A stretch of DNA of 64,000 bases from Candidatus Acetothermia bacterium (GTDB lineage Bacteria > Bipolaricaulota > Bipolaricaulia > RBG-16-55-9 > DRXL01), in the NCBI GenBank assembly GCA_016179105.1, contig JACOSB010000160.1:164-64163 (forward strand), written 5' to 3'. The notes below the pieces were generated by a model, which saw nothing but the letters and a program-made list of their open reading frames with translations, was not told where the DNA came from and did no database searches. This document shows positions 1 through 64,000 of the stretch, piece by piece; within the stretch, counting starts at the first letter, position 1; the number at the start of each line of letters is the position of its first letter. Made by a program: the position numbers and the translations under genes.

Positions 1-640
1 GAAGTTCAACGACCTGAACGGCAATGGCAAGCAGGACCCCGGCGAGCTCGGACTGCCTAACTGGATCTTCACAGTCCAACCAGGCAACCTTACCGGCATC
101 ACCAACCCTAAGGGGGAAATCTGCTTCACCGTGCCCGCTCCGGGGACGTACATAGTCACCGAGCAAGTGCAATCCGGGTGGATGCTGACGACGCCAAACC
201 CGCAAACGGTGACTGTCTTACCGGGCCAGACGGTGAACCTCAGCTTCGGGAATCGGCAAATCGGAAAGTGAGACCTGGCGATCATTAAGGAAGTCAAGCT
301 GATGATCAGCGGACAGCCAGCAACGTACGTCATTACCATCAGCAATAAAGGAGACGGAACCTGTAACCCCACAATCACGGTGACGGACATGTTGGGGTCG
401 GGCCTAAGCTTCAGCTCGGCAGGCGGGCCCGGGGTAGTGTGTGGAGCCGTTGCACAGACGGTCACCTGTACGAGCAATAACCCGCTCGGCCCCGGCCAGA
501 GCCTCCAGATCCAGATCAACGTCACTGTCAAGATTGATCCGGGGAAAGAAGCCAGGAACTGTGCCACTGTGAAGAATCCCAATGACGTCAATTTGACCAA
601 TAACGAAGCCTGTATCACGACCGTCGTAGGGAAAAAGTAA
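1..640 (+). pseudogene. Degenerate duplicate of the 3' end (DUF11-repeat C-terminus) of the 775..3849 surface-protein gene. It is interrupted by an in-frame TGA at 269-271 and a 6-nt deletion relative to the paralog.
   Basis: Frame-2 translation KFNDLNGNGKQDPGE...NRQIGK* parallels residues ~530-625 of the 1024-aa protein. Segment 302..640 (112 aa) is nearly identical at the nucleotide level to 3511..3849. The TGC codon of the paralog's GGKCDLAI is TGA here. Confidence 0.6.
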
Positions 641-653
641 AGGAGCAACGCAA

Positions 654-680
654 GGCGTCCGGGCCACGCGCCCGGACGCT
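654..680 (+). terminator. GC-rich hairpin 3' flank (GGCGTCCGGGC-cacgc-GCCCGGACGC), copy 1 of a conserved cassette 3' element. There is no U-tract.
   Basis: 10-bp perfect inverted repeat immediately after the stop of the duplicated gene fragment. Homologous elements follow the genes ending at 3849 and 6641. Confidence 0.45.
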
Positions 681-774
681 CGCCTTCGCAAACTATAGCC
701 GTAAATGCCCAACAGGAATTAGGAATATAGATGTCCAATAGGAATATAATGTTAAACAAGACAGGTGATCTACG

Positions 775-3700
775 ATGAAGTTCATCAAGCAGAACCCCGG
801 CCTGCTGAGGTCGGCGCGCAGCTGGGGAGCGCTGGGGTTGCTCCTGGCGCTCGTGGTGACGTTTGGGTCGTGGCAAGCTACTTCAATACCATCAACCTTC
901 ATTGTGGAAGGCACTGTGACTTACTCAGCGCAACCGCAACCTCCGACTCCTTGCGCTACACCCCCCTCTGGCATGGTCGCCTGGTATACGTTGGATGAGC
1001 AAAGTGGGGCTGGTGTTGTCTACGATGTAGCCGACTGGGACGATAACGGCAATACTTTGGATGCTAACGGCAGCACTACGACTATCAGCGCGACAGCGGG
1101 TCCTCCACCCGCAGGTCCTGTGCCCGTGACCTCACTTCCCTTAAGCTTACCGTCTGGCAAGGTCGGCAGTGCGCTCTATTTCTATGGGCCGTATGTGCAA
1201 GTGCCTCTGCCAGCAGCGGACTTGAACTTTGCGAAGGGCGATCTCAGCATAGACGCCTGGGTCTGGCCGGTCCAAGTCGGTCCAGGGCGCATTCAGCCTA
1301 TCGTGGATAGGCTCGACCTAAGCCAAAACAAGGGCTACGCCTTCTATGTGGAAGACGGCCTTCTGCGCTTCAGGATGGGGGACGGTACGTTTGCTGGGTC
1401 TGCGAGCACGGGAAGTGTCACCTATGGGACATGGAACCATGTAGCGGTCACAGTGAACAGAAGCGACCCCTTGAGCGGGGTTAAATTCTACATCAACGGG
1501 GCACTTGTCGGGTTCGGTCCGACAGTAACCGGGATCATTGACAATGCACAGGCTGTGTGGATCGGCAAGAGTAGGCTCAGCCCTCCAGCAGGCTTTGGTG
1601 AGATCGCCATTGACGAGCTGGAGGTCTTCAACCGTGTGCTCACACCAACGGAGATCAATGACATCTTCCAGGCCGACAAAGCGGGTAAGTGCAAATCCGA
1701 TCTGGGTGATGCACCGGATAGCACGAATCACGCCGCAGCGCAGATGGCTACTGGTTATGGGCCAACGGCCAACTTCCCCACGGTCTATGATCCGGGCGCG
1801 CCTCATGGTCCGATCCATCTGAATGCGACCGGCGATGCTTGGCTAGGGAAGGCTGTCACCTTAGAGGGAGAGGCCGATCAAGGATGGGACCAAGACCCGA
1901 CGAACAACATCCTACCTGGCCCCAACATCGCTAACAAGGATGGCGCAGACGACGGCGTGAGCCCGCTGCCCATTCTCCCTTTTTACTGCAGCACTCAGAC
2001 ACTCACCTATTCGGTAACCGTCATCGGCCCAACGAAACCCCGCTATGTGAACGTCTGGTTCGACTTCAAGCAGGATGGGGACTGGGATGATGTCATCCAA
2101 TGTCCAGGGACGCCACTATCTGCAAGAGAATGGGCTGTCCAGAACCACCTCATCAACTTAGGTCCCGGTTTTCACCCGGGTTTGGTGACGCCATCCTTTG
2201 TGGCCTTCCTAGACCCTAATAAGTCCATTTCGACGTGGATGCGGGTGACACTGACGGATGTGCCGGTCGCACCCGCACAGGCCGACGGCAGTGGCCCTCC
2301 TGGGGGATACCCGTTCGGTGAGACCGAGGACTACTTCTTGGGAAAGGACCCATCCGGTAGCGCCGAAATCTGCGTCTTCAAATTTGAAGACAAGAACGGG
2401 AATGGTATGTGGGACATTAACTTCAGCAACCCCAACGACCCCAACAACGAGCCTCTGCTATCTGGATGGACGTTTAACGTTAATCCAGGGCCCCCGAATC
2501 AGGTGACCACTGACCCTACAGGCAACATCTGTTTCAGTGTGCCCGCTCCGGGGACATACACGATCACGGAAGTGCCATTGCCCGGCTGGGTACCCACGTC
2601 GCTGAATCCGCAAACCCAGACGGTTTTCTCAACCACCCGCATGCACTTCTACTTCGGCAACCGGAGGCGAGAGGAAGTGAAGTGCGACCCGGCGATCAAG
2701 AAGACAGTTAACCCCAACCCCGTGCAAACCGGAGGGACGGTGACTGTCACGCTCGCCCTAACCGTGCCCGCAGGGCAAATCTGCGAAGCTACCACTGTTG
2801 TCGTGCAAGATCAATTGCCCCCCACGATGGTGTATCAGAACCTGTCGATGACTCCAAGCCCGCTTTCTGATTGGAGCTGTGTTACAACAATCCCGAGTTG
2901 TTACAATGTCATTCCACTGATAGGGCCTTACACAGCCATGTTCAGCTTCATGGCCAACGTGAACGCACCACCAGGAACTAGTATCACCAACTGCGCGACA
3001 GCAACCGTGTCAGGCCAGCTTATCAGTAAGTCATGCGTGCCTATCTCGGTCCTACCTAAAGCTGCCTGCGACCTGGCGATCAAGAAGTCCGTCACTCCCA
3101 ACCCCGTACAGAGCGGTCAACAGGTGACCTTTACCCTGACCGTGCAGAACGTCGGCACCGGACCGTGCCAAGGCATCACCACGGTGACGGATGGTCCACT
3201 CCCGTGGTTGCAGGTCACGAGCGTGGCGCAGGGCGGCAGCCAGTGGAATTGCTCGGTGGCGCCGCCAAATCCTGGAGCGACCATCAAGTGCACTTGGGAT
3301 GCCAGCATCCAGCCTGTACCGCCCGGGCCACTTCCCGCAATTACCATCACAGGGACTGTCATAGCATCGGCAACGGGTCAACTTCCAAACTGCGCGGCCG
3401 TCAGCAATCCGAACGACACCAACACGGCCAATAACCAGTCGTGCGTGATCGTGCAGGTCACAGGCGGAAAGTGCGACCTGGCGATCAGCAAGGAAGTCAA
3501 GCCGAATCCCTTAATCAGCGGACAGCCAGCAACGTACTTCATTACCGTCTTCAATAAGGGAGACGGAACCTGTAACCCCACAATCACGGTGACGGACACG
3601 TTGGCGTCGGGCCTAAGCTTCATCTCGGCAGGCGGGCCTGGGGTAGTGTGTGTACCGTTTGGACAGACGGTCACCTGCACGAGCAATAACCCGCTCGGCC

Positions 3701-3849
3701 CCGGCCAGAGCCTTCAGATCCAGATCAACGTCACGGTAAAGATTGAGCCGGGGAAAGAAGCGAGGAACTGTGCCACGGTGAAGAATCCGAACGATGTTAA
3801 CTTGACCAATAACGAAGCCTGTATTACGACCGTCGTAGGGAAAAAGTAA
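775..3849 (+). CDS. Secreted surface protein with a signal peptide, a LamG_3 / concanavalin-A-like jellyroll domain, a GEVED-like motif (PFGETEDYFLG) and about 3 DUF11 conserved-repeat domains.
   Basis: 1024-aa ORF with RBS AGGTGA 7 nt upstream. N-terminus MKFIKQNPGLLRSARSWGALGLLLALVV is signal-peptide-like. LamG_3 hallmarks: YFYGPYVQVP...DAWVWP...LLRFRMGDG...WNHVAVT...FYINGALVG...IDELEVFNRVLT. DUF11-like repeats: CDLAIKKSVTPNPVQSGQ..TFTLTVQNVGTGPC. Confidence 0.85.
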   Translation: MKFIKQNPGLLRSARSWGALGLLLALVVTFGSWQATSIPSTFIVEGTVTYSAQPQPPTPCATPPSGMVAWYTLDEQSGAGVVYDVADWDDNGNTLDANGSTTTISATAGPPPAGPVPVTSLPLSLPSGKVGSALYFYGPYVQVPLPAADLNFAKGDLSIDAWVWPVQVGPGRIQPIVDRLDLSQNKGYAFYVEDGLLRFRMGDGTFAGSASTGSVTYGTWNHVAVTVNRSDPLSGVKFYINGALVGFGPTVTGIIDNAQAVWIGKSRLSPPAGFGEIAIDELEVFNRVLTPTEINDIFQADKAGKCKSDLGDAPDSTNHAAAQMATGYGPTANFPTVYDPGAPHGPIHLNATGDAWLGKAVTLEGEADQGWDQDPTNNILPGPNIANKDGADDGVSPLPILPFYCSTQTLTYSVTVIGPTKPRYVNVWFDFKQDGDWDDVIQCPGTPLSAREWAVQNHLINLGPGFHPGLVTPSFVAFLDPNKSISTWMRVTLTDVPVAPAQADGSGPPGGYPFGETEDYFLGKDPSGSAEICVFKFEDKNGNGMWDINFSNPNDPNNEPLLSGWTFNVNPGPPNQVTTDPTGNICFSVPAPGTYTITEVPLPGWVPTSLNPQTQTVFSTTRMHFYFGNRRREEVKCDPAIKKTVNPNPVQTGGTVTVTLALTVPAGQICEATTVVVQDQLPPTMVYQNLSMTPSPLSDWSCVTTIPSCYNVIPLIGPYTAMFSFMANVNAPPGTSITNCATATVSGQLISKSCVPISVLPKAACDLAIKKSVTPNPVQSGQQVTFTLTVQNVGTGPCQGITTVTDGPLPWLQVTSVAQGGSQWNCSVAPPNPGATIKCTWDASIQPVPPGPLPAITITGTVIASATGQLPNCAAVSNPNDTNTANNQSCVIVQVTGGKCDLAISKEVKPNPLISGQPATYFITVFNKGDGTCNPTITVTDTLASGLSFISAGGPGVVCVPFGQTVTCTSNNPLGPGQSLQIQINVTVKIEPGKEARNCATVKNPNDVNLTNNEACITTVVGKK

Positions 3850-3861
3850 AGGAGCAACGCA

Positions 3862-3891
3862 GGGCGTCCGGGCCAACGCTCTCGGGCGCCC
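3862..3891 (+). terminator. GC-rich hairpin 3' flank (GGGCGTCCG...CGGGCGCCC), copy 2. It is followed by a second hairpin, CTCCTCG...CGAGGAG, in the convergent intergenic zone.
   Basis: Inverted repeats directly after the stop at 3849. The sequence taaaggagcaacgcagggcgtccgggcc matches the copy at 641-665. Confidence 0.45.
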
Positions 3892-3928
3892 TCCTCGGCT
3901 CTATCGGAGGACGAGGAGAAACTTCATC

Positions 3929-4192
3929 TCAAGCGGGCAGTGGCACTTCCTCCTGCTGCATTACCAACGAAGCGTAGTAGAGGGCGGCTTGGATGTCTTC
4001 TTCGGTCAGGGGAGGATATTCTTCAATGATCTCCCGATGGGTCATGCCGGCGGCCAGGGCGTCTAAGATGACGAAGACCGGAATGCGCGTGCCTTTGATA
4101 CAGGGCTTGCCGTGGCAGATCTGCGGGTCAACGGAGATACGCTCCAGAAGGTTGCTTGATTGCTGGTGTTTCATGGCGTTCACCCAGAGCAA
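3929..4192 (-). CDS. DUF433 family protein. This is antitoxin-like and usually pairs with DUF5615, but it is solitary here.
   Basis: 87-aa ORF with a family-typical HTH-like core (GKPCIKGTRIPVFVILDALAAGMTHREIIEEYP). No DUF5615 partner ORF is adjacent. Confidence 0.6.
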   Translation of the reverse strand: MLWVNAMKHQQSSNLLERISVDPQICHGKPCIKGTRIPVFVILDALAAGMTHREIIEEYPPLTEEDIQAALYYASLVMQQEEVPLPA

Positions 4193-4265
4193 TTTTAGAG
4201 CAAGTTGGCTACTGAAGCAAGCTCACGGGAGTATAGTAGTGCTGAAACGAACAGATCCACAAGAA

Positions 4266-4356
4266 GGGATCGAGAATGAAGTTCATCAAGAAGCATGCCG
4301 GCCTGTGGAGGTCGATGCGGAGTTGGGGAGCAGCTCGGGCGCCCTGCTTTTTATGA
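4266..4356 (+). pseudogene. Orphan remnant of the shared RBS plus signal-peptide 5' module (MKFIKKHAGLWRSMRSWGAA...), fused directly to a sequence resembling the cassette 3' hairpin half.
   Basis: ATG at 4276. The first ~20 codons are about 80% identical at the nucleotide level to the 5' ends of the genes at 775 and 6195. Homology breaks after GGGGAGC and continues as CTCGGGCGCCCTGC, which resembles the 3' flank at 3880-3893 and 6702-6712. Stop falls after 26 codons. Confidence 0.45.
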
Positions 4357-4788
4357 ATGCTTTTGCGCAAATAAGCGCTGGGGATCAACACGCTTGATCT
4401 CTGGAATGAGGTCCAAGTGTGCATCCGTCGAAATGATCTCGTGCAACTCGTTGTGGCGCATCACCGCCACATGAATCAGATCTCTTGCCGTAACCCCTTT
4501 GGGAGCATAGCGCTCAAAGAGCTGAACAGCCAGCCGGATGTCGGCCACCGCGATCGGATAGATCGTGGGCACCAGGTCCAGTAGGCTCTTGGCCATACTC
4601 GTCCCGATCGGCCAGCGACCGAGAGCGCCGTAGCGATACAAGATCTCTTGAATAATCTCGACATCTATGGCGGCGGCAAGCCGTCCCTCGGCGATCTCGG
4701 CCATAATCCAGGTACAAGGTGCTTTATAGAGATGTGCTTTGCCGGCGGCGTACATGGGCACGTTGACATCGAGAAAGAACTCAGCCAT
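4351..4788 (-). CDS. vapC: Type II toxin VapC (PIN-domain ribonuclease)
   Basis: 145 aa. N-terminal FLDVNVPMYAAG has the PIN acidic motif. It overlaps the upstream RHH antitoxin by 8 nt (ATGATGCC). Confidence 0.8.
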   Translation of the reverse strand: MAEFFLDVNVPMYAAGKAHLYKAPCTWIMAEIAEGRLAAAIDVEIIQEILYRYGALGRWPIGTSMAKSLLDLVPTIYPIAVADIRLAVQLFERYAPKGVTARDLIHVAVMRHNELHEIISTDAHLDLIPEIKRVDPQRLFAQKHS

Positions 4789-5062
4789 CTAAGGCACCTT
4801 TGGTAATTTCTTTTTCCATTTCTTCCCAGTCTGCCACCGGGGCTTTCAAACTGAGCAACTGTTGGAGGGCGGCCCGGCGCTGCTGCAGCACGGCCCCTTG
4901 GAAGCACGCCTCCACGATGGCCTCGCGGACGAGCACGCTGAGCGGTTTGCCGCGCTCTTGGGCGATCTTCAGAAGAAGTTCATACTGTTCTGTGCTGAGC
5001 ACGGTTTGGACGCGCTTGGTATAGACAGGGCTTGTGGCGTGTGTGGCGGCCAATGGCATCAC
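4781..5062 (-). CDS. vapB: Ribbon-helix-helix antitoxin (VapB/CopG-like), partner of vapC
   Basis: 93 aa. Shows the ...LSTEQYELLLKIAQERGKPLSVLVREAIVE... RHH signature and is translationally coupled to vapC. A palindromic candidate operator, GATAGTATC...GATACTAT, lies at 5066-5100 upstream. Confidence 0.75.
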   Translation of the reverse strand: MMPLAATHATSPVYTKRVQTVLSTEQYELLLKIAQERGKPLSVLVREAIVEACFQGAVLQQRRAALQQLLSLKAPVADWEEMEKEITKGALDG

Positions 5063-5179
5063 CTCAAGATAGTATCTTACAGATCGTATTTTAATGATAC
5101 TATATCCATAGTGCTGTTGCCACGGTGCCAGCGGGTGCGGGATGACTTTTTTAGCCCACCTCTTTGCTATTGTGAACGA

Positions 5180-5297
5180 TTAAGGATGAATGACGTGTGA
5201 GTTGAGTTCCTGCTTGAACAGGTCGAAATCGCGGTCATTGTGAAGCAGGGCATGATGGTGCAAATGAAAAAAGACGGTGGTGTCGACAAATCACCAT
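5180..5297 (-). pseudogene. Degraded vapC (PIN toxin) remnant downstream of the second vapB. It has a +1 frameshift after codon 3 and an internal deletion.
   Basis: ATG GTG ATT then an extra T. Removing it gives MVIVDTTVFFHLHHHALLHNDRDFDLFKQELNSHVIHP*. This shows the PIN N-terminal VDT motif and the C-terminal NDRDF motif, but only about 36 codons remain. Confidence 0.35.
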
Positions 5298-5300
5298 AGC

Positions 5301-5501
5301 TTAGCGGGCGCGGCCATCGCGCAGTTTCTCGAGATCGCCTTCCCAGGCGACCTTGCCACGCAAGCGGCGGACCTCGCTCTGCCCTTTCACCTGCACCAAC
5401 AACTGTAGAGCAGCTTCAATGACGGCGCGTTTGGTGGGCAGGCCGCTGGCGCGCAGGGCTTGGCGCATCAACTCATCGTCAATCACGACATTAGTGCGCA
5501 T
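5301..5501 (-). CDS. vapB: Type II antitoxin, VapB family (DUF2191-like, MRTNVVIDDELM N-terminus)
   Basis: 66 aa. The N-terminus MRTNVVIDDELMRQALRASG is characteristic of VapB-family antitoxins that pair with PIN toxins. The cognate toxin downstream is decayed. Confidence 0.7.
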   Translation of the reverse strand: MRTNVVIDDELMRQALRASGLPTKRAVIEAALQLLVQVKGQSEVRRLRGKVAWEGDLEKLRDGRAR

Positions 5502-5751
5502 GGGTGAGCACTCCTAAGAGTTTCGATGTGTATAGTATAGCAAAATCGTGTGTATTGGGCAATGGTCTTAGCTGGGCTCTTCTCGGTTTTTCCGGTTCCC
5601 ATGATATTTTGTTTCGCCACGCTATCGTCACGCGGGAAGTTTATACAAGGTTGTTAGACTCGCCTCCTTTTGGGCCATAGATAAGAGCGAAGTTCAGAGT
5701 CGCAGCTGAAGCACACGACAGAAGCAGCCACACAAAGAAAGAAAGGAGACG

Positions 5752-5964
5752 ATGACGATGAAATGGATACACCTCAAGAGCAAACACTGGATCGGGTCGG
5801 CGACGGTGATGATTCCTCAGGGAATGGCGGTGTGGCAGTTCAAGCAGCTGGTCGGTCTCCAGGAAGACAGCATTTTGACAGTGCCTGCGTTGGCGTTTCC
5901 TCTGCCAGATCAAGTGGTCCTGGACAAATATATCACGAATTTCGACACGGTCTATGTCGAGTAA
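5752..5964 (+). CDS. Small hypothetical protein (70 aa) in an AT-rich pocket
   Basis: Strong RBS GAAAGGAG 7-10 nt before ATG. No recognisable motif. It is flanked by imperfect direct repeats GGGCCATAGA...GAAGT at 5672 and 5973. Confidence 0.35.
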   Translation: MTMKWIHLKSKHWIGSATVMIPQGMAVWQFKQLVGLQEDSILTVPALAFPLPDQVVLDKYITNFDTVYVE

Positions 5965-6194
5965 TGCTGTTGGGGCCATAGACCGAAGTGAAACTCAATC
6001 ACCTTGAAGGAGGGTATCTTATGAAACTTTAGAAAGTATTCCCAATCGAAATCGAGCAATTACGCAGATTTGAAGCTCATTTCACGTTTTTGTCACGCTG
6101 GGGATTTAGACTAAAAGTGACCGACGGGTAGTCTTCCGGGCGGTTCAACGAAGTCAAAGCGAACGAACAGATCCAATAAAAGGAGAGATCTACG

Positions 6195-6641
6195 ATGAAG
6201 TTCATCCAGAAGAACGCCGGCCTGCTGAGGTCGGTGCGGAGTTGGGGAGTGCTGGGATTGGTCCTAGCGCTCGCGGTTGTCGCTAGTGTCTATGAACAGA
6301 CAGTAGCTCTTCCATATCCAGCAAACACTGTCAAGCTCTGGGAAGCAGCTTTGCCCCCATATACATATACTTTGCCCTCAAATAAATGTAATCTTGTCGC
6401 GCTGGTTGCCTATGATAACGGCATAACAATTGACCCGCGTTCAAACTATCTTGTGAAGTTCTATCAGATGCCCGGACATGTATATCAAGGCCAGTCTTTA
6501 AGCGGCACGAACGGTGAAGCCAACTTCTCTGTTCTACGCGGCGGTACTGTAGTCACTTTCTTCGTGGCGGAGGTTCAGTCGTGGATTGGGCTCCTCGTAA
6601 GCAACCAGATTGCTTGCGGAGCCCGTTATCCTGGAGACTGA
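6195..6641 (+). CDS. Small secreted protein (148 aa) carrying the shared signal-peptide 5' module
   Basis: MKFIQKNAGLLRSVRSWGVLGLVLALAVV is nearly identical to the N-terminus of the 775 gene. 20 nt of upstream sequence (gatctacgatgaagttcatc) are identical. It is followed by the conserved GC hairpin at 6685-6712. Confidence 0.7.
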   Translation: MKFIQKNAGLLRSVRSWGVLGLVLALAVVASVYEQTVALPYPANTVKLWEAALPPYTYTLPSNKCNLVALVAYDNGITIDPRSNYLVKFYQMPGHVYQGQSLSGTNGEANFSVLRGGTVVTFFVAEVQSWIGLLVSNQIACGARYPGD

Positions 6642-6684
6642 GAAGCAAATCAACGACAAAGTTTGACGCAGTAGGTCAAGGGAT

Positions 6685-6712
6685 GGGCGTCCGGGCCGCG
6701 CGCTCGGGCGCC
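6685..6712 (+). terminator. GC-rich hairpin 3' flank, copy 3 (GGGCGTCCGGGCC gcg CGCTCGGGCGCC)
   Basis: Same element as at 654 and 3862. It lies between the stop at 6641 and the RBS-supported start at 6788. Confidence 0.4.
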
Positions 6713-6787
6713 CCGCCCCACAGCATCACGGACGCAAAGACTGATCAGGAAACTGAAGAATCTGTACAATGGCTAGGAGAGATCGCA

Positions 6788-8563
6788 ATGCACATAAGAG
6801 AAGCAATGAAGCTACTCGGATTGGTCGCAGCCTTGGTCGTGTTGATCTTGGTTGTGATACAGAGCGAACAGGCCTGGTTGGCGCAAGCCGACTGCACGAT
6901 CATAGTACAGCCGGGGCAGTCTATCCAAAAGGTGATTGACCAAGCTCAAGCGGGCGCGGTCGTCTGTCTGAGCCCAGGAACGTTCCAAGAGAATATTCAG
7001 ATCAAAAAGAGCCTGACGCTGCGGGGCGCGGGAAGAATGCAAGCGGTCATCAAGGGCAAAGTAGAAAAGGGTCAGCGCGAGCCGGGTCCGCCCGGGGTGC
7101 AGATGACTGAGCCCGTGGTTCGGATCGAGAGCGCTTCAGAGATCGAAGTGAACATCAAGGGCCTCACGATCGCGGAGGCCGAATTCTACGGGCCCCCCCC
7201 AGTGACTTGTGACTTTGTTCCTTGTTTTTACGCACTTCGTATCCCGCCTAGTATCTCGGTGGGAGGCCATGCGAAAGCGACAATCCGATCCTCCACCGTC
7301 TCCCGCAGCGGGAGCGGTCTAGCTGTAGGAAACTCGGCTCAGGTGAGCCTGATTGACTCCCAAGTCTCCGACAACAGCGGGAGCGGCATCAGTGTGACAG
7401 GCTCTTCCGGCGATGCGAAAGTGACGATCCAATCTTCCATAGTTTCGGGCAATGGGGTTGGCCTCGATGTGCAGGACTCGGCTAAGTTGGAGGTGAATGA
7501 CAGCCGCTTCTTGGACAACCGGCAGTGCGGAATCAGGGTTCTCTCAGCCGATGCCCGGATTTCGGGCACTCCCAACGAGATGCGGGATAACGGGGTCGAT
7601 CTTTGCGGCTTCGCCCCCGTGGCCCTCCGCCGGCCGCTCGTCCCCCAGACGACGCGCACTCAACTGACAGTCCCCCAGGATTTTGCCAGCCTGCAGGAGG
7701 CAGTGGATGCCCTGGCCCCGGGCGGGACGATCTTGGTTGGGCTAGGCATCTATGAAGTGGGGCTGACGATCTGGAAACCGCTGACGCTGTGGGGGGTGAG
7801 CCGGACAGAAACGACGCTGAAGGTACGGCCTGAGCGTGGGTTGGTCGTCTCGGTCCCGGCCGAGGTGCAGGTAGTTACGCTGCAAGGACTTGCAGTGTTG
7901 GGCGGTGGTTTGAACATCTACGGTTATGTCTATCTTCAGGACGTCCAAGTCTCCGGCAATAGGGGCAGTGGCCTCTTTGTGGGGGGATCGGCCCAGGTGA
8001 GCCTGACCGGCTCCCAAGTCTCCACCAACGTCGGGTCAGGCCTCTCTGTGGAGGGCTCGGCCCAGGTGAGCCTGATTTACTCCCAAGTCTCCACCAATGT
8101 CGGGTCAGGCCTCTCTGTGGGAGGATCTGCCCGGGTGAGTCTGAGTGGCTCCACAATCTTCGGCAACACACAAGGCCTCGTGATGGAGGACTCGGCCCGT
8201 GCAGAAGTACGTCAAAGCCTCATCATAGGCAACGGCACTAACCCCGAGATGCAGCTTGTCGACGATTGTCAAGCCGGCAACCCCCGCAGAAAGGCAGACA
8301 TAATGTGCGGCGGGATCGTGGTTGGTGGCACAGAAGCGCGACTGACGCTGATAGGTTCCATTATCCAAGGGAACGCCGACTGGGGCCTGGGGGCGGAGTT
8401 GAAGCAGTGCGGCGGCTCCGAAGACAAGTTCACCGGCAAGGTGGTCTTCGAGGGTACGAACACGATCGAGGGCAACAACAGATCGGGCAAACTCATTGGC
8501 AAGGGCAACCCCGGCAACCACCCGTTCAAGAACTTACCCGACGGGCAGGTGTGTCTGCCGTAG
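6788..8563 (+). CDS. Secreted right-handed parallel beta-helix repeat protein (PbH1 / NosD / pectate-lyase-like fold)
   Basis: RBS AGGAGAGATCGCA-ATG. Signal/TM segment MHIREAMKLLGLVAALVVLILVVI. There are many 22-23-aa rungs of the form GNSAQVSLIDSQVSDNSGSGISVTGSSG. The upstream in-frame extension to 6581 was rejected. Confidence 0.75.
   Translation: MHIREAMKLLGLVAALVVLILVVIQSEQAWLAQADCTIIVQPGQSIQKVIDQAQAGAVVCLSPGTFQENIQIKKSLTLRGAGRMQAVIKGKVEKGQREPGPPGVQMTEPVVRIESASEIEVNIKGLTIAEAEFYGPPPVTCDFVPCFYALRIPPSISVGGHAKATIRSSTVSRSGSGLAVGNSAQVSLIDSQVSDNSGSGISVTGSSGDAKVTIQSSIVSGNGVGLDVQDSAKLEVNDSRFLDNRQCGIRVLSADARISGTPNEMRDNGVDLCGFAPVALRRPLVPQTTRTQLTVPQDFASLQEAVDALAPGGTILVGLGIYEVGLTIWKPLTLWGVSRTETTLKVRPERGLVVSVPAEVQVVTLQGLAVLGGGLNIYGYVYLQDVQVSGNRGSGLFVGGSAQVSLTGSQVSTNVGSGLSVEGSAQVSLIYSQVSTNVGSGLSVGGSARVSLSGSTIFGNTQGLVMEDSARAEVRQSLIIGNGTNPEMQLVDDCQAGNPRRKADIMCGGIVVGGTEARLTLIGSIIQGNADWGLGAELKQCGGSEDKFTGKVVFEGTNTIEGNNRSGKLIGKGNPGNHPFKNLPDGQVCLP
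7922..8190 (+). repeat. Tandem 69-nt (23-aa) repeat, about 3.5 units, inside the beta-helix gene
   Basis: gcccaggtgagcctga...gtcgggtcaggcctctctgtgg recurs at 7991, 8060 and 8129 with over 85% identity. Confidence 0.8.
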
Positions 8564-8679
8564 GAGCTACAAAATATGGAGGGAGAAACGGTGCACTCGG
8601 GTGCCCCGACGGACTCATCCCCATGACGCGAATTGACAAGTTTGAGCAGAAACAGATAGACTTCGAAAGGAGGTCTTCG

Positions 8680-10479
8680 ATGCGTACCAAACTGTCACTC
8701 CTGGTTATCGCTCTGATTTTTTATTTGTTCAGTGCAGGGGCAGCACAACCGGCTCTTTCCCCTTGCCCGCCCGCTCCAGCGCGCACCTTATTGCCCGGCG
8801 GTAGCGGTGAAGGGCAACAGTCCACGTCATTTTTGCAGCTCACGATTCAGCAGAAAGCCAAGGGGCTTGGTCCCTGTCGCGTCGGCCAAGAGCTGACGCT
8901 GAACGCCGTCGTTGCCTCTCTCGGAGCGATTGACCCGGATCAAGTACAATTTCTCATCGACGGTGCCCCCTTTCGCAACAGGCGCTTCACCTCCAGAGGA
9001 CCAGTTTCCACGGTCGGCCCACAACTCTTGGGTATTCAAGACAGCTGGACCGCAACGCCTTCCGAAAACATCAGCCATGAGATCAGCGCTTGTTTGAGCC
9101 TAAGCCCAAACCCTCCTCCTCTGTGCAGCACTTCTACGATTGATGTGCTTCGCATTGAGCTAAGAGAGGGAGTGGACTTCGCTCCCGGCATACTCTTGGT
9201 CAAGTTCAAACCGGGCGTAAGCTCCGGGGCGATTCAAGAGACGATCCGCCGTCTCAACACAACTCAAATCAGCTTCATCGCGTTCATTGAAGTTTATGTT
9301 TTGAGAATCACAGATGCCCAATCAGTGCTGCAGAAAATAGACGCCTTTCGGCGTGACTCAAACGTCCAGTACGCAGAACCCGACGGTTATTGGTATGCCC
9401 AGCAACAAATACCCAATGACCCGCAATTTTCAAAACAATGGAACCTTCGCAATCTCCCGACAGAGCATCCCTGCACTCGCAACGACATCACCGACGTTTT
9501 GTGGAATACGTTCTCACCACCCTTTCTCGACTGCAATCAGAAGGGCAAAGAGAAAGCCGACATCAGAGCCATGGACTTATGGGGACAATTTTCTAATAAC
9601 CAATTTAGCCAGGCGGTCACTGCAGCCGTCCTCGACAGCGGCATCGCCATACACCCGGACTTGGAAGCAAACGTCATCCGCACAGAGTCCAAAATTTTTA
9701 TAGACCCAAAGCTCAACGCTCCTGAAGACCAAGACACCAATATTTATGACACTTATGGGCATGGAACGTTTGTCGCGAGCATCATGGCCGCGTTGGGGAA
9801 CAACGGTCTCGGTCTCACGGGAATACTTTTTAATACCAAAGCCAAAGTCTGGCCTCTCAAAGTGAGCAAGAGTGGAAAACTCTTGTGGACTGACTTCGCT
9901 AATGCGATCGCCTACGTGCTCACACAAAAGACCCCAGCGAACATTCGCGTGATCAATCTCAGCTATGGCGGCATGAGGTCTGAGAGCTTGAGTAATGCCC
10001 TGGATCGTGTGAAAGAAGCCGGTTTACTCTTCATCACTTCTGCGGGAAACTATAAGCAAGACCTCGATCAAAAACCCTTTTACCCGTGCAGTTACGAGCG
10101 CGAGAATAAGAACGAGAATATCCTCTGCGTCGCCGCTTCGGACGATAAAGATCAACTATGGAGCGAATCCAGTTTTGGAGCTAAATCTGTCGATTTGGTT
10201 GCTCCTGGAGTAGACATCTTGGGGCTAATTCCCGAGGGATTGTCCTTGCCCGCGGGACGAAAATCGGCAGATTCTTCTTCGATCTTCGTGGGCAGCGGGA
10301 CTTCCTTTGCGGCCCCCCATGTGACGGCCGTCGTCGCTAGTCTGTGGGCGCGTTGCCCCACGGCGAGCGCGACGGTCATCCGGCGTATCCTGCTCGATGG
10401 AGTGGAGAAGCTTCATTTGCAGGCGCAAGTCGCCAGCGGAGGCCGCCTGCGCTGGCCGGAGAAAGTGAGCTGTAACTAG
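8680..10479 (+). CDS. Secreted subtilisin-like serine protease (peptidase S8) with an I9-like propeptide
   Basis: RBS AGGAGG then ATG. Signal peptide MRTKLSLLVIALIFYLFSAGAA. Catalytic-triad motifs are AVLDSGI (Asp), HGTFVASIMAA (His) and GTSFAAPHVTAVVASL (Ser). The in-frame extension to 8266 was rejected. Confidence 0.85.
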   Translation: MRTKLSLLVIALIFYLFSAGAAQPALSPCPPAPARTLLPGGSGEGQQSTSFLQLTIQQKAKGLGPCRVGQELTLNAVVASLGAIDPDQVQFLIDGAPFRNRRFTSRGPVSTVGPQLLGIQDSWTATPSENISHEISACLSLSPNPPPLCSTSTIDVLRIELREGVDFAPGILLVKFKPGVSSGAIQETIRRLNTTQISFIAFIEVYVLRITDAQSVLQKIDAFRRDSNVQYAEPDGYWYAQQQIPNDPQFSKQWNLRNLPTEHPCTRNDITDVLWNTFSPPFLDCNQKGKEKADIRAMDLWGQFSNNQFSQAVTAAVLDSGIAIHPDLEANVIRTESKIFIDPKLNAPEDQDTNIYDTYGHGTFVASIMAALGNNGLGLTGILFNTKAKVWPLKVSKSGKLLWTDFANAIAYVLTQKTPANIRVINLSYGGMRSESLSNALDRVKEAGLLFITSAGNYKQDLDQKPFYPCSYERENKNENILCVAASDDKDQLWSESSFGAKSVDLVAPGVDILGLIPEGLSLPAGRKSADSSSIFVGSGTSFAAPHVTAVVASLWARCPTASATVIRRILLDGVEKLHLQAQVASGGRLRWPEKVSCN

Positions 10480-10532
10480 TAGGGGCAGACCTACGTGTCT
10501 GCCCAAGGGCGAACACAAAGGTTCGCCCCTAC
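10479..10532 (+). repeat. Palindromic element, family A copy 1 (outer stem GTAGGGGC...GCCCCTAC with two inner hairpins)
   Basis: GTAGGGGCAGACCTACGTGTCTGCCCAAGGGCGAACACAAAGGTTCGCCCCTAC. It overlaps the TAG stop of the protease gene. Confidence 0.75.
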
Positions 10533-10564
10533 TCTGGTTTGTGAATTTGAGAAAGTGATCTCCC

Positions 10565-11464
10565 ATGCAATTACTCGAACAAGCGGCCCACTCCGGATGG
10601 ACGGCTGAGCTCAAAGAGAAATTTGTACATGCCTACGACCGACAGATCGGGCGATCGGTCTTAACTCTCTTGGCGCAGTATGGGCTCATCTCTAGCGCGC
10701 GAGAACTTAGCCTCTTGCGGCAGCATATAGAGTTGCGATTGGAGGGCAAGGCCAAAGCCAGCTCGAGCGAGCGGGTGGATCTTTTATGTGACGTCTACGT
10801 GAAAACCTATCACGAAGTCTTTCAAGAGCGCTTTGTGAAACGCTGGCTTTCTCAAGATCATGCTGCCGAGAGTTCTTTTGAACGCTATCTGCACGGCCTC
10901 ATCCGACACCAATTCTTCGCGGCCTTGGGCAAAGAAGATCTTTCCGAGAAAGAGCTCTTGGACCGGATCGTCCAGAGCAAGCGCGCCGAGACAAAAGAAA
11001 CCCATTTGCGGGAGGCCAAGTCGCGTCTCTGGGAGCGCGCAAGAGCCGCTCTGCTCTGTGTATCCACTCACGAGCTAGTACACCACCACGATGTTTTTGT
11101 AGGGGCAACCCCCCGTGGTTGCCCTCAAACTGGGCAGGCACAGGGGCCTGCCCCTACCATGAATAATCAACATAGTCGAGTACTGGAGCCTCAAGAAGCC
11201 CATCAGTTAGCAACCCAGGTTGATCGCCACATAGACGCGATCACGCACTATTTTTTCGAATGCTTCCTGCCCGAGCGTTATCCCCAGTTGATGGTGACCG
11301 CTCACGGCTCAAGCTTCGAGCGTTTGCTGGAATCTTTCCGTCAAGAACACTATCGACCGGGAAAGCTGAGCGATGAGATTCTCAACTACCGAGGGCGTTT
11401 GTCGCGTCGCCCGCCAGTGCGTCTCGTGGCCGGAGTTGAAGAAGATGAAGGAGATGACCAATAA
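10565..11464 (+). CDS. Hypothetical protein, 299 aa, with a possible divergent sigma-70/ECF-like N-terminal half. An in-frame palindromic-element insertion sits at codons ~179-198, so it may be a fusion of two genes.
   Basis: A region-4-like segment THLREAKSRLWERARAAL resembles the ECF sigma 4.2 motif. Family A palindrome 11099-11157 lies inside the ORF, encoding VGATPRGCPQTGQAQGPAPT. A TAG in the +1 frame at 11076-11078 sits about 20 nt before the palindrome, as stop codons do at the other copies. Confidence 0.4.
   Translation: MQLLEQAAHSGWTAELKEKFVHAYDRQIGRSVLTLLAQYGLISSARELSLLRQHIELRLEGKAKASSSERVDLLCDVYVKTYHEVFQERFVKRWLSQDHAAESSFERYLHGLIRHQFFAALGKEDLSEKELLDRIVQSKRAETKETHLREAKSRLWERARAALLCVSTHELVHHHDVFVGATPRGCPQTGQAQGPAPTMNNQHSRVLEPQEAHQLATQVDRHIDAITHYFFECFLPERYPQLMVTAHGSSFERLLESFRQEHYRPGKLSDEILNYRGRLSRRPPVRLVAGVEEDEGDDQ
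11099..11157 (+). repeat. Palindromic element, family A copy 2, located inside an ORF
   Basis: GTAGGGGCAACCCCCCGTGGTTGCCCTCAAACTGGGCAGGCACAGGGGCCTGCCCCTAC has the same architecture as copy 1: an outer 8-bp stem plus two inner hairpins. Confidence 0.75.
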
Positions 11465-11473
11465 TGAGGGACT

Positions 11474-11890
11474 ATGGACGACTGGGCACGCGAGTTGCGC
11501 TTGATCGTGTGGGATGGACTCTTGCGAGGCAACCCACCGAACGCGAACGACTCCGAACAGTTACAGAAACTCTGGGCTGCGCGCGAGACGCTGGGCGAAT
11601 CGAGCCGACAGGCACTACGCCTCTGTTTGGCTTGTCTCGCGTTGGCACAGGACGCATCGCCGGCGCTCCGCGAAGAGCTACGAATTTTTATAGCGTACTA
11701 TTTGAGTCGCGACGGCAGCGCTCCTATCAAGAGCCTGCCCGAGCCTCAATCTTCCCAAGAGTTGACTCTCGAGCGCTTGCGTGGACGCGAGATGAGCTGG
11801 GAGCAGATTTTTCAAATCTTTGGGCGCACGGCCAATCCCGATCGCGTGCGAAAACTCTTGCACGAGCAGCTCGATCGCGTGGGGGCGTGA
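11474..11890 (+). CDS. Hypothetical protein (138 aa)
   Basis: ORF sits 10 nt after the preceding stop, with no recognisable motif. It is probably co-transcribed with the flanking genes. Confidence 0.45.
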   Translation: MDDWARELRLIVWDGLLRGNPPNANDSEQLQKLWAARETLGESSRQALRLCLACLALAQDASPALREELRIFIAYYLSRDGSAPIKSLPEPQSSQELTLERLRGREMSWEQIFQIFGRTANPDRVRKLLHEQLDRVGA

Positions 11891-11896
11891 TTAAAA

Positions 11897-12409
11897 ATGT
11901 CCTCTGAAGATATTTTCGAGCAGAGTTTGCGTGGGGAACTGCGTGAGATCGCTCACTCCAGTCACCCTTCCTTCGCGATGCTTTTCAGCCACGCCCAACA
12001 GAATCTAGAAGCATCTCAACAGGGTTCACTCATGGCGCATGTGGTGAGTTGCGCGCGCTGTCAACGCGAGCTACAGACAATTCGGGAGGAACTGACTGTC
12101 TTGGATCAGGCGCTGCCCCAGTTTCTTCGCCAGAGCATGGAAGAGAAACCCAGTCCAGTGATACGGGAGACCAACCTCTGGCAAAGATGGTGGCAAAGTA
12201 TTCGTGCTCATCCATTTTTCTATGTTCATGTGAGCACCTACGCAGCAGCGGCGGCTGTGCTGATCGCTTTCAACCGAAGCCAGATGTGTTTCCCAACTCC
12301 ATCGATCGGGTGTCCGCAAAGTTCGGTGTCTTGGTGGGTCCAGTGGTTTTTAGTGCCGTGGGGGTTATTGCTTGCGGCACATATTTGGAAAACCTTCAAG
12401 AATCGTTAA
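11897..12409 (+). CDS. Putative anti-sigma factor with a zf-HC2-type zinc finger and a C-terminal transmembrane segment
   Basis: HVVSCARCQRELQ (H-x3-C-x2-C) resembles zf-HC2 of ChrR/RsrA-like anti-sigmas. Hydrophobic stretches FFYVHVSTYAAAAAVLIAF and WFLVPWGLLLAAHIW are present. A terminator hairpin GCCTTCTGAATGTCCGAAGGC follows the stop. Confidence 0.45.
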   Translation: MSSEDIFEQSLRGELREIAHSSHPSFAMLFSHAQQNLEASQQGSLMAHVVSCARCQRELQTIREELTVLDQALPQFLRQSMEEKPSPVIRETNLWQRWWQSIRAHPFFYVHVSTYAAAAAVLIAFNRSQMCFPTPSIGCPQSSVSWWVQWFLVPWGLLLAAHIWKTFKNR

Positions 12410-12596
12410 AGTGTTAAGAACGTCTAATACTGTTTTGCCTTCTGAATGTCCGAAGGCTGGCGTTACCAGATCAGCATTTTTCGCCCATCTATCACGACAT
12501 GATCAATGCAAAACAGTATAACAGAACCGATAAGAGATTCGCTATTGGCTTTTAGCAATTGGCCGTTAGTTGACACAGCCAATAGCCAACAGCCCT

Positions 12597-13019
12597 TCAC
12601 CCCACCATCTCGCTCTCTTTGAAGAAGAGTGCGACCTCGCGTTTAGCTGATTCCGGCCCATCGGAACCGTGTATCAAATTTTTTGTCAGATCGAGGCCGT
12701 AGTCGCCGCGGATCGTGCCGGGCGTGGCGTTGAAAGGGTTGGTCGCGCCCATCATCGCGCGCACGACGCTGATCGCATTGGGACCTTGCACGACCATCGC
12801 CAAGGCGGGTCCGTCCGTGACAAACTTGACCAATTCTTTGAAGAACGGTTTTTCTTTGAGCTCTGTATAATGCGTCTCGGCTAATTTTTTGTCGATTCGG
12901 ATCAGCCTCGCTGCGATGATTCTCAGATTCTTCTTCTCCAAGCGACTGATCAACTCTCCCACCAAGCGACGCTCGACCGCGTCGGGTTTGAGCATCACAA
13001 ATGTCTTCTCGTTCACCAT
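12597..13019 (-). CDS. ndk: Nucleoside diphosphate kinase
   Basis: FVMLKPDAVERRLVGELISRLEKK...NLIHGSDGPESAKREVALFF carries the canonical NDK motifs. Confidence 0.95.
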   Translation of the reverse strand: MVNEKTFVMLKPDAVERRLVGELISRLEKKNLRIIAARLIRIDKKLAETHYTELKEKPFFKELVKFVTDGPALAMVVQGPNAISVVRAMMGATNPFNATPGTIRGDYGLDLTKNLIHGSDGPESAKREVALFFKESEMVG

Positions 13020-13072
13020 AAATGCTCCCTCTTATGAGTTTAGTCAGAATGCGCTCTAAGGCCCGCAACTCA

Positions 13073-13124
13073 CCGCAGAGACGCCCAAAGATTTTCTTGG
13101 CGACCTTGGCGGCTTGGCGGTTCT
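13073..13124 (-). repeat. Family B dispersed repeat, copy 1 (three CGCCAAG heptads then AGAAAATCT...CTCTGCG)
   Basis: Reverse complement is gaaCCGCCAAGcCGCCAAGGtCGCCAAGAAAATCTtTGGgcgtCTCTGCGg. It is about 90% identical to 25616-25667. It lies between the dnaN stop and the ndk start. Confidence 0.7.
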
Positions 13125-13127
13125 GTC

Positions 13128-14258
13128 TCAAAAATCCATACGAATGGGCATGCAGACGTACAGAAAGCCGCGATCGTCTTCGCTGTCGCTCGGCTCGAGC
13201 AGACCGGCGCTCTCGGCATCGGCCAGCCAGAGGGTCACTTCATCAGACTTCACGCGCTTGAGTGCATCGATCAGATACTCGGCTCGGAACGAAATTTTCA
13301 CTTCGCTGATCTTCTTCTTGAGTTCAAGCGTCTCTTGCGCCTCACCCTTCTCGGCCGCTTGCGAGCTAAGCTGCAGCTTCGTGCCCGACGCGTTCAGAAT
13401 CACGGCATCGGACTCTTCGGCCGCTGTAATCTGCGCGCGCTGGAGCGCATTCAAAAAAACTTGGCGATCGAGCAGCAGTCCAATCGTGTTGTCACGTGGG
13501 ACTACTTTATCAAAGTCAGGATACTCTTCATCAATCAGCCGGGCGACAAAAACGACCGGACCCGACTTAAAGAAGAGATAATTGTCGGACTGATATAATT
13601 CTACTTGCTCGGCTTTGAGCTGCGAGAGAATGCTCGCGAGGTCTCGCAGCGAATCGGCAGCAGCGAGAAATTCTCCCTCGACGTTCGCCGCGCTCTCCAA
13701 CTTTTCTTCTTTAAGTGCGAGCCGATAACCGTTCGTCGCGACCATCTTGAGCGAATTTTTCTCTAAGACTAAGTCGACGCCCGTGAGACTCAAACGGGAT
13801 GTGTCGCGCGCCATGTGCGCCGAGAATGTCGTCAATTCCAGGGCACGCTCGAGCTGAGGCTTCGCGAGCTGACAGATGCGTTTACCCGGCAGGGTAGGGA
13901 TTTCGGGATAGTCTTCTTTAGGCAGCATGAAGAGATCGAAGGTCGCGCCGCCGCAGACGATCTCGACTTTGCCGGTGCCCTTGACGATCTTCATCGTCAA
14001 TTTATCGGCGGGAAGGGTGTTAGCGATTTTTGAAAGCAATTCGCCGTTCAGGACGACGACTTCGTCGCCGCCCGAATTCTCGATCGGGACCGAGCACCAG
14101 ATCGCTCGCTCCAAGTCGGTCGCGTACAGATTCAATTGATTGCCTTGAGTTTCTAGCTTGATGCCGGTAAGAATCGGCATGCTGGTGGCACGTCCCAGAG
14201 CACGACCAGCGACCTTGACTCCGAAAACCATCTCATCTCGGCCGCAAGAGAATTCCAT
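13128..14258 (-). CDS. dnaN: DNA polymerase III beta subunit (sliding clamp)
   Basis: 376 aa with ...NQLNLYATDLE..., ...VCMPIRMDF C-terminus and three-domain length. Confidence 0.9.
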   Translation of the reverse strand: MEFSCGRDEMVFGVKVAGRALGRATSMPILTGIKLETQGNQLNLYATDLERAIWCSVPIENSGGDEVVVLNGELLSKIANTLPADKLTMKIVKGTGKVEIVCGGATFDLFMLPKEDYPEIPTLPGKRICQLAKPQLERALELTTFSAHMARDTSRLSLTGVDLVLEKNSLKMVATNGYRLALKEEKLESAANVEGEFLAAADSLRDLASILSQLKAEQVELYQSDNYLFFKSGPVVFVARLIDEEYPDFDKVVPRDNTIGLLLDRQVFLNALQRAQITAAEESDAVILNASGTKLQLSSQAAEKGEAQETLELKKKISEVKISFRAEYLIDALKRVKSDEVTLWLADAESAGLLEPSDSEDDRGFLYVCMPIRMDF

Positions 14259-14874
14259 ACTGTTCCCCCTTTTCGCGAATCTTTTCCATCATCATATTCG
14301 TGAGCTGCTCGACGCTCTGCGTGGCATCTAAGTGCAAGCCGTCTTCATTGAGCTGGGCGATCTGCTCCCAATATGCCGAGCGCACGCGCTGCAAAAATTC
14401 AAGCCCCGCGATCTCCATGCGGTCTCGCTGCCCGCGCTTACGCTGTAACGCTAGCTCTACCGGCAGGTCGAGCAAGACTGTGAGATCGGGCTTGAGCCCG
14501 CCGGTCGCCAACTCATTCAGCGTTTCGATCAGCTCTAAACTCAACCCGCGCCCGTACCCTTGATACGCAACGCTCGACATCGTAAAGCGATCCGCCAGCA
14601 CGATTTTTTTAGATTCGAGCGCCGGCCGGATCACCGTCTGGACCAATTGGTGCCGCGAGGCTTCGAAGAGAAATAATTCAGCCACAGGCTCCAGTTGCAA
14701 CGTCTTGTCGAGTAACGTGTGGCGAATTTTATCCCCCGCGGGTGTTCCTCCTGGCTCCTCGACCGTGACGACATCGTGGCCACATTGTACCAAGTTTTGC
14801 TTCACCCGTCGCATCAGAGTCGACTTGCCGCTGCCGTCAATCCCCTCGAGCGCGACGAAGAGCCCGCGACTCAT
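14233..14874 (-). CDS. tmk: Thymidylate kinase
   Basis: FVALEGIDGSGKST P-loop and the DRF..S motif. It overlaps dnaN by 26 nt. Confidence 0.9.
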   Translation of the reverse strand: MSRGLFVALEGIDGSGKSTLMRRVKQNLVQCGHDVVTVEEPGGTPAGDKIRHTLLDKTLQLEPVAELFLFEASRHQLVQTVIRPALESKKIVLADRFTMSSVAYQGYGRGLSLELIETLNELATGGLKPDLTVLLDLPVELALQRKRGQRDRMEIAGLEFLQRVRSAYWEQIAQLNEDGLHLDATQSVEQLTNMMMEKIREKGEQYGILLRPR

Positions 14875-15371
14875 AGACTGCCCGTGGTCTCGTTGCTGGA
14901 GGCTTCTTGGGGTTCTTCTCGGCGTTTGAGCAAACTTAGAACGACGAGCCCCGTGCCGACCACGATCGCGGTATCCGCCACGTTAAAGACTGGGAAGTTG
15001 AAATGGGGAAGATAGCTGAAGTGCAAAAAATCGATGACATAACCGTAGTGAAACCGATCGATGAGATTCCCGATCGCACCGCCAGCAATCAGAACGAGCC
15101 CGGACTTAAGCGTCCTGTCCTGCACCCGTCCCGAAAAGAGCGCCCCTAGAATACCGATGCTGATGAGCGAAGCGACGAGCGTGATCCAGTTTCCGGCTTC
15201 TTCGTTATTCTGGAAGACGCCGAAGGCTCCTCCGTGATTATGCGCTTGCGTGATCTGAAAAAATCTTCCCCACACTTCGATGGACTCGCCCTGCTCCACC
15301 GATCGTACGATGAAAAATTTGCTAAGTTGGTCAACTAAAGTGACGACGGTAACCCACATTAATCCGTTCAT
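14871..15371 (-). CDS. lspA: Lipoprotein signal peptidase II
   Basis: 166 aa membrane protein with ...FNVADTAIVVG... and NLIDR motifs. It overlaps tmk by 4 nt. Confidence 0.85.
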   Translation of the reverse strand: MNGLMWVTVVTLVDQLSKFFIVRSVEQGESIEVWGRFFQITQAHNHGGAFGVFQNNEEAGNWITLVASLISIGILGALFSGRVQDRTLKSGLVLIAGGAIGNLIDRFHYGYVIDFLHFSYLPHFNFPVFNVADTAIVVGTGLVVLSLLKRREEPQEASSNETTGSL

Positions 15372-15410
15372 AAATATTACGTGCGAGTATAGACAAAAAA
15401 GCTCTTAAAA

Positions 15411-16538
15411 TCAATCGTTTTGGGCTAAAACCGATCGGAGAGCCTGGAATATCTTTTGGTTGTTCACAGAATCTTTGACGGCGGTGCGAATGAATTTCCC
15501 CGAAAAATGAAGGCTTTGCGAGTCGCAGTTGCGAATATGCACCCCCTGCTCGCGCACCTCGCGATACACTTGAGCCGCTGATTTTTTCGAGTGCGCCAAT
15601 TCCATCAAGATAAAATTTGCCACTGAATCATAGACTTTGAGTCCAGCGATCGTGCTCAGCTCTTGACTGAGTTCGCTACGCAGCCGATGCGTCTCTTGCA
15701 CTTTCGCGCGATAGTATTTTTCGTCGCTCAGCGCTTCGACGGCCGCGACTTGTGCGAGCAAACCCACTGCCCAAGGCGGAGAGAACGCCTTCAAGCGTTC
15801 AATAATCTCTTGAGAAGCCGCGAGATAAGCGACTCGTGCTCCGCTCAGCGCATAGAACTTGGACATCGATTTGATAACAATAAGATTATCGTAGCGCGAC
15901 ACCCACGACTCGACCGACGGAGAGGGCGTCACATAATCAACATACGTCTCATCGATAAACAGCAGTGTGTCCGAAGTGATCTCTTCGAGCAAGTTGCGCA
16001 CAAACTCACGCGTGACATATTGACCCGTGGGATTGTTCGGGTTCACCAGAATGATCATATCTGCATCGACGGCATTTGTAATCAGAGACTCAAACGCGAC
16101 ACGGAACGAAGTCTCTTTGGACTGAAAATTTCTCACGGGTTCTACGGGCAAGACGTTCTCCATGATGTGTGTGTACTCGCCGTACATGGGATCGAGCAAA
16201 AGCACACGAGCGCCTTTCGCGAGCAAATTGGGAAACGCGAGATACATCAGGTCCGAAGAGCCGCCGCCGGTGATCAAATTTTCTGGAGGAATCCCGCGCA
16301 CTTGAGAAATCGTTCGGATGAGCCCCTCACTGTAAATCGGGGGACTGGTCCTCACGAGCCAGGGCAGATACTCGGAGAGCTTGGCTGTCACTTTAGGAGA
16401 CGGGTCGTACCAGGCGTCCACTACATCGGCATTGATGATTTGGTTCTTTCGCTCTAGATCAGAAAAATCAGGACCGATATCCTCAAAGAAAGCGCCACCG
16501 TGATAAGCTTGAGCAATTTTCTCTTTTTGTATTTTCAT
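15411..16538 (-). CDS. PLP-dependent class I/II aminotransferase (HisC/CobD family)
   Basis: 375 aa with ...SMSKFYALSGARVAYL... (PLP-lysine motif) and NPNNPTG. Confidence 0.8.
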   Translation of the reverse strand: MKIQKEKIAQAYHGGAFFEDIGPDFSDLERKNQIINADVVDAWYDPSPKVTAKLSEYLPWLVRTSPPIYSEGLIRTISQVRGIPPENLITGGGSSDLMYLAFPNLLAKGARVLLLDPMYGEYTHIMENVLPVEPVRNFQSKETSFRVAFESLITNAVDADMIILVNPNNPTGQYVTREFVRNLLEEITSDTLLFIDETYVDYVTPSPSVESWVSRYDNLIVIKSMSKFYALSGARVAYLAASQEIIERLKAFSPPWAVGLLAQVAAVEALSDEKYYRAKVQETHRLRSELSQELSTIAGLKVYDSVANFILMELAHSKKSAAQVYREVREQGVHIRNCDSQSLHFSGKFIRTAVKDSVNNQKIFQALRSVLAQND

Positions 16539-16713
16539 CTCACACCTCGGCTTGACTCAGTGATAGTAAAAGACTATTTCCCCAGGCTTAAAAGATACTT
16601 AAAACTCGCTGCGAGCGTACGGCATTGGAGGAGGGAAAGTCAAGTGAGGCGTTTTGTGCGATTCTCGAAAAAATCTCGCTCCGAGTGTAATCTTGCAGAC
16701 TCTGAGAGAGTTT

Positions 16714-16828
16714 CAGGGTGAGGGGGGTTACCGACTTCGGGGAGCTTGGGAGGTAGACTGGGTGTGCAACCTCTCAATCCTCCTTGGGCTGCCCGGGGAC
16801 GAACTCACCCTGGGCCGCCTGACTTTTT
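16714..16828 (+). ncRNA. Candidate structured RNA or long terminator-like element. It is closed by a 9-bp helix CAGGGUGAG/CUCACCCUG with a UUCG tetraloop inside and ends in a U-run.
   Basis: Long-range inverted repeat 16714-16722 / 16804-16812 encloses GGGGGGUUACCGACUUCGGGGAGC...GGGCUGCCCGGGG. It is followed by GGCCGCCUGACUUUUU. The 430-nt intergenic region holds no supported CDS. A weak -10 TAATCT sits at 16686. Confidence 0.25.
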
Positions 16829-16974
16829 GGAGACTTTTCATCTTTCGCCTTGGAATCACGGAACGCCCTGAAAGACTACACAGAAAACGCGGAAGAAAGG
16901 CAAGCCGTTTTCCGTGTTTTCAGTGATGTGTTTTCGATTCAGAATCATGCGAACAAAAAGGAAGAAAAAACGGG

Positions 16975-17047
16975 CGGTCCCAACGGGATTTGAACCCGTG
17001 TTTACGCCTTGAGAGAGCGTCGTCCTAGGCCGCTAGACTATGGGACC
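16975..17047 (-). tRNA. tRNA-Glu (anticodon CUC)
   Basis: Cloverleaf: GGTCCCA|TA|GTCT..GGAC|G|ACGCT-CTCTCAA-GGCGT|AAAC|ACGGG-TTCAAAT-CCCGT|TGGGACC|G. U33 and A37 are present. CCA is not encoded. Confidence 0.7.
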
Positions 17048-17140
17048 GGACTGTTTTCAGCGAAAAGATGCTTTAATATAGCAAATGCAGCCCAGAGGGT
17101 CAAGGTGAATCGAGCCAGCAGTTCTTGTTTTTCGTAGCTG

Positions 17141-17167
17141 TTCTTGGCGCTCTTCGCGTCTTGGCGG
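17141..17167 (-). repeat. Family B-related repeat fragment (CCGCCAAGACGCGAAGAGCGCCAAGAA) upstream of the tRNA-Ser promoter
   Basis: Reverse complement matches the 45586-45620 variant GCCAAGGCACGAAGAGCGCCCAGAAAAATCT. Confidence 0.5.
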
Positions 17168-17168
17168 T

Positions 17169-17197
17169 TTGATGAGAGAGAACTCGACTGTTATAAT
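17169..17197 (+). promoter_or_regulatory. Sigma-70-type promoter for tRNA-Ser (TTGATG -17 nt- TATAAT)
   Basis: -35 at 17169-17174, 17-nt spacer, -10 TATAAT at 17192-17197. The tRNA starts 13 nt downstream. Confidence 0.6.
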
Positions 17198-17209
17198 CTC
17201 TTGCCATCG

Positions 17210-17297
17210 GGAGGGATGACCGAACGGTAAGGAACTGGTCTCGAAAACCAGCACGGCCCAAAAGGCCTTCCGGGTTCGAATCCCGGTCCCTCCGCCA
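17210..17297 (+). tRNA. tRNA-Ser (anticodon CGA), with CCA encoded
   Basis: GGAGGGA acceptor. Anticodon stem CTGGT/ACCAG with loop CTCGAAA. Long variable arm CACGGCCCAAAAGGCCTT. T-arm CCGGG-TTCGAAT-CCCGG. 3' GCCA. Confidence 0.85.
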
Positions 17298-17338
17298 AAC
17301 AAAAACATTCCACACCGTTTGAGCTAGCTTTTTTTTGG

Positions 17339-17367
17339 TTGACGCGCGCTCGTGAAATCGCTAAACT
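17339..17367 (+). promoter_or_regulatory. Sigma-70-type promoter for tRNA-Arg (TTGACG -17 nt- TAAACT)
   Basis: -35 at 17339-17344, -10 at 17362-17367. It is preceded by a T8 run after tRNA-Ser. Confidence 0.5.
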
Positions 17368-17379
17368 ACTCTCACACAT

Positions 17380-17456
17380 GCGCCCGTAGCTCAGCGGATT
17401 AGAGCGTTGGCCTGCGGAGCCAAAGGTCGGAGGTTCAATTCCTCCCGGGCGTACCA
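17380..17456 (+). tRNA. tRNA-Arg (anticodon reads GCG), with CCA encoded
   Basis: GCGCCCG acceptor. D-stem GCTC/GAGC. Anticodon stem TTGGC/GCCAA with loop CTGCGGA. T-arm GGAGG-TTCAATT-CCTCC. An encoded G34 for Arg is unusual in bacteria, where ACG is normal. Confidence 0.7.
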
Positions 17457-17557
17457 CAGATAGCATGGAGCACAGTTGCAAAGCCCTCAGTCTCTTTTCT
17501 TCTAGACACAGTCGCTTGACTTCATCCCCGTTCGCGCTAAAATGGTAGTCGATTGCT

Positions 17558-17959
17558 ATGCGTACGTTTTTCAATGCTGTCACCATCACACTGCTGATTG
17601 CATGCGTCAATATCCTTTCATTTTCGATTACGTGTTACTCCCCCATGTACGGCAGCGATGGCCACGAGCATACGTTCTTCCATCTCTTCGAGACCCACTC
17701 CGATGATCATTCCGAGACTCACTCTGATGCACACTCTAAGACTGATTCTGATGCAGACACCAACTCGCACCACTGCTCGCTCGATTCACATTCTTCGATG
17801 GCCATCATGCTGTCGGCCATGAGCTGCGATCTCTGCATCGGGCAAGCGTCCCTCGCGATTCATGCCCATCCCATCTCCGAGAAAATTCTCTCCGACCATA
17901 CGCTCTCCGTTGCCAGAGATTTTCTCCACCCTCCCACCGAACCTCCCGAACTCAGCTAA
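17558..17959 (+). CDS. Secreted histidine-rich protein with degenerate H-S-D/E repeats, a putative periplasmic metal (copper) binding protein
   Basis: Signal-like N-terminus. HEHTFFHLFETHSDDHSETHSDAHSKTDSDADTNSHHCSLDSHSS is encoded by degenerate ~15-nt repeats. It lies immediately upstream of the CopC genes. Confidence 0.55.
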   Translation: MRTFFNAVTITLLIACVNILSFSITCYSPMYGSDGHEHTFFHLFETHSDDHSETHSDAHSKTDSDADTNSHHCSLDSHSSMAIMLSAMSCDLCIGQASLAIHAHPISEKILSDHTLSVARDFLHPPTEPPELS

Positions 17960-18041
17960 GCTCCTACAGGCAGTCCGCTACGTCATCAAGTTGTGACGCT
18001 TTTTCGTTAGCTGTGTTAAACAACCGAAAGGAGCTTATCTC

Positions 18042-18431
18042 ATGTTCAAGCTGAGCAATCGCAACAAAGCACTCGCTATTTTCGCTGTCATCGGAGGCAT
18101 CGCACTGTGGATGGCCGTTCTCGTCTTCGCGCATCCGAAGGTCACAAGCTCGAACATCGCCCCCGGCGCCGTGCTCGCTGCGGCCGACGTGCCCGGAAGC
18201 ATCCAAGTGCAATTCAGCGAGGACATCGACAACAAGCGCAGTACAATCTACGTCTATAAGATGGGCCCAGACAATGTCGTCGACCTGGGTGATGTGAGAG
18301 TCAATCAAGACACGCTCTCGGTGAGCTTAAGGCCCTCTCTCAGCGCGGGCGTCTATCAAGTCCGCTGGATCGCGATCAGTCCTGATGACGGCGGCTACCG
18401 TGAGGGCACGATCAATTTCGCCATAAAGTAA
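18042..18431 (+). CDS. copC: CopC-domain periplasmic copper-binding protein
   Basis: AHPKVTSS..PG..L....P..IQVQFSEDID...YVYK........VRVNQDTLSVSL...LSAGVYQVRWIAISPDDGGYREGTINFAI is the CopC fold signature, N-terminal H included. Confidence 0.8.
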   Translation: MFKLSNRNKALAIFAVIGGIALWMAVLVFAHPKVTSSNIAPGAVLAAADVPGSIQVQFSEDIDNKRSTIYVYKMGPDNVVDLGDVRVNQDTLSVSLRPSLSAGVYQVRWIAISPDDGGYREGTINFAIK

Positions 18432-18491
18432 ACATCTATAGATGTCAAAGAGTGGGGATCAGAGAAAAATCTGGCCCTCACTCTAGTACAA

Positions 18492-18941
18492 TTGAGAGAA
18501 CTATTTCTGAAAGGAGCCAAGATGAAAAACTCTCGTTTCTTCTCGAAGAAAGCGTTTATCGTTCTAGGTACTCTCGTCGCTGTTTTGGCCATTGCTATCG
18601 CAGGGTTAGTGCAAGCGCATCCAAGTCTACGCGCTGCTGAATCGAGCCCCTCACCGGGTCAGATCTTGAGCGTTGCTCCCACGCAAGTCAAACTCTCCTT
18701 CAACGTAGAAGATCAGGGCTTGGTGACAGACCAGAGCTACGCCTGGGTTTACAAAGAAGAAGGATTACAAGTCGTTGCTCTTGGCAAGGTAGACTTAAGC
18801 AGCGCAGGTCGTAACGTGATGATCATGGCACTGCCAGCCAACTTGAGTCCGGGCATATATATCGTCAAATGGGTGGCCGTCTCTGTTGTCGACCGTGGCT
18901 TCAGTGAAGGCAGTTACAGTTTCGCTGTGACCGGCAAGTGA
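18492..18941 (+). CDS. copC: CopC-domain protein, second paralog
   Basis: AHPSLRAAESSPSPGQILSVAPTQVKLSFNVED...GIYIVKWVAVSVVDRGFSEGSYSFAV. Family A palindrome copy 3 follows at 18977. Confidence 0.75.
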   Translation: MRELFLKGAKMKNSRFFSKKAFIVLGTLVAVLAIAIAGLVQAHPSLRAAESSPSPGQILSVAPTQVKLSFNVEDQGLVTDQSYAWVYKEEGLQVVALGKVDLSSAGRNVMIMALPANLSPGIYIVKWVAVSVVDRGFSEGSYSFAVTGK

Positions 18942-18976
18942 TTGAAAATGCTTTTAACCGCTTAAAATACGATTTT

Positions 18977-19003
18977 GTAGGGGCGAGGTAACCTCGCCCC
19001 TAC
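18977..19003 (+). repeat. Palindromic element, family A copy 3 (perfect 13-bp palindrome GTAGGGGCGAGGT-A-ACCTCGCCCCTAC)
   Basis: Read directly. It sits between the copC2 stop and the copCD start. Confidence 0.8.
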
Positions 19004-19015
19004 AGGAAATTTCTA

Positions 19016-21097
19016 ATGAGCCAGCACAAAATCTTTTTCAGAATCAGTTTCGGATTGCTGCTTGCCGGGTTTCTTATCGTGAGTCTGGGAGCGAGTGCCT
19101 TCGCGCACGCGTACTTACAGAAGACCGACCCGCCGGCGGGCTCTACCGTCGCGACAGCTCCGGAGCATCTGCAATTTTATTTTAGTGAAGATGTCGATTC
19201 CAAATTCAGCCAACTGACGCTCTTTGACTCCGACGGCAAAAAACTTGCTGATCTCAACTTCAAACTCGCGCCGAATGACCCTTTGCATCTCGATGCTACT
19301 CTTCCTCACGTGAGTGACGGCACTTATACGATCGCGTGGCGCGTGATGTCCGCCGTCGACGGCCACACGACCAAAGGCACTTATCCTTTCCGCATCGGCA
19401 AAGAAAGTGCAAGCTGCCTCGATGCGCCTCCCGCGACGCCCGCAAAGACTGAGGAGACCCCAACTCCTTGGGCGCGCGTCTTCTTCCATTGGTTGAGCTT
19501 TTTCGCGATCATTGGACTCGCAGGAGCTTTTTTCTTCCAAGCCCTGGTCATCCAACCGAGTCTACAAAAAGCGGGTTTTCCGGCCGAGCACTGGGCGAGC
19601 GTCACCGTAACAAAGAGCCAGAGATTCTTGCTGATATGCTGGGTCCTCTTCATCCTCACAACCATTCTCGATCTCATCGCTCAAGCCATGAGCAACAGCG
19701 ACTCTTCGTTCAGCCAAGTCATGCAGAGTGCCGTGATGATGCAACTTTTATCGACACGTTTTGGGCTAATCTGGCTCGTGCGCATCGGGCTCGCGCTCCT
19801 GCTGGGCTTATTGATAATTCTGAAAATCCACAAGAGCCGCGCAGGGCTCTGGAGCTCGCTGGGGCTGAGCGCGCTCGTCTTGTTGAGCATTTCTCTATCG
19901 AGCCACAGCGCGGCGCTCAAGGACGGGACTGTCTTAGCTATCTTCGTCGACTGGGTGCATTTGCTGACGTCGGCGATCTGGATCGGCGGCCTGTTCCAAC
20001 TGATGTCCGTGGCTGTTCCGGCGCTACGCTTAATTCCCGAAACGAACCGATACAAACTGATATCGCAGATTGCACCGCGCTTTTCGAGTCTTGCTTTTGC
20101 CAGCGTGATCTTGCTCATCGCTACGGGCGTCTACAGCGCGCTTCGTCAAGTCTCGTCTTGGGAGGCGCTCTTCACGACAACTTACGGGCGCGCGATCGCG
20201 ATCAAACATGTTCTGCTTATCTTCACGATCGCCGTTGCTGCGATTCATTTCTTAAACATCGTGCCGCGCTTGTCGCGCATAGCCGATTCGATTACACAAG
20301 CTACGGCTGAACAAGCGAAGAGCTTGATCCGGCGTTTTCGCAGTTTGGTCAGCGTGGAAGCCGTCATGGTTGTCGCGGTGCTCTTCTTTGCGGGAATCTT
20401 GACGCTCGTCCCGACGGCCTCCCAACCTCAAGATGAGACAGCGTTAGCCCGCACGGGGCCGCTCACGTTCACGGGGCAATCTCAGGGGTTGACTATCATT
20501 CTCACGATGTGCTCGGACCAAGTGGGAGACAACGAGTTCGATGTCTTGGTCTCCGACCCTCAGAAGAATGCGCCCGTCGCCGATGCTCTACAGGTGCTTG
20601 TGGGCTTTAACTATCTCGGACAAGATTTGGGAGGGCTGCACGCCATCGCTGCGCTCAAGGGTAACGGTCATTATCGGACTCAAGGCGCTTTCATGAATTT
20701 AGCCGGAGACTGGGAAGCGACGGTCAGCGTGCGTCGCGCCGGGCAAGCTGAAGATGCCTCAGTAAAATTTTCTCTCAAAATTAAAGATAAGAACGGCCAG
20801 ACTCATGCGGAATCGAAGCCCCAATATGATGCAGCGATGATCGAAAAGGGGCAACTTTTGTACACGCAAAACTGCGCGGCGTGTCACGGTGACTCCGGCC
20901 GGGGCGATGGCCCGGCTGCCCCGACGCTCAAGTACAAGCCCGCGGATTTGGTCGCCCATCGTGGCCATCACACCGATCAAGATTTTCTCTGGGTTGTCCG
21001 TGATGGAACGGGCCTCACGATGCCGGGGTTTAAGGGCAAGGTGAGCGAGGAGGAGATTCGACAGATTATCGCGTATATTAGACAGTTGAAAGAATAA
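19016..21097 (+). CDS. Tripartite fusion: CopC domain, CopD copper-transport membrane domain and a C-terminal mono-heme cytochrome c domain
   Basis: N-terminus AHAYLQKTDPPAGSTV...YTIAWRVMSAVDGHTTKGTYPFRIG is CopC. The middle ~350 aa holds multiple TM helices of CopD type. C-terminus YTQNCAACHGDSGRGDGP...GLTMPGF has CxxCH plus a Met ligand, as in cytochrome c. Confidence 0.8.
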   Translation: MSQHKIFFRISFGLLLAGFLIVSLGASAFAHAYLQKTDPPAGSTVATAPEHLQFYFSEDVDSKFSQLTLFDSDGKKLADLNFKLAPNDPLHLDATLPHVSDGTYTIAWRVMSAVDGHTTKGTYPFRIGKESASCLDAPPATPAKTEETPTPWARVFFHWLSFFAIIGLAGAFFFQALVIQPSLQKAGFPAEHWASVTVTKSQRFLLICWVLFILTTILDLIAQAMSNSDSSFSQVMQSAVMMQLLSTRFGLIWLVRIGLALLLGLLIILKIHKSRAGLWSSLGLSALVLLSISLSSHSAALKDGTVLAIFVDWVHLLTSAIWIGGLFQLMSVAVPALRLIPETNRYKLISQIAPRFSSLAFASVILLIATGVYSALRQVSSWEALFTTTYGRAIAIKHVLLIFTIAVAAIHFLNIVPRLSRIADSITQATAEQAKSLIRRFRSLVSVEAVMVVAVLFFAGILTLVPTASQPQDETALARTGPLTFTGQSQGLTIILTMCSDQVGDNEFDVLVSDPQKNAPVADALQVLVGFNYLGQDLGGLHAIAALKGNGHYRTQGAFMNLAGDWEATVSVRRAGQAEDASVKFSLKIKDKNGQTHAESKPQYDAAMIEKGQLLYTQNCAACHGDSGRGDGPAAPTLKYKPADLVAHRGHHTDQDFLWVVRDGTGLTMPGFKGKVSEEEIRQIIAYIRQLKE

Positions 21098-21116
21098 TTC
21101 CGGGGAGAATCTCAAT

Positions 21117-21746
21117 ATGTCAAAAGAAAAAGCACAGAAAAAACAGAGTTCGAGCCCAAGCTCACGCGCCTGGCTCATCGGTGGCATCGTTGTAGCGATC
21201 GTAGCGGCCATCGCCATCGGAGCTTACATCTGGAAGACAAGCTCTGGGACAAGCTCAAGCCTAACGACCAATGGACCTGTCGAAAACCGGCCATTGCCTG
21301 ATCATGGAGACAAGAGCTTGCTCCAAGGGGTCGAATCGTTCCCCAACGAAGGACGCGATCACGTCTCATCTGCTTCTGAGCTTAACTATAAGACTGACCT
21401 ACCTACGTCGGGGGCTCATTTACCCAGCCCTGTGCCGGCGGGATTTTATAGCGAAAAAATTCAACCGGGGCTCTTGGTGCATAGTTTAGAGCACGGAGGG
21501 GTTGTCATCTATTATGATCCCGCGCGGCTCTCGAACGACGTCGAGAAAAGTTTGCGAGCTTTTGTCAAAGCGCACCTTGAGATGTGGGCGGGTGTCGTCG
21601 TCATGCCGAGCCCGGTACACTATGATGCTCCCTTTATTCTCACGGCCTGGACGAAGATGCTCAAGCTAGAAAATTATGATGCGCGCGTCGTGCAAGCTTT
21701 CTTGGCCGAGTACTTGGGGCGTGGGCCGGAGAACCCGGTGCGTTAA
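21117..21746 (+). CDS. DUF3105-domain membrane-anchored protein
   Basis: N-terminal TM segment (WLIGGIVVAIVAAIAIGAYIW) then ...HSLEHGGVVIYYDPA...TAWTKMLKLENYD, typical of DUF3105. Confidence 0.55.
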   Translation: MSKEKAQKKQSSSPSSRAWLIGGIVVAIVAAIAIGAYIWKTSSGTSSSLTTNGPVENRPLPDHGDKSLLQGVESFPNEGRDHVSSASELNYKTDLPTSGAHLPSPVPAGFYSEKIQPGLLVHSLEHGGVVIYYDPARLSNDVEKSLRAFVKAHLEMWAGVVVMPSPVHYDAPFILTAWTKMLKLENYDARVVQAFLAEYLGRGPENPVR

Positions 21747-23236
21747 GAGTCGGTGAGAGGTCTCTTCATAAACTCTGCAGGCCGGGGAAAAATCGAAGAT
21801 ATTTCCGACAATTCTGTTTTCAGCTGCGCTGCTACTTGCCTTGCTCGCTCCGCTAACTTCTCTCTCAGATAACCAGCTTCCATAGCCGCGTGCAGTTTGG
21901 CTTCGTCAATAATACGAACTTCTCCCTCCGGCTCGCGCGTCACGTCAATCTCCAAGTCGATATAACGGACGCGGTCGGGATAGATCTCGATCGGCGTGTT
22001 CACGTTCGCATAGATACCTTTGCAACGTTCATCGTTCGAATAATAGAAGGTGCGATACTCCCAACGGCCCTCGCAGAATTCTGTGAGCGCGAAATCTCCC
22101 GGAGCTTTGAGCGCGCTGAGCCCGTCGTAGCTTCCATTGCCTCGGATCTCGCGACGCAGCTGCACCGTCTTCTTCGCCGAATCGGCCGCCATTACCTTCC
22201 CGCGCCCCAAAATAATCGTCTCGCCCTCGGGCTTGACGTGTTCGATCAGCAGAGTCTCGCCGACTTCAGGGAATTCGACCATGCGCCCGTTGGAATGATC
22301 GGTGTTGTCACCGAGATACTGTTGGAGCCGTGCTTCGGCTCGATCCACTGTGCGAAAAGACCCGGCGGCTTTGTATTTGTGATGTCCCGGCAACGTCGGG
22401 ACGATCTCGCCACGAAGCTGATCCAAACGCTGCTTGGCGCTCCCGGGAAATTCAAACTGAGTCGTCGCTTCGAACCCGAGCAACAACCCGGGAATGCCTT
22501 CCTCGGGGTGGTCGTGCAAGTGTTCGGTGTGTGCGACCAGCCTCTCTAACTCTGCGATCAGTTCCGGCTCGTCACACTGATACGCGGCGGTGCGCCAGAT
22601 GACGCCCCAGCCTGGGGGCAAGAGTCGACGGCCCACGCGGAGCAAGCGCTCGCGCTCCGCCAACTCTTCTATTTCTCGACTGACTCGAATATTCCCTTGA
22701 GAAGAGAGGACGGCGCGTTGGCCGGGCAGGCTGATCTCCATCGTCACGATGAGATGTTTTCCGGCCGGAGCAAGCTCGCACACTTGGACCAAGATCGCTT
22801 CTCCCAGCCGCAACGGACGAGAGGCCTTGCTGTGAGGCAAGAACCCTACATCGCATCCCAAATCCATCAAATATCCCGACGGACGCAACGATTGAACGAG
22901 CCCCCAGTAGACCGAGTGCAAAGGAGCTTTCACCGGGCGCGTCATCACATCGGGCAAATCGTCTTGGAACGTTGTGGCTAATTTTTCGAGTGCTTCTTTT
23001 GGCCCAGCGGCGATGATGCCCTGACCGCACTCACTGTCTTTTAGCTCAAGGTCGAACGGCTCATACAGGGGCCCCAACTGAAACCGTTCTTGGATTTTGC
23101 GAGAGGGCTGGACGATGGAAAATCCCCGACGATGAAGCAGGTGGGTGAGGGCGGTTGAGTAGATTCCACGGACACGCACTCGGTTCATAAGTGCCCTAGA
23201 GTAACACATCGCGCGTAAAGAGACAACTGGTCCCAT
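21743..23236 (-). CDS. FAU-1-like RNase E/G-family RNA-binding protein with a C-terminal DUF402 (FomD-like) domain, an archaeal-type architecture
   Basis: N-terminus MNRVRVRGIYSTALTHLLHRRGFSIVQPS matches the archaeal FAU-1 start. C-terminus FYYSNDERCKGIYANVNTPIEIYPDRVRYIDLEIDVTREPEGEVRIIDE is DUF402. Confidence 0.6.
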   Translation of the reverse strand: MGPVVSLRAMCYSRALMNRVRVRGIYSTALTHLLHRRGFSIVQPSRKIQERFQLGPLYEPFDLELKDSECGQGIIAAGPKEALEKLATTFQDDLPDVMTRPVKAPLHSVYWGLVQSLRPSGYLMDLGCDVGFLPHSKASRPLRLGEAILVQVCELAPAGKHLIVTMEISLPGQRAVLSSQGNIRVSREIEELAERERLLRVGRRLLPPGWGVIWRTAAYQCDEPELIAELERLVAHTEHLHDHPEEGIPGLLLGFEATTQFEFPGSAKQRLDQLRGEIVPTLPGHHKYKAAGSFRTVDRAEARLQQYLGDNTDHSNGRMVEFPEVGETLLIEHVKPEGETIILGRGKVMAADSAKKTVQLRREIRGNGSYDGLSALKAPGDFALTEFCEGRWEYRTFYYSNDERCKGIYANVNTPIEIYPDRVRYIDLEIDVTREPEGEVRIIDEAKLHAAMEAGYLREKLAERARQVAAQLKTELSEISSIFPRPAEFMKRPLTDS

Positions 23237-23356
23237 CTTCTGTTATTATGCTCGATATGATCGAGATCGATGGAGCAATTGGCGGCGGTTCGGTCCTGCG
23301 GGCGGGGATCGGGCAAAACGCTGCCTTGGATTTACTCAAACCGTCCGTGTGAAGGG

Positions 23357-24136
23357 CTAAATCTCATATCGTTCAACGATCTTTTTCTCGCCCGTGCCGT
23401 CGCCGATGATCTCGACGTGAATCTCAAAATACTCTGCGATGCCTGAATTTTTGAGCTTGGGTTTGAGCAGATTATCGACCTGAAAAATGCCCGCCGAGTT
23501 GGCCATCTCGATCTCGATGCAGACCGGCTTTTTCTCACCGGGTTTCAATTTCACGTTCGCGATCGCGAGCGCCGAGACGGCGTGAATCGTCGCTGTGCCC
23601 GCTTTGAACGGGATGCGCGCGCGGCCCTCTTCCATGTCGAGCGCGTCGGCAATTTTCAGCACGCCGGCTTCGACGGTCATGGGCGGTATATCGGTGTCGT
23701 GCGCGTAGATGGCATGAAGGACTTCCGCCATCATGATCGCTTTCTCACGTTCTTGATAAATTCCCTCGAGCACGCCAGGAAGCATATCGAGCGCGATCGA
23801 GACCGAGAAGGGTTCGTGATGAATGCGATGCACGATATGCCCAATGTCGTGAAAGCACGCGGCGAGCACGACGATCACTTCGGCATCGTCTTTGCTCATC
23901 TGATGGTCCTTCTCGACGCTGGTTTGGATGCCCTTCTCCATGAGCATGCGCAGAATTTTTAGGGCGATGTTGCTCACGATGCGAATGTGCACCGGCCCGT
24001 GATCGTTGATGCCCAGGCGGTTGATCGCGTTCACATTGCAGCAGTACCAAAAGGTGTTGAGCTTTACGCTCTCGTCGATGCGCTTCACGATCGCCGCGAG
24101 TTTTTCGTTTTGTTTGACGGGAACATTCAACGGCAT
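23357..24136 (-). CDS. HD-domain metal-dependent phosphohydrolase
   Basis: H..H ... CFHDIGHIVHRIHHE ... D motifs of the HD superfamily. It sits 12 nt downstream of the NMNAT gene in the same operon. Confidence 0.7.
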   Translation of the reverse strand: MPLNVPVKQNEKLAAIVKRIDESVKLNTFWYCCNVNAINRLGINDHGPVHIRIVSNIALKILRMLMEKGIQTSVEKDHQMSKDDAEVIVVLAACFHDIGHIVHRIHHEPFSVSIALDMLPGVLEGIYQEREKAIMMAEVLHAIYAHDTDIPPMTVEAGVLKIADALDMEEGRARIPFKAGTATIHAVSALAIANVKLKPGEKKPVCIEIEMANSAGIFQVDNLLKPKLKNSGIAEYFEIHVEIIGDGTGEKKIVERYEI

Positions 24137-24148
24137 AGCATGAACTCC

Positions 24149-24682
24149 TTAGGGTTGCTTGTCGGTCTTGGCGATCTGGCGCAGGCGCTCGATCCCGTCG
24201 ATCTCGTCCAATACTGCGGCGACGGTCGTGGGCACGAATTTTTTCCATTCCTCGCCTTGGAGCATCAGCTCGCGAATTTTCGTTCCTTCGTAACGGTCGC
24301 GTTGGACGAAGGGCAAAGGTCTTACTTCAAATCCCGCTTCAGAAAAGAGTTCTTGCACCAGCGTATTGTTCGAGTAAACGATCTCAAACGGAGGAGTCAG
24401 CGAACGGATGTGCGCCACATAGAGCGAGTTTCTTTCAATGTCTTCGATGGGCAAAACATAGGTGGTCATCTTGGTTCCGGCGAGCGCTTTCGTGATCATC
24501 ATGATGCGTTCGCCGGCCGTGAACGGGTCTCTCAATGTGTGACTCCACTGAGCCGAGCCGACGGCGATCACCAGTTCGTCTACGTCGTCGCTCTGCACGA
24601 TATGGTCGATGAGCGCTTGATGGCCGTTGTGATAGGGCTGAAAGCGCCCAAGAAAGAGCGCGCGACAGACGTTGGTGCTCAC
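24149..24682 (-). CDS. nadM: Archaeal-type nicotinamide-nucleotide adenylyltransferase (NadM family)
   Basis: LFLGRFQPYHNGH (the (H/T)xGH nucleotidyltransferase motif in its archaeal GRFQPFHKGH form), AVGSAQ.SHT..PFTAGER and a C-terminal IERLRQIAKTD. Confidence 0.85.
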   Translation of the reverse strand: MSTNVCRALFLGRFQPYHNGHQALIDHIVQSDDVDELVIAVGSAQWSHTLRDPFTAGERIMMITKALAGTKMTTYVLPIEDIERNSLYVAHIRSLTPPFEIVYSNNTLVQELFSEAGFEVRPLPFVQRDRYEGTKIRELMLQGEEWKKFVPTTVAAVLDEIDGIERLRQIAKTDKQP

Positions 24683-24933
24683 GCGCGGGCACCCCCGGCG
24701 AGCGCTTGGCGGATGCGTTCTTTGATGAGATCGGGTTTGGGCAAAACGCCTTCCATCGCGAAAATTTTCTGGTCATTCAAAGATACATCGAAAACGCCCT
24801 CGTGCCCCGGCAGCAGTGTGAGCGAGTCGATCTGCTCAGGATGTTCTTCGAGCAAAGCCCGAACGAGCTCCAGGGCGCGGGGCAAATACATGCACTCAAC
24901 ACAGTATTCGATCGTGATGCATGCCCGTTTCAT
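24679..24933 (-). CDS. Rdx/SelW/SelT-family thioredoxin-fold protein (CxxC variant)
   Basis: 84 aa with ITIEYCVECMYL near the N-terminus, the Rdx CxxU/CxxC position. It is translationally coupled to nadM (ATGA overlap). Confidence 0.55.
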   Translation of the reverse strand: MKRACITIEYCVECMYLPRALELVRALLEEHPEQIDSLTLLPGHEGVFDVSLNDQKIFAMEGVLPKPDLIKERIRQALAGGARA

Positions 24934-25060
24934 ATGCGGCTCATTCTAGCACTCGCTGCACTGGGGTACAACTGAGTGTAGGCGCAGTTCGCGAACCGCC
25001 TCCGCGACGGTGGCCGAACTTCCTGTGCAGGGTTATAATTCACATCAAGGAGGAATCGAA

Positions 25061-25588
25061 ATGCTTAAATTCGGAGATGTCGCGCCAGAGTTCAACTTGC
25101 CCGGTGTCGAAGGAAAAAATCATAAACTTGCGGACCACAAAAGCAAGAAAGCCGTCGCTGTCATTTTTAGTTGCAACCATTGTCCCTACGTGAAAGCGTT
25201 CGAAGATCGGATGATCGCGCTCGCACGCGACTATGCTCCCAAGAGCGTGCAATTCTTGCTCATCAACGCCAACGATCCCGTAAAATACCCGAGCGACAGC
25301 TTTGAGCAGATGGCTGTCCACGCCAAAGAAAAGAACTACCCATTCCCGTACCTGCACGATGCGTCTCAACAAATCGCGAAAGCTTATGGCGCTCAGCGCA
25401 CACCCGAAGTTTTTTTGTTTGATAACAGCTTCAAGCTGCGCTATCGCGGGACGATTGACGACAGCGTAGACGACCCAAATAAAGTGACCAAGCGCTATCT
25501 GAAAGACGCGCTCGACGCCGTCGTGGCGGGCAGAGAGCCGGCAACGAAAGAGACAGCGCCGGTGGGTTGCACGATCAAATGGAAGTGA
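25061..25588 (+). CDS. Thioredoxin-fold thiol-disulfide oxidoreductase (redoxin/AhpC-TSA family)
   Basis: RBS AAGGAGG then ATG. ...AVAVIFSCNHCPYV has a CxxC motif. A TATAAT -10 lies at 25034-25039. Confidence 0.8.
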   Translation: MLKFGDVAPEFNLPGVEGKNHKLADHKSKKAVAVIFSCNHCPYVKAFEDRMIALARDYAPKSVQFLLINANDPVKYPSDSFEQMAVHAKEKNYPFPYLHDASQQIAKAYGAQRTPEVFLFDNSFKLRYRGTIDDSVDDPNKVTKRYLKDALDAVVAGREPATKETAPVGCTIKWK

Positions 25589-25615
25589 GCGCGAGTCAAT
25601 CTAACAACGTCTAAC

Positions 25616-25667
25616 GAAACCGCCAAGTCGCCAAGGACGCCAAGAAAAATCTATGGTTCCTCTGCGC
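25616..25667 (+). repeat. Family B dispersed repeat, copy 2
   Basis: gaaaCCGCCAAGtCGCCAAGGaCGCCAAGAAAAATCTaTGGttcCTCTGCGc lies between the convergent trx-like and pyrF genes. Confidence 0.7.
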
Positions 25668-25685
25668 TCTTTACAGTGAGTTTCG

Positions 25686-26540
25686 TTAAGTGTTCTTACG
25701 ATATTGATTGATCCGAGCGCGCCAGTGCTCCGCGCGTCGGCGGGCGGCTTGCACGAAATCTTTTTCGCTCGACGCGAAGATCACATCGCGCGAGACGTTG
25801 ACGAGCAGTCGTGCTTTGTTTGCGCCCATCCCGTTTTTCACAGACTGTTCGAGATCTCCGGATTGGGCACCGATCCCCGGCAAGAGAATCGGCATCTCGT
25901 TGCCAATAGTTTTGCGGATGATGCCTAGCTCGCGCGGGGCCGTTGCTCCGACGACGAGTCCAATGTTCTGATCTTTGTTCCACTCGCGCGCGCTCTCCGC
26001 CAAATGCTGATAGAGCGGTTTGCCTTCACAATTCAGTTCTTGGAAATCGCGTGCGCCGGGATTGGATGTGCGACACAGTAGAAAGATCAGTTTGTCAGAA
26101 TATCTTAAGTATGGCGCGAGCGAGTCATAGCCCATGAGCGGGTTCACTGTTGCTGAATCAAACTGATAAAACTCGAAGAGTGCCTTGGCATACTGGCGCG
26201 CTGTGTTCTCTAAATCTCCGCGCTTGGCATCGGCGAGCGTGATGATTTCTTTGGGGATGTATTCGCGTGTCTTTTGTAGCTCTTCCAGGCCCGCCGGGCC
26301 GAGCGCTTCGTAAAACGCCAAGTTCGGCTTGTACGCGCAGACTAGATCTGCCGTTGCGTCAATAATTTGCTTATTGAACTCAAAGAGCGCGTTGACGCCG
26401 TATTTCCCTACGAGAAAGCGCGGCAGCTTTTCGTACTCTGGATCGAGCCCGATGCAGAGCAAGCTCTGGTTGGATGCACAAACAGCGTCTAGTTTTGCGA
26501 TGAATTTCACAATGGCTCTAGAAGATCTCTCTGAGAGCAA
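25686..26540 (-). CDS. pyrF: Orotidine-5'-phosphate decarboxylase, type 2 (long form)
   Basis: LLCIGLDPE..., KPNLAFYEALG and TLADAKRGDLENTA match type-2 PyrF. Confidence 0.85.
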   Translation of the reverse strand: MLSERSSRAIVKFIAKLDAVCASNQSLLCIGLDPEYEKLPRFLVGKYGVNALFEFNKQIIDATADLVCAYKPNLAFYEALGPAGLEELQKTREYIPKEIITLADAKRGDLENTARQYAKALFEFYQFDSATVNPLMGYDSLAPYLRYSDKLIFLLCRTSNPGARDFQELNCEGKPLYQHLAESAREWNKDQNIGLVVGATAPRELGIIRKTIGNEMPILLPGIGAQSGDLEQSVKNGMGANKARLLVNVSRDVIFASSEKDFVQAARRRAEHWRARINQYRKNT

Positions 26541-27081
26541 TCTGCAGGCCTACTAGGAGAGGCGAGATCAGAGTTTCGTTCTTTTTATAAAACCCGGCAC
26601 GCTCGTATCTTTTTCGTCCCAACATCAAGACTTCGATCGTCTCATCCTCCGGGTCCACCATCCAGTATTCTTTCACCCCGTGCTTGGCATAGAGTCTGCG
26701 CTTGTAATTTTTGTCTTTTTCTTTTGTAGAAGGCGAGAGAATTTCGATCGCTAGATCGGGTGCGCCATGCACCGCATCTTCGCGAATGATCCGACGTTGC
26801 GCCTTCGAGATAAAAAGAATATCAGGTTCGGCCACTTCTTCTTCCCCTGGTGGGCCAAGTACGACGTCAAAAGGAGCTACGTAAATATGACCCAAGCTAT
26901 GCTCCCGCACATAACGCATTAACAAAAAAGCAAGCGCTATTAAAATCCTCTGGTGTGCTTCATTCGGCGAGGTCATTCGAATCAACTCCCCATCCAACAG
27001 CTCGTAGCGCACACCCTCGACGTAGGGCAGGCTCTTGTAGTCCTCATATGTGAATTTAATTCTCGTATGAGCTTTCGCCAT
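26518..27081 (-). CDS. Uma2-family (DUF820) putative restriction-endonuclease-like protein
   Basis: ...YELLDGELIRMTSPNEAHQRI...PDLAIEILSPST...D...KRRLYAKHGVKEYWMVDPEDETIEVL carries the PD-(D/E)xK-like Uma2 signature. Confidence 0.8.
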   Translation of the reverse strand: MAKAHTRIKFTYEDYKSLPYVEGVRYELLDGELIRMTSPNEAHQRILIALAFLLMRYVREHSLGHIYVAPFDVVLGPPGEEEVAEPDILFISKAQRRIIREDAVHGAPDLAIEILSPSTKEKDKNYKRRLYAKHGVKEYWMVDPEDETIEVLMLGRKRYERAGFYKKNETLISPLLVGLQIALREIF

Positions 27082-27141
27082 CTATCATTCACCCTGCTGC
27101 TATCCTACCCTTGCTCGCCGGATTCGTCAACCCTAAAATCC

Positions 27142-27564
27142 TCAACGCGTGACCAAATAGATCGCGAGCACCGCGCAGACAAGACCGAGCACGCGTGTGA
27201 TTGTGAGAGTTTCTCCGAGCAAGACGACGCTCATAAGACTGGAGACAACGATAAAAAGCCCGTAGATGGGCACGACGATGGAAACCGGCCCCGCACCAAT
27301 CGCCAAGTAGTACGCGATAATGCTGATCCCCAGAAAGATTCCCGCCCCGACCAACAGCCAAATAGGCTTGGCCGTGAGATAGGGCATGATCGACTTGCCT
27401 TGAAATTTTGCCCAGCTGAAGGCCATTAGAGCGAGAATCGAGTTAGTGATGACGACCGCGACTTCGGGTGGTATTTGTCTGGTCGCGAGCTTGACCAAAG
27501 GCGCGACCATCGCATAGCAGACGAGTGCTACGACTGAGAGAGCAACGTAGTTCATAAAAATCAC
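27142..27564 (-). CDS. Small EamA/DMT-family membrane transporter
   Basis: 140 aa with four predicted TM helices, with an EamA-like half-transporter topology. Confidence 0.55.
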   Translation of the reverse strand: MIFMNYVALSVVALVCYAMVAPLVKLATRQIPPEVAVVITNSILALMAFSWAKFQGKSIMPYLTAKPIWLLVGAGIFLGISIIAYYLAIGAGPVSIVVPIYGLFIVVSSLMSVVLLGETLTITRVLGLVCAVLAIYLVTR

Positions 27565-27705
27565 TCCTATGAGAGATCACTCTAGCTGATGCGAGCCCGA
27601 TCGGACAACTATGTCTAGCGTGCGCGAAGCCGATACAGCGTGTATAACAGTTCTCTCTGAGTACTGCGTGATCTCTGCGGTTTATTCAGTTATGCTTAAC
27701 TTCAT

Positions 27706-28293
27706 ATGCGCACCTTCGTCATCCTCGCTCATAAAGCCCCGCTCACACACGAATTTAGCTTGAATGACTTGCCCGGCGGCGCGGGCCGCATCGATGTGCT
27801 CTGCCGCTGCGTGACCGCAAGTTTTTGCCTCTCTCACGGCATCCGCAAAGACGTACAAGTCTATCTCGTTTTTCAGAATCAGCTCGTCGTTCGCTTGCAC
27901 GGAGAAACTCTAAGACACCTAAACCCCGACGAACGCTCGACGGCTGCACTTTTGCAGAAAGCCCTCAAAGCCCAGTCCGAATGCGTCGGCGAGCAAGAAG
28001 TCCAGAGCACCTCTGGAATCTTTGTCTCGAGACGCGGACTGCCCCAACTGCTCGAACAACTCCAATCGCAAAATACTAAAATCATCCAACTGCACGAAGC
28101 CGGAGCGCCTTTGCGCAATACTGTGTTGCCAACCAACTGCGCCTTCCTCTTGAGCGACCATTTAGAGTTCGACCCCGCAGAAGACGCTCTCCTCAGCCAA
28201 GCGCTCCGTCTCAATCTGGGTCCGAAGAGCCTCCACGCTGACCACTGCATCACGATCGTGCACAACGAACTCGACTTGCGGGAGATCAACTAG
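27706..28293 (+). CDS. trmY: TrmY-like SPOUT methyltransferase (DUF358; tRNA pseudouridine-54 N1-methyltransferase family, archaeal type)
   Basis: FVILAHKAPLTHEFSLNDLPGGAGRIDVLCRCVTASFCLSHGIRKDVQVYLVF matches the TrmY/DUF358 N-terminal signature. Confidence 0.65.
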   Translation: MRTFVILAHKAPLTHEFSLNDLPGGAGRIDVLCRCVTASFCLSHGIRKDVQVYLVFQNQLVVRLHGETLRHLNPDERSTAALLQKALKAQSECVGEQEVQSTSGIFVSRRGLPQLLEQLQSQNTKIIQLHEAGAPLRNTVLPTNCAFLLSDHLEFDPAEDALLSQALRLNLGPKSLHADHCITIVHNELDLREIN

Positions 28294-28408
28294 CGCGATC
28301 TAGGGAGATTTTCCCATTCTTGCTGTATGTTAATCACCTAGTTAATATGAATAAAAACTTATTGTGGCAAAAACGCTGTCAGGAACGATTATTAATAGCG
28401 ATTGCCTC

Positions 28409-28437
28409 TTGACAAAAGCAGACTCTTTTAGTATGCT
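28409..28437 (+). promoter_or_regulatory. Sigma-70 promoter (TTGACA -17 nt- TATGCT) for the ZIP transporter. An AT-rich imperfect palindrome CGATTATTAATAGCG 20 nt upstream is a candidate metalloregulator (Zur-like) operator.
   Basis: Consensus -35 at 28409-28414 and -10 at 28432-28437. The palindrome is at 28386-28400. Confidence 0.5.
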
Positions 28438-28479
28438 TTTACGACCGCCGAGAAAATAATCGATCACTGCGGGAGGATC

Positions 28480-29319
28480 ATGTCATTCTCACAGTTGTTG
28501 TTGGTCGGGGCGATTGCTGGGTTCACGGTCTATTTGGGGTTGCCGGTCGCGGCCTTGCGTCGCACGGGGCTACGCACGCGGGGCGTACTCAACGGCATTG
28601 CCACGGGCATTCTCGTTTATTTAATGATTGAAATCCTCAAAAGCCCCTTGGGTTTTGGTGAAGATGCTCTGGAACATGCCATCGGGAAATCAAGCACGGA
28701 CTTGCTCTTGCTATTTTCGGTATTAGTCGGCGGTGTGACCCTGGGTTTAGTAGGCATTCCGATCTTAGAACGCTGGATGTTGCGCCAGTGGGCTCGGTCG
28801 CCGAGGCCGCTAGGGATCGTCGCCCAGACGGTGACGGCTCCCTCACGGGAACGCGCAAAAGAACTCCAGCCCTTCGTGCTCGCTCTGATGATCTCGGCGG
28901 GCATCGGTCTGCACAACTTCAGCGAGGGGCTGGCTATCGGGCAGCAGGCCACGCTCGGACATATGTCGCTCGCCTGGGCTCTGATAATCGGCTTTGCCCT
29001 TCACAACATCACCGAAGGGTTTGGCATAGCTGCTCCGTTGGCTGGAACGCGCCCTTCGCTCGGCTTTCTCGCACTGGCGGGTTTGATCGCGGGTGGGCCG
29101 ACCTTCTTAGGCACGGTCGTCGGAGCGAGCTGGCAATCCCCATTAGCTTCGATTGCGTTTCTCGCACTGGCGGGCGGGGCCTTGCTCTACGTCATCTCCG
29201 AGCTGCTGCGCCTGGGCCACGCCATGCTCGCCAAAGTCCCCTTCATGCTGAGCCTATCGTTGGGATTTTTTATCGGTTATTTTACGGAATTGGTGCTCGA
29301 GCGCGTACTTGGGGGCTGA
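28480..29319 (+). CDS. ZIP-family divalent metal transporter (ZupT-like)
   Basis: 8 TM segments. GLHNFSEGLAIG and ALHNITEGFGIAAPL are the ZIP signature motifs. Confidence 0.85.
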   Translation: MSFSQLLLVGAIAGFTVYLGLPVAALRRTGLRTRGVLNGIATGILVYLMIEILKSPLGFGEDALEHAIGKSSTDLLLLFSVLVGGVTLGLVGIPILERWMLRQWARSPRPLGIVAQTVTAPSRERAKELQPFVLALMISAGIGLHNFSEGLAIGQQATLGHMSLAWALIIGFALHNITEGFGIAAPLAGTRPSLGFLALAGLIAGGPTFLGTVVGASWQSPLASIAFLALAGGALLYVISELLRLGHAMLAKVPFMLSLSLGFFIGYFTELVLERVLGG

Positions 29320-29404
29320 ACAATCCAGCACGCACTGCTGACAGTGCTACGGCAATCCCCGATCGCTCTCAATCGAAGCTGAAATACTTGGAGGAGGAGT
29401 CAGG

Positions 29405-29905
29405 ATGATTAAGAAGACTCGTCGTCAAACGTTACAACTCGCAGGCGCAGCTTTGCTAGGGGGACTCGCGACCTCAACGCTCGGCCCTTCGCCGTCTGCG
29501 CTCGCTCAACAAGCCCCCGGCCTTGAGCCCTGGGAGGCCTATATTGACGAGAAACTCGAGATCGAGATGGGCACGAATTATTTTCAAGTAAAAGGGCAGG
29601 AGAAGAACGCTCCGATCACTCTCAAGGTGGGCAAGATCTATTTGTTGGAGTTCGCGAACGTCGACAAAGGCGTGATCGGCAGAGGCGTTCCGCATAACGC
29701 GCTCTTCGGCAAAGACCCCGATTTGTCCAAGCGCTTTTATAAAACTCTTTTGATTGACAACGTCTTCGGGATTGACCTGGAGGGGGGACAAGAAGGAGAA
29801 TTCGCTTTCCGTGTGCCCGACAAGCCCGGCGAATGGGAGATGGGCAGCTTCGTCACCGGCCAGTACGAAGCGGGCATGAAGATCACTCTTATCATCAAAA
29901 AGTAA
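29405..29905 (+). CDS. Tat-secreted small periplasmic protein with a cupredoxin-like C-terminus that lacks the canonical Cu ligands
   Basis: Twin-arginine motif TRRQTLQLAGAALLGG. ...GEWEMGSFVTGQYEAGMKITLIIKK resembles a cupredoxin C-terminal strand, but no Cys or His ligands are present. Confidence 0.5.
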   Translation: MIKKTRRQTLQLAGAALLGGLATSTLGPSPSALAQQAPGLEPWEAYIDEKLEIEMGTNYFQVKGQEKNAPITLKVGKIYLLEFANVDKGVIGRGVPHNALFGKDPDLSKRFYKTLLIDNVFGIDLEGGQEGEFAFRVPDKPGEWEMGSFVTGQYEAGMKITLIIKK

Positions 29906-29923
29906 ATAAATCCTGTTTCATCG

Positions 29924-30397
29924 TCATCCAAGCAGAGAGAACAAAGCAGGCAGGAAATTGTGTGCCATATGGATGAACGTCGTCACAAGAAGGGCTTCGA
30001 ACAATCCATACTCGAACCAAGCCATAAAAGCCCTGGACATGACATAGAAAGACCATACCACCAGAAGCCCCCAAGGAGCCCAGGCCAATGAGTGCAACAT
30101 CGCCCACACGATCGCTGAAGCAATCGCCAAACCATGAACGTCCTTTATCACATAAGAAGCTAATCCTAGCAGCAATGCGAGAATCAGAGTCTCTACCAAA
30201 GGGCCTATCGTCACCGCCAGCAGAGCGGCTGTGAAGTCATGATCTGGAATGGCTCGGAAGTTGGTGGCGAAGAGGCTAGGAATTAATAAAGACAAGAGAA
30301 ATCCGATAATTATTGTTGGAATGAACGAAAGAACCCACATGCGCAGCACATACCTCCACATGGGCCACGAAGGCTTGAAGAACATTTTTCTGCCCAC
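29924..30397 (-). CDS. CPBP-family (CAAX protease / Abi-like) intramembrane protease homolog
   Basis: Polytopic membrane protein. FIHMAHNFLPALF resembles CPBP motif 3 (HxxxN). Confidence is limited. Confidence 0.4.
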   Translation of the reverse strand: MGRKMFFKPSWPMWRYVLRMWVLSFIPTIIIGFLLSLLIPSLFATNFRAIPDHDFTAALLAVTIGPLVETLILALLLGLASYVIKDVHGLAIASAIVWAMLHSLAWAPWGLLVVWSFYVMSRAFMAWFEYGLFEALLVTTFIHMAHNFLPALFSLLG

Positions 30398-30546
30398 CCT
30401 TTTATCTTAGTTTGCTGTCTGTTTTAAGCTGCTCTGGACAGCGAGCGAGATCCCTTGCTGTCGCTCAGGCAGTATATAGTTCCCTCCGATGAGCCATTTT
30501 GTTGATAAGCTGCCCTGTCTCTTTTATCTATCACACGAGCTTGTTT

Positions 30547-31128
30547 TTATTTCGCGACCGGTATCATCACATGCTGATAGGGCGTGCCCTTCCACATGAC
30601 CCATGGACCGCCATTGTTTAGGTCTGCAGTCATCTCCGCCAGCGCCACTGGATCGGGACTGATCCACATCACATGCGGTGGAAGAATCAACCACTGCTCA
30701 CCCGGTCCGGGGGCTGTCTTGAACGGGTCAGTGTTGCTTGCATCGGCTCCACCTTGCAGCATGTATCCGATGCCGGGGACCTTGGTGCTGAACGGCTTCT
30801 TCTCAGCCCAGGCTTGGAACCAAGCCTGCCAAACTTGGTCAAGACAGATAGGATCATTCGCGGGCGTTCCTGGGTCATCGGGGTAGCAGACCCAGCCGTT
30901 CGTGCCCGCGCGCAGCTGCTTCGGCTGAGCCCCCGCGGAGGCAGGCAAGTCCAGGATTGTGGCATTCTTGGAAATGGCCATAGGAGCTGCACTCATGGCA
31001 TTTTGAATCTTTTGCTCATCGGTCATGTTCCCCGTGGGTGGTGTCAGTCCGGTGCAACTCATCGCAACAACGAGTAAAACGGTCAGAGCCATCCCTAAGC
31101 CGAAAAACTTGAGTGTGGTTGTACGCAT
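30547..31128 (-). CDS. Putative lipoprotein, function unknown
   Basis: RBS AGGAGGGG 7 nt before ATG (MRTTTLKFFGLGMALTVLLVVAMSC). Lipobox-like VAMSC. The longer 31155 start was rejected. Confidence 0.55.
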   Translation of the reverse strand: MRTTTLKFFGLGMALTVLLVVAMSCTGLTPPTGNMTDEQKIQNAMSAAPMAISKNATILDLPASAGAQPKQLRAGTNGWVCYPDDPGTPANDPICLDQVWQAWFQAWAEKKPFSTKVPGIGYMLQGGADASNTDPFKTAPGPGEQWLILPPHVMWISPDPVALAEMTADLNNGGPWVMWKGTPYQHVMIPVAK

Positions 31129-31266
31129 TGTGACTCCCCTCCTATACTGATTCAAATTTAACTAAATTTCTTCGGCTCTATCAAGGTCCGATGATTCACT
31201 ATTTGACTTCTTAAACTACGTCCTCATAATAGTTCTAGCGAACTCTGTATTTATGGGAGAATCTCG

Positions 31267-34200
31267 ATGGCTGACCAATTTGAGAATCCTGACTCACATT
31301 CAAACTCTGATGAGCTGACAGCTCTACGACAGCAGGCCGAGCAATACGCAGCACAATTGCAAATCATCAATAGCATTCAACAAGGGCTTGCAAGCAAACT
31401 GGATATACAAGCCATTTATGATCTGGTTGGCGACAAGGTCTGCGAGATCTTCGATGCCCACGTGGTTCAAATTCTCTCATACGATCCGGCAGCGAATCTC
31501 ATGCATTACCCGTATTGTAATGAAATGGGCGACCGACATTCACACGACCCACGTCTGCCCGGCGGCTTTTCAGGCCACATACTCCAGACGCGCCAACCAC
31601 TCATGATCAACCAGAACCTGGTGGCGCGTTCAGCGGAACTCGGGAAAACCGTACCGTTATCCGGAGACTGGCCTAAATCTTATCTGGGGGTTCCTTTGCT
31701 CGTGGGTGATGAAGTTCGCGGTGTTCTCACTCTCCAAATCTTAGACCGCGAGAACGGCTTCAACGAATCTGACCTGCGCCTGCTTCAGACGCTCGCCAGT
31801 AGCATGAGCATGGCGCTCGAAAACGCGCGTCTCTTTGATGAAGTGCAAAATCGAAATGATGAGATCACTGATGCGTTAGAGCGAGAAACTGCAACGAGCG
31901 ATATTCTCAAAGTGATCGCCAACTCGCCCACCTACATTCAGCCTGTGCTCGATGTGATCGCTGAGCATTCGGCACGGTTATGTGCATCGGACGACGCTGT
32001 CATCGTGCTGGTGGAAGACAACTTTTTGAGGGTGTCCGCCCATTACGGCAGTATCCCCATCACACAAGTGGGTGAAGGGATTCCGTTGGATAAAGAGACT
32101 GTCGTCGGGCGAGCGATCCTGGAGGGTGGAACCTTTCAAACGATCCATGGCCAGAACGAGGCCGCACCCGACTATCCGGCCGGCGACGCAAACGCAAAAA
32201 AATTCGGCTATCGCATGACGTTCTCGACCCCGCTGATGCGGCAAGGCAAGGCAATCGGCGGCATCACCATTCGCCACATCGAACCAAAGCTACTGAGCGA
32301 TAAACAAGTCGAACTGGTCAAGACCTTTGCCGATCAAGCGGCCATTGCTGTCGAGAATGTGCGGCTCTTCAACGAGACCAAAGAAGCACTCGAACAACAG
32401 ACCGCTACGAGCGAAGTGCTCCGTGCCCTGAGTAGCTCTCAAACGGACTTGAAGTCTTTGTTGGAAGTCATTGCCGTGAACGCGGCTAAGGTCTGTGGCG
32501 CCGATGATGCTCACATCTACCGCGTTGAGGGCAACATGCTCAAAGAATGGACACACCGCGGGCCAATTCCAGGGTTAGAGGCGGGCGAATCCTTACCGCT
32601 CAACCGCAAGTCGTTGACGGGCCGCGCGATCGTGGATCGGCAAACTATCCATATCCACGATGCGGCTGCAGAATTGAACGAGGCCGAGTATCCGATCAGT
32701 GCCGCTCTTCAGCGACGATGGGGCACTCGGACGGTGCTATCTATTCCATTGCTCCGCGATGGAGAGCCGATCGGGGGCATTGCCATTCGCCGCAAAGTGG
32801 TGCAACCGTTTACGGAGAAGCAGATTGAGTTGCTCAAATCCTTCGCCGATCAGGCTGTGATTGCGATTGAGAATGTGCGTCTTTTTGATGAGACTCAGCG
32901 TCTGCTCAAAGACACTCAACAACACGCCGCCGAGCTCGCCATTATCAACAGCGTGCAAGAAGGGTTGGCGTCTAAGCTAGATTTCGAGGCAATCATTGAT
33001 CTCGTGGGTGACAAGATTCGTGAAATATTCGATGCGCAGAGCGTGGCCATTGGCAGGTACGATCACGTGAATGGTCTGGTCAACTATAGTTATGTGGTCC
33101 AAAAAGGACACCGAGTGCAATGGAGTCCGTCGCCTTTTGCGGGTATGAGCCATCATATGATTAACACTCGACGGACATTGGTCATCAATGAAAATGTTGC
33201 TCAACGAATGAAAGAAATTGGTGCCATCTTCCCAGATGAGTTTGATCTGCCGCGCTCTACAGTGTATGTACCGCTGCTTGTGGGAGAAACGATCACGGGT
33301 GTGATTAATATCGCTAATCTGGATCGCGAGCACGCCTTTAGCGAATCCGATGTGCGCCTGCTCCAAACGCTCGCCAACAGCATGAGCGTGGCGCTCGAAA
33401 ACGCGAGGCTCTTTAATGAGACTCAACAACGCAACGCCGAGCTTGCCATCCTCAACAGCGTGAGCGAAGCCATGTCGAAGACGCTCGATGTCAAGACCGT
33501 GACGAAGATCGTGGGCGACAAGGTGCAAAGTATCTTTGCCTCAGAAGCCGTGAGCATCCGCTTATATGATCCCGCCACCAACCTCATTCAGCGCGCCTAT
33601 GATTATGACCGCGGTTATGAAGACCTGACTGATACCTCGTTTCCCATGGGCCAAGGGCTGACCTCGAAAATCATCCTTTCCGGCAAGCCGCTCATGTTTG
33701 GCACAGAACAGGAATCATACAGCGCTGGCTCACTGAATGTGCCTTCCCAGAAGGGCGACGAAGCGACGCAATCCTATCTTGGCGTTCCCATTATCGTCAA
33801 TGATAAAGTGATAGGCACCGTTTCCATTCAAAGTTATAAACAACACGCCTATAACGAAAATCACTTGCGCCTCCTGCAAACGCTCTCGTCCAACATGGGC
33901 GTCGCCATCCAGAATGCACGTCTCTTTGAAGCCGAGAAGCAGCGCGCCGCTGAACTTGCGATCATCAACAGTGTGCAAGCAGGACTCGCGTCAAAACTCG
34001 ATATGCAAGCGATTTACGATTTGGTGGGCGACAAGATTCGCGAGATCTTCGACGCACAGGTAGTAACCATTCTCTCTTACGACCACACCAGCAATCTCTT
34101 GCACTTTCGCTACTCGATCGAAAAAGGCGAACGGCAAACCGCTGAACCTTCACCGCTCGGCAAAGGATTTGCCTCCCATATTTTTAGGACACGCGAGCCG

Positions 34201-37200
34201 TTGCTCATCAATCAAGATATTGAAAAGCGGCGCGCTGAATTTGGCGCGGTTGTCCCCATGGGCTCTCCTGCCAAATCCTATCTCGGCGTTCCTTTGATCG
34301 TCGGTGATGAAGCCAAAGCCGTCATCACCTTGCAAAACATTGATCGCGAGAACGCTTTCACCGAATCCGACCTGCGTCTCTTACAGACACTCGCCAACAG
34401 CATGAGCGTCGCCCTCGAAAACGCCCGTCTCTTCGACGAGACTCAGCGCCTGCTCAAAGAGACCGAACAGCGCAACGCGGAACTGGCAGTCATTAACAGT
34501 GTCCAAACTGCGCTCGCCGCTGAACTCAACATGCAAGGCATCTACGACGCGGTAGGCGACAAGATCCGTGAGATATTCAATCAGGCAGATATCAACATCC
34601 GTATCTATGACCCCAAGACAAATCTAGTTCACTATCCATACGCATACGAAAATGGGAAACGCATCGCGATTGATTCGCGCCCGTTACGCGAAACCGGCTT
34701 CAATGCTCATGTCCTCCGCACCCGCGAGACATTGGTCATCAACGAGAACATGGCGCAAGAAATAGTAAAGTATGGCAGCTCCATCATCCTAGGCACACAA
34801 CTGGAAAAATCGGCTATGTATGTGCCGCTCGTGGCAGGCGATCAAGCGCGCGGGTTAATTGAAATCGGCGATTATCAACGCGAACACGTCTTTAGCGAAT
34901 CAGATGTCCGTCTCCTGCAAACCCTCGCCACTGCAATGAGCGTCGCGCTGGAAAACGCACGTCTGTTCGATGAGACTCAGCGCCTGCTCAAAGAGACCGA
35001 ACAGCGCGCTGCCGAACTCGCCATCATCAACAGCGTGCAAGAAGGACTCGCATCAAAGCTCGATATGCAGGCGATTTACGATTTGGTGGGCGACAAGATT
35101 CGCGAGATTTTCGACGCACAAGCGGTAACGATCGCCACCTTTGATCTCGAAAAAGAGATGGGTTATCAGCGCTATAGCATCGAAAAGGGTCAGCGCTTTT
35201 ACTCCGAGCCGGCACGATACGGTAATATTGCCAAGCAACTGATCGCCACTCGCCAGCCCGTGCTTTACCAAACCCGCCAGCAACTCATCGCAACGGGTGT
35301 CGGCGTCGCTCCTGGGACGGAGCCATCCAAGTCCGCCGTGTATGTGCCGCTCGTCGTCGGCGATGTGGTGAAGGGCGCGATAAGTTTGCAAAACGTTGAT
35401 CGCGAGTACGCGTTCACCGAATCGGATGTGCGCCTATTACAAACCTTTGCCAACAGCATGAGCGTCGCCCTCGAAAACGCACGGCTCTTCGACGAGACCC
35501 AGCGCCGAGCGCAGGAAATGTCAGCACTGATCGAAGTAGGTCGTGACATCTCGGCAACGCTCGATCCGACGACAGTCTTGGAACGCATCGCACGTCACGC
35601 ACGCGATCTTTTGCAGGTCAGTGATTGTGCCGTCTTCTTACCCGATGAAACGGGGCAGGCGATGAAGGCCTTCGTCGCGCTTGGACCCATCGCTGCGCAA
35701 ATCAAAGCGATGACGATTCAATTCGGCGCGGGCATTATCGGCAGCATCTGGAAGACGGGAGCCGCCGAAGTCATCAACGATGCGAGCCAAGATCCGCGCG
35801 GCGTAAAGATCGCTGGGACTGAGGATAAATCTGATGAAAAACTGATGGTCGCGCCGTTGTTATCGGGTGATAAAGTGATCGGCTTAATGTCGGTCTGGAG
35901 ATCGGGCGGCGATCGTTTTTTCGAGGACGATCTAATATTCTTGATGGGCTTGGCTCGCCAAGCTACCATCGCCATTCAGAATGCACGTCTCTTCAATGAA
36001 ATCCAGGCGCGCAACCGTGACATCACCGAAGCCTTGGAACAACAAACCGCAACCAGCGAAATCCTGCGCGTCATCGCCAGTTCTCCGACAGACGTGCAAC
36101 CCGTGCTCGAAACGGTTGCGCGGCACGCAGTGAAACTGTGTGATGCGGTATTTTGCGGCGTGTATCGAGTGCAGAACGGAATAGTTTCTCTCGGGGCACA
36201 GTACAATTTGACGCCGGAGGTGGTTGAAGAACTCAACCGCGTACTGCCTGCACCGATCGAGAGCGCACCTAGTATCTCTGCTGAAGCGGTGCGTCGCCAA
36301 ACAATCATTCACATTGCAGACATCGAAAACGAACCCACCGTACCCTCGTGGACGCTTCGAGTCGCGCGGAAGCTAGGGTATAAGAGCATTGTTGCCATCC
36401 CAATGTTGCGGGAGGGTGAGGTCCTCGGTGCCATCACGGTCGCCAGACGCGAAGCAGGGAATTTCACGGATAAACAGATCGCTCTCCTGCAAACCTTCAC
36501 CAATCAAGCGGTCATCGCCATCGAAAATATACGACTATTCAATGAGGTGAAGAACCAGAGACAATTCTTGGAAGCAGTGATCGCCAACAGCCCTGCTGCG
36601 ATTGCGCTCATCGGAAGAGATGCAATAATCAGGGGATGGAATCTGGCTGCTGAAAAATTGTTCGGTTATACCGAAACAGAAGCCCTCGGCCGCAATATTG
36701 ACGATCTGATCGCCTATAGAGAAGAGGTGCGTTTCGAAGCCCTTCACTATACGAATCAAGCCCTCACCGAGAACCGATTCCATATTATCACGAAGCGTGT
36801 CCGTAGAGATGGTAGCTTCGTCGATGTGGAAATATCGGTCTTGCCCATCAACCCTGCCAATCTGAACGAGGGATTTGTTGTTATCTATCACGACATCACC
36901 GAACTCCAGCGCGCGCGCCAAGAAGCGATCGCGGCCAATGAAGCGAAGAGCGCCTTCTTGGCAACGATGAGCCACGAGATTCGCACTCCGATGAACGCCG
37001 TCATCGGAATGAGCGGCCTACTGATGGACACTGATCTCACCCGAGAACAGCACGAGTATGCCGAGACAATCCGCAACTCCAGCGATACGCTTTTAACTAT
37101 CATCAATGATATATTGGACTTCAGCAAGATCGAGGCCGGGAAGATGGAATTGGAGCATCAGCCCTTCGATGTGCGCGAGTGCGTTGAGTCGGCACTGGAC

Positions 37201-38517
37201 TTGGTCGCGGGGCGCGCCGTCGAGCGCGGACTCGATCTGGCGTATCTGATTGATGACGAGGTGCCCAGCGTCGTGCGCGGCGATGTCACGCGCGTGCGTC
37301 AGATTTTGCTCAACTTACTGAGCAACGGAATCAAGTTCACTGATCATGGCGAAGTAGTCGTTGAAGTGAAGCGCGGACAAGCTGCCAATGAGTTGCTCTT
37401 CTCGGTGCGCGATACCGGCATCGGCATCTCACCCGAGGGCATGAAGCGGCTCTTCCAGTCTTTTAGTCAAGCCGACTCGTCGACGACGCGCAAATACGGT
37501 GGTACGGGCTTAGGCTTGGCCATCAGCCGAAAACTTGCGGACATGATGGGCGGTACGATGTGGGCCGAGAGCAAGGGTGTGCCGGGCAAAGGGTCTACTT
37601 TCTTCTTCACGATTAAAGCAGAGGTGGCAAAGTCAATTGTGAGTAAATCGGTGCGCAATCTGAGCAGCCTGCAGCCCGAAGTCGAGGGCAAGCGCATTCT
37701 CATTGTGGACGACAACGCGACCAACGGTCGCATCTTGGAAATACAGACGAAGAAGTGGGGCATGACTCCACGAGTGGCAAAATCGCCCAAGCAAGCGCTC
37801 AAGATTGTGAAGACGAAGAAAAAATTTGATCTGGCAATTTTGGATATGCACATGCCCGAGATGGACGGCATGGCGCTCGCGAAAGCGCTGCGAAAATTGC
37901 CCAGTGCCAAGAAATTGCCTTTGATCTTACTCACGTCGTTGGGGCGTCAAGGAACCAAAGAAAAAGTTTCAGCATTTGCAGCGTATCTCACCAAGCCGGT
38001 CAAGCCCTCACAACTCTTTGATGCGCTGGCGAGCGTTTTTGCTGGCGCGAAAACCAAGCAGCGTAAAGCAACTTTATCAAAGATTAAGACAGCGAAACAA
38101 AAATTCGATCCAAAGATTGCCAAGCGGCATCCTTTGCGGATCTTGCTCGCCGAAGACAACGTCGTCAACCAGAAAGTCGCGCTGCGCATTTTGGATCAGA
38201 TGGGCTATCGTGCCGATGTGGCGTCGAATGGTCTGGAAGCGATCGAAGCCGTCGAGCGTCAGCATTATGATGTGATCTTGATGGACGTGCAGATGCCCGA
38301 AATGGATGGGCTTGAAGCGACGCGGCGCATTGTCGCACGCTGGAGTAAAAAGAAGCGTCCGCACATCGTCGCGATGACGGCAAATGCGATGCAGGGCGAC
38401 CGCGAGATGTGCCTCGCTGCGGGCATGAATGATTACATCACCAAGCCCATTCGAGTCGATGAACTAATCGGCGCTCTGAACAACGTCACTCCCCAAAAGA
38501 GGAGAAATAATTTATGA
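31267..38517 (+). CDS. Giant hybrid sensor histidine kinase with 10 tandem GAF domains, a PAS domain, HisKA, HATPase_c and two receiver domains
   Basis: 2416 aa. Ten GAF units are each bounded by L(E/Q)NARLF(D/N)E(T/V)Q linkers. HisKA: [23 protein letters not shown]. HATPase: [15 protein letters not shown]...[13 protein letters not shown]1: [10 protein letters not shown]...[13 protein letters not shown]2: [10 protein letters not shown]...[11 protein letters not shown]. Confidence 0.9.
31363..35520 (+). repeat. Intragenic array of near-identical ~150-200-nt repeats (GAF linker plus GAF N-terminus) with a ~0.6-kb period
   Basis: gagactcagcgcctgctcaaagagaccgaacagcg...atcatcaacag(c/t)gtgcaag...ctcgatatgcaagcgatttacgatttggtgggcgacaagattcgcgagat recurs at ~32880, 33960, 34440 and 34975 with over 85% identity. 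Confidence 0.8.
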
Positions 38518-38867
38518 GCGACAGTGCTATAGATTTATCTGTGTTTAACAATCTGAAAGAGATGGTCGGCGAGGATTTTATCGGCGAGCTGATTGATACG
38601 TTTCTTGACGAGGCTCCGCAATTGATTGCTTCGATGCAAAAAGCTCTTCCTAAAAATGATGTTGAGACGTTTCGCCGATCGGCTCATTCGCTTAAATCCA
38701 ACAGCGCGAGTTTTGGCGCGCACGCTTTATCCGACCAAGCCAAGGCGCTAGAAATGCTAGGACGAGCGGGCCAACTAAGCCAAGTCGGGGATAAGCTTGA
38801 GACTCTATCGGCTGAGTACAAAAAAGTAGAAGAAGTCTTGAAGAGATTGCGCCATGACTTCGAATAA
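38514..38867 (+). CDS. Histidine phosphotransfer (Hpt) protein
   Basis: 117 aa. FRRSAHSLKSNSASFGA is the Hpt phospho-His motif. The start overlaps the kinase stop (ATGA). Confidence 0.8.
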   Translation: MSDSAIDLSVFNNLKEMVGEDFIGELIDTFLDEAPQLIASMQKALPKNDVETFRRSAHSLKSNSASFGAHALSDQAKALEMLGRAGQLSQVGDKLETLSAEYKKVEEVLKRLRHDFE

Positions 38868-39909
38868 GATGCACGGGCCGGGACGATTATTAGTCGTCGA
38901 AGACAACAAGGTCAATCGCATTTTGCTTCTGCGCGGGCTGGAGCAACAGGGGCACGTGGTGACGGCTGTTGAAAACGGAAAACAAGCGTTGAAGCTCTTA
39001 CACAGCCAGCCTTTTGACATCGTTTTATTAGATATTGAGATGCCCGAAATGAATGGGTTCCAAGTCTTGGAAACGTGTCTGCAAGACACGCACCTGCGCG
39101 AGATCCCGATTATTATGACGTCGGCGATGGACGAGCTGGACAGCGTCGTCAAGTGCATTGAGATGGGAGCCGAAGACTATCTCACAAAGCCACTTAATAC
39201 AGTCTTGCTCCGGGCGCGAGTCAACGCGAGCCTTGAAAAGAAACGGTTGCGCGATCAGCAGCGCAAGCTCTTTGATACAGTAGCGACCAGCGAAGTCGCT
39301 GAAGAATTGATCAGCAAAGGATTTTCATTGGGCGGCAAACACGTGGACGCTTCGGTCATGTTCACGGACATTCGCTCTTTCACTTCGATTGCCGAATCGC
39401 AAGACCCCTCGGAGACAATGGAGTTGCTCAACACTTACTTTACGTTGATGTTCGAGCCCATCAAAGATCATGGTGGAATCGTCAACCAAATTGTCGGTGA
39501 TGAGATCATGGCCATTTTCGGTGCCCCGATTCCACGAGTCGATCATCGCGAGCAAGCGGTCTTTGCGGCGATCGAGATGCTCGAATTGTTAAAAGGCTTT
39601 AATCAAGAACAAGCGTTGCGCAATAGAGTACAAATTCAGATCGGTGTGGGGATTGCATCGGGTAGAGTTATTGCGGGATACACAGGTACCCAACAGCGCG
39701 CGATTTTCACTTGCATAGGGGATACGGTGAATGTGGCTTCGCGTATACAAGACCATACCAAAATTATTGGCCAGCCTCTTCTCATAAGCGAGAACACTCA
39801 GCAAAGCTTGCCCACGGCGCTTCACACCGAGCTATTGGACTCAATAGTCTTTAAGGGAAAGAGCCAACCCGTCTCAGTCTATAGCGTCAAGACGGAACCG
39901 GCGGATTAA
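38854..39909 (+). CDS. Response regulator with an N-terminal receiver domain and a C-terminal class III nucleotidyl cyclase (adenylate/guanylate cyclase, CHD) domain
   Basis: REC: LLVVEDNKVNR...LLDIEMPEMNG...KPL. Cyclase: VMFTDIRSFTSIAE...IVGDEIMAIFGAP...GIASGRVIAGYTG. It overlaps the Hpt gene by 14 nt. Confidence 0.85.
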   Translation: MTSNKMHGPGRLLVVEDNKVNRILLLRGLEQQGHVVTAVENGKQALKLLHSQPFDIVLLDIEMPEMNGFQVLETCLQDTHLREIPIIMTSAMDELDSVVKCIEMGAEDYLTKPLNTVLLRARVNASLEKKRLRDQQRKLFDTVATSEVAEELISKGFSLGGKHVDASVMFTDIRSFTSIAESQDPSETMELLNTYFTLMFEPIKDHGGIVNQIVGDEIMAIFGAPIPRVDHREQAVFAAIEMLELLKGFNQEQALRNRVQIQIGVGIASGRVIAGYTGTQQRAIFTCIGDTVNVASRIQDHTKIIGQPLLISENTQQSLPTALHTELLDSIVFKGKSQPVSVYSVKTEPAD

Positions 39910-40292
39910 CGCAAACTGACTGGCAAGTCGTGAGCAGAGGAGTGCGTTCCTCGATCGAAGGGTTCTTCGGGGAATTCCTCAAACGTCGCATCAAAGACTT
40001 TGACAAGTATTTCCGCAGTGCCCGCTACAAATTACGACGTGTGAAAGAATGGGTGAGAGTTTTTTTCTTGGTTCCACAAGCACTTTCGTTCAGGCGGTGC
40101 TCCCTTCTCTATTTGAACCGGCCCCTCCGTTGTGGGTCGAAATCACCGCTGGCAAGCGAACCAGAAAGATACATGCCGACAAAATGGTTCCCGAGAATAG
40201 TGCGCACTCCTGATAGTAATAGGTGCAGTATGGTATTGAGGTCGGGGTAAGGCGTAGGCTGAGTAACGCGAGCTGACACTGAGCCTCCCCTG

Positions 40293-41462
40293 CTAAGCTG
40301 CCCTCCTCACCGCGAGCGAAATCCCGTTCCCGCCGCCCATGCAGATCGTCGCGAGCCCTAACTCTGCGCCGCGATCCTTCATCGCCCAGACGAGCGTGCC
40401 GACAATGCGCGCTCCGCTGCAACCAATGGGGTGCCCGAGCGCGATCGCGCCACCGTTCACATTAACACGATCCCAGTCCCACTCCAGCTCCTTGCCATCT
40501 GCAAGCGTCTGTGATGCGAACGCTTCGTTCACTTCAATCAGATCAAACGCATTCACGTTGACCTTCATCTTGGCCATGAGTTTTCTCGTCGACTCAACCG
40601 GAGCATAGAAGAGATCGATCGGTGCGGTGCCTGCGACAGCGTAATCGACGATCGTCGCCAAGGGCTTATAGCCGCGCTTCTTCGCTTCTTCTTTGGAGCA
40701 AATCAAGAGTGCCGCAGCTCCATCATTCAACCCCGGCGCGTTGCCCGCTGTGACCGTGCTCCCATCTTTGAACGCGGGCTTCAGCTTGGCCAACTTTTCG
40801 ATCGTCGTATCCAGGCGCGGCGTCTCGTCTTGCTCGATGGGTCCGTCTTGAGCTTGCAAGGGAATCAGCTCGTTCTTAAATTTCCCATTTTGAATCGCTT
40901 TCACGGCCTTCATGTGGCTCTGATAGGCAAAACGATCCTGCTCCTCGCGCGAGATTTTAGACTTAGTGGCTGTGTACTCGGCGGCATCACCCATGATCTT
41001 CCCATCGAATGACGACCAGAGCCCATCGATTACGATCGAGTCCACTAATTTTTGGTCGCCGTATTTAAGCCCAGAACGAGCACCCTTGAGTAAATAGGGC
41101 GCATTGCTCATGCTCTCCATGCCCGCCGCGATGACTATCTTCGCGTCGCCGGCTTTGATTGCTTGGGCTGCGAGCAAGATCGCTTTCATGCCCGAGCCGC
41201 AAACTTTGTTCACAGTAAGGGCTGGTACAGACGGAGAGATTCCACCTTTGATGCTCGCTTGACGCGCCGGGGCCTGACCGACGCCCGCCTGGACAACGTT
41301 CCCGATTATGACTTCGTCCACTTCGTCGCCCTTTAAGCTATTTCTGTCTTTAATGGCTTTGATCGCCGCTGCGCCCAAATCCGTTGCGCTGAATTGCGCA
41401 AGTTTTCCCTGAAATCGTCCCATCGGCGTGCGCACGGCATCGACAATCACCACTTCAGCCAT
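40293..41462 (-). CDS. Acetyl-CoA C-acetyltransferase (thiolase II)
   Basis: [13 protein letters not shown]..., [11 protein letters not shown] (active-site Cys) and a C-terminal [11 protein letters not shown]...CMGGGNG. Confidence 0.9.
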
Positions 41463-42501
41463 TTCGTTTCACACTCCTTTGTAACTTACGTTTCCCCACG
41501 TTCTTCGCTCGACCATTTTCTGCTAAACTCATCTTCGCTGGCACAGTTTCTAGAACGTTAGAAAGAGTTGAGCACAGTTCGCCGTTCACATAGAGCTCAA
41601 AAACATCAGGGCGCCCGTAGTGCCCAACTGGATCGAACCGAGATCGTTCTTCATACACTTTTTCGAGATCGATCTCCGCATACAAAATGCTTTCATCGTT
41701 CCACAAGGGGCCAGCCAAGAATTTCCCATTGGGTCCAATGATCGCCGTCGTCCCAAACTGCATCTGTTTGCCCTTGTATTTTTCTAAATCTTTGCGCAGC
41801 TCGAAATCTTTCGGGAGGCTATCAATCTTCAAAATAGGCGAGACTGGGATCACGTACATCCGGTTCTCGAACGCGATGTGCTGCATCGCAGCGAGCCAGT
41901 TTTCGGTGTCGTCAGCCGTCGGTGCAACATAAATCTGAACGCCTTGGGCATAGAGCGCATAGCGCGCTAAGGGCATGAAATTTTCCCAACAGATCAAGCC
42001 ACCGATGCGACCCAGCTCGGTCTCATAAACTTTGAGATCGGTCCCGTCGCCGCGGCCCCAGATCATCCGCTCGTGATAGGTTGGCACGAGTTTTCGATGT
42101 GTACCGAAAATCTCTCCCGCTTTGCCGAAATAGATAATCGTATTGTAGAGAGTACCCGAATGCTTTATATCCCGTTCATTCACACCCATGACCACGATCG
42201 CTTTCGCTTTGCGCGCAGCCTGGCCGAGCGCGCGAGTCTCCGATCCGGGGATCTCGACAGAGTTTTTGTAGAGCCGCGCATAGGCTTTCTTTAACGGAGC
42301 ATATTCATAGCCGCCCGAGCAGAATGCAGTCCAAAACGGGTAGATGGGCAAAAACGCTTCGGGAAAGACAATCAGCTCAGCGCCTTCGTCGGCCGCTGCT
42401 TCGATGAGCTTGATCGCTTTCTCCAGCGATGCATCGAGGTCGAGCAAGACCGGCTCGGCCTGAACTGCAGCGACCTTGTACTTGGGAAACTTTAATGACA
42501 T
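41455..42501 (-). CDS. Carbon-nitrogen hydrolase (nitrilase / aliphatic amidase family)
   Basis: VAAVQAEPV...LIVFPEAF (Glu), ...K... and GGLICWENFMP (Cys) form the catalytic triad of the nitrilase superfamily. Confidence 0.8.
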   Translation of the reverse strand: MSLKFPKYKVAAVQAEPVLLDLDASLEKAIKLIEAAADEGAELIVFPEAFLPIYPFWTAFCSGGYEYAPLKKAYARLYKNSVEIPGSETRALGQAARKAKAIVVMGVNERDIKHSGTLYNTIIYFGKAGEIFGTHRKLVPTYHERMIWGRGDGTDLKVYETELGRIGGLICWENFMPLARYALYAQGVQIYVAPTADDTENWLAAMQHIAFENRMYVIPVSPILKIDSLPKDFELRKDLEKYKGKQMQFGTTAIIGPNGKFLAGPLWNDESILYAEIDLEKVYEERSRFDPVGHYGRPDVFELYVNGELCSTLSNVLETVPAKMSLAENGRAKNVGKRKLQRSVKRNG

Positions 42502-42504
42502 CGC

Positions 42505-42942
42505 TCAGCCTTTGGAGTTGATCTCATATTCATAAGAAATCTTGCTCTTCATCGTGGTGGAGACCGTGCAATATTTTTCGAGCGACAGCTCGATCGCTTT
42601 CTTGAACTTCTCTTCGTCGATCTCCTCACCCCAGATGCGATAGATAATTTTCACAGTATCAATGAATGTTGGGTACTCCGTGGTCTTATGTCCGTCCAAA
42701 TCAATCTCCAAGCGATCGAAGCGCACGCGCTGTTTGGTGAGAATCGAGACGACGTCCATACCCGAGCATGACCCTTGCGCAACCAAGAGCAATTCCGTCG
42801 GGCGCGCTCCCGTGTCGTTTCCATGCCCTTCGACGGATGAATCTATCACGACAGAATGTCCACTGCCGCTGGTGCCGAGAAATTGCATGCCACCGGTGTA
42901 CCTCACGACTGCCGTTGCCATGACGCCTCCTTCGAAATTCAA
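42505..42942 (-). CDS. OsmC/Ohr-family peroxiredoxin-like protein
   Basis: ...ARPTELLLVAQGSCSGMDVVSIL...KYCTVS has the OsmC two-Cys signature. Confidence 0.8.
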   Translation of the reverse strand: MNFEGGVMATAVVRYTGGMQFLGTSGSGHSVVIDSSVEGHGNDTGARPTELLLVAQGSCSGMDVVSILTKQRVRFDRLEIDLDGHKTTEYPTFIDTVKIIYRIWGEEIDEEKFKKAIELSLEKYCTVSTTMKSKISYEYEINSKG

Positions 42943-42990
42943 AACTCGAACTCATTGTAACGAGAGGGTTTAGGGGGAACAACAAATATT

Positions 42991-43018
42991 GTAGGGGCGT
43001 AGCATGCTACGCCCCTAC
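42991..43018 (+). repeat. Palindromic element, family A copy 4 (GTAGGGGCGTAGCATGCTACGCCCCTAC)
   Basis: Perfect 11-bp arms around GCATGC, between the OsmC start region and the lactate-oxidase-like gene stop. Confidence 0.8.
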
Positions 43019-43024
43019 GGCAAA

Positions 43025-44035
43025 TTATCTCGGCAACTTCACCAACGACCGATCGATCTCTTTTACGGTCGGACATCCCGCGAGCGCCATCGCGAGATCG
43101 AATTCATCGCGTAAGAGCTCGATCACACGACGTGCGCCGGCTTCGCCATTGACGGCGAGGCCCCAGAGCACCGGGCGACCGAGCAAGACGGCCCGTGCTC
43201 CCAGTGCGAGCGCTTTCAGAATATCCGTCCCACGACGGATGCCGCCGTCGACATAGACTTCGATCTGATGCGCAACAGCTTCGGCAATCTCGGGAAGCAT
43301 CTCGATCCCCGCCGGGACTGTGTCCAGTTGACGCCCACCGTGATTTGAGACGACGATGCCGGCTGCTCCGTGCTCGACGGCGCGTATCGCATCAGCGGCT
43401 CTATGAATTCCCTTGAGCACCATCGGGAGTTTCGTGATCGAGCGCAGCCAGTCGACATCTTTCCAGTTGAGCGAAGCATCAGGACCCATTTGGCCCGCCG
43501 CACCGCCAGCGCCCAAGAGCATAAAATTATTGCGCACGTCGCGCTCGCGCCGTCCCAGCTCGGGAACATCGACGGTGAGACAGATCGCCTTGAAACCAAC
43601 CTTCTCAGCGCGCTGCACCAATTCCTTGCTCATCTCGCGATCCCTAAAATAGAGCTGAAACCAGAGCGGCCCGGTCGCGGCCGCCGCGACTTCTTCGATC
43701 GTGCTGCTCGCGAGCGTGCTCAAGATCATGATTGTGCCCGTCGCTCCGATAGCCCGCGCGGTCGCGACTTCTCCGTCGGGATGAGCCATCTTTTGTAAAG
43801 CCATCGGTGCGACCATCACAGGAAACGAAATTTTTTGGCCGAGCACGGTGGTCGATGTGTCTCGTTTGCTCACATCGACCAAGACCCTGGGCAAAATCTT
43901 GATGTGATCGAACGCCTGGTGGTTCTCGCGCAGAGTGATTTCGTCATTCGCTCCGCCGGCGAAATAGTCATAGGCGGGTTGAGGGAGTTTCTCCCGCGCC
44001 AACGCTTCGTATTCAAATATATTGCTAGGTTCCAT
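43025..44035 (-). CDS. FMN-dependent alpha-hydroxy-acid dehydrogenase/oxidase (L-lactate or glycolate oxidase family)
   Basis: ...VSNHGGRQLD..., LGRPVLWGLA and the TIM-barrel FMN motifs. Confidence 0.85.
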   Translation of the reverse strand: MEPSNIFEYEALAREKLPQPAYDYFAGGANDEITLRENHQAFDHIKILPRVLVDVSKRDTSTTVLGQKISFPVMVAPMALQKMAHPDGEVATARAIGATGTIMILSTLASSTIEEVAAAATGPLWFQLYFRDREMSKELVQRAEKVGFKAICLTVDVPELGRRERDVRNNFMLLGAGGAAGQMGPDASLNWKDVDWLRSITKLPMVLKGIHRAADAIRAVEHGAAGIVVSNHGGRQLDTVPAGIEMLPEIAEAVAHQIEVYVDGGIRRGTDILKALALGARAVLLGRPVLWGLAVNGEAGARRVIELLRDEFDLAMALAGCPTVKEIDRSLVKLPR

Positions 44036-44147
44036 GCTCCAAGACTAGACGATTTACCCTAGCACAGTCAAGCACTCTGCTGGACACATATTGATTACAC
44101 TTTCGCGTCGGTTCAAGCTATAATCAACTGAAGAAAGCGAGATTTTT

Positions 44148-45575
44148 ATGGCAGAAGCGCCGGAGAGCACTCGAACGCTCCCCAAGAATCGTGAAGCCGA
44201 GCAAGTTGTCCTCGGCGCGTTGATGTTCGAGGCCGAGACCGTCGTCCCGTTGTTACAAGCCAAGCTTTTGCCCGACCAGTTCTACTGGCCCCCGCACCGC
44301 ACGATCTATCACGCGATCCTGGACCTCGCGGAGGCCGCCAAACCCGTCGATTTGATCACCGTCGGGAATAGACTTGAAGAACTGGGAAAGCTCGCAGAAG
44401 TCGGCGGACGCGCCTACTTAAGCGAGATCTATAGCAAAGTCACGACGACGACCAGCGTCGATCATTACGCCGATATCATTCGCAAAAAAGCCGTCTTGCG
44501 CGACCTCATCACTGCCGGTCGCGAGATCGCCGAGCTCGGCTTCGACGAAGAGTTAGAGATGACTCAACTGCTCGACGCCGCTGAAGAAAAACTTTTCCGA
44601 ATCTCCAGACTCGAAGTGCAGCAAAACTATTATTTAATTCGCGATTTCATTCACGAGCATCTGAGCCACCTGGAAAAATTGCAAAGAGACGCCTCGCAGC
44701 ACACCGTCACAGGCCATGCGACGGGTTATCAAAAGTTCGATGAGTTGACTTCGGGTCTACAGCCTTCTGACTTGGTCGTCATCGCCGCACGCCCGAGCGT
44801 CGGTAAGACGTCGTTGGCTTTGAGCGTGACTCGCCAGATGGCGCTGCACTATAACAAATGCGTCGGCATCTTCAGTTTGGAGATGACCAAGGAGCAAGTT
44901 TTGGAGCGCTTGCTCTGCGCCGAAGCGCGCATCAACTTACACCGCCTGCGCGGCGGCTATCTGCAAACAGATAGTAAAGCGTGGAGTCAAATTATCAATG
45001 CTGCCGGTAAACTCCAGAACAGCAAAATCATTATTGACGACACGCCAGCGATCTCGATCACCGAATTGAAAGCCAAAGCCCGACGCATGAAGACCGAGCA
45101 CCATCTCGACGCACTCTTCGTTGACTATTTGCAGCTCGTCGAAGCAGTGGGTCGCAGCGATGTGCGCGAACAAGAAGTTGCGTACATCGTGCGCTCGCTC
45201 AAGGGCTTGGCACGCGAGTTGGGTGTCCCGGTGGTGACTCTCTCGCAGCTCTCGCGTGCGCCGGAGCGTGGTGAGGGTCGCGAACCGAGATTATCTGATT
45301 TGCGTGAGAGCGGTGAGATCGAACAGGCTGCTGACGTCGTGATATTCATTCATCGGGAAGAACCCAGAAAAGACAAAGAGGAATCATCTCCAGAAGTTAT
45401 GGAAGACAGAGCGGAGCAGCAAGATTCCTTGAGCGAAGATCTTAAGATCATCATCGGCAAACAACGCAACGGTCCCGCGGCAGTTTCGTTCATCTTGCGA
45501 TTTCTTCGCTCATACGCCAGCTTCGAGGAACCCACGTATCAACCCTTCTCTGCCCGCGACGAGGCACCGTTTTAA
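44148..45575 (+). CDS. dnaB: Replicative DNA helicase DnaB
   Basis: 475 aa with ...AARPSVGKTSLAL (Walker A), ...LFVDYLQL... and SQLSRAPE. No intein is present. Confidence 0.9.
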   Translation: MAEAPESTRTLPKNREAEQVVLGALMFEAETVVPLLQAKLLPDQFYWPPHRTIYHAILDLAEAAKPVDLITVGNRLEELGKLAEVGGRAYLSEIYSKVTTTTSVDHYADIIRKKAVLRDLITAGREIAELGFDEELEMTQLLDAAEEKLFRISRLEVQQNYYLIRDFIHEHLSHLEKLQRDASQHTVTGHATGYQKFDELTSGLQPSDLVVIAARPSVGKTSLALSVTRQMALHYNKCVGIFSLEMTKEQVLERLLCAEARINLHRLRGGYLQTDSKAWSQIINAAGKLQNSKIIIDDTPAISITELKAKARRMKTEHHLDALFVDYLQLVEAVGRSDVREQEVAYIVRSLKGLARELGVPVVTLSQLSRAPERGEGREPRLSDLRESGEIEQAADVVIFIHREEPRKDKEESSPEVMEDRAEQQDSLSEDLKIIIGKQRNGPAAVSFILRFLRSYASFEEPTYQPFSARDEAPF

Positions 45576-45585
45576 CATTTGAACT

Positions 45586-45620
45586 GCCAAGGCACGAAGA
45601 GCGCCCAGAAAAATCTCTCA
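45586..45620 (+). repeat. Family B-related repeat variant (GCCAAGGCACGAAGAGCGCCCAGAAAAATCT)
   Basis: It faces an inverted family B copy at 45631-45665, so the pair forms an imperfect large palindrome between the convergent dnaB and oxidoreductase genes. Confidence 0.55.
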
Positions 45621-45630
45621 AGTTCTTCTT

Positions 45631-45665
45631 AGCGTCCTTGGCGTCTTGGCGGTTAATTTTCAACC
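45631..45665 (-). repeat. Family B dispersed repeat, copy 3, inverted
   Basis: Reverse complement aaaattaaCCGCCAAGaCGCCAAGGaCGCtAAGAAgAA. Confidence 0.6.
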
Positions 45666-46847
45666 TGCAATGCTATACTCGTACTGCCCGCGAATATATT
45701 GTTTTTTCGCAAACCGATCATAATTAAAAAATTTCACATCGGGCACAGCCGACTTCCCTCCAGTGACTAAATCGGCGACCATATCGCCCGTCGCGGGAGC
45801 GAGCTTGAACCCATGCCCACTAAAACCCGCGACAATAAAAAGCCCCTCGGGACCGACTTGGTCGATCACCGGATGCCAGTCGGGCGTGATATCATAGAGC
45901 CCGACCCAGCCGCCTTTGTAGAGCCCGTTCTTCAAGATGGGAACGCGCTTCGCGAGCTTTTCGAGCATCTCGTCTCTAAAGTGTGTATCGACGGCTTCTT
46001 TGTAGCTGTCGGGGTTCGGCGCGCGGTCTTCGGCTTCCTTCGGATCGATCGAGCCGACCAGCGTCTGTCGTCCCTCTTCGGGGCGAAGGTAGATACTGCT
46101 GACAAAGTCCGCGTAGATCGGATGCACTTCTTCTTTCATTTGAGCAGGCCGTTCAACGATGCAGATCTGTGCGCGACACGCGTGAATGGGCAAAGAAATT
46201 CCTAACGGTGCCACGAGCATCGGCGTCCAGGGACCGACGGCTGCAATCACGGTTTGTGTTTCAATTGTGCCCTTGTCGGTTTCTACGCCTAACACTCGAC
46301 TACTGTTCGCTTTGACCGATCTCACAAAAGTTTTCTGAAAGACTTGGACACCCAATCTCTTCGCTGCTTCGCCGTAAGAACTCGTCGTCAGCACAGGGTC
46401 CGCGTGACCCGCTTCGGGTTCATAGGCAGCGTAGAGAAAATCTTCGGTGCACAGATAGGGATCGATCTGCTTGACTTCGTTCGCTGTGATGAGCTGTGTT
46501 TTGATTCCGATGCGCTGTTGCATCGCGACGTTCTGTTTGAGCCTGTCAGCATCGCGCGCATCGACAATGATCATAAAGCCCGTCTTGACATAGCCGCACT
46601 CGCCGCCGACTTTATGGGAAAATTCTTGGAATTCTTTCAGACTGTTGAACGCCATTCTGGCTGTGACTTCGTTCGAATAGTGCTGGCGCAAAATGGCGCT
46701 CGACCGCCCAGTCGGTCCGCCAGCGAGCGTCTCTTTTTCGAGCAAGACAATATTTCTTACTCTGCGCTCGGCCAAGTTGAACGCGATGCTCGCTCCGTTG
46801 ACCCCACCGCCGATGATGACGACATCTGCTGCCCTAGGGAAAGTCAT
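45660..46847 (-). CDS. FAD-dependent oxidoreductase (DadA / sarcosine-oxidase-beta-like glycine/D-amino-acid oxidase family)
   Basis: ADVVIIGGGVNGASIAFNLAER Rossmann GxGxxG motif, 395 aa. Confidence 0.8.
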   Translation of the reverse strand: MTFPRAADVVIIGGGVNGASIAFNLAERRVRNIVLLEKETLAGGPTGRSSAILRQHYSNEVTARMAFNSLKEFQEFSHKVGGECGYVKTGFMIIVDARDADRLKQNVAMQQRIGIKTQLITANEVKQIDPYLCTEDFLYAAYEPEAGHADPVLTTSSYGEAAKRLGVQVFQKTFVRSVKANSSRVLGVETDKGTIETQTVIAAVGPWTPMLVAPLGISLPIHACRAQICIVERPAQMKEEVHPIYADFVSSIYLRPEEGRQTLVGSIDPKEAEDRAPNPDSYKEAVDTHFRDEMLEKLAKRVPILKNGLYKGGWVGLYDITPDWHPVIDQVGPEGLFIVAGFSGHGFKLAPATGDMVADLVTGGKSAVPDVKFFNYDRFAKKQYIRGQYEYSIAG

Positions 46848-46891
46848 CCGTTCGCCCTTTCTCGTTTTTTTACCTTTTCGACTCGACTCAC

Positions 46892-47164
46892 TCAGTTCGA
46901 TTCATCCTCAGCGTCAGTATCTTGCAAATCGCTGATCTCATCGAGAATCTCTCGCAATGTGTTCGCTTTGGTTTCCAAAACATTCAGAGAAACATAAAGC
47001 TCAGCCCAAGCATCGTCGTACGCCTCTGTGCCCAATTTAACTCTATGCAGTCTTCGCAGGAGCCGCTGTGTCTTGACATACTCGGAATCCAATTCTTTGA
47101 CGAAAACGCCGAACGCTTCTTGTAAATCTTCTAGAGAATACTCTCTGGTCTTGACCGTTTTCAT
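46892..47164 (-). CDS. Small hypothetical protein (about 90 aa, acidic C-terminus)
   Basis: Strong RBS GGAGGAGG 8 nt before the ATG for MKTVKTREY.... Its ATGA start overlaps the stop of the upstream small basic ORF. Confidence 0.45.
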   Translation of the reverse strand: MKTVKTREYSLEDLQEAFGVFVKELDSEYVKTQRLLRRLHRVKLGTEAYDDAWAELYVSLNVLETKANTLREILDEISDLQDTDAEDESN

Positions 47165-47346
47165 CGTTTCAACCTCCTCCGTCGATGCTCGATTTGTCTT
47201 TGCCACGTTAAGGTTTGTTTTTGCCAAAATCCGATCAATCCAGTACGCGGGCGAGGTCGTTTCAGTTCTTCTTGTACCTTGAGTTCATGTTCTTCAATTA
47301 GCCGCTCCCAACTCTTGATTGATTTAAGTTTTCTCTTTTTCCCCAA
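47161..47346 (-). CDS. Small, highly basic hypothetical protein (61 aa, TTG start)
   Basis: RBS AGGTGAAAGG before TTG. K/R-rich (GKKRKLKSIKSWERL...HRRRRLKR). Translationally coupled to the downstream acidic ORF. Confidence 0.3.
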   Translation of the reverse strand: MGKKRKLKSIKSWERLIEEHELKVQEELKRPRPRTGLIGFWQKQTLTWQRQIEHRRRRLKR

Positions 47347-47555
47347 GTCCTTTCACCTACCCAATTGCTCTTTAGACTTCCCATTCTGGCAATCCCCTGC
47401 TGTAAAGTCAAGCCTAGCCTAGCACCGTGAGCTAGGTGCAGAATATGCTGATTTGATCTAACCTAGAGCCAAGAGTATAATCCTGCTCACGCAGACAAGG
47501 CTGATAGCATAAGCGTTAGAAGACCCTAAGAACGGGGTGTCTTTACTCAAAAAAT

Positions 47556-48335
47556 ATGCTCATCGTACGAGATCTCGTCAAAGATTTCGGCGGCCTACGC
47601 GCCGTCAATCGCTGTTGCCTTGAAGTCAAACAAGGTACGATCACCGGGCTCATCGGCCCGAACGGTGCGGGAAAAACGACGCTCTTCAATCTGGTCACCG
47701 GCTTCATCCCACCCGACAGTGGAGTGATTACTTTCAAAGATGAGCGCATCGATGGCCTGCCCGCCCACAGAGTCTTTCATAAAAAACTCGTCAGAACCTT
47801 TCAGATTCCACGCGAGTTCAAACAAATGACTGTTCTAGAAAATTGTATGCTCGTTCCCGGAGGACAAACCGGAGAGCGCCTCTGGGCTTCGTGGTTTCGT
47901 CCGGGACGTGTCCGCCGGCAAGAAGCCGAAGTCCGCGACAAAGCCCTCGATGTCTTACAGTTTGTCAACTTGACCGATTTGAAAGACGAATACGCCGCCA
48001 ATCTCTCCGGCGGCCAGAAAAAATTGTTGGAGATCGCCCGTGCAATGATGGCCGATCCCGAAATGATCCTGCTCGATGAGCCCGGTGCCGGCGTCAACCC
48101 CACGTTAATGAATAAACTCGTCGGCTATATTGAGAAGCTGGTCACCGAGCGAAACGCTACGGTCTTTCTCATCGAGCACGACATGGACCTAGTGATGACG
48201 CTCTGCAATCCCGTGATCGTGATGAGCAACGGAGAGAAACTCGCCGAGGGCACGCCGGCAGAGATCCGAAAGAACGAACGCGTACTCGAAGCGTATTTGG
48301 GCAGCCAGTATGCCGAATCGCGCGTGCAAAGCTGA
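47556..48335 (+). CDS. livG: Branched-chain amino acid ABC transporter, ATP-binding protein LivG
   Basis: GLIGPNGAGKTT Walker A, LSGGQKKLLEIARAM signature and LLDEPGAG Walker B. Confidence 0.9.
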   Translation: MLIVRDLVKDFGGLRAVNRCCLEVKQGTITGLIGPNGAGKTTLFNLVTGFIPPDSGVITFKDERIDGLPAHRVFHKKLVRTFQIPREFKQMTVLENCMLVPGGQTGERLWASWFRPGRVRRQEAEVRDKALDVLQFVNLTDLKDEYAANLSGGQKKLLEIARAMMADPEMILLDEPGAGVNPTLMNKLVGYIEKLVTERNATVFLIEHDMDLVMTLCNPVIVMSNGEKLAEGTPAEIRKNERVLEAYLGSQYAESRVQS

Positions 48336-48356
48336 CAAAAAATAGTGGAGTAGTGA

Positions 48357-49061
48357 ATGAGCTTACTCGAAGCCAACGGCATTGTCTCCGGCTACGGCGG
48401 GATCGATATTTTGCACGGGGTCTCGCTCAAGGTCGAGCCCGGTGAGATCGTATCGATCATCGGACCGAACGGAGCCGGCAAGTCTACGTTGATGAAATCG
48501 GTCTTCGGTCTGCTCAAGCCTCGTTCGGGCCAAGTCGTCTTCAACAGTACAGACATCACCGGATGGAGCCCCGATCGCATCGTCCATCAGGGCATCTGTT
48601 ACGTGCCTCAGACCGAAAATATTTTTCCCTCGCTCACGATCCAAGAGAATTTAGAGATGGGCGCGTACATCCGCAAAGACAATTTCCGCCACAAATTAGA
48701 AGAAATTTATTCTCTTTTCCCCGACTTAAGAAACAGAAAAAACACACGAGCCGGAAAACTTTCCGGGGGCCAGCGCCAGATGGTCGCCATGGGCCGCGCA
48801 CTCATGCTCGACCCTAAATTGCTGTTATTGGACGAGCCCTCGGCGGGACTTGCCCCCAAGTTGGTCGAGCTCATTTTTGAGAAGACGATCGAAGTGAATA
48901 AAACGGGCGTTGCCATCTTAATGATCGAGCAGAACGCCCGCGAAGCGCTAAGGTTTTCTCATCGCGGCTACGTCTTGGCTGCCGGAGAAAACCGATTCGA
49001 AGACACAAGCGAAAATATTCTGAGCAACCCCGAAATCGGCCGGCTTTATCTTGGAGGCTAA
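48357..49061 (+). CDS. livF: Branched-chain amino acid ABC transporter, ATP-binding protein LivF
   Basis: IIGPNGAGKSTL, LSGGQRQMVAMGRAL and LLLDEPSAG. Confidence 0.9.
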   Translation: MSLLEANGIVSGYGGIDILHGVSLKVEPGEIVSIIGPNGAGKSTLMKSVFGLLKPRSGQVVFNSTDITGWSPDRIVHQGICYVPQTENIFPSLTIQENLEMGAYIRKDNFRHKLEEIYSLFPDLRNRKNTRAGKLSGGQRQMVAMGRALMLDPKLLLLDEPSAGLAPKLVELIFEKTIEVNKTGVAILMIEQNAREALRFSHRGYVLAAGENRFEDTSENILSNPEIGRLYLGG

Positions 49062-49064
49062 CGA

Positions 49065-50186
49065 ATGCAACAGAGTCAAACTGCAAACGCACCTCTACTT
49101 GCTGGGATCCGTCTCAAATGGGCTATTGGACTCGCAATCCTTGTCTTGCTTGCTGTACTCATCGCCCTAGGCATTGCTGTATCTGATGGATTCAGGAAAT
49201 GGCTTACTGACAGCATCGACACGCTCCAAACCCAAGGCCTTCAAAGCCTATTCAACGGGATTCGCTACGGCTGTATCTTGCTCTTAGGCGCGATCGGCCT
49301 TTCGCTCACCTATAAAATTCTGAACTTCGGCAACTTTTCGCACGGCGACGTCATGGCCATAGGTGTCGCGATCGCGATCAGCCTCAATGATCTCGCGCGA
49401 GGGTTTCTTACGTCCTCCCTCCCTGATCTCGAGCCAAGTTTGCGAGAGATTTATGGTCTGGCTTTTGCGTTTGTGGGCACGGTCTTAATCACTCCCTGGG
49501 TTGCGATCGCGGTCGATAGAATTCTCTATAAACGCTTTCGCAAGGCAAAACCCGTCGTCTTGATCATCGCTTCGTTCGGCATGGCTCTCATTCTGCGCAG
49601 CTTGGTCCAAGTCATCTGGGGTACGCAAAACCAAGGGTTTGGGCAGCACATCTCCGTCACTCCGCCCTTAAGCTTAGGGTACATCGGCGACAAAGAGATC
49701 ATCGTTCGCATCTCCAATCAAGATTGGCTCATCATCGGCGCGGCGATTGTGCTGACGCTCTTGCTCCATTTTTTCTTAAAATACTCGAAGCTTGGTAAGG
49801 CGATGCGCGCGATGGCCGACAACACCGATCTGGCGCGCTCCACGGGCATCGACACCGAACGAGTCATCTTTTGGACCTGGTGGATCGGCGGGGCCTTGGC
49901 CGCCGCCGGAGGTTTTTTCTTATGCTTGGTCTTCGGCCCCTTCCGGCTCTTCAACGTCGGCCCGCAAGTCGTGCTCCCGCTCTTCGCCGCCACCATCCTT
50001 GGTGGCATCGGCTCGCCCTACGGAGCGATGGCCGGCGGTTTGCTCATCGGACTCGCGCAAAACGTTCTAGTGTTGTTCATCCCGGGCCAATATAACCCGA
50101 CGGCGTGGCAACCCGCCGTTGCCTTCGCTCTCTTGATTATTATGCTCCTGATCCGTCCTCAGGGAATCCTCGGGAGTGGCAAATGA
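49065..50186 (+). CDS. livH: Branched-chain amino acid ABC transporter permease LivH
   Basis: Polytopic. YGCILLLGAIGLSL...LNFGNFSHGD matches the LivH N-terminal consensus. Confidence 0.85.
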   Translation: MQQSQTANAPLLAGIRLKWAIGLAILVLLAVLIALGIAVSDGFRKWLTDSIDTLQTQGLQSLFNGIRYGCILLLGAIGLSLTYKILNFGNFSHGDVMAIGVAIAISLNDLARGFLTSSLPDLEPSLREIYGLAFAFVGTVLITPWVAIAVDRILYKRFRKAKPVVLIIASFGMALILRSLVQVIWGTQNQGFGQHISVTPPLSLGYIGDKEIIVRISNQDWLIIGAAIVLTLLLHFFLKYSKLGKAMRAMADNTDLARSTGIDTERVIFWTWWIGGALAAAGGFFLCLVFGPFRLFNVGPQVVLPLFAATILGGIGSPYGAMAGGLLIGLAQNVLVLFIPGQYNPTAWQPAVAFALLIIMLLIRPQGILGSGK

Positions 50187-51412
50187 CGATACTCCAGATT
50201 CGTGATCTGATCTCCTCGGGTGGAATGCTGACGATCGTCATCGGCCTCTTTCTCTTCTTGCGCGCGGAGACCTCGCGAGGTCGTGGACTGGTCGCTCTCA
50301 TCAGCTTTGCGGCGCTGGGTTTGCTCTATGGCGGAGCCGCTCCGTTCATCCCAGACCACGATGTCGCCAGCCTCCTCACGTACTTAGTTAGGACGATGCT
50401 CGTCTTAGGCGGGCTCTACGGGTTGGCGCTCTTGGGGCTCAATTTACAGTGGGGCTACACGGGACTTTTTAACATCGGCATTCATGGGTTTGTCGCGCTC
50501 GGCGCTTACACATCCGCGCTCCTGGTGAAAGCTTCCGACATCACGCTCGGCGCAGAGCACTTGGCCGAAACCCCTATTCCCGCGTTGGGACTACCGTTCA
50601 TCGTGGGATTGATGGGGGCTATCTTGGTCGCGGGCCTCTTCGCGCTCATCACCGGCATTTCTACGCTCAAGCTGCGCGAAGACTATCTCGCCATCGCGAC
50701 GATCGGCTTGGCCGAAATCATTCGTGTCTCAGCTCAAAATCTTCCCATCACGGGCAAGACGCGCGGCATCGCCGACATCCCCTCACCACTCTTTGACTGG
50801 CTGGTCAAAAGTTCCGACCAAGACCCGACCGGCTTTGTCGACCCCAACTTTTACATCTGGTTCTACGCTGGCATGATCGTTGTCGCGCTGATCGTCGTCT
50901 ATTTCGCTTTCCAACGAATCGCCCGTTCGCCGTGGGGCAGGGTCTTAAAAGCGATTCGCGAGGACGAGGATGCCGCGAATGCACTCGGCAAAAACCCTTT
51001 TCGATTTAAGCTCCAGTCGCTCGTCTTGGGCGCGATGATCATGGGCGCCGTGGGGAGTTTTTGGGCACACTCAGCCCGCTCGATCACGCCGGATGCGTTC
51101 GATGCCGTCCAGTGGACTTTCCTGCCCTGGGTCATGCTGATCATCGGGGGCAGCGGCAACCACAAGGGTGCGCTCTTCGGTGCATTTCTCATCTGGGCGC
51201 TCTACAGCATCACGAACTTTCAGAACGACTTCCTGCCTCCGCGCGTGCAGTTCGACCTCTTTAGTTGGAAGATTGACTTAGATATTGCCGGGCGACTCTT
51301 CGGCCCTTTGCGGGTAATCATCATCGCGGTCGCGCTCGAACTGATCTTGATCTATCGCCCGCGCGGGCTTCTCGGTGAAGAGAAACAAGTCTCAACCTTG
51401 CTTAAGCGTTGA
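50183..51412 (+). CDS. livM: Branched-chain amino acid ABC transporter permease LivM
   Basis: ATG at 50183 overlaps the livH stop (ATGA). LNLQWGYTGLFNIGIHGFVALGAY is the LivM motif. The extension to 50105 was rejected. Confidence 0.85.
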   Translation: MTILQIRDLISSGGMLTIVIGLFLFLRAETSRGRGLVALISFAALGLLYGGAAPFIPDHDVASLLTYLVRTMLVLGGLYGLALLGLNLQWGYTGLFNIGIHGFVALGAYTSALLVKASDITLGAEHLAETPIPALGLPFIVGLMGAILVAGLFALITGISTLKLREDYLAIATIGLAEIIRVSAQNLPITGKTRGIADIPSPLFDWLVKSSDQDPTGFVDPNFYIWFYAGMIVVALIVVYFAFQRIARSPWGRVLKAIREDEDAANALGKNPFRFKLQSLVLGAMIMGAVGSFWAHSARSITPDAFDAVQWTFLPWVMLIIGGSGNHKGALFGAFLIWALYSITNFQNDFLPPRVQFDLFSWKIDLDIAGRLFGPLRVIIIAVALELILIYRPRGLLGEEKQVSTLLKR

Positions 51413-51495
51413 GACTGGCTCGATTTCTTCAGTTCATCAAAACGCCTTGACAAACCGGGTGGGTTCCCTTTAGCATAGCTTTTGAGGAGTTTGGT

Positions 51496-51849
51496 ATGGC
51501 TGAGCATATTCGACTAGGCCGACGCGCCGAAGCCTCCGCGCGCGAGTTTCTCAAACAACACGGGTATCTCATCATCGCCGAACGCTATCGCTGGCGCGGC
51601 GGCGAAATAGATTTGATCGCCCGCGAAGCCGACTGTCTTGTCTTCATCGAAGTCAAGTCACGCTCGAATCATTCACACGGCCTGCCCGAAGAAGCCATCA
51701 CGTCAGAAAAACGGCGCAAGCTGATCCTCACAGCGCAGCGCTATTTGTCAGACCATCCGACCAACCTGGATACGCGTTTTGACGTCGTCGCGCTCTCTCA
51801 AGGAAAACTGAGATTGTACAAAAACGCCTTCGGGTTGAGTGATTTTTAA
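51496..51849 (+). CDS. yraN: YraN-family (UPF0102) endonuclease
   Basis: GRRAEASAREFLKQHGYLIIAERYRWRGGEIDLIAREADCLVFIEVKSRS matches the family core. Confidence 0.85.
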   Translation: MAEHIRLGRRAEASAREFLKQHGYLIIAERYRWRGGEIDLIAREADCLVFIEVKSRSNHSHGLPEEAITSEKRRKLILTAQRYLSDHPTNLDTRFDVVALSQGKLRLYKNAFGLSDF

Positions 51850-51862
51850 GGAGTGATGCACG

Positions 51863-53413
51863 ATGTTTGCCAAAGCTTTGAGCGGTGCTGTCTTGGGAAT
51901 TGACGCGTCTTTGATCGAGGTCCAGTGCGATATTGCTATGGGCTTGCCCAACTTTACGATCGTCGGGCTTCCCCAGAAAGAAGTCCAAGAAAGCCGCGAG
52001 CGCATTCGTAGCGCTATCAAGAACACGGGCTACGAATTCCCGATGAAGCGCATTACGGCCAACTTGGCTCCCGCCGACGTGCCCAAGGAGGGCGTCGGCC
52101 TCGATTTGCCCCTGGCGCTCGCGATCTTGGTCGCCACGGGCCAAGTCTCGGGCGAAAAACTTTCAGAATATCTCTTGCTCGGCGAGCTTTCTCTGGACGG
52201 AGGGCTAAGGCCCGTGCATGGAGTGCTGCCTATCGTGCTCGCCGCGAAAAATTTTGGGATCACCTCGGTCGTTCTTCCCGCGGGCAACGCCAAAGAAGCC
52301 GCGATCGTCGGTGATCTGAAAGTTTATCCGTTGTCCCATTTGCGCGAAGTCGTCGCGCTGCTGGAGGGCCAGCTCGTCCCGAAACCCTTCGAATTCGACC
52401 GTGAAAGTTATTTCGCGACCGAACGTATGTATGAGTGCGACTTTCAGGAAATCAAAGGTCAAGAGCAGGCGAAGCGCGCGCTCGAAGTGGCTGCCGCCGG
52501 AGCGCACAATGTTTTACTCATCGGCCCACCGGGCTCCGGCAAGAGCATGTTAACCAAGAGATTGCCGACGATCTTGCCCGATCTCACTCTGGAGGAAGCG
52601 ATCGAGGTGACCAAAATTTACAGCATTATGGGATTACTCCCCACAGACCGCCCGTTGCTCACGGCGCGTCCCTTTCGCGCGCCCCATCACACCGTCTCTT
52701 ATGCCGGGATGGTCGGAGGCGGTCACGGCACCCCTCGACCCGGCGAGATCAGCCTGGCGCATCACGGGGTTCTCTTTCTGGATGAGCTACCCGAATTCGA
52801 GCGCTACGTCTTAGAAACTTTAAGACAGCCCTTGGAAGAACGCTCGATCACTATCTCGCGCGCGACGATCGCGGTCAATTTCCCCGCGAATTTTATGCTC
52901 GTCACCGCGATGAACCCCTGTCCCTGCGGGCACCTGGGAGACCCGAAAAAGCCCTGCCGTTGCGGCCCTTTGGAAATCCGGCGCTATCGCAAGCGGATTT
53001 CCGGTCCGTTTTTGGATAGAATAGACATATTCATCGAAGTACCGCGATTGACGAAGGAGGAGTTGATGGGTAAACCGACCGGAGAACCGTCGTCGCAGGT
53101 GCGCGAGCGCGTCGCGGTGGCTCGCGCGACTCAGCACAGACGGTTCGCCGGCAAGCGCCTGTTCACCAACGCCCAGATGGGCCTCAGCGAAATACGGCGT
53201 CTGTGCCCTCTGGAGCCAGCCGCGCAGGGCCTGCTGGAACGCGCCATCGAGCATTACAGCCTCAGCGCCCGGGCATACCATCGCGTCCTCAAGGTCGCGC
53301 GCACGATTGCCGACCTCGCTCACTCAGACACCCTACAGACGGCACACGTGGCAGAAGCAATCCAGCATCGCCGCTCCGAAGAGAGCGTGCTCGAAGGAGG
53401 AGTTTGGTCTTGA
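51863..53413 (+). CDS. comM: YifB/ComM-family Mg-chelatase-like AAA+ ATPase
   Basis: LLIGPPGSGKSMLTKRLP Walker A, HHGVLFLDELPEF Walker B and a C-terminal ChlI-like helical region. Confidence 0.9.
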   Translation: MFAKALSGAVLGIDASLIEVQCDIAMGLPNFTIVGLPQKEVQESRERIRSAIKNTGYEFPMKRITANLAPADVPKEGVGLDLPLALAILVATGQVSGEKLSEYLLLGELSLDGGLRPVHGVLPIVLAAKNFGITSVVLPAGNAKEAAIVGDLKVYPLSHLREVVALLEGQLVPKPFEFDRESYFATERMYECDFQEIKGQEQAKRALEVAAAGAHNVLLIGPPGSGKSMLTKRLPTILPDLTLEEAIEVTKIYSIMGLLPTDRPLLTARPFRAPHHTVSYAGMVGGGHGTPRPGEISLAHHGVLFLDELPEFERYVLETLRQPLEERSITISRATIAVNFPANFMLVTAMNPCPCGHLGDPKKPCRCGPLEIRRYRKRISGPFLDRIDIFIEVPRLTKEELMGKPTGEPSSQVRERVAVARATQHRRFAGKRLFTNAQMGLSEIRRLCPLEPAAQGLLERAIEHYSLSARAYHRVLKVARTIADLAHSDTLQTAHVAEAIQHRRSEESVLEGGVWS

Positions 53414-53415
53414 AA

Positions 53416-55728
53416 ATGCTGCGACTCACCGGGTTGGTTGTTTTTATAGTCATAGGGTTCTCGGCTCTTGTCCTGGCTCAGGGCGAACCCAACAAATGGA
53501 CGGTCAGAGAGATCACTATTAAGGGTGCCAAAAACGTCAGAGTCTCCGAGATCAAAGCCGCGCTCCCGTTCAAAGTGGGAGTAGCGGTCGTCGAGAACGA
53601 TATTATTAAGGGCAAAGATGCGATCGAGCGCATGGGGCTTTTCAAGAGCGCCGATTATACCAAAAAAGTCGACGGCTCCGACGTCCGTATCACTTACACG
53701 GTCGTCGAGAATCCCGTGGTCAAGCGCATCAGTATCTCAGGGAACCAAACTTATAAGTTGTACTTTGACCTGCTCATCGTCAAAATCCCCTACAACGATA
53801 AGATCATGCGCAAGGACGATATTCTCGATGCGCTGCGCGACAAGGGTATAGAGAACGACAAGGTGCTCAACCTCAAATGGATCAAAGACGGGATCATCCA
53901 GGCGGCCATCACGGACCTTTATCATAAGAAGGGCTATGCGTTCGTCGGCGTGACCGGCGGCTTCGACCCAGACAAGAATGTTCTCAACATTCAGATTATC
54001 GAAGGCAAGCTCGAAGAGTTGAAGATCGCCGGGTTAGAGACAGTCCCGGCTTCCGAAGCCGAAAAGCTGATCAAGCTGACAAAAAATGAGCCGATGAAGC
54101 TCGCCCCCGTCCAAGAAGCCTTCCAAAAAATCGGCCGTTCGGTCTATTTCTTGTCCGTCGATCCCAACAAAGATATCCAGGTCAATCCCGGTAGCGCTCA
54201 AGACAAAGTGAAAATTACCTGGACCGTGCGCGAGCGCAAGATCCTCGACAAGCCTGAAGCGCTCCAAAAGATAGCGTTTTCGGGCTACACGCTCTACTCC
54301 GCCGATCTGTTGAACGCCAAGCTGGGTAAATTGCCCTCCGAGCCCATCGATAATTATAAACTCTTGCAAATCTTAAAAGGGATTTACGACACCTATCGCA
54401 AAGATGGGTATCTGATGGCCGATTTCTACAACGAGGGCCTGGAGAACGGCACGCTCAAACTAAAAATCATCGAAGGCCAGATCGGCAAGATCGAGATCAA
54501 GAACCCGTGCCCGGGGCCTCAGACGGTCTTCCAGATCCCGGAAGGATCGCAAAAGCCGTTGATCGATCTCCAGAAGCAGTGCACCTCACTCGAGGTGATT
54601 CGCAAAGAGCTGCGCATCAAAGAGGGCCAGATTCTGAACGAAAATCCTCTCCGCGACAGCTACAGAAATCTTTTACAGTTGGGCTATTTTAAGGAAGGTG
54701 GCGTGAATATCGCTCCTAAGCTTGAGTCTCTCCAGTCGGGCATTGTCGATATTACTATCGATGTTTTAGAAGAAGACAAGCTCGGCAGCCTCAACGGAGC
54801 GATCTCCTATAATGCCGATGCGGGCATCGTCGGGCAGATCAAGCTCGGCTGGAAGAATGTCTTAGGCACCGGCCAAGACATCACGTTTGAGTTTGACCGC
54901 GGTGTGATCGGCAAGCCGACGACGAACTATAAGATCGAGTACAATACGCACACGTTCCCGTTCTTCAAGGATTATAATTTTTTGAGCTTTAGCGTCTTTC
55001 GCGAGACCAAGAAAGAGGACGAGAATCAACCCTCGCAGCACAATCTGGTCCGCACCGGCCTAGAGTTCGGCGTGGGCTACCCGCTCGATGCCTTCTTGAA
55101 ACTTCCCATCTCCCTCACGCTCCAGTATCGCTATGAGTACGATGAGAAGTTTTTCCCGCCGATTGACAACAAGCCCTCATCCCTGGACAGCAAAGAGCTG
55201 ATCTCTTCGGTCACGCTCCAGCTCGATCACGACTACCGGAACAACCCGATCTTCCCCACGCGGGGGGGCTACGAGCGCTTCGGCATCGAGCAAGCGGGCG
55301 GCTTCTCGGTGGGCACCAAGTTCACCAAGCTCACCAGCCAGATTGTCTTTCACTGGCAGACGTTTGAGGACCAAACGATCGCCGTGCGCTTGCTCGCTGA
55401 AGCTGGCTGGGACTTGCCCTCGCAGGAGCGATTCATCCTCGGTAGCGTCATCACGGTGCGCAACTGGGACGCCCACTTCACGGATATGCTCGGTATTCTT
55501 AACGTTGAATACCGCGCCCGCGTCACCGACATGGCCGTGGGCATTCTCTTCTTCGACGCCGGCATCGGTCGCGATGTCGCGCTCTTGCGCTCGTTCGGCG
55601 TCGAGGGGCAAATCGACACGCCTGTGCTCGGCAAAGTCCGTCTGATTATTTCCATGAAGATTGAGGAAAATAAACCGCTTTGGCCGCAGACACCGCTCTT
55701 CCAATTCGGCCTGGGCACGATGTTCTAG
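53416..55728 (+). CDS. bamA: Outer-membrane protein assembly factor BamA (Omp85/D15, POTRA repeats plus beta-barrel)
   Basis: Signal peptide MLRLTGLVVFIVIGFSALVLAQG. POTRA-like repeats, and a C-terminal barrel with a terminal ...LGTMF. The extension to 53203 was rejected. Confidence 0.85.
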   Translation: MLRLTGLVVFIVIGFSALVLAQGEPNKWTVREITIKGAKNVRVSEIKAALPFKVGVAVVENDIIKGKDAIERMGLFKSADYTKKVDGSDVRITYTVVENPVVKRISISGNQTYKLYFDLLIVKIPYNDKIMRKDDILDALRDKGIENDKVLNLKWIKDGIIQAAITDLYHKKGYAFVGVTGGFDPDKNVLNIQIIEGKLEELKIAGLETVPASEAEKLIKLTKNEPMKLAPVQEAFQKIGRSVYFLSVDPNKDIQVNPGSAQDKVKITWTVRERKILDKPEALQKIAFSGYTLYSADLLNAKLGKLPSEPIDNYKLLQILKGIYDTYRKDGYLMADFYNEGLENGTLKLKIIEGQIGKIEIKNPCPGPQTVFQIPEGSQKPLIDLQKQCTSLEVIRKELRIKEGQILNENPLRDSYRNLLQLGYFKEGGVNIAPKLESLQSGIVDITIDVLEEDKLGSLNGAISYNADAGIVGQIKLGWKNVLGTGQDITFEFDRGVIGKPTTNYKIEYNTHTFPFFKDYNFLSFSVFRETKKEDENQPSQHNLVRTGLEFGVGYPLDAFLKLPISLTLQYRYEYDEKFFPPIDNKPSSLDSKELISSVTLQLDHDYRNNPIFPTRGGYERFGIEQAGGFSVGTKFTKLTSQIVFHWQTFEDQTIAVRLLAEAGWDLPSQERFILGSVITVRNWDAHFTDMLGILNVEYRARVTDMAVGILFFDAGIGRDVALLRSFGVEGQIDTPVLGKVRLIISMKIEENKPLWPQTPLFQFGLGTMF

Positions 55729-55839
55729 GGGGTGAGCGGCGGAAGGTTTGGCGGCGTAGATCGTAATCATCGCAACCGTATAAGCTAGACAGAAACAGAG
55801 AAACCGTGAGAAATTTCAAACTTTGACAGGAGGTCTGTT

Positions 55840-56397
55840 ATGAGACAGAATTGGATATGGGTTGTTTTGGTAATTGCGGCATTGGTCGTAGGATATTTGG
55901 GGGGCCAAATGCTCTCCAGCGGCATCCCAGACGATGTGAAAAAGCAGATCAGCACGCTCCAGAGCCAAGTCAAGGAGTTGCAAGACAAGCTCACCAGTTC
56001 CAGCAGCTCCGGCGGCCCGCTCAAGCTTGCATATCTGGATGCGAACGCCGTCTTCACTCAGTACAAGGGCACGCAAGGAGCCGTCGAGCAGTTTAAGCAA
56101 GAGCGTGAGAAAAAGCAGCAAGACTTCGACAAAATCAAGAAAGACTTTGAAGCAGCCAAGATCAGCAGCAAGGACTATGAAGAGGCCGCCGCGAAGCTCC
56201 AGCAAGAGTTGCAGCTGGTCGACCTCAAGCTCACTTCAGAAATCCAGAGCAAGATGCTCGCCGCGATTAAAAAGATCGGCCAAGCCAAGGGTTACGATTG
56301 GGTGACCCAGAAAAAGGACGTCGTCCTCTACATCAAGAACGGCGTCATGGAAGATATCACGGGCGCTGTGCTGGACGAGCTGAACAATCAACAGTAA
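55840..56397 (+). CDS. skp: OmpH/Skp-family periplasmic chaperone
   Basis: Signal/TM then coiled-coil K/E-rich region (YLDANAVFTQYKGTQGAVEQFKQEREKKQQDFDKIKKDFEAAK), directly downstream of bamA. Confidence 0.75.
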   Translation: MRQNWIWVVLVIAALVVGYLGGQMLSSGIPDDVKKQISTLQSQVKELQDKLTSSSSSGGPLKLAYLDANAVFTQYKGTQGAVEQFKQEREKKQQDFDKIKKDFEAAKISSKDYEEAAAKLQQELQLVDLKLTSEIQSKMLAAIKKIGQAKGYDWVTQKKDVVLYIKNGVMEDITGAVLDELNNQQ

Positions 56398-56411
56398 CCT
56401 GTGGATACGGC

Positions 56412-57008
56412 ATGAATCAGCCAGAGAACATCCAAAAAACGGAGAGTGGCCAGAATCGGCTGCTGATCGGGGTTGCCGTCGCCGCGATCGTCTTATTCTT
56501 GATCGTGGTGGTCGGCGGCCAGTTGATGTCGCGGGCGTTTACGGACTTGAACACGCTCAAGCAGAATTACAGTATGCTAAGCGATAGGCTTGGCGAAGTC
56601 GAGAAGCTCAAGCCCGGTTCTTCCAAAGTAGCGCTCGTCGACACGCAACGCGTCTTCAAAGACTACAAAGGCTTTGCCGGCGCGGCGCAGCAATTCACCG
56701 ACGAGCGCGATAAAAAACAAAAAGAAGTGGAACAATTGCAGAAGGATTTCGATGCCGGAAAGATTAGCTCGATCGATTTCCAGAAAAAACAAGCCGAGCT
56801 GCTCGGCCAGCTACAACAGCTCGATGTACAGTTGGCCGCCCCAATCCAGCGCAAGATGATCGAGGTCATCCGTCGGCTCGGTGCCGAAAAAGGCTATACG
56901 ATGGTCTTCAACAACCAAGAGGGGAACTTGACCGTGCTCTACTCGAAAGAAAGTGACGTTGAAGACATCACGGACGAAGTGCTCAAGCAAATGAACCAAG
57001 GGCCCTAA
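56412..57008 (+). CDS. skp: OmpH/Skp-family periplasmic chaperone, second tandem paralog
   Basis: ALVDTQRVFKDYKGFAGAAQQFTDERDKKQKEVEQLQKDFDAGK parallels the first Skp. The extension to 56298 was rejected. Confidence 0.75.
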   Translation: MNQPENIQKTESGQNRLLIGVAVAAIVLFLIVVVGGQLMSRAFTDLNTLKQNYSMLSDRLGEVEKLKPGSSKVALVDTQRVFKDYKGFAGAAQQFTDERDKKQKEVEQLQKDFDAGKISSIDFQKKQAELLGQLQQLDVQLAAPIQRKMIEVIRRLGAEKGYTMVFNNQEGNLTVLYSKESDVEDITDEVLKQMNQGP

Positions 57009-57024
57009 CGCGCGCGGTGAGATC

Positions 57025-57459
57025 GTGCAGGACATAGAAGCGATCAAAGAGATATTGCCACATCGGTATCCGTTCTTGTTGGTCGACCGCGTGTTAGAGA
57101 TGAATGCAACCCAGGTGCGGGCGCTCAAGAACGTGACGATCAACGAGCCTTATTTCGCCGGGCATTTTCCGCAAGAAGCGGTGATGCCCGGCGTCTTGAT
57201 TCTAGAGGGCCTGGCTCAGGCAGCGGGTCTTTTGGTCAGCCAGGGCCGCGCCCAGCTCATCGGGTACTTGGTTGGCGTCGACAAAGCACGTTTTCGCCGC
57301 AAAGTCATCCCCGGAGACCAACTCCTCTATGAGGTGACGGTCACCCGCGAACGTTCAGGCTTTTATCAGATTGAAGCCAAGGCGAGCGTGGATGGCGAGC
57401 TCGCTGCTGAGGCGGTCATTTCCGTCGTTGTCCAGGGTGAAGGGGCTTCTAATTTGTGA
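57025..57459 (+). CDS. fabZ: 3-hydroxyacyl-ACP dehydratase FabZ
   Basis: LPHRYPFLLVDRV..., EPYFAGHFP and GVLILEGLAQ hotdog-fold motifs. Confidence 0.9.
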   Translation: MQDIEAIKEILPHRYPFLLVDRVLEMNATQVRALKNVTINEPYFAGHFPQEAVMPGVLILEGLAQAAGLLVSQGRAQLIGYLVGVDKARFRRKVIPGDQLLYEVTVTRERSGFYQIEAKASVDGELAAEAVISVVVQGEGASNL

Positions 57460-58367
57460 ATCGGTTGATCGAGTGCGTGCCCAACATCAGCGAGGGGCGA
57501 GACGCAAAAAAAATTGAGCAGATCGTCTCTGCTATCAAACAAACTCCCAACGCCGTTTTGCTCGATGTAGATTCCGATCACGATCACAACCGCACGGTGA
57601 TCACTTTTGTCGGCGACGATCTTTCGGTGGAGAAAGCGATTCTCGCTCTTACTGAAAAAGCGATTGCACTCATCGATCTCAACCATCATCAGGGCGAGCA
57701 CCCGCGCATGGGCGCTGTCGACGTCATCCCCTTCATTCCTATCAAAGGCGCAACGATGGAGAACTGTATCGCGCTCGCCCAGCGCGTGGGGAAACAGATT
57801 TGGGAAAAATTTCGTTTTCCCGTTTATCTCTACGAAGAAGCAGCGACCCGCCCCGAGCGTAAAGACCTCTCGAACATTCGCAAGGGCGAGTTCGAGCACT
57901 TCGCGCAGAAAATTCTAGAATCCGATTGGGCCCCAGATTTTGGCGAGCGAAAAATTCATCCGACGGCTGGAGTTGTTGCGGTCGGCGCGAGAATGCCCTT
58001 AATTGCTTTCAACGTCAACCTCGGCACAGATAATTTAGAAATTGCTAAAAAGATCGCCAAGGCCGTCAGGCACTCGGATGGGGGCTTTCGTTTCGTGAAA
58101 GCGCTGGGCTTCGCGCTCGAAGAACGGGGCATCGTCCAAGTCTCGATGAACATGACCAATTACAAAAAAACTCCGCTCTTCCGCGTCTTCGAGATGGTCA
58201 AGCGCGAGGCAGAGCGCTATGGCGTCTCCGTTATTGGAAGTGAGATCGTCGGCTTGGCTCCACAAGAAGCCCTCGATCAGGTCGCAGACTTTTATTTGCA
58301 ACTGGAAGATTTTCAATCCGAACAAATCTTGGAAAACCGATTGGAGCATGCGCAGACGAAAAGTTAA
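57456..58367 (+). CDS. Glutamate formimidoyltransferase (FtcD N-terminal formiminotransferase domain protein)
   Basis: LIECVPNISEGRD start and 303-aa length typical of stand-alone formiminotransferases. Start overlaps the fabZ stop. Confidence 0.8.
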   Translation: MNRLIECVPNISEGRDAKKIEQIVSAIKQTPNAVLLDVDSDHDHNRTVITFVGDDLSVEKAILALTEKAIALIDLNHHQGEHPRMGAVDVIPFIPIKGATMENCIALAQRVGKQIWEKFRFPVYLYEEAATRPERKDLSNIRKGEFEHFAQKILESDWAPDFGERKIHPTAGVVAVGARMPLIAFNVNLGTDNLEIAKKIAKAVRHSDGGFRFVKALGFALEERGIVQVSMNMTNYKKTPLFRVFEMVKREAERYGVSVIGSEIVGLAPQEALDQVADFYLQLEDFQSEQILENRLEHAQTKS

Positions 58368-58379
58368 GGAGGGGATTTA

Positions 58380-58637
58380 ATGATCCAGCTTTTCACCCAA
58401 GATCCCGAGACCAGGGAGCGCGAGCTGTTGGGAGCGATCACCGAAGAGCAATTGCAATTTTTGGTCGACCACCTGGAAGAAGAGTTTGAGGAAGACAAAT
58501 CGTACTATATCGATCACGACACGGCCGACTATTTGCAAGAAACAGGCGCCGACGACGAACTGATCCATCTCTTAGAGAAAGGGTTATTGACAGTAGGTGA
58601 CGAAGAGGGGATCGAGATTGCCTACGAGCGGCATTAG
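58380..58637 (+). CDS. Small acidic hypothetical protein (85 aa)
   Basis: RBS GGAGGGG before ATG. E/D-rich with no recognisable motif. Confidence 0.4.
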   Translation: MIQLFTQDPETRERELLGAITEEQLQFLVDHLEEEFEEDKSYYIDHDTADYLQETGADDELIHLLEKGLLTVGDEEGIEIAYERH

Positions 58638-58776
58638 CTCCTTGCTCTGCCTAATAATCAAAACAACGTTGTCTATCCAAACTTAGTGGAAATTTATTGA
58701 ATCTCAGGCTCGTTTTCTGTTAAGATAGTTTGTCCATTTTGTATCCCAAGGGAAAATGTTTTTTTGAGGTGACCCG

Positions 58777-60747
58777 ATGAAACTGGATGAGATCAAGACG
58801 ATCGCTGTGATTGGCGCCGGCACGATGGGACACGGAATCGCCGAGCTAGCCGCGCTCGCCGGCTACAAAGTGAAGCTCCGTGACATCAATGAAGAAATCG
58901 CCAAAAAGGGCTACGATCAAATCAAATGGAGCTTGAACAAACTGGCTGAGAAGGGCAATTTTGGACTTACTCCCGCGAAGGCCGAGGAAGTCGCCCAGCG
59001 CATCACTCCGCTCGTCGACATCAAAGAAGCCGTCAAAGACGCGGATGTTGTGATCGAGGCTGCCCCCGAGATCATGAAGCTGAAGCTCGAGCTTTATCAA
59101 GAGCTCGACAAGAGCGCACCCAAGCACACTGTACTCGCGTCCAACACGAGCAGCTTGAGCATCACCGATCTAGGCAAGATTACCAAGCGCGCGGGTCAAG
59201 TCGTCGGGATGCACTTTTTCAACCCGCCGGTCAAGATGGCACTCGTCGAAGTCATCAAGGGAGAAAAAACTTCGGAAGAGACGATGAATCTCATCGTCGA
59301 GTTATCGAAAAAGCTTACGCGCACTCCGATTCGCGTCGAGAAAGACGTGCGCGGGTTTATCGTGAACAGAGTTTTGGTTGGCCCTTTTATGTTTGAATCG
59401 GCTTGGATTGCCTCGCGCGGAGACGCAACGATCGATCAAATTGATAGTCGCATGAAGTTCTATGAGAGTTTCCCGATGGGGCCCTTCGAGTTGCAAGACC
59501 TCACGGGCATTGATATTGGGTATCATTTGATGAAAGAAGCGGGCGTCGTGATCCCGCCGGTGATTGAAAATACGGTCAAAGCTGGGAATTTGGGCCGCAA
59601 AACGGGAAAAGGTTTTTACACCTACAAAGACGGTGCTGGAGCCAACTACACACGGGAGGCCGGAGAAAAATTCGATCCGATAGCGATTTACGCACTCATG
59701 GTCAACGAGGCTGCGTGGCTAATTGAGCACAAAGTCTCGACGGCTGATCAGATTGACTTGGCGTGCCAGCTTGGTGCGGGCTTCCCTGAAGGATTGCTGC
59801 GTCGTGCCGATCGCATCGGCGTCGATAAGATTCTCAAATCTCTTGACGAGCACTATGCCAAGTACAAAGAAGAGCGCTACAAGGCGACTCCGTTGCTTCG
59901 CCAGATGGTCGAACAGGGCAAGACGGGCGAAAAAGCTGGTGCTGGTTTCTATGGCTACGAGAAGACGGGCAAAGAGTACAAAGCGCTCAAGGTCGAGATC
60001 GACAAGAACTCAAAAATCGCGTGGGTGATCTTGAATCGCCCGGCGCGCTTGAACGCGATCAACTCAGATATGCGCGCGGAGTTGCCCAGAGTCTTTGAAG
60101 AGCTTCGCTTCAATGATGACGTGCGCGTGATTGTGATCCGAGGCGAGGGCGGACGTGCCTTCAGCGCTGGAGCCGACATCACCGAGTTCGTCGGCGGCAA
60201 GCCCCATCAGTTCGTCGAGCTTGGAGAATTTTTTAGAGCACCGGAGCTTTGCACGAAGCCTGTGATCGCGGCCATTGATGGGTTTGCCCTCGGTGGCGGA
60301 TTGGAACTGGCACTCGCGTGCGATTTCAGAGTCGCGAGCAAGCGCAGCGAAGTCGGTCAGCCAGAAATTTTCTTAGGCTTGATCCCCGGCGGTGGCGGCA
60401 CGCAGCGTCTCACGAGACTCGTTGGACTCTCACGCGCCAAGGAGTTAGTTATGATTGGAGAGCGCGTTAGTGCTGAAAAGGCCTATCAGTATGGGTTAAT
60501 CGATCACATGTATGAGAACGAGAAATTTGAGCAAGAAGTGAAGCTTTTTGCCGAAAAACTCGCGGCTGGCCCACCGATCGCAATTCGTCTTGCGAAGCAA
60601 ATCATGAATGCCGGTGCCGAGTCTCCGCTCGAGGCAGCGCTTCTGATGGAGCGCGAGGCCTTCGGCATTCTCTTTGCCACCGAAGACATGATGGAGGGTG
60701 TGAACTCCTTCTTGATGAAGAAGAAGCCCGAGTTCAAGGGTAGATAA
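58777..60747 (+). CDS. Bifunctional 3-hydroxyacyl-CoA dehydrogenase / enoyl-CoA hydratase (FadB/FadJ-like, with HAD N-terminal and crotonase C-terminal)
   Basis: IAVIGAGTMGHGIAE (NAD-binding) with HFFNPP. C-terminal crotonase ...AIDGFALGGGLELALACDFR.... Confidence 0.9.
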   Translation: MKLDEIKTIAVIGAGTMGHGIAELAALAGYKVKLRDINEEIAKKGYDQIKWSLNKLAEKGNFGLTPAKAEEVAQRITPLVDIKEAVKDADVVIEAAPEIMKLKLELYQELDKSAPKHTVLASNTSSLSITDLGKITKRAGQVVGMHFFNPPVKMALVEVIKGEKTSEETMNLIVELSKKLTRTPIRVEKDVRGFIVNRVLVGPFMFESAWIASRGDATIDQIDSRMKFYESFPMGPFELQDLTGIDIGYHLMKEAGVVIPPVIENTVKAGNLGRKTGKGFYTYKDGAGANYTREAGEKFDPIAIYALMVNEAAWLIEHKVSTADQIDLACQLGAGFPEGLLRRADRIGVDKILKSLDEHYAKYKEERYKATPLLRQMVEQGKTGEKAGAGFYGYEKTGKEYKALKVEIDKNSKIAWVILNRPARLNAINSDMRAELPRVFEELRFNDDVRVIVIRGEGGRAFSAGADITEFVGGKPHQFVELGEFFRAPELCTKPVIAAIDGFALGGGLELALACDFRVASKRSEVGQPEIFLGLIPGGGGTQRLTRLVGLSRAKELVMIGERVSAEKAYQYGLIDHMYENEKFEQEVKLFAEKLAAGPPIAIRLAKQIMNAGAESPLEAALLMEREAFGILFATEDMMEGVNSFLMKKKPEFKGR

Positions 60748-60770
60748 TAAACCATTTATCTCTCTCACAA

Positions 60771-61316
60771 TCAATTAGACATGAGTGCAAGATAGTCTTC
60801 ACGCGTTAGCTGATAACGAATGACCCCAGGCTCAGAGCCTTGTCCGATAAATTTGAATCCATTCTTCTCTAGCACTCGGATAGAAGGCCGCAGCTCCGGC
60901 AATGTCTCAGCGATCACACCCTTTATCATCGAATGCCCGAAAGCCCAGGCAACAAGAGCGCGTACTGCCTCGCTCCCCTACCCCTGCTTGTGAAATCTTT
61001 CTAGCAATGAGTAGCCAATCTCAACCGTGCCGTCGGGAGAAGGCCTGCCCTTGAAGCCACCGCCTCCTATTAAAATATGCTCTTGCTCATTCTCAGAGCG
61101 CAAGATGAAGTACCATAATCCCCAGCCGTTAGCATCCGGATTCTGTGCAAAATAGTCTCGTGCAGATCTCATCGAGTTTTCATCGTTGAGTGGAGGAGGC
61201 CAGTCTGTAACTTGCGCGTTGAGCAACCGGCTAAACTCGTTGAGATCATTGATTTCTGCTTCAGACAATTCTAGATTTCCAGCCACCAACTCTAAGCGTT
61301 CTGTTTTGATGCGCAA
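60771..61316 (-). pseudogene. GNAT-family (RimJ/RimL-like) N-acetyltransferase interrupted by an in-frame TAG stop at 60975-60977
   Basis: N-terminal part ends ...SLLERFHKQG* and continues in the same frame GSEAVRALVAWAFGHSMIKGVIAETLPELRPSIRVLEKNGFKFIGQG..., a classic GNAT C-terminal. The stop replaces the residue before GSEA, which is commonly Y/K/Q. Confidence 0.6.
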
Positions 61317-61508
61317 AGTATTCCCTCTTCCCCAGTCAAGCCATCCGTCCTCTGGCCGTTTCTCTTTTGCCCATAGGGACCCATTTATGCAGCTTCCGCC
61401 AGCGATTGATCCTCAGCCTGATGAGGAAGATGCAGAATTTTCCACTCAGCTCCGCGGTCATTCTTTCTTGGATAATCTTGGCCATGCACTTCTCTTTGCG
61501 TGAAGAGT

Positions 61509-62465
61509 TTAGAATTCTGCCACGAGCTTATCCAGCTTCTTGGCCACTAAGAACGGTAAATAATATCGCGGAGATAAAACTCCACTGGAACGGTATGTCA
61601 CTAGATCACTCTGAACCGTCTTCCAAATGTCATCTCGAACTCGCTCATAATCTGAACGGATTTGACTGAACAAAATCAAAATTGTAAGGTTCAAGATCGT
61701 ACCACCGATAGTCTGGAAATTGGTATGCCCATGAAGAGATGAATTTCTCCACTCATATATCAGGTCGAATGGATCCTTGGTGCTATCTAAAGTAGAAAGG
61801 TGTTTTCGCATCTCGTCCAATTTTGATTTCAAATCTGTATCTGATACGTCTTTATAAAATAGGTGTAGCAAATCTCGAAGACTGCTACACTTCCTTTGAC
61901 TTAGACTAGAGCTATGAGGATCGTATTCCTTCAAATTGCCGCCACGACCTTGCACATTGAATGGTTTTATCACATTCCCGTCATAATCTACATAAGCTTT
62001 GCAAACCTTTTTTAGAATTGCTTCAAGAAGAGGAAGCGATAGATATGCTAAAATCAGATGTGCTTTGAGCATGAATTTTTCATTAAATCCAAGTGGATTG
62101 GTCTGCCTTGACAGAGTAATGCTAGTAATAGAGGCTAGAACACAGGTTTCCAATAGTTCTTGAACATATCGTTCTTCATTAGAAAATGTTCTTGGTAAAG
62201 AAAATAGAAATAATTCTCCAGCCCACGCCCAAAATAATTGATGATCAAGACTAATTACTGTATTCATTCCCTTTAGCAACAATACTTTGCTAAGACTTGT
62301 GCAAGCTATCTGGATTTCCGGATAGTTTAATTCATGAAATTTGATGCCGTTTTTGTGTAGCCGAAATTTTTCTGGATCTTCATGAGAACTACTACTTGAT
62401 CGCTGATAAGCAGCTATCCACGCATCACATAACTGTCTAATCAAATCTTCTCGAGACTGGACCAT
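61509..62465 (-). CDS. Hypothetical protein (318 aa) with no recognisable domains, in an AT-rich (~40% GC) island
   Basis: Continuous ORF in a region whose GC content is about 15-20 points below its flanks. Rich in L/K/S/N. Confidence 0.5.
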   Translation of the reverse strand: MVQSREDLIRQLCDAWIAAYQRSSSSSHEDPEKFRLHKNGIKFHELNYPEIQIACTSLSKVLLLKGMNTVISLDHQLFWAWAGELFLFSLPRTFSNEERYVQELLETCVLASITSITLSRQTNPLGFNEKFMLKAHLILAYLSLPLLEAILKKVCKAYVDYDGNVIKPFNVQGRGGNLKEYDPHSSSLSQRKCSSLRDLLHLFYKDVSDTDLKSKLDEMRKHLSTLDSTKDPFDLIYEWRNSSLHGHTNFQTIGGTILNLTILILFSQIRSDYERVRDDIWKTVQSDLVTYRSSGVLSPRYYLPFLVAKKLDKLVAEF

Positions 62466-62519
62466 AGTTTATTCTCGGGTTTGGTTAGATTAAAAACACG
62501 AACCTTCTTTATAAAGCAA

Positions 62520-62777
62520 TCATGCGTGTTCAATGCCACGTGCATAAGACTCGTTTAACACTCGTATTTCTTCACGGGGCAAGTCAACCAAAATGAAATA
62601 ATCTGCCGGATACAGATAATCTTCTCCGCTCTCGTCGATGACACGCAAATCGCCATCGCGCTCGGCTTCTTTGTCCGGAAGCACGCGATAGATTTTATGC
62701 TTCTCCAACGAGGCAGGATACTCCGAATTATCGATGCAAATTGCGAAGCGGGGAGTAGAAACTTTTCGTGTCGACAT
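62520..62777 (-). CDS. Small hypothetical protein (85 aa), downstream member of a tightly linked two-gene module
   Basis: ORF sits 3 nt after the upstream 78-aa ORF stop. No confident family assignment. Confidence 0.4.
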   Translation of the reverse strand: MSTRKVSTPRFAICIDNSEYPASLEKHKIYRVLPDKEAERDGDLRVIDESGEDYLYPADYFILVDLPREEIRVLNESYARGIEHA

Positions 62778-62780
62778 AAT

Positions 62781-63017
62781 TCAATCTAAGTAGCGCTTGC
62801 GCTTAAACTCTTTTCTGCCGATACCATGTGCTTCGTACCAGTGAATTTCTGCTCGTCGTATGCGACCATTCGCTAAACGAATCATAGCGACTTCTTTGAG
62901 TTTGCGCCAGTGCCCAAGGCCGTACTGTTTTCGCAACCGTGCAACATCTCGAATTGCACTTCCAACCGCAATCATCTCAATCTCAGTGATCTCACTGATG
63001 ATCTCAAAGGATTTCAT
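62781..63017 (-). CDS. Small hypothetical protein (78 aa, basic C-terminus IHWYEAHGIGRKEFKRKRYLD), upstream member of a two-gene module
   Basis: Tightly linked to the 85-aa ORF. Size and arrangement resemble a toxin-antitoxin-like pair. Confidence 0.4.
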   Translation of the reverse strand: MKSFEIISEITEIEMIAVGSAIRDVARLRKQYGLGHWRKLKEVAMIRLANGRIRRAEIHWYEAHGIGRKEFKRKRYLD

Positions 63018-63217
63018 CTGTACTTGCCAGGCAACATCAAATAGCCTTAAGCTCGCTCAGCCGGCCCCGATTTAAAAATCATCAGAGCAATGACATCTTC
63101 GAAGACGCCTCACTTGTGCACGCGCTGACACAAAGTTCTCTCTTCCTACAGCCCAATTCGTTTAAGCGCTTTACCCGATGCTGGATCACGCATCACGTAA
63201 TGCGCATAAATGCGAGT

Positions 63218-63862
63218 CTACTTACTTGATGGTGGCAACAACTGCTCCAAACACTCCATCACCGGCGGCAGCGGCTCCTGCCACAACCACTCTGCCTCAA
63301 ACCAGAAACCCTGCAGCACCGACGAAGTTACTTTACCCGCAGTGATAATCTCCTCTTGATAGCGCCCAGTCGCTTGCCGTCGATCAATGATTATCTTGCG
63401 ATTCTCTGAATCTATAAAAAAGATTTCCCGAATTCCCGCTTCTTGATAAACCTGACGCTTCTCAATCAAATCATACTGCCGCGCCGACTCGGAGAGAATC
63501 TCGACCACTAGATCAGCAGCACCTTCGAATTCTTTCGTCAATGGAGTCGGCACTCGATGTTGTGCCACGAACATAATGTCCGGCGCAAACTTGCGCCCTT
63601 GTGCCAAGCGCATCAAGGTGTTTGGCCCAGTCATGTTGCCTAATCTTTTGGAATCTGCAAAAACCCTCATCAGGCTTGCCAAAAACAATTGAAGGTCGTC
63701 ATGTCTCCACGTCGTCGGCGAGTGCACGATCATCACCCCATCATAGAGCTCAGCCCGAGTCTCTTCGTCCGCCAGCTCTTCAAACTCTTGTTCAGTGATG
63801 CCGAACAAGCGCACCAAGAAGGGCTGACGAACCTCGCGATCTCGAAGCACAAAATGCGCCAT
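63218..63862 (-). CDS. Uma2-family (DUF820) putative restriction-endonuclease-like protein, second copy in the window
   Basis: ...ELYDGVMIVHSPTTWRHDDLQLFL...PDIMFV...ADLVVEILSESARQYDLIEKRQVYQEAGIREIFFID carries the Uma2 PD-(D/E)xK signature. Confidence 0.8.
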   Translation of the reverse strand: MAHFVLRDREVRQPFLVRLFGITEQEFEELADEETRAELYDGVMIVHSPTTWRHDDLQLFLASLMRVFADSKRLGNMTGPNTLMRLAQGRKFAPDIMFVAQHRVPTPLTKEFEGAADLVVEILSESARQYDLIEKRQVYQEAGIREIFFIDSENRKIIIDRRQATGRYQEEIITAGKVTSSVLQGFWFEAEWLWQEPLPPVMECLEQLLPPSSK

Positions 63863-64000
63863 ACCATCTATCCTTTCCCAACTACTCTAGCGCAGGAAAT
63901 TTACCTAAGCAAGTGAAAAATGGGAGTACGATCTCAAAGAGGTCCAAGACTGCTCTGGGGCAGTGATGAAAACGCCCATTTTCGTCTCAGGCAGAAGATG

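Follow-up and report, generated by a model that had tools for sequence, protein, structure and literature searches.

The locus considered here raises the question of whether a histidine kinase that carries ten GAF domains in series is linked, through a complete multistep phosphorelay, to the synthesis of a cyclic nucleotide, and of how such an array is used and remodeled. It is found in a stretch of 64,000 nucleotides from a Candidatus Acetothermia bacterium, referred to as the window; all coordinates below refer to its + strand.

The first gene (31267-38517) encodes a hybrid histidine kinase of 2416 residues (ORF call and Pfam), identical to the NCBI protein MBI1744780.1; a search for the full kinase in the contig index gave no match in the exact-protein look-up and a match in the cluster look-up. 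The reading frame is uninterrupted over 7.25 kb. The Pfam domain order is ten GAF domains, PAS, HisKA, HATPase_c, REC1 and REC2, with zero transmembrane segments, i.e., the kinase is soluble. The PAS domain (36565-36897, residues 1767-1877; Pfam) is followed by the kinase core (36943-37620), composed of HisKA (residues 1893-1958, E=4.5e-22) and HATPase_c (residues 2005-2118, E=1.9e-29). Here, the phospho-accepting H1903 is located in the H-box SHEIRTP, and the N, G1, F and G2 boxes are present, including the motif GGTGLGL, as in hybrid histidine kinases. Two attached receivers (37690-38478) follow, with pockets, as read in the translation, of DD...D2193...TS...K in REC1 (residues 2142-2254) and ED...D2340...T...K in REC2 (residues 2292-2404).

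The second gene (38514-38867) encodes an Hpt phosphotransfer protein of 117 residues (PF01627, E=4.2e-18) with the conserved phospho-accepting His58 in the motif HSLKSNS. Its ATG shares the tetranucleotide ATGA with the stop codon of the kinase gene and is preceded by the Shine-Dalgarno sequence AGAGGAG. The third gene (38854-39909), which overlaps the Hpt ORF by 14 nt, encodes a response regulator of 351 residues (Pfam) in which a REC domain (residues 13-123, with D60; E=6e-28) is joined to a class III nucleotide cyclase domain (Guanylate_cyc, residues 165-343, E=2e-25). Alignment to Cya2 and OaPAC places the metal-binding residues D172 and D216 as well as the transition-state residues N293 and R297, all characteristic of class III cyclases and conserved in the orthologues. 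A sequence-only reading of this DNA had proposed these three ORFs and their domains, translational coupling of the Hpt and cyclase genes, and a His-Asp-His-Asp relay ending in a class III cyclase. The Pfam domain check supports every domain call, Hpt and cyclase included, and the ATGA and 14-nt overlaps agree with the coupling. The relay is borne out at the sequence level, i.e., all relay residues (H1903, D2193, D2340, Hpt H58 and response-regulator D60), the metal-binding Asp and the Asn/Arg pair are present, and the gene order is kept among relatives.

The kinase gene is preceded by a Shine-Dalgarno sequence (GGGAGA, 31255-31260) and, 37 nt 5' of its ATG, by a sigma-70-like match (TTGACT-16-CATAAT, 31203-31230). 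This match is the sole sensibly placed one in a promoter/terminator scan in which regional site counts lie at, not above, the shuffle expectation, and is a weak lead to a candidate promoter. An Rfam scan of 30000-41000 identified no riboswitch or other RNA family upstream of or within the operon. Downstream, the ORF at 39930-40250 is without a Pfam match and probably does not represent a gene. None of the NCBIfam models reached its own cut-off; the best matches, all far below the equivalog cut-offs, are TorS, BarA, ArcB and LuxQ for the kinase core and LuxU for the Hpt protein. We consider it likely that the three ORFs constitute a chromosomal three-gene signaling operon, which would encode a cytoplasmic multistep phosphorelay to a cyclase.

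The gene order is kept in about 20 orthologous loci. The kinase core with two receivers, Hpt and the REC-cyclase are adjacent in loci from Anaerolineales/Chloroflexia, Burkholderiales and Rokubacteria/Methylomirabilota, with a kinase-Hpt fusion in the last of these groups. Wherever the orthologous sequence is long enough, Hpt is encoded either between kinase and cyclase or as part of the kinase. The orthologous kinase cores score 640-750 bits against that of the window, and GAF counts in these kinases range from 1 to at least 12. In the closest module the cyclase is 82% identical and the kinase, of 1405 residues, has two GAF and four PAS domains. The output cassette of HK, Hpt and REC-cyclase is conserved between phyla, and the sensor array is variable. 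A total of 7602 kinase homologues are found at E<=1e-50, of which the best 120 harbor 9-20 GAF units, some on Mb-size contigs. The ten-GAF architecture is not exceptional; the system is of an ordinary kind, in an uncharacterised variant. A literature search identified no paper on non-photoreceptor poly-GAF kinases, and the only multi-GAF proteins that it found were cyanobacteriochromes/phytochromes.

From adjacency, translational coupling and conserved synteny we infer phosphotransfer from the kinase to a receiver, to Hpt and to the terminal receiver. In the proposed mechanism, the soluble kinase, presumably a dimer, would autophosphorylate on H1903, with its activity set by the N-terminal ten-GAF array and the single PAS domain. 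The phosphoryl group would be transferred to the protein's own receiver, most likely to D2340 of REC2, then to the separately encoded Hpt protein (His58) and from there to D60 of the REC-cyclase. Phosphorylation of D60 would alter the activity of a homodimeric class III cyclase, presumably by activation, and the predicted product is a 3',5'-cyclic nucleotide.

The array itself is composed of units of 168-190 residues (504-570 nt) that differ in the connector preceding each GAF core. Unit 1 (31267-31836, residues 1-190), units 4-7 (32887-34968, residues 541-716, 717-887, 888-1056 and 1057-1234) and unit 8 (34969-35490, residues 1235-1408) have a class A connector; units 2 and 3 (31837-32886, residues 191-368 and 369-540) belong to class B, with an EQQTATSE-type N-terminal helix. 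The kinase-proximal units 9 and 10 (35491-36540) belong to classes C and B, respectively. A linker of about 55 residues, previously described as common to every GAF domain, is thus shared by six of the ten units (1, 4, 5, 6, 7 and 8), while the segment of units 2, 3 and 10 is of an EQQTATSE(V/I)LR type and that of unit 9 of a third type; the exact linker string that had been quoted is that of unit 8. The GAF cores are 21-54% identical to each other in amino acid and 36-56% in nucleotide sequence. Units 1, 4, 6 and 8 are mutually closest (58-65%), the nearest relatives of unit 1 being units 6, 4 and 8 of its own protein, and units 5, 7 and 9 have orthologues elsewhere at 60-74%.

Similarity at the nucleotide level is limited to the connector, i.e., the stretch that runs from the final helix of a GAF through the linker into the initial helices of the GAF behind it. 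In a self-blastn comparison the best repeat pair, from units 6 and 8 (33940-34070 and 35002-35132), is 89% identical over 131 nt, and other pairs reach 82% over 153 nt, 80% over 166 nt and 77% over 235 nt; the longest exact repeats in the gene are 38, 36 and 32 nt. The earlier description of several segments more than 85% identical over 150-200 nt therefore holds for one pair in identity, at a shorter length, and the suggested 0.6-kb period is supported neither by the unit length nor by the spacing of the best-matching copies, 1.06 kb. TRF, run with a maximum period of 500, which is less than the unit length, reported four trivial short repeats and no long-period array. Units 6 and 8 use the same codon at a fraction of 74%, compared to 37%. 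In a synonymous-site test for gene conversion the values are 54/37%, a modest excess over the 44/36% of a between-genome control. The same-codon signal shrank after this control, and the data are at most suggestive of gene conversion between units.

An AF2 model of units 7-8 (pLDDT 83.5) displays a single helix (model residues 155-207) that bridges both cores, as in the long helix of tandem GAF proteins, and the best Foldseek matches of this model are the tandem GAFs of PDE2A, PDE5A and CyaB2 (3IBJ, 3LFV and 1YKD; E about 1e-16). Because successive GAF cores share single continuous connecting helices, of about 53 residues, the array may be pictured as a rod with a helical spine that would relay conformational changes to the DHp domain.

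In a sequence search against the PDB the GAF units match only 5W10, and weakly (E between 1e-3 and 5e-7), and therefore no GAF ligand is assignable. A regular-expression search for the NKFDE signature of cyclic-nucleotide binding found it in none of the ten units, where only Fx3D (FSESD or FTESD) is seen. Covalent binding of bilin, as in phytochrome-type GAF domains, was considered and is excluded, since the Cys-His chromophore motif occurs in none of the ten units and units 4-8 are devoid of Cys.

Long-range transmission across ten units is mechanistically doubtful, and many of the GAF units may be structural. The best-surviving alternative, to which we assign somewhat less than an even chance, is that the majority of the ten GAFs do not act as ligand inputs in their own right: sensing would fall to one or a few of them, probably the kinase-proximal units 9-10 together with PAS, and the others would form a dimerisation/spacer rod or a binding scaffold. 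Consistent with this arrangement, units 9 and 10 stay beside the kinase in orthologous arrays while the distal class A units are in flux, close relatives have only two GAFs, and the structural matches include PDE2A, PDE5 and CyaB2, in whose tandem GAFs often one GAF binds the ligand and its partner serves dimerisation. However, the distal units 5 and 7 have orthologues at 67-74% in other phyla, implying that their cores are under purifying selection; from unit to unit the cores are highly dissimilar, as different specificities would predict, and arrays of 9-20 units are kept in thousands of proteins.

At the output end of the proposed phosphorelay, the specificity pair of the cyclase is Q212/T286, found also in 16 of 17 orthologues (the remaining one has Glu/Thr) and in about 122 of 125 close homologues. 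Gln212 occupies the Lys site of ATP-specific cyclases (Lys/Asp, or Lys/Thr in class IIIb) and Thr286 the Asp site, in a class IIIb-like manner; the pair also departs from that of GTP-specific enzymes (Glu with Cys/Gly/Ser). Because Gln/Thr fits neither the Lys/Asp nor the Glu/Cys rule, the base of the product is not predictable, and the earlier assignment of cAMP/cGMP as the output finds no support in these residues. The enzyme may thus not be an adenylate cyclase, and instead make cGMP, both purine cyclic nucleotides or another cyclic nucleotide, an option that we regard as possible although rather unlikely. In its favor are Gln212/Thr286 in place of Lys/Asp, the Glu/Thr orthologue, and a Glu at the position equivalent to Q212 in the nearest solved catalytic domain, Synechocystis Cya2 (2W01, E=1e-27). 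A precedent is offered by Rv0386 of M. tuberculosis (Gln/Asn), an adenylate cyclase with a guanylate cyclase side activity; another non-canonical mycobacterial cyclase, Rv1900c, has the pair Asn/Asp. On the other hand, Thr at the Asp site is typical of class IIIb adenylate cyclases, e.g., OaPAC (aligned Lys/Thr), and databases name the family "adenylate cyclase", by homology only.

In three orthologous loci (L164, L018 and L006) a cNMP_binding protein is encoded directly 3' of the cyclase (stand-alone, SpoIIE fusion and CRP-type). Such CAP-type domains do not discriminate between the products. The window contains no cNMP-binding gene, and tblastn with the protein encoded after the cyclase in the closest relative gave no match.

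The suggestion that the repeats could drive variation in domain number is supported by the range of GAF counts among orthologues and by a sister MAG, in which three other units replace units 4-7, giving nine rather than ten GAFs. The variable block spans 32870-35081 (its interior measures 1846 nt here and 1345 nt in the sister MAG, so that the two differ by one GAF unit), and the two assemblies are 100% identical over 31267-32766 and 35082-36500. The left breakpoint lies directly after the 20-nt repeat ATCAACAGCGTGCAAGAAGG and the right one in the connector before unit 8. Where alignable, the replaced block is about 20% diverged; unit 5 and the sister unit S5, for example, are 78% identical in nucleotide and 82% in amino acid sequence. 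A second variable patch (36501-37000), which contains PAS, is 88% identical between flanks of 100%. Both alleles are from short-read metagenome assemblies, and a metagenome scan with units 1-3 found no conspecific contig (best 57-77%), hence no third allele.

The swap with breakpoints in connectors favors, at the level of sequence, turnover of cassettes driven by recombination, in which units would be duplicated, lost and replaced in frame within connectors. The connector helices are strongly conserved, partly at the nucleotide level, and the ligand-pocket cores are diverged. A broader proposal, which we offer tentatively and as the less probable case, is that the poly-GAF array is a cassette system. 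The connector helices would double as in-frame sites of homologous recombination, and strains would gain whole GAF modules by duplication or by import from each other and lose them by deletion, which would re-tune, on population time scales, the input to which the fixed Hpt/REC-cyclase output responds; the Gln/Thr clade could, in addition, have a substrate preference outside the Lys/Asp and Glu/Cys rules.

The difference between nine and ten GAFs could also arise from a chimeric join of co-occurring relatives, in which case the near-identical strain would not carry a genuine recombinant allele; we consider this improbable, at roughly one chance in five. Both contigs are from metagenomes of one project, the divergence of the replaced block resembles that of a second population's orthologue, and there are further divergent patches between the assemblies. 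Such a join, however, would require the assembly to switch twice, in frame both times, and to come back to the gene that it had left. At the left junction the two alleles share no more than about 20 nt of exact sequence, a length presumably below the usual final k-mer sizes of metagenome assemblers, and therefore both junctions should rest on real reads. In addition, lineage-specific duplications and differences in unit count arise independently in many orthologues.

That the ten-unit array is itself an artefact, i.e., a mis-assembled expansion or chimera of fewer GAFs, is very improbable. In its favor, the contig was assembled from short metagenome reads, only fragments of the gene occur in three sister assemblies of the same species, and the sole other assembly that spans its middle disagrees there. 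However, each core is unique, the repeats are shorter than a typical read and leave nothing to collapse or expand, the reading frame stays open throughout, the sister assembly agrees at 100% with units 1-3 and with units 8-10, junctions included, and homologues with at least 12 units are found on contigs between 125 kb and 4 Mb in length. The contigs of the sister assemblies break at the strain-variable blocks (about 32.7-32.9 kb and 36.4-36.5 kb) instead of at the best repeats; these are too short and too diverged for the near-identical repeats and assembly-collapse hazard that had been anticipated.

Soil and groundwater genomes of Chloroflexota-like and Burkholderiales bacteria are rich in kinases with 10-20 GAFs, and which ligands their arrays sense and how a signal passes across them are questions that concern a very large, unstudied family. 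The locus offers a compact, complete pathway of sensor, Hpt and enzyme output that may be rebuilt in vitro, a natural experiment in which two alleles are distinguished by their middle cassettes alone, and a cyclase clade with a Gln/Thr pair outside the existing specificity rules. If cassettes are indeed exchanged between strains, the array would be a clear within-species case of in-frame domain shuffling and a template for modular sensor engineering.

Among known systems, the hybrid-kinase phosphorelays (ArcB, BarA, TorS and RcsC; LuxQ-LuxU-LuxO; yeast Sln1-Ypd1-Ssk1) share with the window a HisKA/HATPase core followed by one or more receivers, an Hpt step and a terminal receiver. Unlike relays of the ArcB/BarA/TorS type, the sensor is here cytoplasmic with ten GAFs rather than periplasmic or membrane-bound, the kinase has two receivers and the terminal regulator is an enzyme, the cyclase, not a transcription factor. 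The cyanobacterial CyaC (Spirulina/Anabaena) reportedly combines REC-GAF-HK-REC-cyclase in one polypeptide. It resembles the window's system in that two-component phosphotransfer controls a class III cyclase and in having a GAF domain in the sensor part, but in the window three separate genes encode the parts, an Hpt step is added, the GAF domains number ten rather than one and the specificity pair of the cyclase is Gln/Thr. The adenylate cyclase R of Dictyostelium also brings together a histidine kinase domain, two receivers and a class III cyclase, although in a single membrane protein with seven transmembrane helices, without a GAF array or a separate Hpt (PMC3009899).

As for the array, the tandem GAF-A/GAF-B regions of PDE2A, PDE5A, PDE6 and CyaB2 (3IBJ, 3LFV and 1YKD) likewise place consecutive cores on one long helix, and inter-GAF coiled coils are discussed in PMC1592074. 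The window differs from these in having ten units instead of two, a sequence identity of 10-16%, no NKFDE signature and a kinase as output. Multi-GAF cyanobacteriochromes and phytochromes similarly have serial GAFs ahead of a histidine kinase, but the GAFs of the window are without Cys-His and the source is a non-phototrophic groundwater MAG. For the cyclase, Cya2 (2W01) is the closest solved catalytic domain, and Rv0386 shares the Gln at the Lys position; in contrast to Cya2, Rv0386 and Rv1900c, the partner residue in the window is Thr and the cyclase is fused to a receiver.

The region 31267-39909 contains three open reading frames (ORFs), all on one strand. The first (31267-38517, +) encodes a hybrid histidine kinase of 2416 residues, in which Pfam identifies ten GAF stretches, a PAS domain (residues 1767-1877), HisKA (1893-1958), HATPase_c (2005-2118) and two receiver domains. 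It is followed by an Hpt ORF of 117 residues (38514-38867, +; Pfam E=4e-18), whose ATG overlaps the kinase stop codon as ATGA, and by a 351-residue ORF (38854-39909, +) composed, according to Pfam, of a receiver and a class III cyclase, which shares 14 nt with the Hpt ORF. A GGGAGA Shine-Dalgarno sequence is found directly upstream of the kinase ORF; a promoter match just upstream (TTGACT-16-CATAAT) is no better than chance. The kinase harbors no hydrophobic segment (highest 19-residue Kyte-Doolittle mean 1.48) and is therefore cytoplasmic. NCBI already lists the three proteins, generically named, as MBI1744780.1 to MBI1744782.1; the contig of origin (65,957 nt) belongs to a metagenome-assembled genome (MAG) labelled "Candidatus Acetothermia bacterium".

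Besides these parts, the full residue set for a His-Asp-His-Asp relay is directly observed, i.e., H1903 of the kinase with its N, G1, F and G2 boxes, one Asp in each kinase receiver (D2193 and D2340), His58 of Hpt and D60 of the response regulator. The sequence-only reading, which had proposed such a phosphorelay, is backed at this level by the relay residues and by all of its domains, each of which is called by Pfam; its observation is real in outline, while its repeat details are overstated.

The downstream neighbors on the opposite strand encode a thiolase (40293-41462, -), a CN-hydrolase and OsmC. The thiolase and a fused 3-hydroxyacyl-CoA dehydrogenase/enoyl-CoA hydratase (58777-60747, +) belong to fatty-acid beta-oxidation, and lie on either side of the locus, some way off, with no link to the signalling operon seen. 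The ORF at 39930-40250 (+; 106 residues, GTG start), whose translation is of low complexity and rich in Arg and Ser, is without a Pfam match. It is unlikely to be a gene, so that a gap of roughly 380 nt separates the cyclase from the convergent thiolase. Elsewhere, a 1024-residue protein (775-3849, +) with Laminin_G_3, GEVED and three DUF11 repeats is probably secreted or surface-located. An 841-residue Omp85/POTRA (BamA/TamA-like) outer-membrane assembly protein is encoded at 53203-55728 (+) in this genome labelled Candidatus Acetothermia, and the closest relatives of the signalling genes are found in Anaerolineales MAGs; the taxonomic label and the cell-envelope type may deserve a check.

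The N-terminal 1758 residues of the kinase, with borders set by a conserved end motif, [EQ]N[AVI]RLF, form ten units of 168-190 residues each, which sort into three connector classes: A (units 1, 4, 5, 6, 7 and 8), B (units 2, 3 and 10; EQQTATSE(V/I)LR) and C (unit 9, a third type). A single linker had been described ahead of every GAF domain, quoted from what is unit 8; that type is confined to class A. Any two class A units are 36-65% identical in protein sequence, and units of different classes 21-38%.

An AlphaFold2 model of units 7-8 and the following helix (18-sequence alignment; mean pLDDT 83.5) displays two alpha/beta GAF cores bridged by an unbroken 53-residue helix (model residues 155-207). 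The best Foldseek matches in the PDB are the tandem GAFs of PDE2A (3IBJ), PDE5A (3LFV) and CyaB2 (1YKD), at E about 1e-16. The linker is thus, as modelled, the connecting helix of tandem-GAF proteins; coiled coils between GAFs have been discussed (PMC1592074). Neither the NKFDE cNMP signature nor the Cys-His bilin motif is present in any of the ten units, units 4-8 contain no cysteine, and the solved GAF nearest in sequence, 5W10, is matched weakly (E=1e-3 to 5e-7). In tandem GAFs of known proteins the ligand is often bound by one domain only, and two GAFs suffice in close relatives of the kinase; therefore many units are quite possibly structural rather than separate inputs, even if this is not the likelier case.

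Self-blastn of the gene gave 16 off-diagonal matches, the best of which relates units 6 and 8 (89% over 131 nt, spacing 1062 nt), followed by 82%/153 nt, 80%/166 nt and 77%/235 nt; no exact repeat exceeds 38 nt, the next two being 36 and 32 nt. The similarity is restricted to the connector, which runs from the final helix of a GAF through the linker into the opening helices of the GAF that follows. Protein identity of connectors is 80-90% for the most similar class A pairs and 34-57% where unit 5 is involved, and GAF cores are 21-54% (protein) and 36-56% (DNA) identical. The proposed long near-identical repeats are therefore an overstatement, and their period is about 0.5 kb rather than 0.6 kb.

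In a sister MAG (GCA_016201315.1) the gene is split over two overlapping contigs, L083 and L001. Identity to the window is 99.5-100% across 21267-32866 and 100% across 35082-36500, but within about 32870-35081 the window harbors 1846 nt (units 4-7) and the sister 1345 nt (three units, one 82% identical to unit 5 and two without counterpart in the window). The difference of 501 nt is exactly one unit, giving nine GAFs in the sister and ten here. The left breakpoint lies immediately after a 20-nt intragenic repeat, ATCAACAGCGTGCAAGAAGG (coding INSVQEG), and the right one within the connector ahead of unit 8. We read the difference as the probable result of homologous recombination within the connectors, by which cassettes were replaced in frame. 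Less likely, sequences of co-occurring relatives were joined chimerically at both ends, an alternative that requires two switches across some 20 nt of common sequence. A second patch, 36501-37000, which spans the PAS domain, is 88% identical to the sister with both flanks at 100%, and coincides with the sister contig break (L083 ends at window 36518, L001 starts at 36378). In the sister assemblies, contig breaks adjoin these polymorphic blocks, away from the best repeats, and the suspected assembly-collapse hazard is largely unfounded. A further patch (42001-43500; OsmC and FMN-dehydrogenase genes), 91-96% identical to the sister amid ~99.5-100%, suggests that mosaic recombination is general in the population.

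Nearest-neighbor analysis identifies units 1, 4, 6 and 8 as mutual closest relatives (58-65%), which points to a lineage-specific expansion, while units 5, 7 and 9 have counterparts in other phyla at 67%, 74% and 60%, respectively. Other lineages show this pattern too: units 3/4 of the orthologous locus L005 are 78% identical, and adjacent units 4/5 of another, L018 (residues 1227-1397 and 1405-1570 of ORF 2309-9640; 246-kb contig), at 91% protein identity, go back to a tandem duplication that is very recent. Unit-by-unit matrices reveal that units 9 and 10, the ones nearest the kinase core, hold position and that class A units are reshuffled. At identical residues the same codon is used in 54% (connectors) and 37% (cores) of cases within the protein, compared with 44% and 36% in a between-genome control, a synonymous-site test that lends modest extra support to gene conversion in connectors.

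The synteny and variability of the system are likewise observed directly. A cassette of kinase core with two receivers, Hpt and Gln/Thr REC-cyclase is conserved in Anaerolineales/Chloroflexia, Burkholderiales, Rokubacteria/Methylomirabilota and Deltaproteobacteria-labelled MAGs; in L009, L010, L011 and L019 (Rokubacteria/Methylomirabilota and Deltaproteobacteria-labelled) Hpt is fused to the kinase C-terminus rather than encoded separately. The sensor region ahead of the cassette is highly variable: a local HMM built from the ten units counts at least 12 GAF units in L003 and L004, at least 11 plus a partial unit at the locus edge in L168, 12 in L012, 8 in L005, 7 in L008 and L018, 6 in L007, 5 in L023, 2 in L010 and 1 in L011, and the closest module's kinase has 2 GAF and 4 PAS domains. 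Both this comparison and the strain-level evidence support the suggestion that the number of domains changes through the repeats. With the kinase as query, a whole-database search returned 7602 proteins that reach E<=1e-50. The 120 best matches have 9-20 GAF units (median 14) and 1584-4173 residues (at least 2417 in all but one partial protein, P0105), several being encoded on Mb-size contigs. At least 7999 relatives of the REC-cyclase were found at E<=1e-20. NCBIfam has no model above cut-off for kinase, Hpt or cyclase, and a literature search found no paper on non-photoreceptor poly-GAF kinases. With its ten GAFs the kinase is therefore unexceptional within a very large, uncharacterised family.

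When the cyclase is aligned with Synechocystis Cya2 (2W01, E=1e-27) and OaPAC, D172 and D216 correspond to the metal-binding Asp residues and N293 and R297 to the transition-state pair. Gln212 and Thr286 occupy the substrate-specifying positions and are thus neither Lys/Asp (ATP) nor Glu/Cys (GTP). Class IIIb cyclases habitually carry Thr at the second position, and OaPAC aligns as Lys/Thr. The pair is found in 16 of 17 syntenic orthologues (Glu/Thr in the remaining one), and among the closest cluster representatives Gln occurs in 123/125 and Thr in 122/125; Gln/Thr is a family signature. With metal-binding and transition-state residues in place, activity of the enzyme is very probable, but the pair does not tell which product it makes, and the earlier assignment to cAMP or cGMP does not follow from it. 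Independent support for a cyclic-nucleotide product comes from three orthologous loci where the REC-cyclase gene is directly followed by one for a CAP-type cNMP-binding protein. The closest relative (L164, 11138-11566; cyclase 82% identical) has a 142-residue stand-alone domain, L018 (10990-11556 and 12403-12975) a stand-alone domain plus a CRP-type regulator, and L006 (2946-4244 and 4229-4939) a cNMP_binding-SpoIIE phosphatase plus a CRP-type regulator. No cNMP-binding gene is found within the 64-kb window.

In the best-supported reading, a dimeric cytoplasmic kinase would be regulated through a helical-spine GAF/PAS array, phosphate would pass from the kinase to its own receiver, Hpt and the REC-cyclase, phosphorylation of D60 would alter cyclase activity, and the cyclic nucleotide would act on CAP-type receptors encoded elsewhere; here the transfer steps, the sign of regulation and an input role for each GAF are what we infer.

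The system is of a known kind, a multistep phosphorelay ending in an enzymatic response regulator, and its uncharacterised variant features are two: the very long GAF arrays, which are actively reshuffled, and the cyclase clade with the Gln/Thr pair. The first shares with the tandem GAFs of PDE2A, PDE5A and CyaB2 the long inter-core helix of the units 7-8 model. As for the second, the cyclase described here shares Gln at the Lys position with Rv0386 of M. tuberculosis, an adenylate cyclase that has a side activity as guanylate cyclase.

What the first reader, a model, noticed from the sequence alone, without database searches (positions are those of the whole stretch)
61320..63020. AT-rich (~40% GC) island encoding a 318-aa ORFan and a tightly linked pair of small proteins: candidate horizontally acquired defense or addiction module
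GC content drops about 15-20 points relative to flanks, consistent with foreign origin. The 318-aa protein has no recognisable domain. Anonymous, AT-rich, ~300-aa proteins next to small two-gene modules are typical of abortive-infection or defense islands. The 78-aa and 85-aa ORFs are separated by 3 nt, which is a TA-like organisation. A Uma2 nuclease gene and a nonsense-disrupted GNAT flank the island. This is the best place in the window for an undescribed system.
Basis: partly seen in the sequence, partly recalled or inferred. Interest (0 to 1): 0.5.

Follow-up and report, generated by a model that had tools for sequence, protein, structure and literature searches.

The report
HEPN-like nuclease gene beside toxin–immunity pair
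The "island" is two unrelated mobile modules side by side, a stand-alone HEPN-type probable RNase of the kind prophages carry as anti-phage cargo and a very widespread unnamed toxin–immunity gene pair, both of familiar kinds but from families that no database yet describes.

Summary
Three co-oriented minus-strand ORFs of 78, 85 and 318 aa exist. The gaps are 3 nt and 54 nt. The 318-aa gene has the lowest GC in the window (0.38 against 0.53).

2. It is always a solitary, low-GC gene and repeatedly sits at cargo sites of prophages. I read it as a single-gene abortive-infection nuclease.
3. The 78/85 pair is a separate module. An 85-aa homologue lay directly downstream in 80 of 80 metagenome loci.
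4. In phage contigs the 78-aa domain is the C-terminus of MuF-type head proteins, followed by an overlapping 85-like ORF. That is the polymorphic-toxin-plus-immunity layout.
5. Neither module accompanies the other elsewhere, so the trio is not one system.

The window's toxin copy carries G42E at a near-universal glycine. Sibling strains carry a stop codon there. Activities are inferred, not shown.

The parts
61509..62465 (-). Solitary 318-aa gene: N-terminal conserved helical region (~1-130) plus a C-terminal HEPN-like domain. Probable metal-independent RNase.
61731..61748 (-). R240-N-S-S-L-H245, the Rx4H catalytic motif of HEPN with a polar N after the R.
   Evidence: W239, R240, N241, H245 and G246 are invariant in 99 aligned homologues. 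Coordinates checked. Motif definition from PMC3710099.
62010..62024 (-). E148-A-I-L-K152, the upstream Ex3[KR] motif that is the second HEPN hallmark.
   Evidence: E148 is invariant and K152 is at least 90% conserved. Motif described in PMC3710099 section 6. Coordinates checked.
62781..63017 (-). 78-aa basic protein (pI 10.3): a free-standing copy of a toxin domain that also forms the C-terminus of MuF-type phage head proteins. The window allele has E42 where nearly all relatives have G.
   Evidence: At least 4094 homologues, 75-86% identical across phyla. Fused to Phage_Mu_F or Phage_min_cap2 proteins in most IMG/VR loci examined. Invariant Y32, K39, G51, E57, H59, W60, Y61, E62, A63, K72, K74. 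pI. The E42 codon (62892-62894) and the R54 codon (62856-62858) are polymorphic.
62520..62777 (-). 85-aa acidic protein (pI 4.8): cognate immunity or antitoxin partner of the 78-aa protein.
   Evidence: At least 7998 homologues. Directly downstream of the 78-aa homologue in 80 of 80 metagenome loci, in L015-L027, and as 51-60-aa ORFs that mostly overlap the stop codon of the MuF fusion. Protein identical in sibling strains whose toxin gene has a stop codon.
63218..63862 (-). Uma2-family putative restriction-endonuclease-like gene. It is a neighbour, not part of either module.
   Evidence: Pfam Uma2 E 1.7e-31. PADLOC candidate PDC-S03 E 1.5e-22. Normal GC of 0.51. Absent from all related loci. 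A second paralogue lies elsewhere in the window.
60771..61316 (-). GNAT acetyltransferase interrupted by an in-frame TAG at 60978-60980. It flanks the modules as a decaying gene and is not part of them.
   Evidence: Acetyltransf_3 matches on both fragments. Translation. Stop codon confirmed. The same 112-aa gene call appears in the sibling assembly L070.

Best explanation
Two independent, horizontally mobile conflict modules have landed next to each other, beside a Uma2 gene and a decaying GNAT gene.

Module 1 is the 318-aa gene.
- It belongs to an undescribed family of single-protein HEPN nucleases.
- By analogy with other HEPN enzymes it should dimerise through the HEPN domain. That would form a composite active site from R240/N241/H245, helped by E148/K152, and cut RNA without metal.
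- The equally conserved N-terminal half (R35, N39, D74-H75, W79, W81) most likely keeps the enzyme off until an infection cue arrives. Activation would then arrest translation, which is abortive infection.
- Shown here: family size, motifs, fold, solitary state, low GC, and prophage cargo sites.
- Inferred: RNase activity, dimerisation, the sensor role and the anti-phage function.

Module 2 is the 78-aa and 85-aa pair.
- It is a toxin-immunity (type II TA-like) unit.
- The basic 78-aa protein is the toxin, probably aimed at nucleic acid. The acidic 85-aa protein neutralises it by binding.
- The same domain pair is used by temperate phages as the C-terminal 'warhead' of MuF polymorphic toxins, together with their immunity gene.
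- Shown here: strict pairing, the MuF fusion, and the charge complementarity.
- Inferred: toxicity, neutralisation and the target.
- In this genome the toxin is probably weakened (G42E). In sibling strains it is truncated.
For: Module 1:
- RNxSLHG and Ex3K are invariant or near-invariant in 99 homologues. Both are HEPN hallmarks according to PMC3710099.
- No shared neighbour family was found in 14 genomic loci. No shared small ORF beyond three related prophages, and no conserved upstream DNA except between close relatives, were found in 22 loci.
- The gene is below its locus in GC in every related locus, by up to about 15 points.
- It sits at prophage cargo sites: between the tail-completion and baseplate genes of a P2-like prophage (L063), next to portal and large terminase (L062), between the lysis genes and the terminase (L068), upstream of the terminase (L069), and after a tail-fibre gene (L067). 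PMC9122126 describes the region next to the portal gene as a defence hotspot of P2-like phages.
- Other neighbours include a Swt1-type HEPN protein, an IS110 transposase and UmuDC-like genes.

Module 2:
- Pairing is 80 of 80 in metagenome loci. Gene order and short spacing are conserved in the other free-standing loci.
- In 25 of the 39 IMG/VR loci with an ORF, the domain is the C-terminus of a 363-762-aa protein. Three of those tested carry Phage_Mu_F or Phage_min_cap2. A further six sit at the end of 123-219-aa ORFs. A 39-102-aa ORF follows within -29 to +6 nt in all but one.
- This matches the MuF polymorphic-toxin definition. [quoted passage not shown]
- pI is 10.3 for the 78-aa protein and 4.8 for the 85-aa protein.
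- The toxin gene has a nonsense allele while the immunity protein is unchanged in sibling strains.

Independence of the two modules.
Against: Module 1:
- No Pfam HEPN model matches the query or any of the 99 family members.
- No PADLOC model matches.
- Foldseek against the PDB found nothing.
- hhalign against two single HEPN sequences found nothing.
- There was no match in GenBank phages or plasmids.
- Some chromosomal neighbourhoods are unremarkable.

Module 2:
- No activity can be assigned.
- Not every MuF C-terminal extension is a proven toxin.
- Two SNPs in 237 nt is not significantly above the background of 29 in 7481 nt.

No experiment supports either function.
Confidence: 0.6

Rival explanations
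1. One reading: the 78-aa, 85-aa and 318-aa genes form one three-gene defence or addiction system acquired as a unit.
For: They are co-oriented and close together, with gaps of 3 nt and 54 nt. No terminator-like site lies between them. The same arrangement is present in sibling assemblies.
Against: None of 14 genomic and 8 viral loci with a 318-aa homologue has the pair. None of 80 metagenome loci with the pair, nor the other loci checked, has the 318-aa gene. GC differs between the parts, 0.38 against 0.46-0.47. The sibling assemblies are more than 99% identical strains, so they are not independent evidence.
Confidence: 0.05
2. The 318-aa protein is not an active nuclease. It is a helical protein with another role, such as a regulator, a lysogenic-conversion factor or a phage accessory protein, and the RNxxxH match is coincidental or non-catalytic.
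Confidence: 0.15
3. The 78/85 pair is not toxin and immunity. It is a domesticated phage head-assembly or DNA-binding domain with its small chaperone or partner, with no addiction or killing function.
For: The domain is attached to MuF head-morphogenesis proteins, whose extensions are not all proven toxins. The fold matches include PC4-like ssDNA binders. No known toxin Pfam or PADLOC model matches.
Against: Thousands of free-standing copies lie outside phage contexts, beside other TA pairs and IS elements. Pairing is strict with overlapping or near-abutting ORFs. The charges are opposite. The upstream gene has a nonsense allele while the partner is kept. The small ORF sits between the MuF gene and the next downstream gene, as immunity genes do.
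Confidence: 0.15
4. The 318-aa HEPN protein is a toxin whose antitoxin is the adjacent 85-aa protein or an unseen small RNA or peptide, so it is a conventional TA toxin rather than a self-regulated defence protein.
For: Many HEPN toxins have partners such as MNT or RnlB (PMC3710099). The gene lies 54 nt downstream of the 85-aa gene.
Against: No conserved neighbouring ORF of 25 aa or more, and no conserved upstream DNA apart from close relatives, was found in 22 loci. The 85-aa family never accompanies it elsewhere. A conserved N-terminal region of about 130 aa offers an internal regulator.
Confidence: 0.05

Closest known systems
ApeA (single-gene HEPN anti-phage system; bioRxiv 10.64898/2026.01.26.701840)
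   Same: It is one protein, mostly helical, with a C-terminal diverged HEPN domain carrying the Rx4H site and non-HEPN N-terminal parts that regulate it. It works as an abortive-infection RNase. UniRef labels two homologues of the 318-aa protein 'ApeA-like'.
   Different: [quoted passage not shown] The 318-aa protein is about half that size. Neither it nor its family matches HEPN_Apea, ApeA_NTD or any PADLOC model.
DARNA (single-protein HEPN tRNA nuclease; bioRxiv 10.64898/2026.02.22.705581)
   Different: DARNA is 456 aa with the HEPN domain at the N-terminus (R117, H122) and a C-terminal ssDNA-sensing domain. Here the order is reversed and the partner region is unrelated in size.
Csm6 HEPN domain (PDB 8jbc, 5yjc)
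   Different: Csm6 has a CARF sensor domain and works with type III CRISPR. No CARF domain and no CRISPR context are present here.
MuF polymorphic toxins of temperate phages and their immunity genes (PMC5576092)
   Same: The 78-aa domain is found as the C-terminal extension of Phage_Mu_F and Phage_min_cap2 proteins, with a small 85-like ORF immediately downstream. That is the defining layout.
   Different: The window copy has no MuF domain. It is a free-standing two-gene module. The domain matched no Pfam toxin family in my scans. Whether it equals the paper's Ct_MAD profile could not be tested.
Type II toxin-antitoxin systems with the toxin gene first (HigBA, HicAB type)
   Same: There are two small adjacent genes, a basic upstream protein and an acidic downstream partner. 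The distribution is patchy and multi-phylum, in TA-rich neighbourhoods.
   Different: There is no match to any TA family in Pfam, NCBIfam or PADLOC. No DNA-binding domain is evident in the 85-aa protein. Autoregulation and toxicity are untested.

Membership tests
HEPN superfamily | Rx4-6H motif with a polar residue (N, D or H) right after the R | tested here: met
   R240-N241-S-S-L-H245. W239, R240, N241, H245 and G246 are invariant in 99 homologues. Definition from PMC3710099.
HEPN superfamily | Upstream conserved acidic residue, typically in an Ex3[KR] motif | tested here: met
   E148 is invariant and K152 is at least 90% conserved, as E-A-I-L-K in the window copy. Definition.
HEPN superfamily | All-alpha bundle fold superposable on solved HEPN domains | tested here: inconclusive
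HEPN superfamily | Significant match to a curated HEPN sequence model | tested here: not met
   No HEPN Pfam family matched the query or any of the 99 members at E<=1. A profile search of the PDB found nothing. hhalign against HEPN_Swt1 and Ymh single sequences found nothing.
HEPN superfamily | Metal-independent RNase activity dependent on the R and H | not testable with these tools
   This needs biochemistry.
ApeA defence system | Match to the HEPN_Apea or ApeA_NTD1 models, or to the PADLOC ApeA model | tested here: not met
   Searches found none. Only second-hand UniRef cluster names point this way.
ApeA defence system | Three-domain protein of about 580 aa (N-terminal, Mid, HEPN_ApeA) | tested here: not met
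   The protein is 318 aa, and family members are 290-330 aa.
MuF polymorphic toxin plus immunity | N-terminal MuF domain (PF04233 or PF06152) on the toxin protein | tested here: not met
   The window protein is the 78-aa domain alone. Relatives in IMG/VR do carry MuF domains. So the window copy shares the toxin-immunity cassette but is not itself a MuF toxin.
MuF polymorphic toxin plus immunity | Variable C-terminal domain shared with other contexts, followed by a small ORF under 150 aa | tested here: met
   The domain occurs both fused and free. A small 85-like ORF follows within -29 to +6 nt in the fused versions and within 3-35 nt in the free versions.
Toxin-antitoxin / toxin-immunity pair (generic) | Strict co-occurrence and fixed gene order of the two genes over deep divergence | tested here: met
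   80 of 80 metagenome loci. All free-standing loci. Pairing persists at 30-45% identity.
Toxin-antitoxin / toxin-immunity pair (generic) | Toxicity of one partner and neutralisation by the other | not testable with these tools
   Only indirect signs are available: opposite charge and a nonsense allele in the upstream gene with the partner kept.
Known TA toxin families (RelE/ParE, HicA, BrnT and others) | Sequence or clear fold match | tested here: not met
Catalogued anti-phage systems (PADLOC-DB v2.0.0) | Match of any of the three proteins to a defence model | tested here: not met
   Only a spurious Cas6 hit (E 0.038) for the 318-aa protein, and none for the pair. Newer catalogues could not be searched.

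The most novel reading that the evidence does not exclude
Both modules are undescribed families.

- The 78-aa domain may be a new toxin fold or activity that temperate phages carry in their capsids as a MuF 'warhead'. Environmental bacteria hold the same domain in thousands of free-standing copies. Free 85-aa genes, especially where the toxin is broken as in the sibling strains, may then act as immunity against phage-delivered toxin.
- The 318-aa protein may be a new single-gene abortive-infection HEPN nuclease. Its conserved N-terminal half would be a new kind of infection sensor.
Probability: 0.35. Interest if true: 0.65.

Novelty: new member of a known kind. Interest (0 to 1): 0.45.

Why it matters
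Module 1 would add a compact (about 315 aa) single-protein HEPN effector to the anti-phage repertoire. It is spread from Firmicutes to Proteobacteria and Actinobacteria and is carried by prophages at cargo sites. Its N-terminal region is unlike known sensors, so it is a small and tractable model for how HEPN nucleases are switched on.

Module 2 would give a name and a function to one of the more abundant unannotated small-gene pairs in environmental bacteria. There are at least 4,000 and 8,000 clusters at 90% identity, and members stay 65-86% identical across phyla. It would also tie chromosomal TA-like modules directly to capsid-delivered MuF phage toxins.

Neither module changes current concepts. 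Both fill gaps in annotation and in defence and TA catalogues.

Tried and rejected
- Pfam, NCBIfam, PADLOC and PHROGs on all three proteins gave nothing usable.
- A Pfam scan of all 99 family members gave no consistent family.
- PDB sequence and profile searches for all three families found nothing. The exception is a marginal scytalone-dehydratase (NTF2-like) hit for the toxin domain at E 0.019.
- Foldseek against the PDB with the 318-aa model returned only noise.
- The AFDB library was unavailable.
- hhalign of the family profile against a Swt1-type HEPN and a Ymh HEPN sequence from fetched loci found nothing.
- tblastn of the 318-aa protein against GenBank phages and PLSDB plasmids found no match.
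- The phage-type toxin domain against GenBank phages found no match.
- The pair has one hit on plasmids, a Thiodictyon megaplasmid.
- Full-text searches for the motifs HWYEA and GEDYLYP found nothing relevant.
- A search for flanking repeats, att sites, promoters or terminators around the island found nothing above chance.
- A search for a conserved small ORF or conserved upstream DNA next to the 318-aa family found none beyond close relatives.
- N-terminally extended family members gave only one DUF222/HNH remnant, probably a gene-call fusion.
- I suspected by eye that the 49-aa ORF at 61336-61485 was a gene remnant of a known family. It has no Pfam match, so I dropped the idea.
- I suspected that the 94-aa ORF paired with an 85-like paralogue was HicB-like. 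Pfam, the PDB and hhalign gave no support.
- SNP enrichment in the toxin gene is not significant against the background.
Full report
**The observation**

The three ORFs are real and lie on the minus strand. The 78-aa ORF is at 62781-63017, the 85-aa ORF at 62520-62777 and the 318-aa ORF at 61509-62465. The first two are 3 nt apart (TGA-ATT-ATG), and the third follows after 54 nt. Uma2 (63218-63862, Pfam E 1.7e-31) lies upstream. A GNAT gene with an in-frame TAG at 60978-60980 lies downstream. The 318-aa gene has GC 0.382 and GC3 0.33, against a window mean of 0.533 ± 0.033. It is the lowest stretch of that length in the whole 64 kb. The small pair is only mildly low, at 0.46-0.47. The source is a Candidatus Acetothermia metagenome-assembled genome, with locus tags HYR54_17315 to HYR54_17325.

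**The 318-aa protein is not an ORFan**

The word-indexed search gave 136 full-length homologues at 36-56% identity. The named ones come from Entotheonellia, Desulfosporosinus, Peribacillus, Pseudomonas, Microbulbifer, Psychrosphaera, Exiguobacterium and Virgisporangium. The exhaustive profile search gave 457 clusters at E≤1e-3, and 203 of them at E≤1e-30. Nearly all are 290-330 aa. No Pfam, NCBIfam, PADLOC or PHROG family matches the query. None matches consistently across 99 family members either.

**Evidence that it is a HEPN nuclease**

- In the 99-sequence alignment W239, R240, N241, H245 and G246 are invariant. That is an Rx4H motif with N after the R.
- E148 is invariant and K152 is at least 90% conserved, which gives an Ex3K motif about 90 residues upstream.
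- These are the two sequence hallmarks of catalytic HEPN domains, as set out by Anantharaman et al. 2013 (PMC3710099).
- The AlphaFold2 model is confident (pLDDT 91.2, pTM 0.91) and almost entirely helical.

The N-terminal ~130 residues are as well conserved as the HEPN half. L12, C13, L36, F43, D74, H75, W79 and W81 are invariant, and R35 and N39 are at least 90% conserved. That suggests a second functional site. I infer a regulatory or sensor region by analogy with ApeA and DARNA.

**How the 318-aa family lives in genomes**

- In 14 genomic loci from 14 species, none has the 78-aa gene, the 85-aa gene or Uma2 within 10 kb.
- An all-against-all comparison of neighbours found no shared family other than the gene itself.
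- A repeat with ORFs of 25 aa or more, and with upstream DNA, over 22 loci found nothing beyond close relatives.
- The gene is below its locus in GC in every related locus, by up to about 15 points.
- It is split by stop codons or frameshifts in two genomes (L012, L014).
- Eight IMG/VR viral contigs carry it.

PHROG annotation places it at typical cargo sites:
- between the tail-completion and baseplate genes of a P2-like prophage of Uliginosibacterium (L063), together with two small low-GC ORFs;
- next to the portal and large terminase genes (L062);
- between the endolysin/spanin genes and the terminase (L068);
- just upstream of the terminase (L069);
- after a tail-fibre gene (L067).

The region next to the portal gene gpQ is the documented anti-phage hotspot of P2-like phages (PMC9122126). 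Chromosomal neighbours include a Swt1-type HEPN protein, an IS110 transposase and UmuDC-like genes. I conclude that this is a solitary, horizontally mobile conflict gene. It is most likely a self-regulated abortive-infection RNase. The defence role is inferred from location and chemistry, and I rate it at about 0.55.

**The 78/85 pair**

Both proteins belong to very large families with no name. The 78-aa protein has at least 4094 homologues and the 85-aa protein at least 7998. Members are 65-86% identical across Chloroflexota, Cyanobacteria, Poribacteria, Binatia, Nitrospira, Desulfomonile and others.

The order 78 then 85 with a gap of a few nucleotides is conserved in every free-standing locus examined. 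It also holds in 80 of 80 metagenome loci. None of those loci contains the 318-aa gene or Uma2.

The decisive clue came from IMG/VR. In 25 of the 39 loci with an ORF, the 78-aa domain is the C-terminal ~85 residues of a 363-762-aa protein. Three of the long proteins I tested carry Phage_Mu_F (E 2.6e-13) or Phage_min_cap2 (E 1.6e-92 and 9.5e-113) domains. A 39-102-aa ORF, mostly 51-60 aa and recognisably 85-like, starts within -29 to +6 nt of the stop in all but one. This is the architecture of MuF polymorphic toxins with their immunity genes (PMC5576092).

Residues invariant across free and fused forms are Y32, K39, G51, E57, H59, W60, Y61, E62, A63, K72 and K74. The 78-aa protein is basic (pI 10.3, net charge +7.8). 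The 85-aa protein is acidic (pI 4.8, net charge -6.3).

**Local state of the pair**

Four near-identical contigs carry the same Uma2, 78, 85 and 318 arrangement, and the longest of them (L070) also shows the GNAT gene. Two alleles of the toxin gene exist. The window and L071 have E42 together with R54. L070, L072 and L073 have G42 together with a TGA stop at codon 54. G42 is at least 90% conserved even among the MuF-fused forms. So each lineage has one probably damaging change in the toxin, while the immunity protein is identical. The SNP count itself is not above background, which is 29 in 7481 nt. This is suggestive evidence only.

**Comparison with what is known**

For module 1 the closest functional analogues are ApeA and DARNA. 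Both are single-protein HEPN tRNA nucleases with accessory sensing domains. The 318-aa family differs in size, domain order and sequence, and it fails the ApeA model tests. It is a HEPN candidate by motif and fold, not a member of any described HEPN family.

For module 2 the closest known system is the MuF toxin-immunity cassette and, more generically, toxin-first type II TA modules. The window copy lacks the MuF domain. Its toxin domain matches no Pfam toxin family in my scans.

**Verdict**

The region is a small junkyard of mobile conflict genes, not a single novel system. The 'ORFan' label and the three-gene system were not. Both modules appear to be undescribed families of well-known kinds. 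Interest is moderate. The more notable result is that a very abundant anonymous small-gene pair is homologous to a capsid-borne phage toxin cassette.

Noticed in passing
window 62856-62858 and 62892-62894; L070, L072, L073: The toxin gene has two alleles among strains more than 99% identical. The window and L071 have E42 (a near-universal G elsewhere) with R54 intact. L070, L072 and L073 have G42 with R54 changed to a TGA stop. The immunity protein is identical in all of them.
   Followed up: yes
L015 5773-6262; L016 1135-1643; L017-L019 equivalents: A shorter paralogue of the 85-aa protein (75 aa) sits 0.6-0.8 kb downstream of the main pair. It is coupled by overlapping stop and start to an unrelated 94-97-aa ORF with no Pfam or PDB match. 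The 85-like partner therefore seems to pair with more than one upstream protein type. That fits the observation that 85-like proteins are about twice as numerous as 78-like ones.
   Followed up: partly
window 61509-61550 (C-terminus of the 318-aa protein): Homologues end at a conserved ...SFYPPY followed by a stop. The window copy reads ...SPRYYLPF and then runs on for 13 more residues (LVAKKLDKLVAEF), which are modelled with low confidence.
   Followed up: no
L012 9977-10921; L014 3721-4697: Homologues of the 318-aa gene are split into two ORFs in Deefgea rivuli and Terrabacter sp. These are probable pseudogenes.
   Followed up: no
L007 8896-9906: In Psychrosphaera aquimarina a 336-aa Swt1-type HEPN protein (Pfam E 2.8e-9) lies directly upstream of the 318-aa homologue, giving two different HEPN proteins in tandem.
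   Followed up: no
window 60978-60980: The GNAT gene is interrupted by an in-frame TAG. The same truncated 112-aa gene call is present in the sibling assembly L070, so this is not a one-off sequencing error.
   Followed up: partly
window ~26635-27018 (minus strand): A second, diverged Uma2-like sequence lies elsewhere in the window (tblastn 29% identity, E 5e-11). Uma2 is therefore a dispersed multi-copy family in this genome rather than part of the island.
   Followed up: no
window 60750-60759 versus L070: The intergenic stretch between the 3-hydroxyacyl-CoA dehydrogenase/enoyl-CoA hydratase gene and the GNAT gene differs from the sibling assembly by about 19 inserted bases, and SNPs cluster in the GNAT 3' part (60768-60895).
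   Followed up: no
window 61336-61485 (minus strand): A 49-aa ORF fills most of the gap between the 318-aa gene and the GNAT gene. It has no Pfam match, and it may be a remnant of a disrupted gene.
   Followed up: partly
L022 5642-7151; L015 8094-10237; L024 1-1997: Free-standing copies of the pair sit near other conflict genes. These are DMP19 and Ymh (HEPN-family) genes in Desulfomonile, a GmrSD_N/SLFN_AlbA_2 protein in Ardenticatenaceae, and a DUF433/PIN-like TA pair with an IS110 transposase on a Thiodictyon megaplasmid.
   Followed up: no
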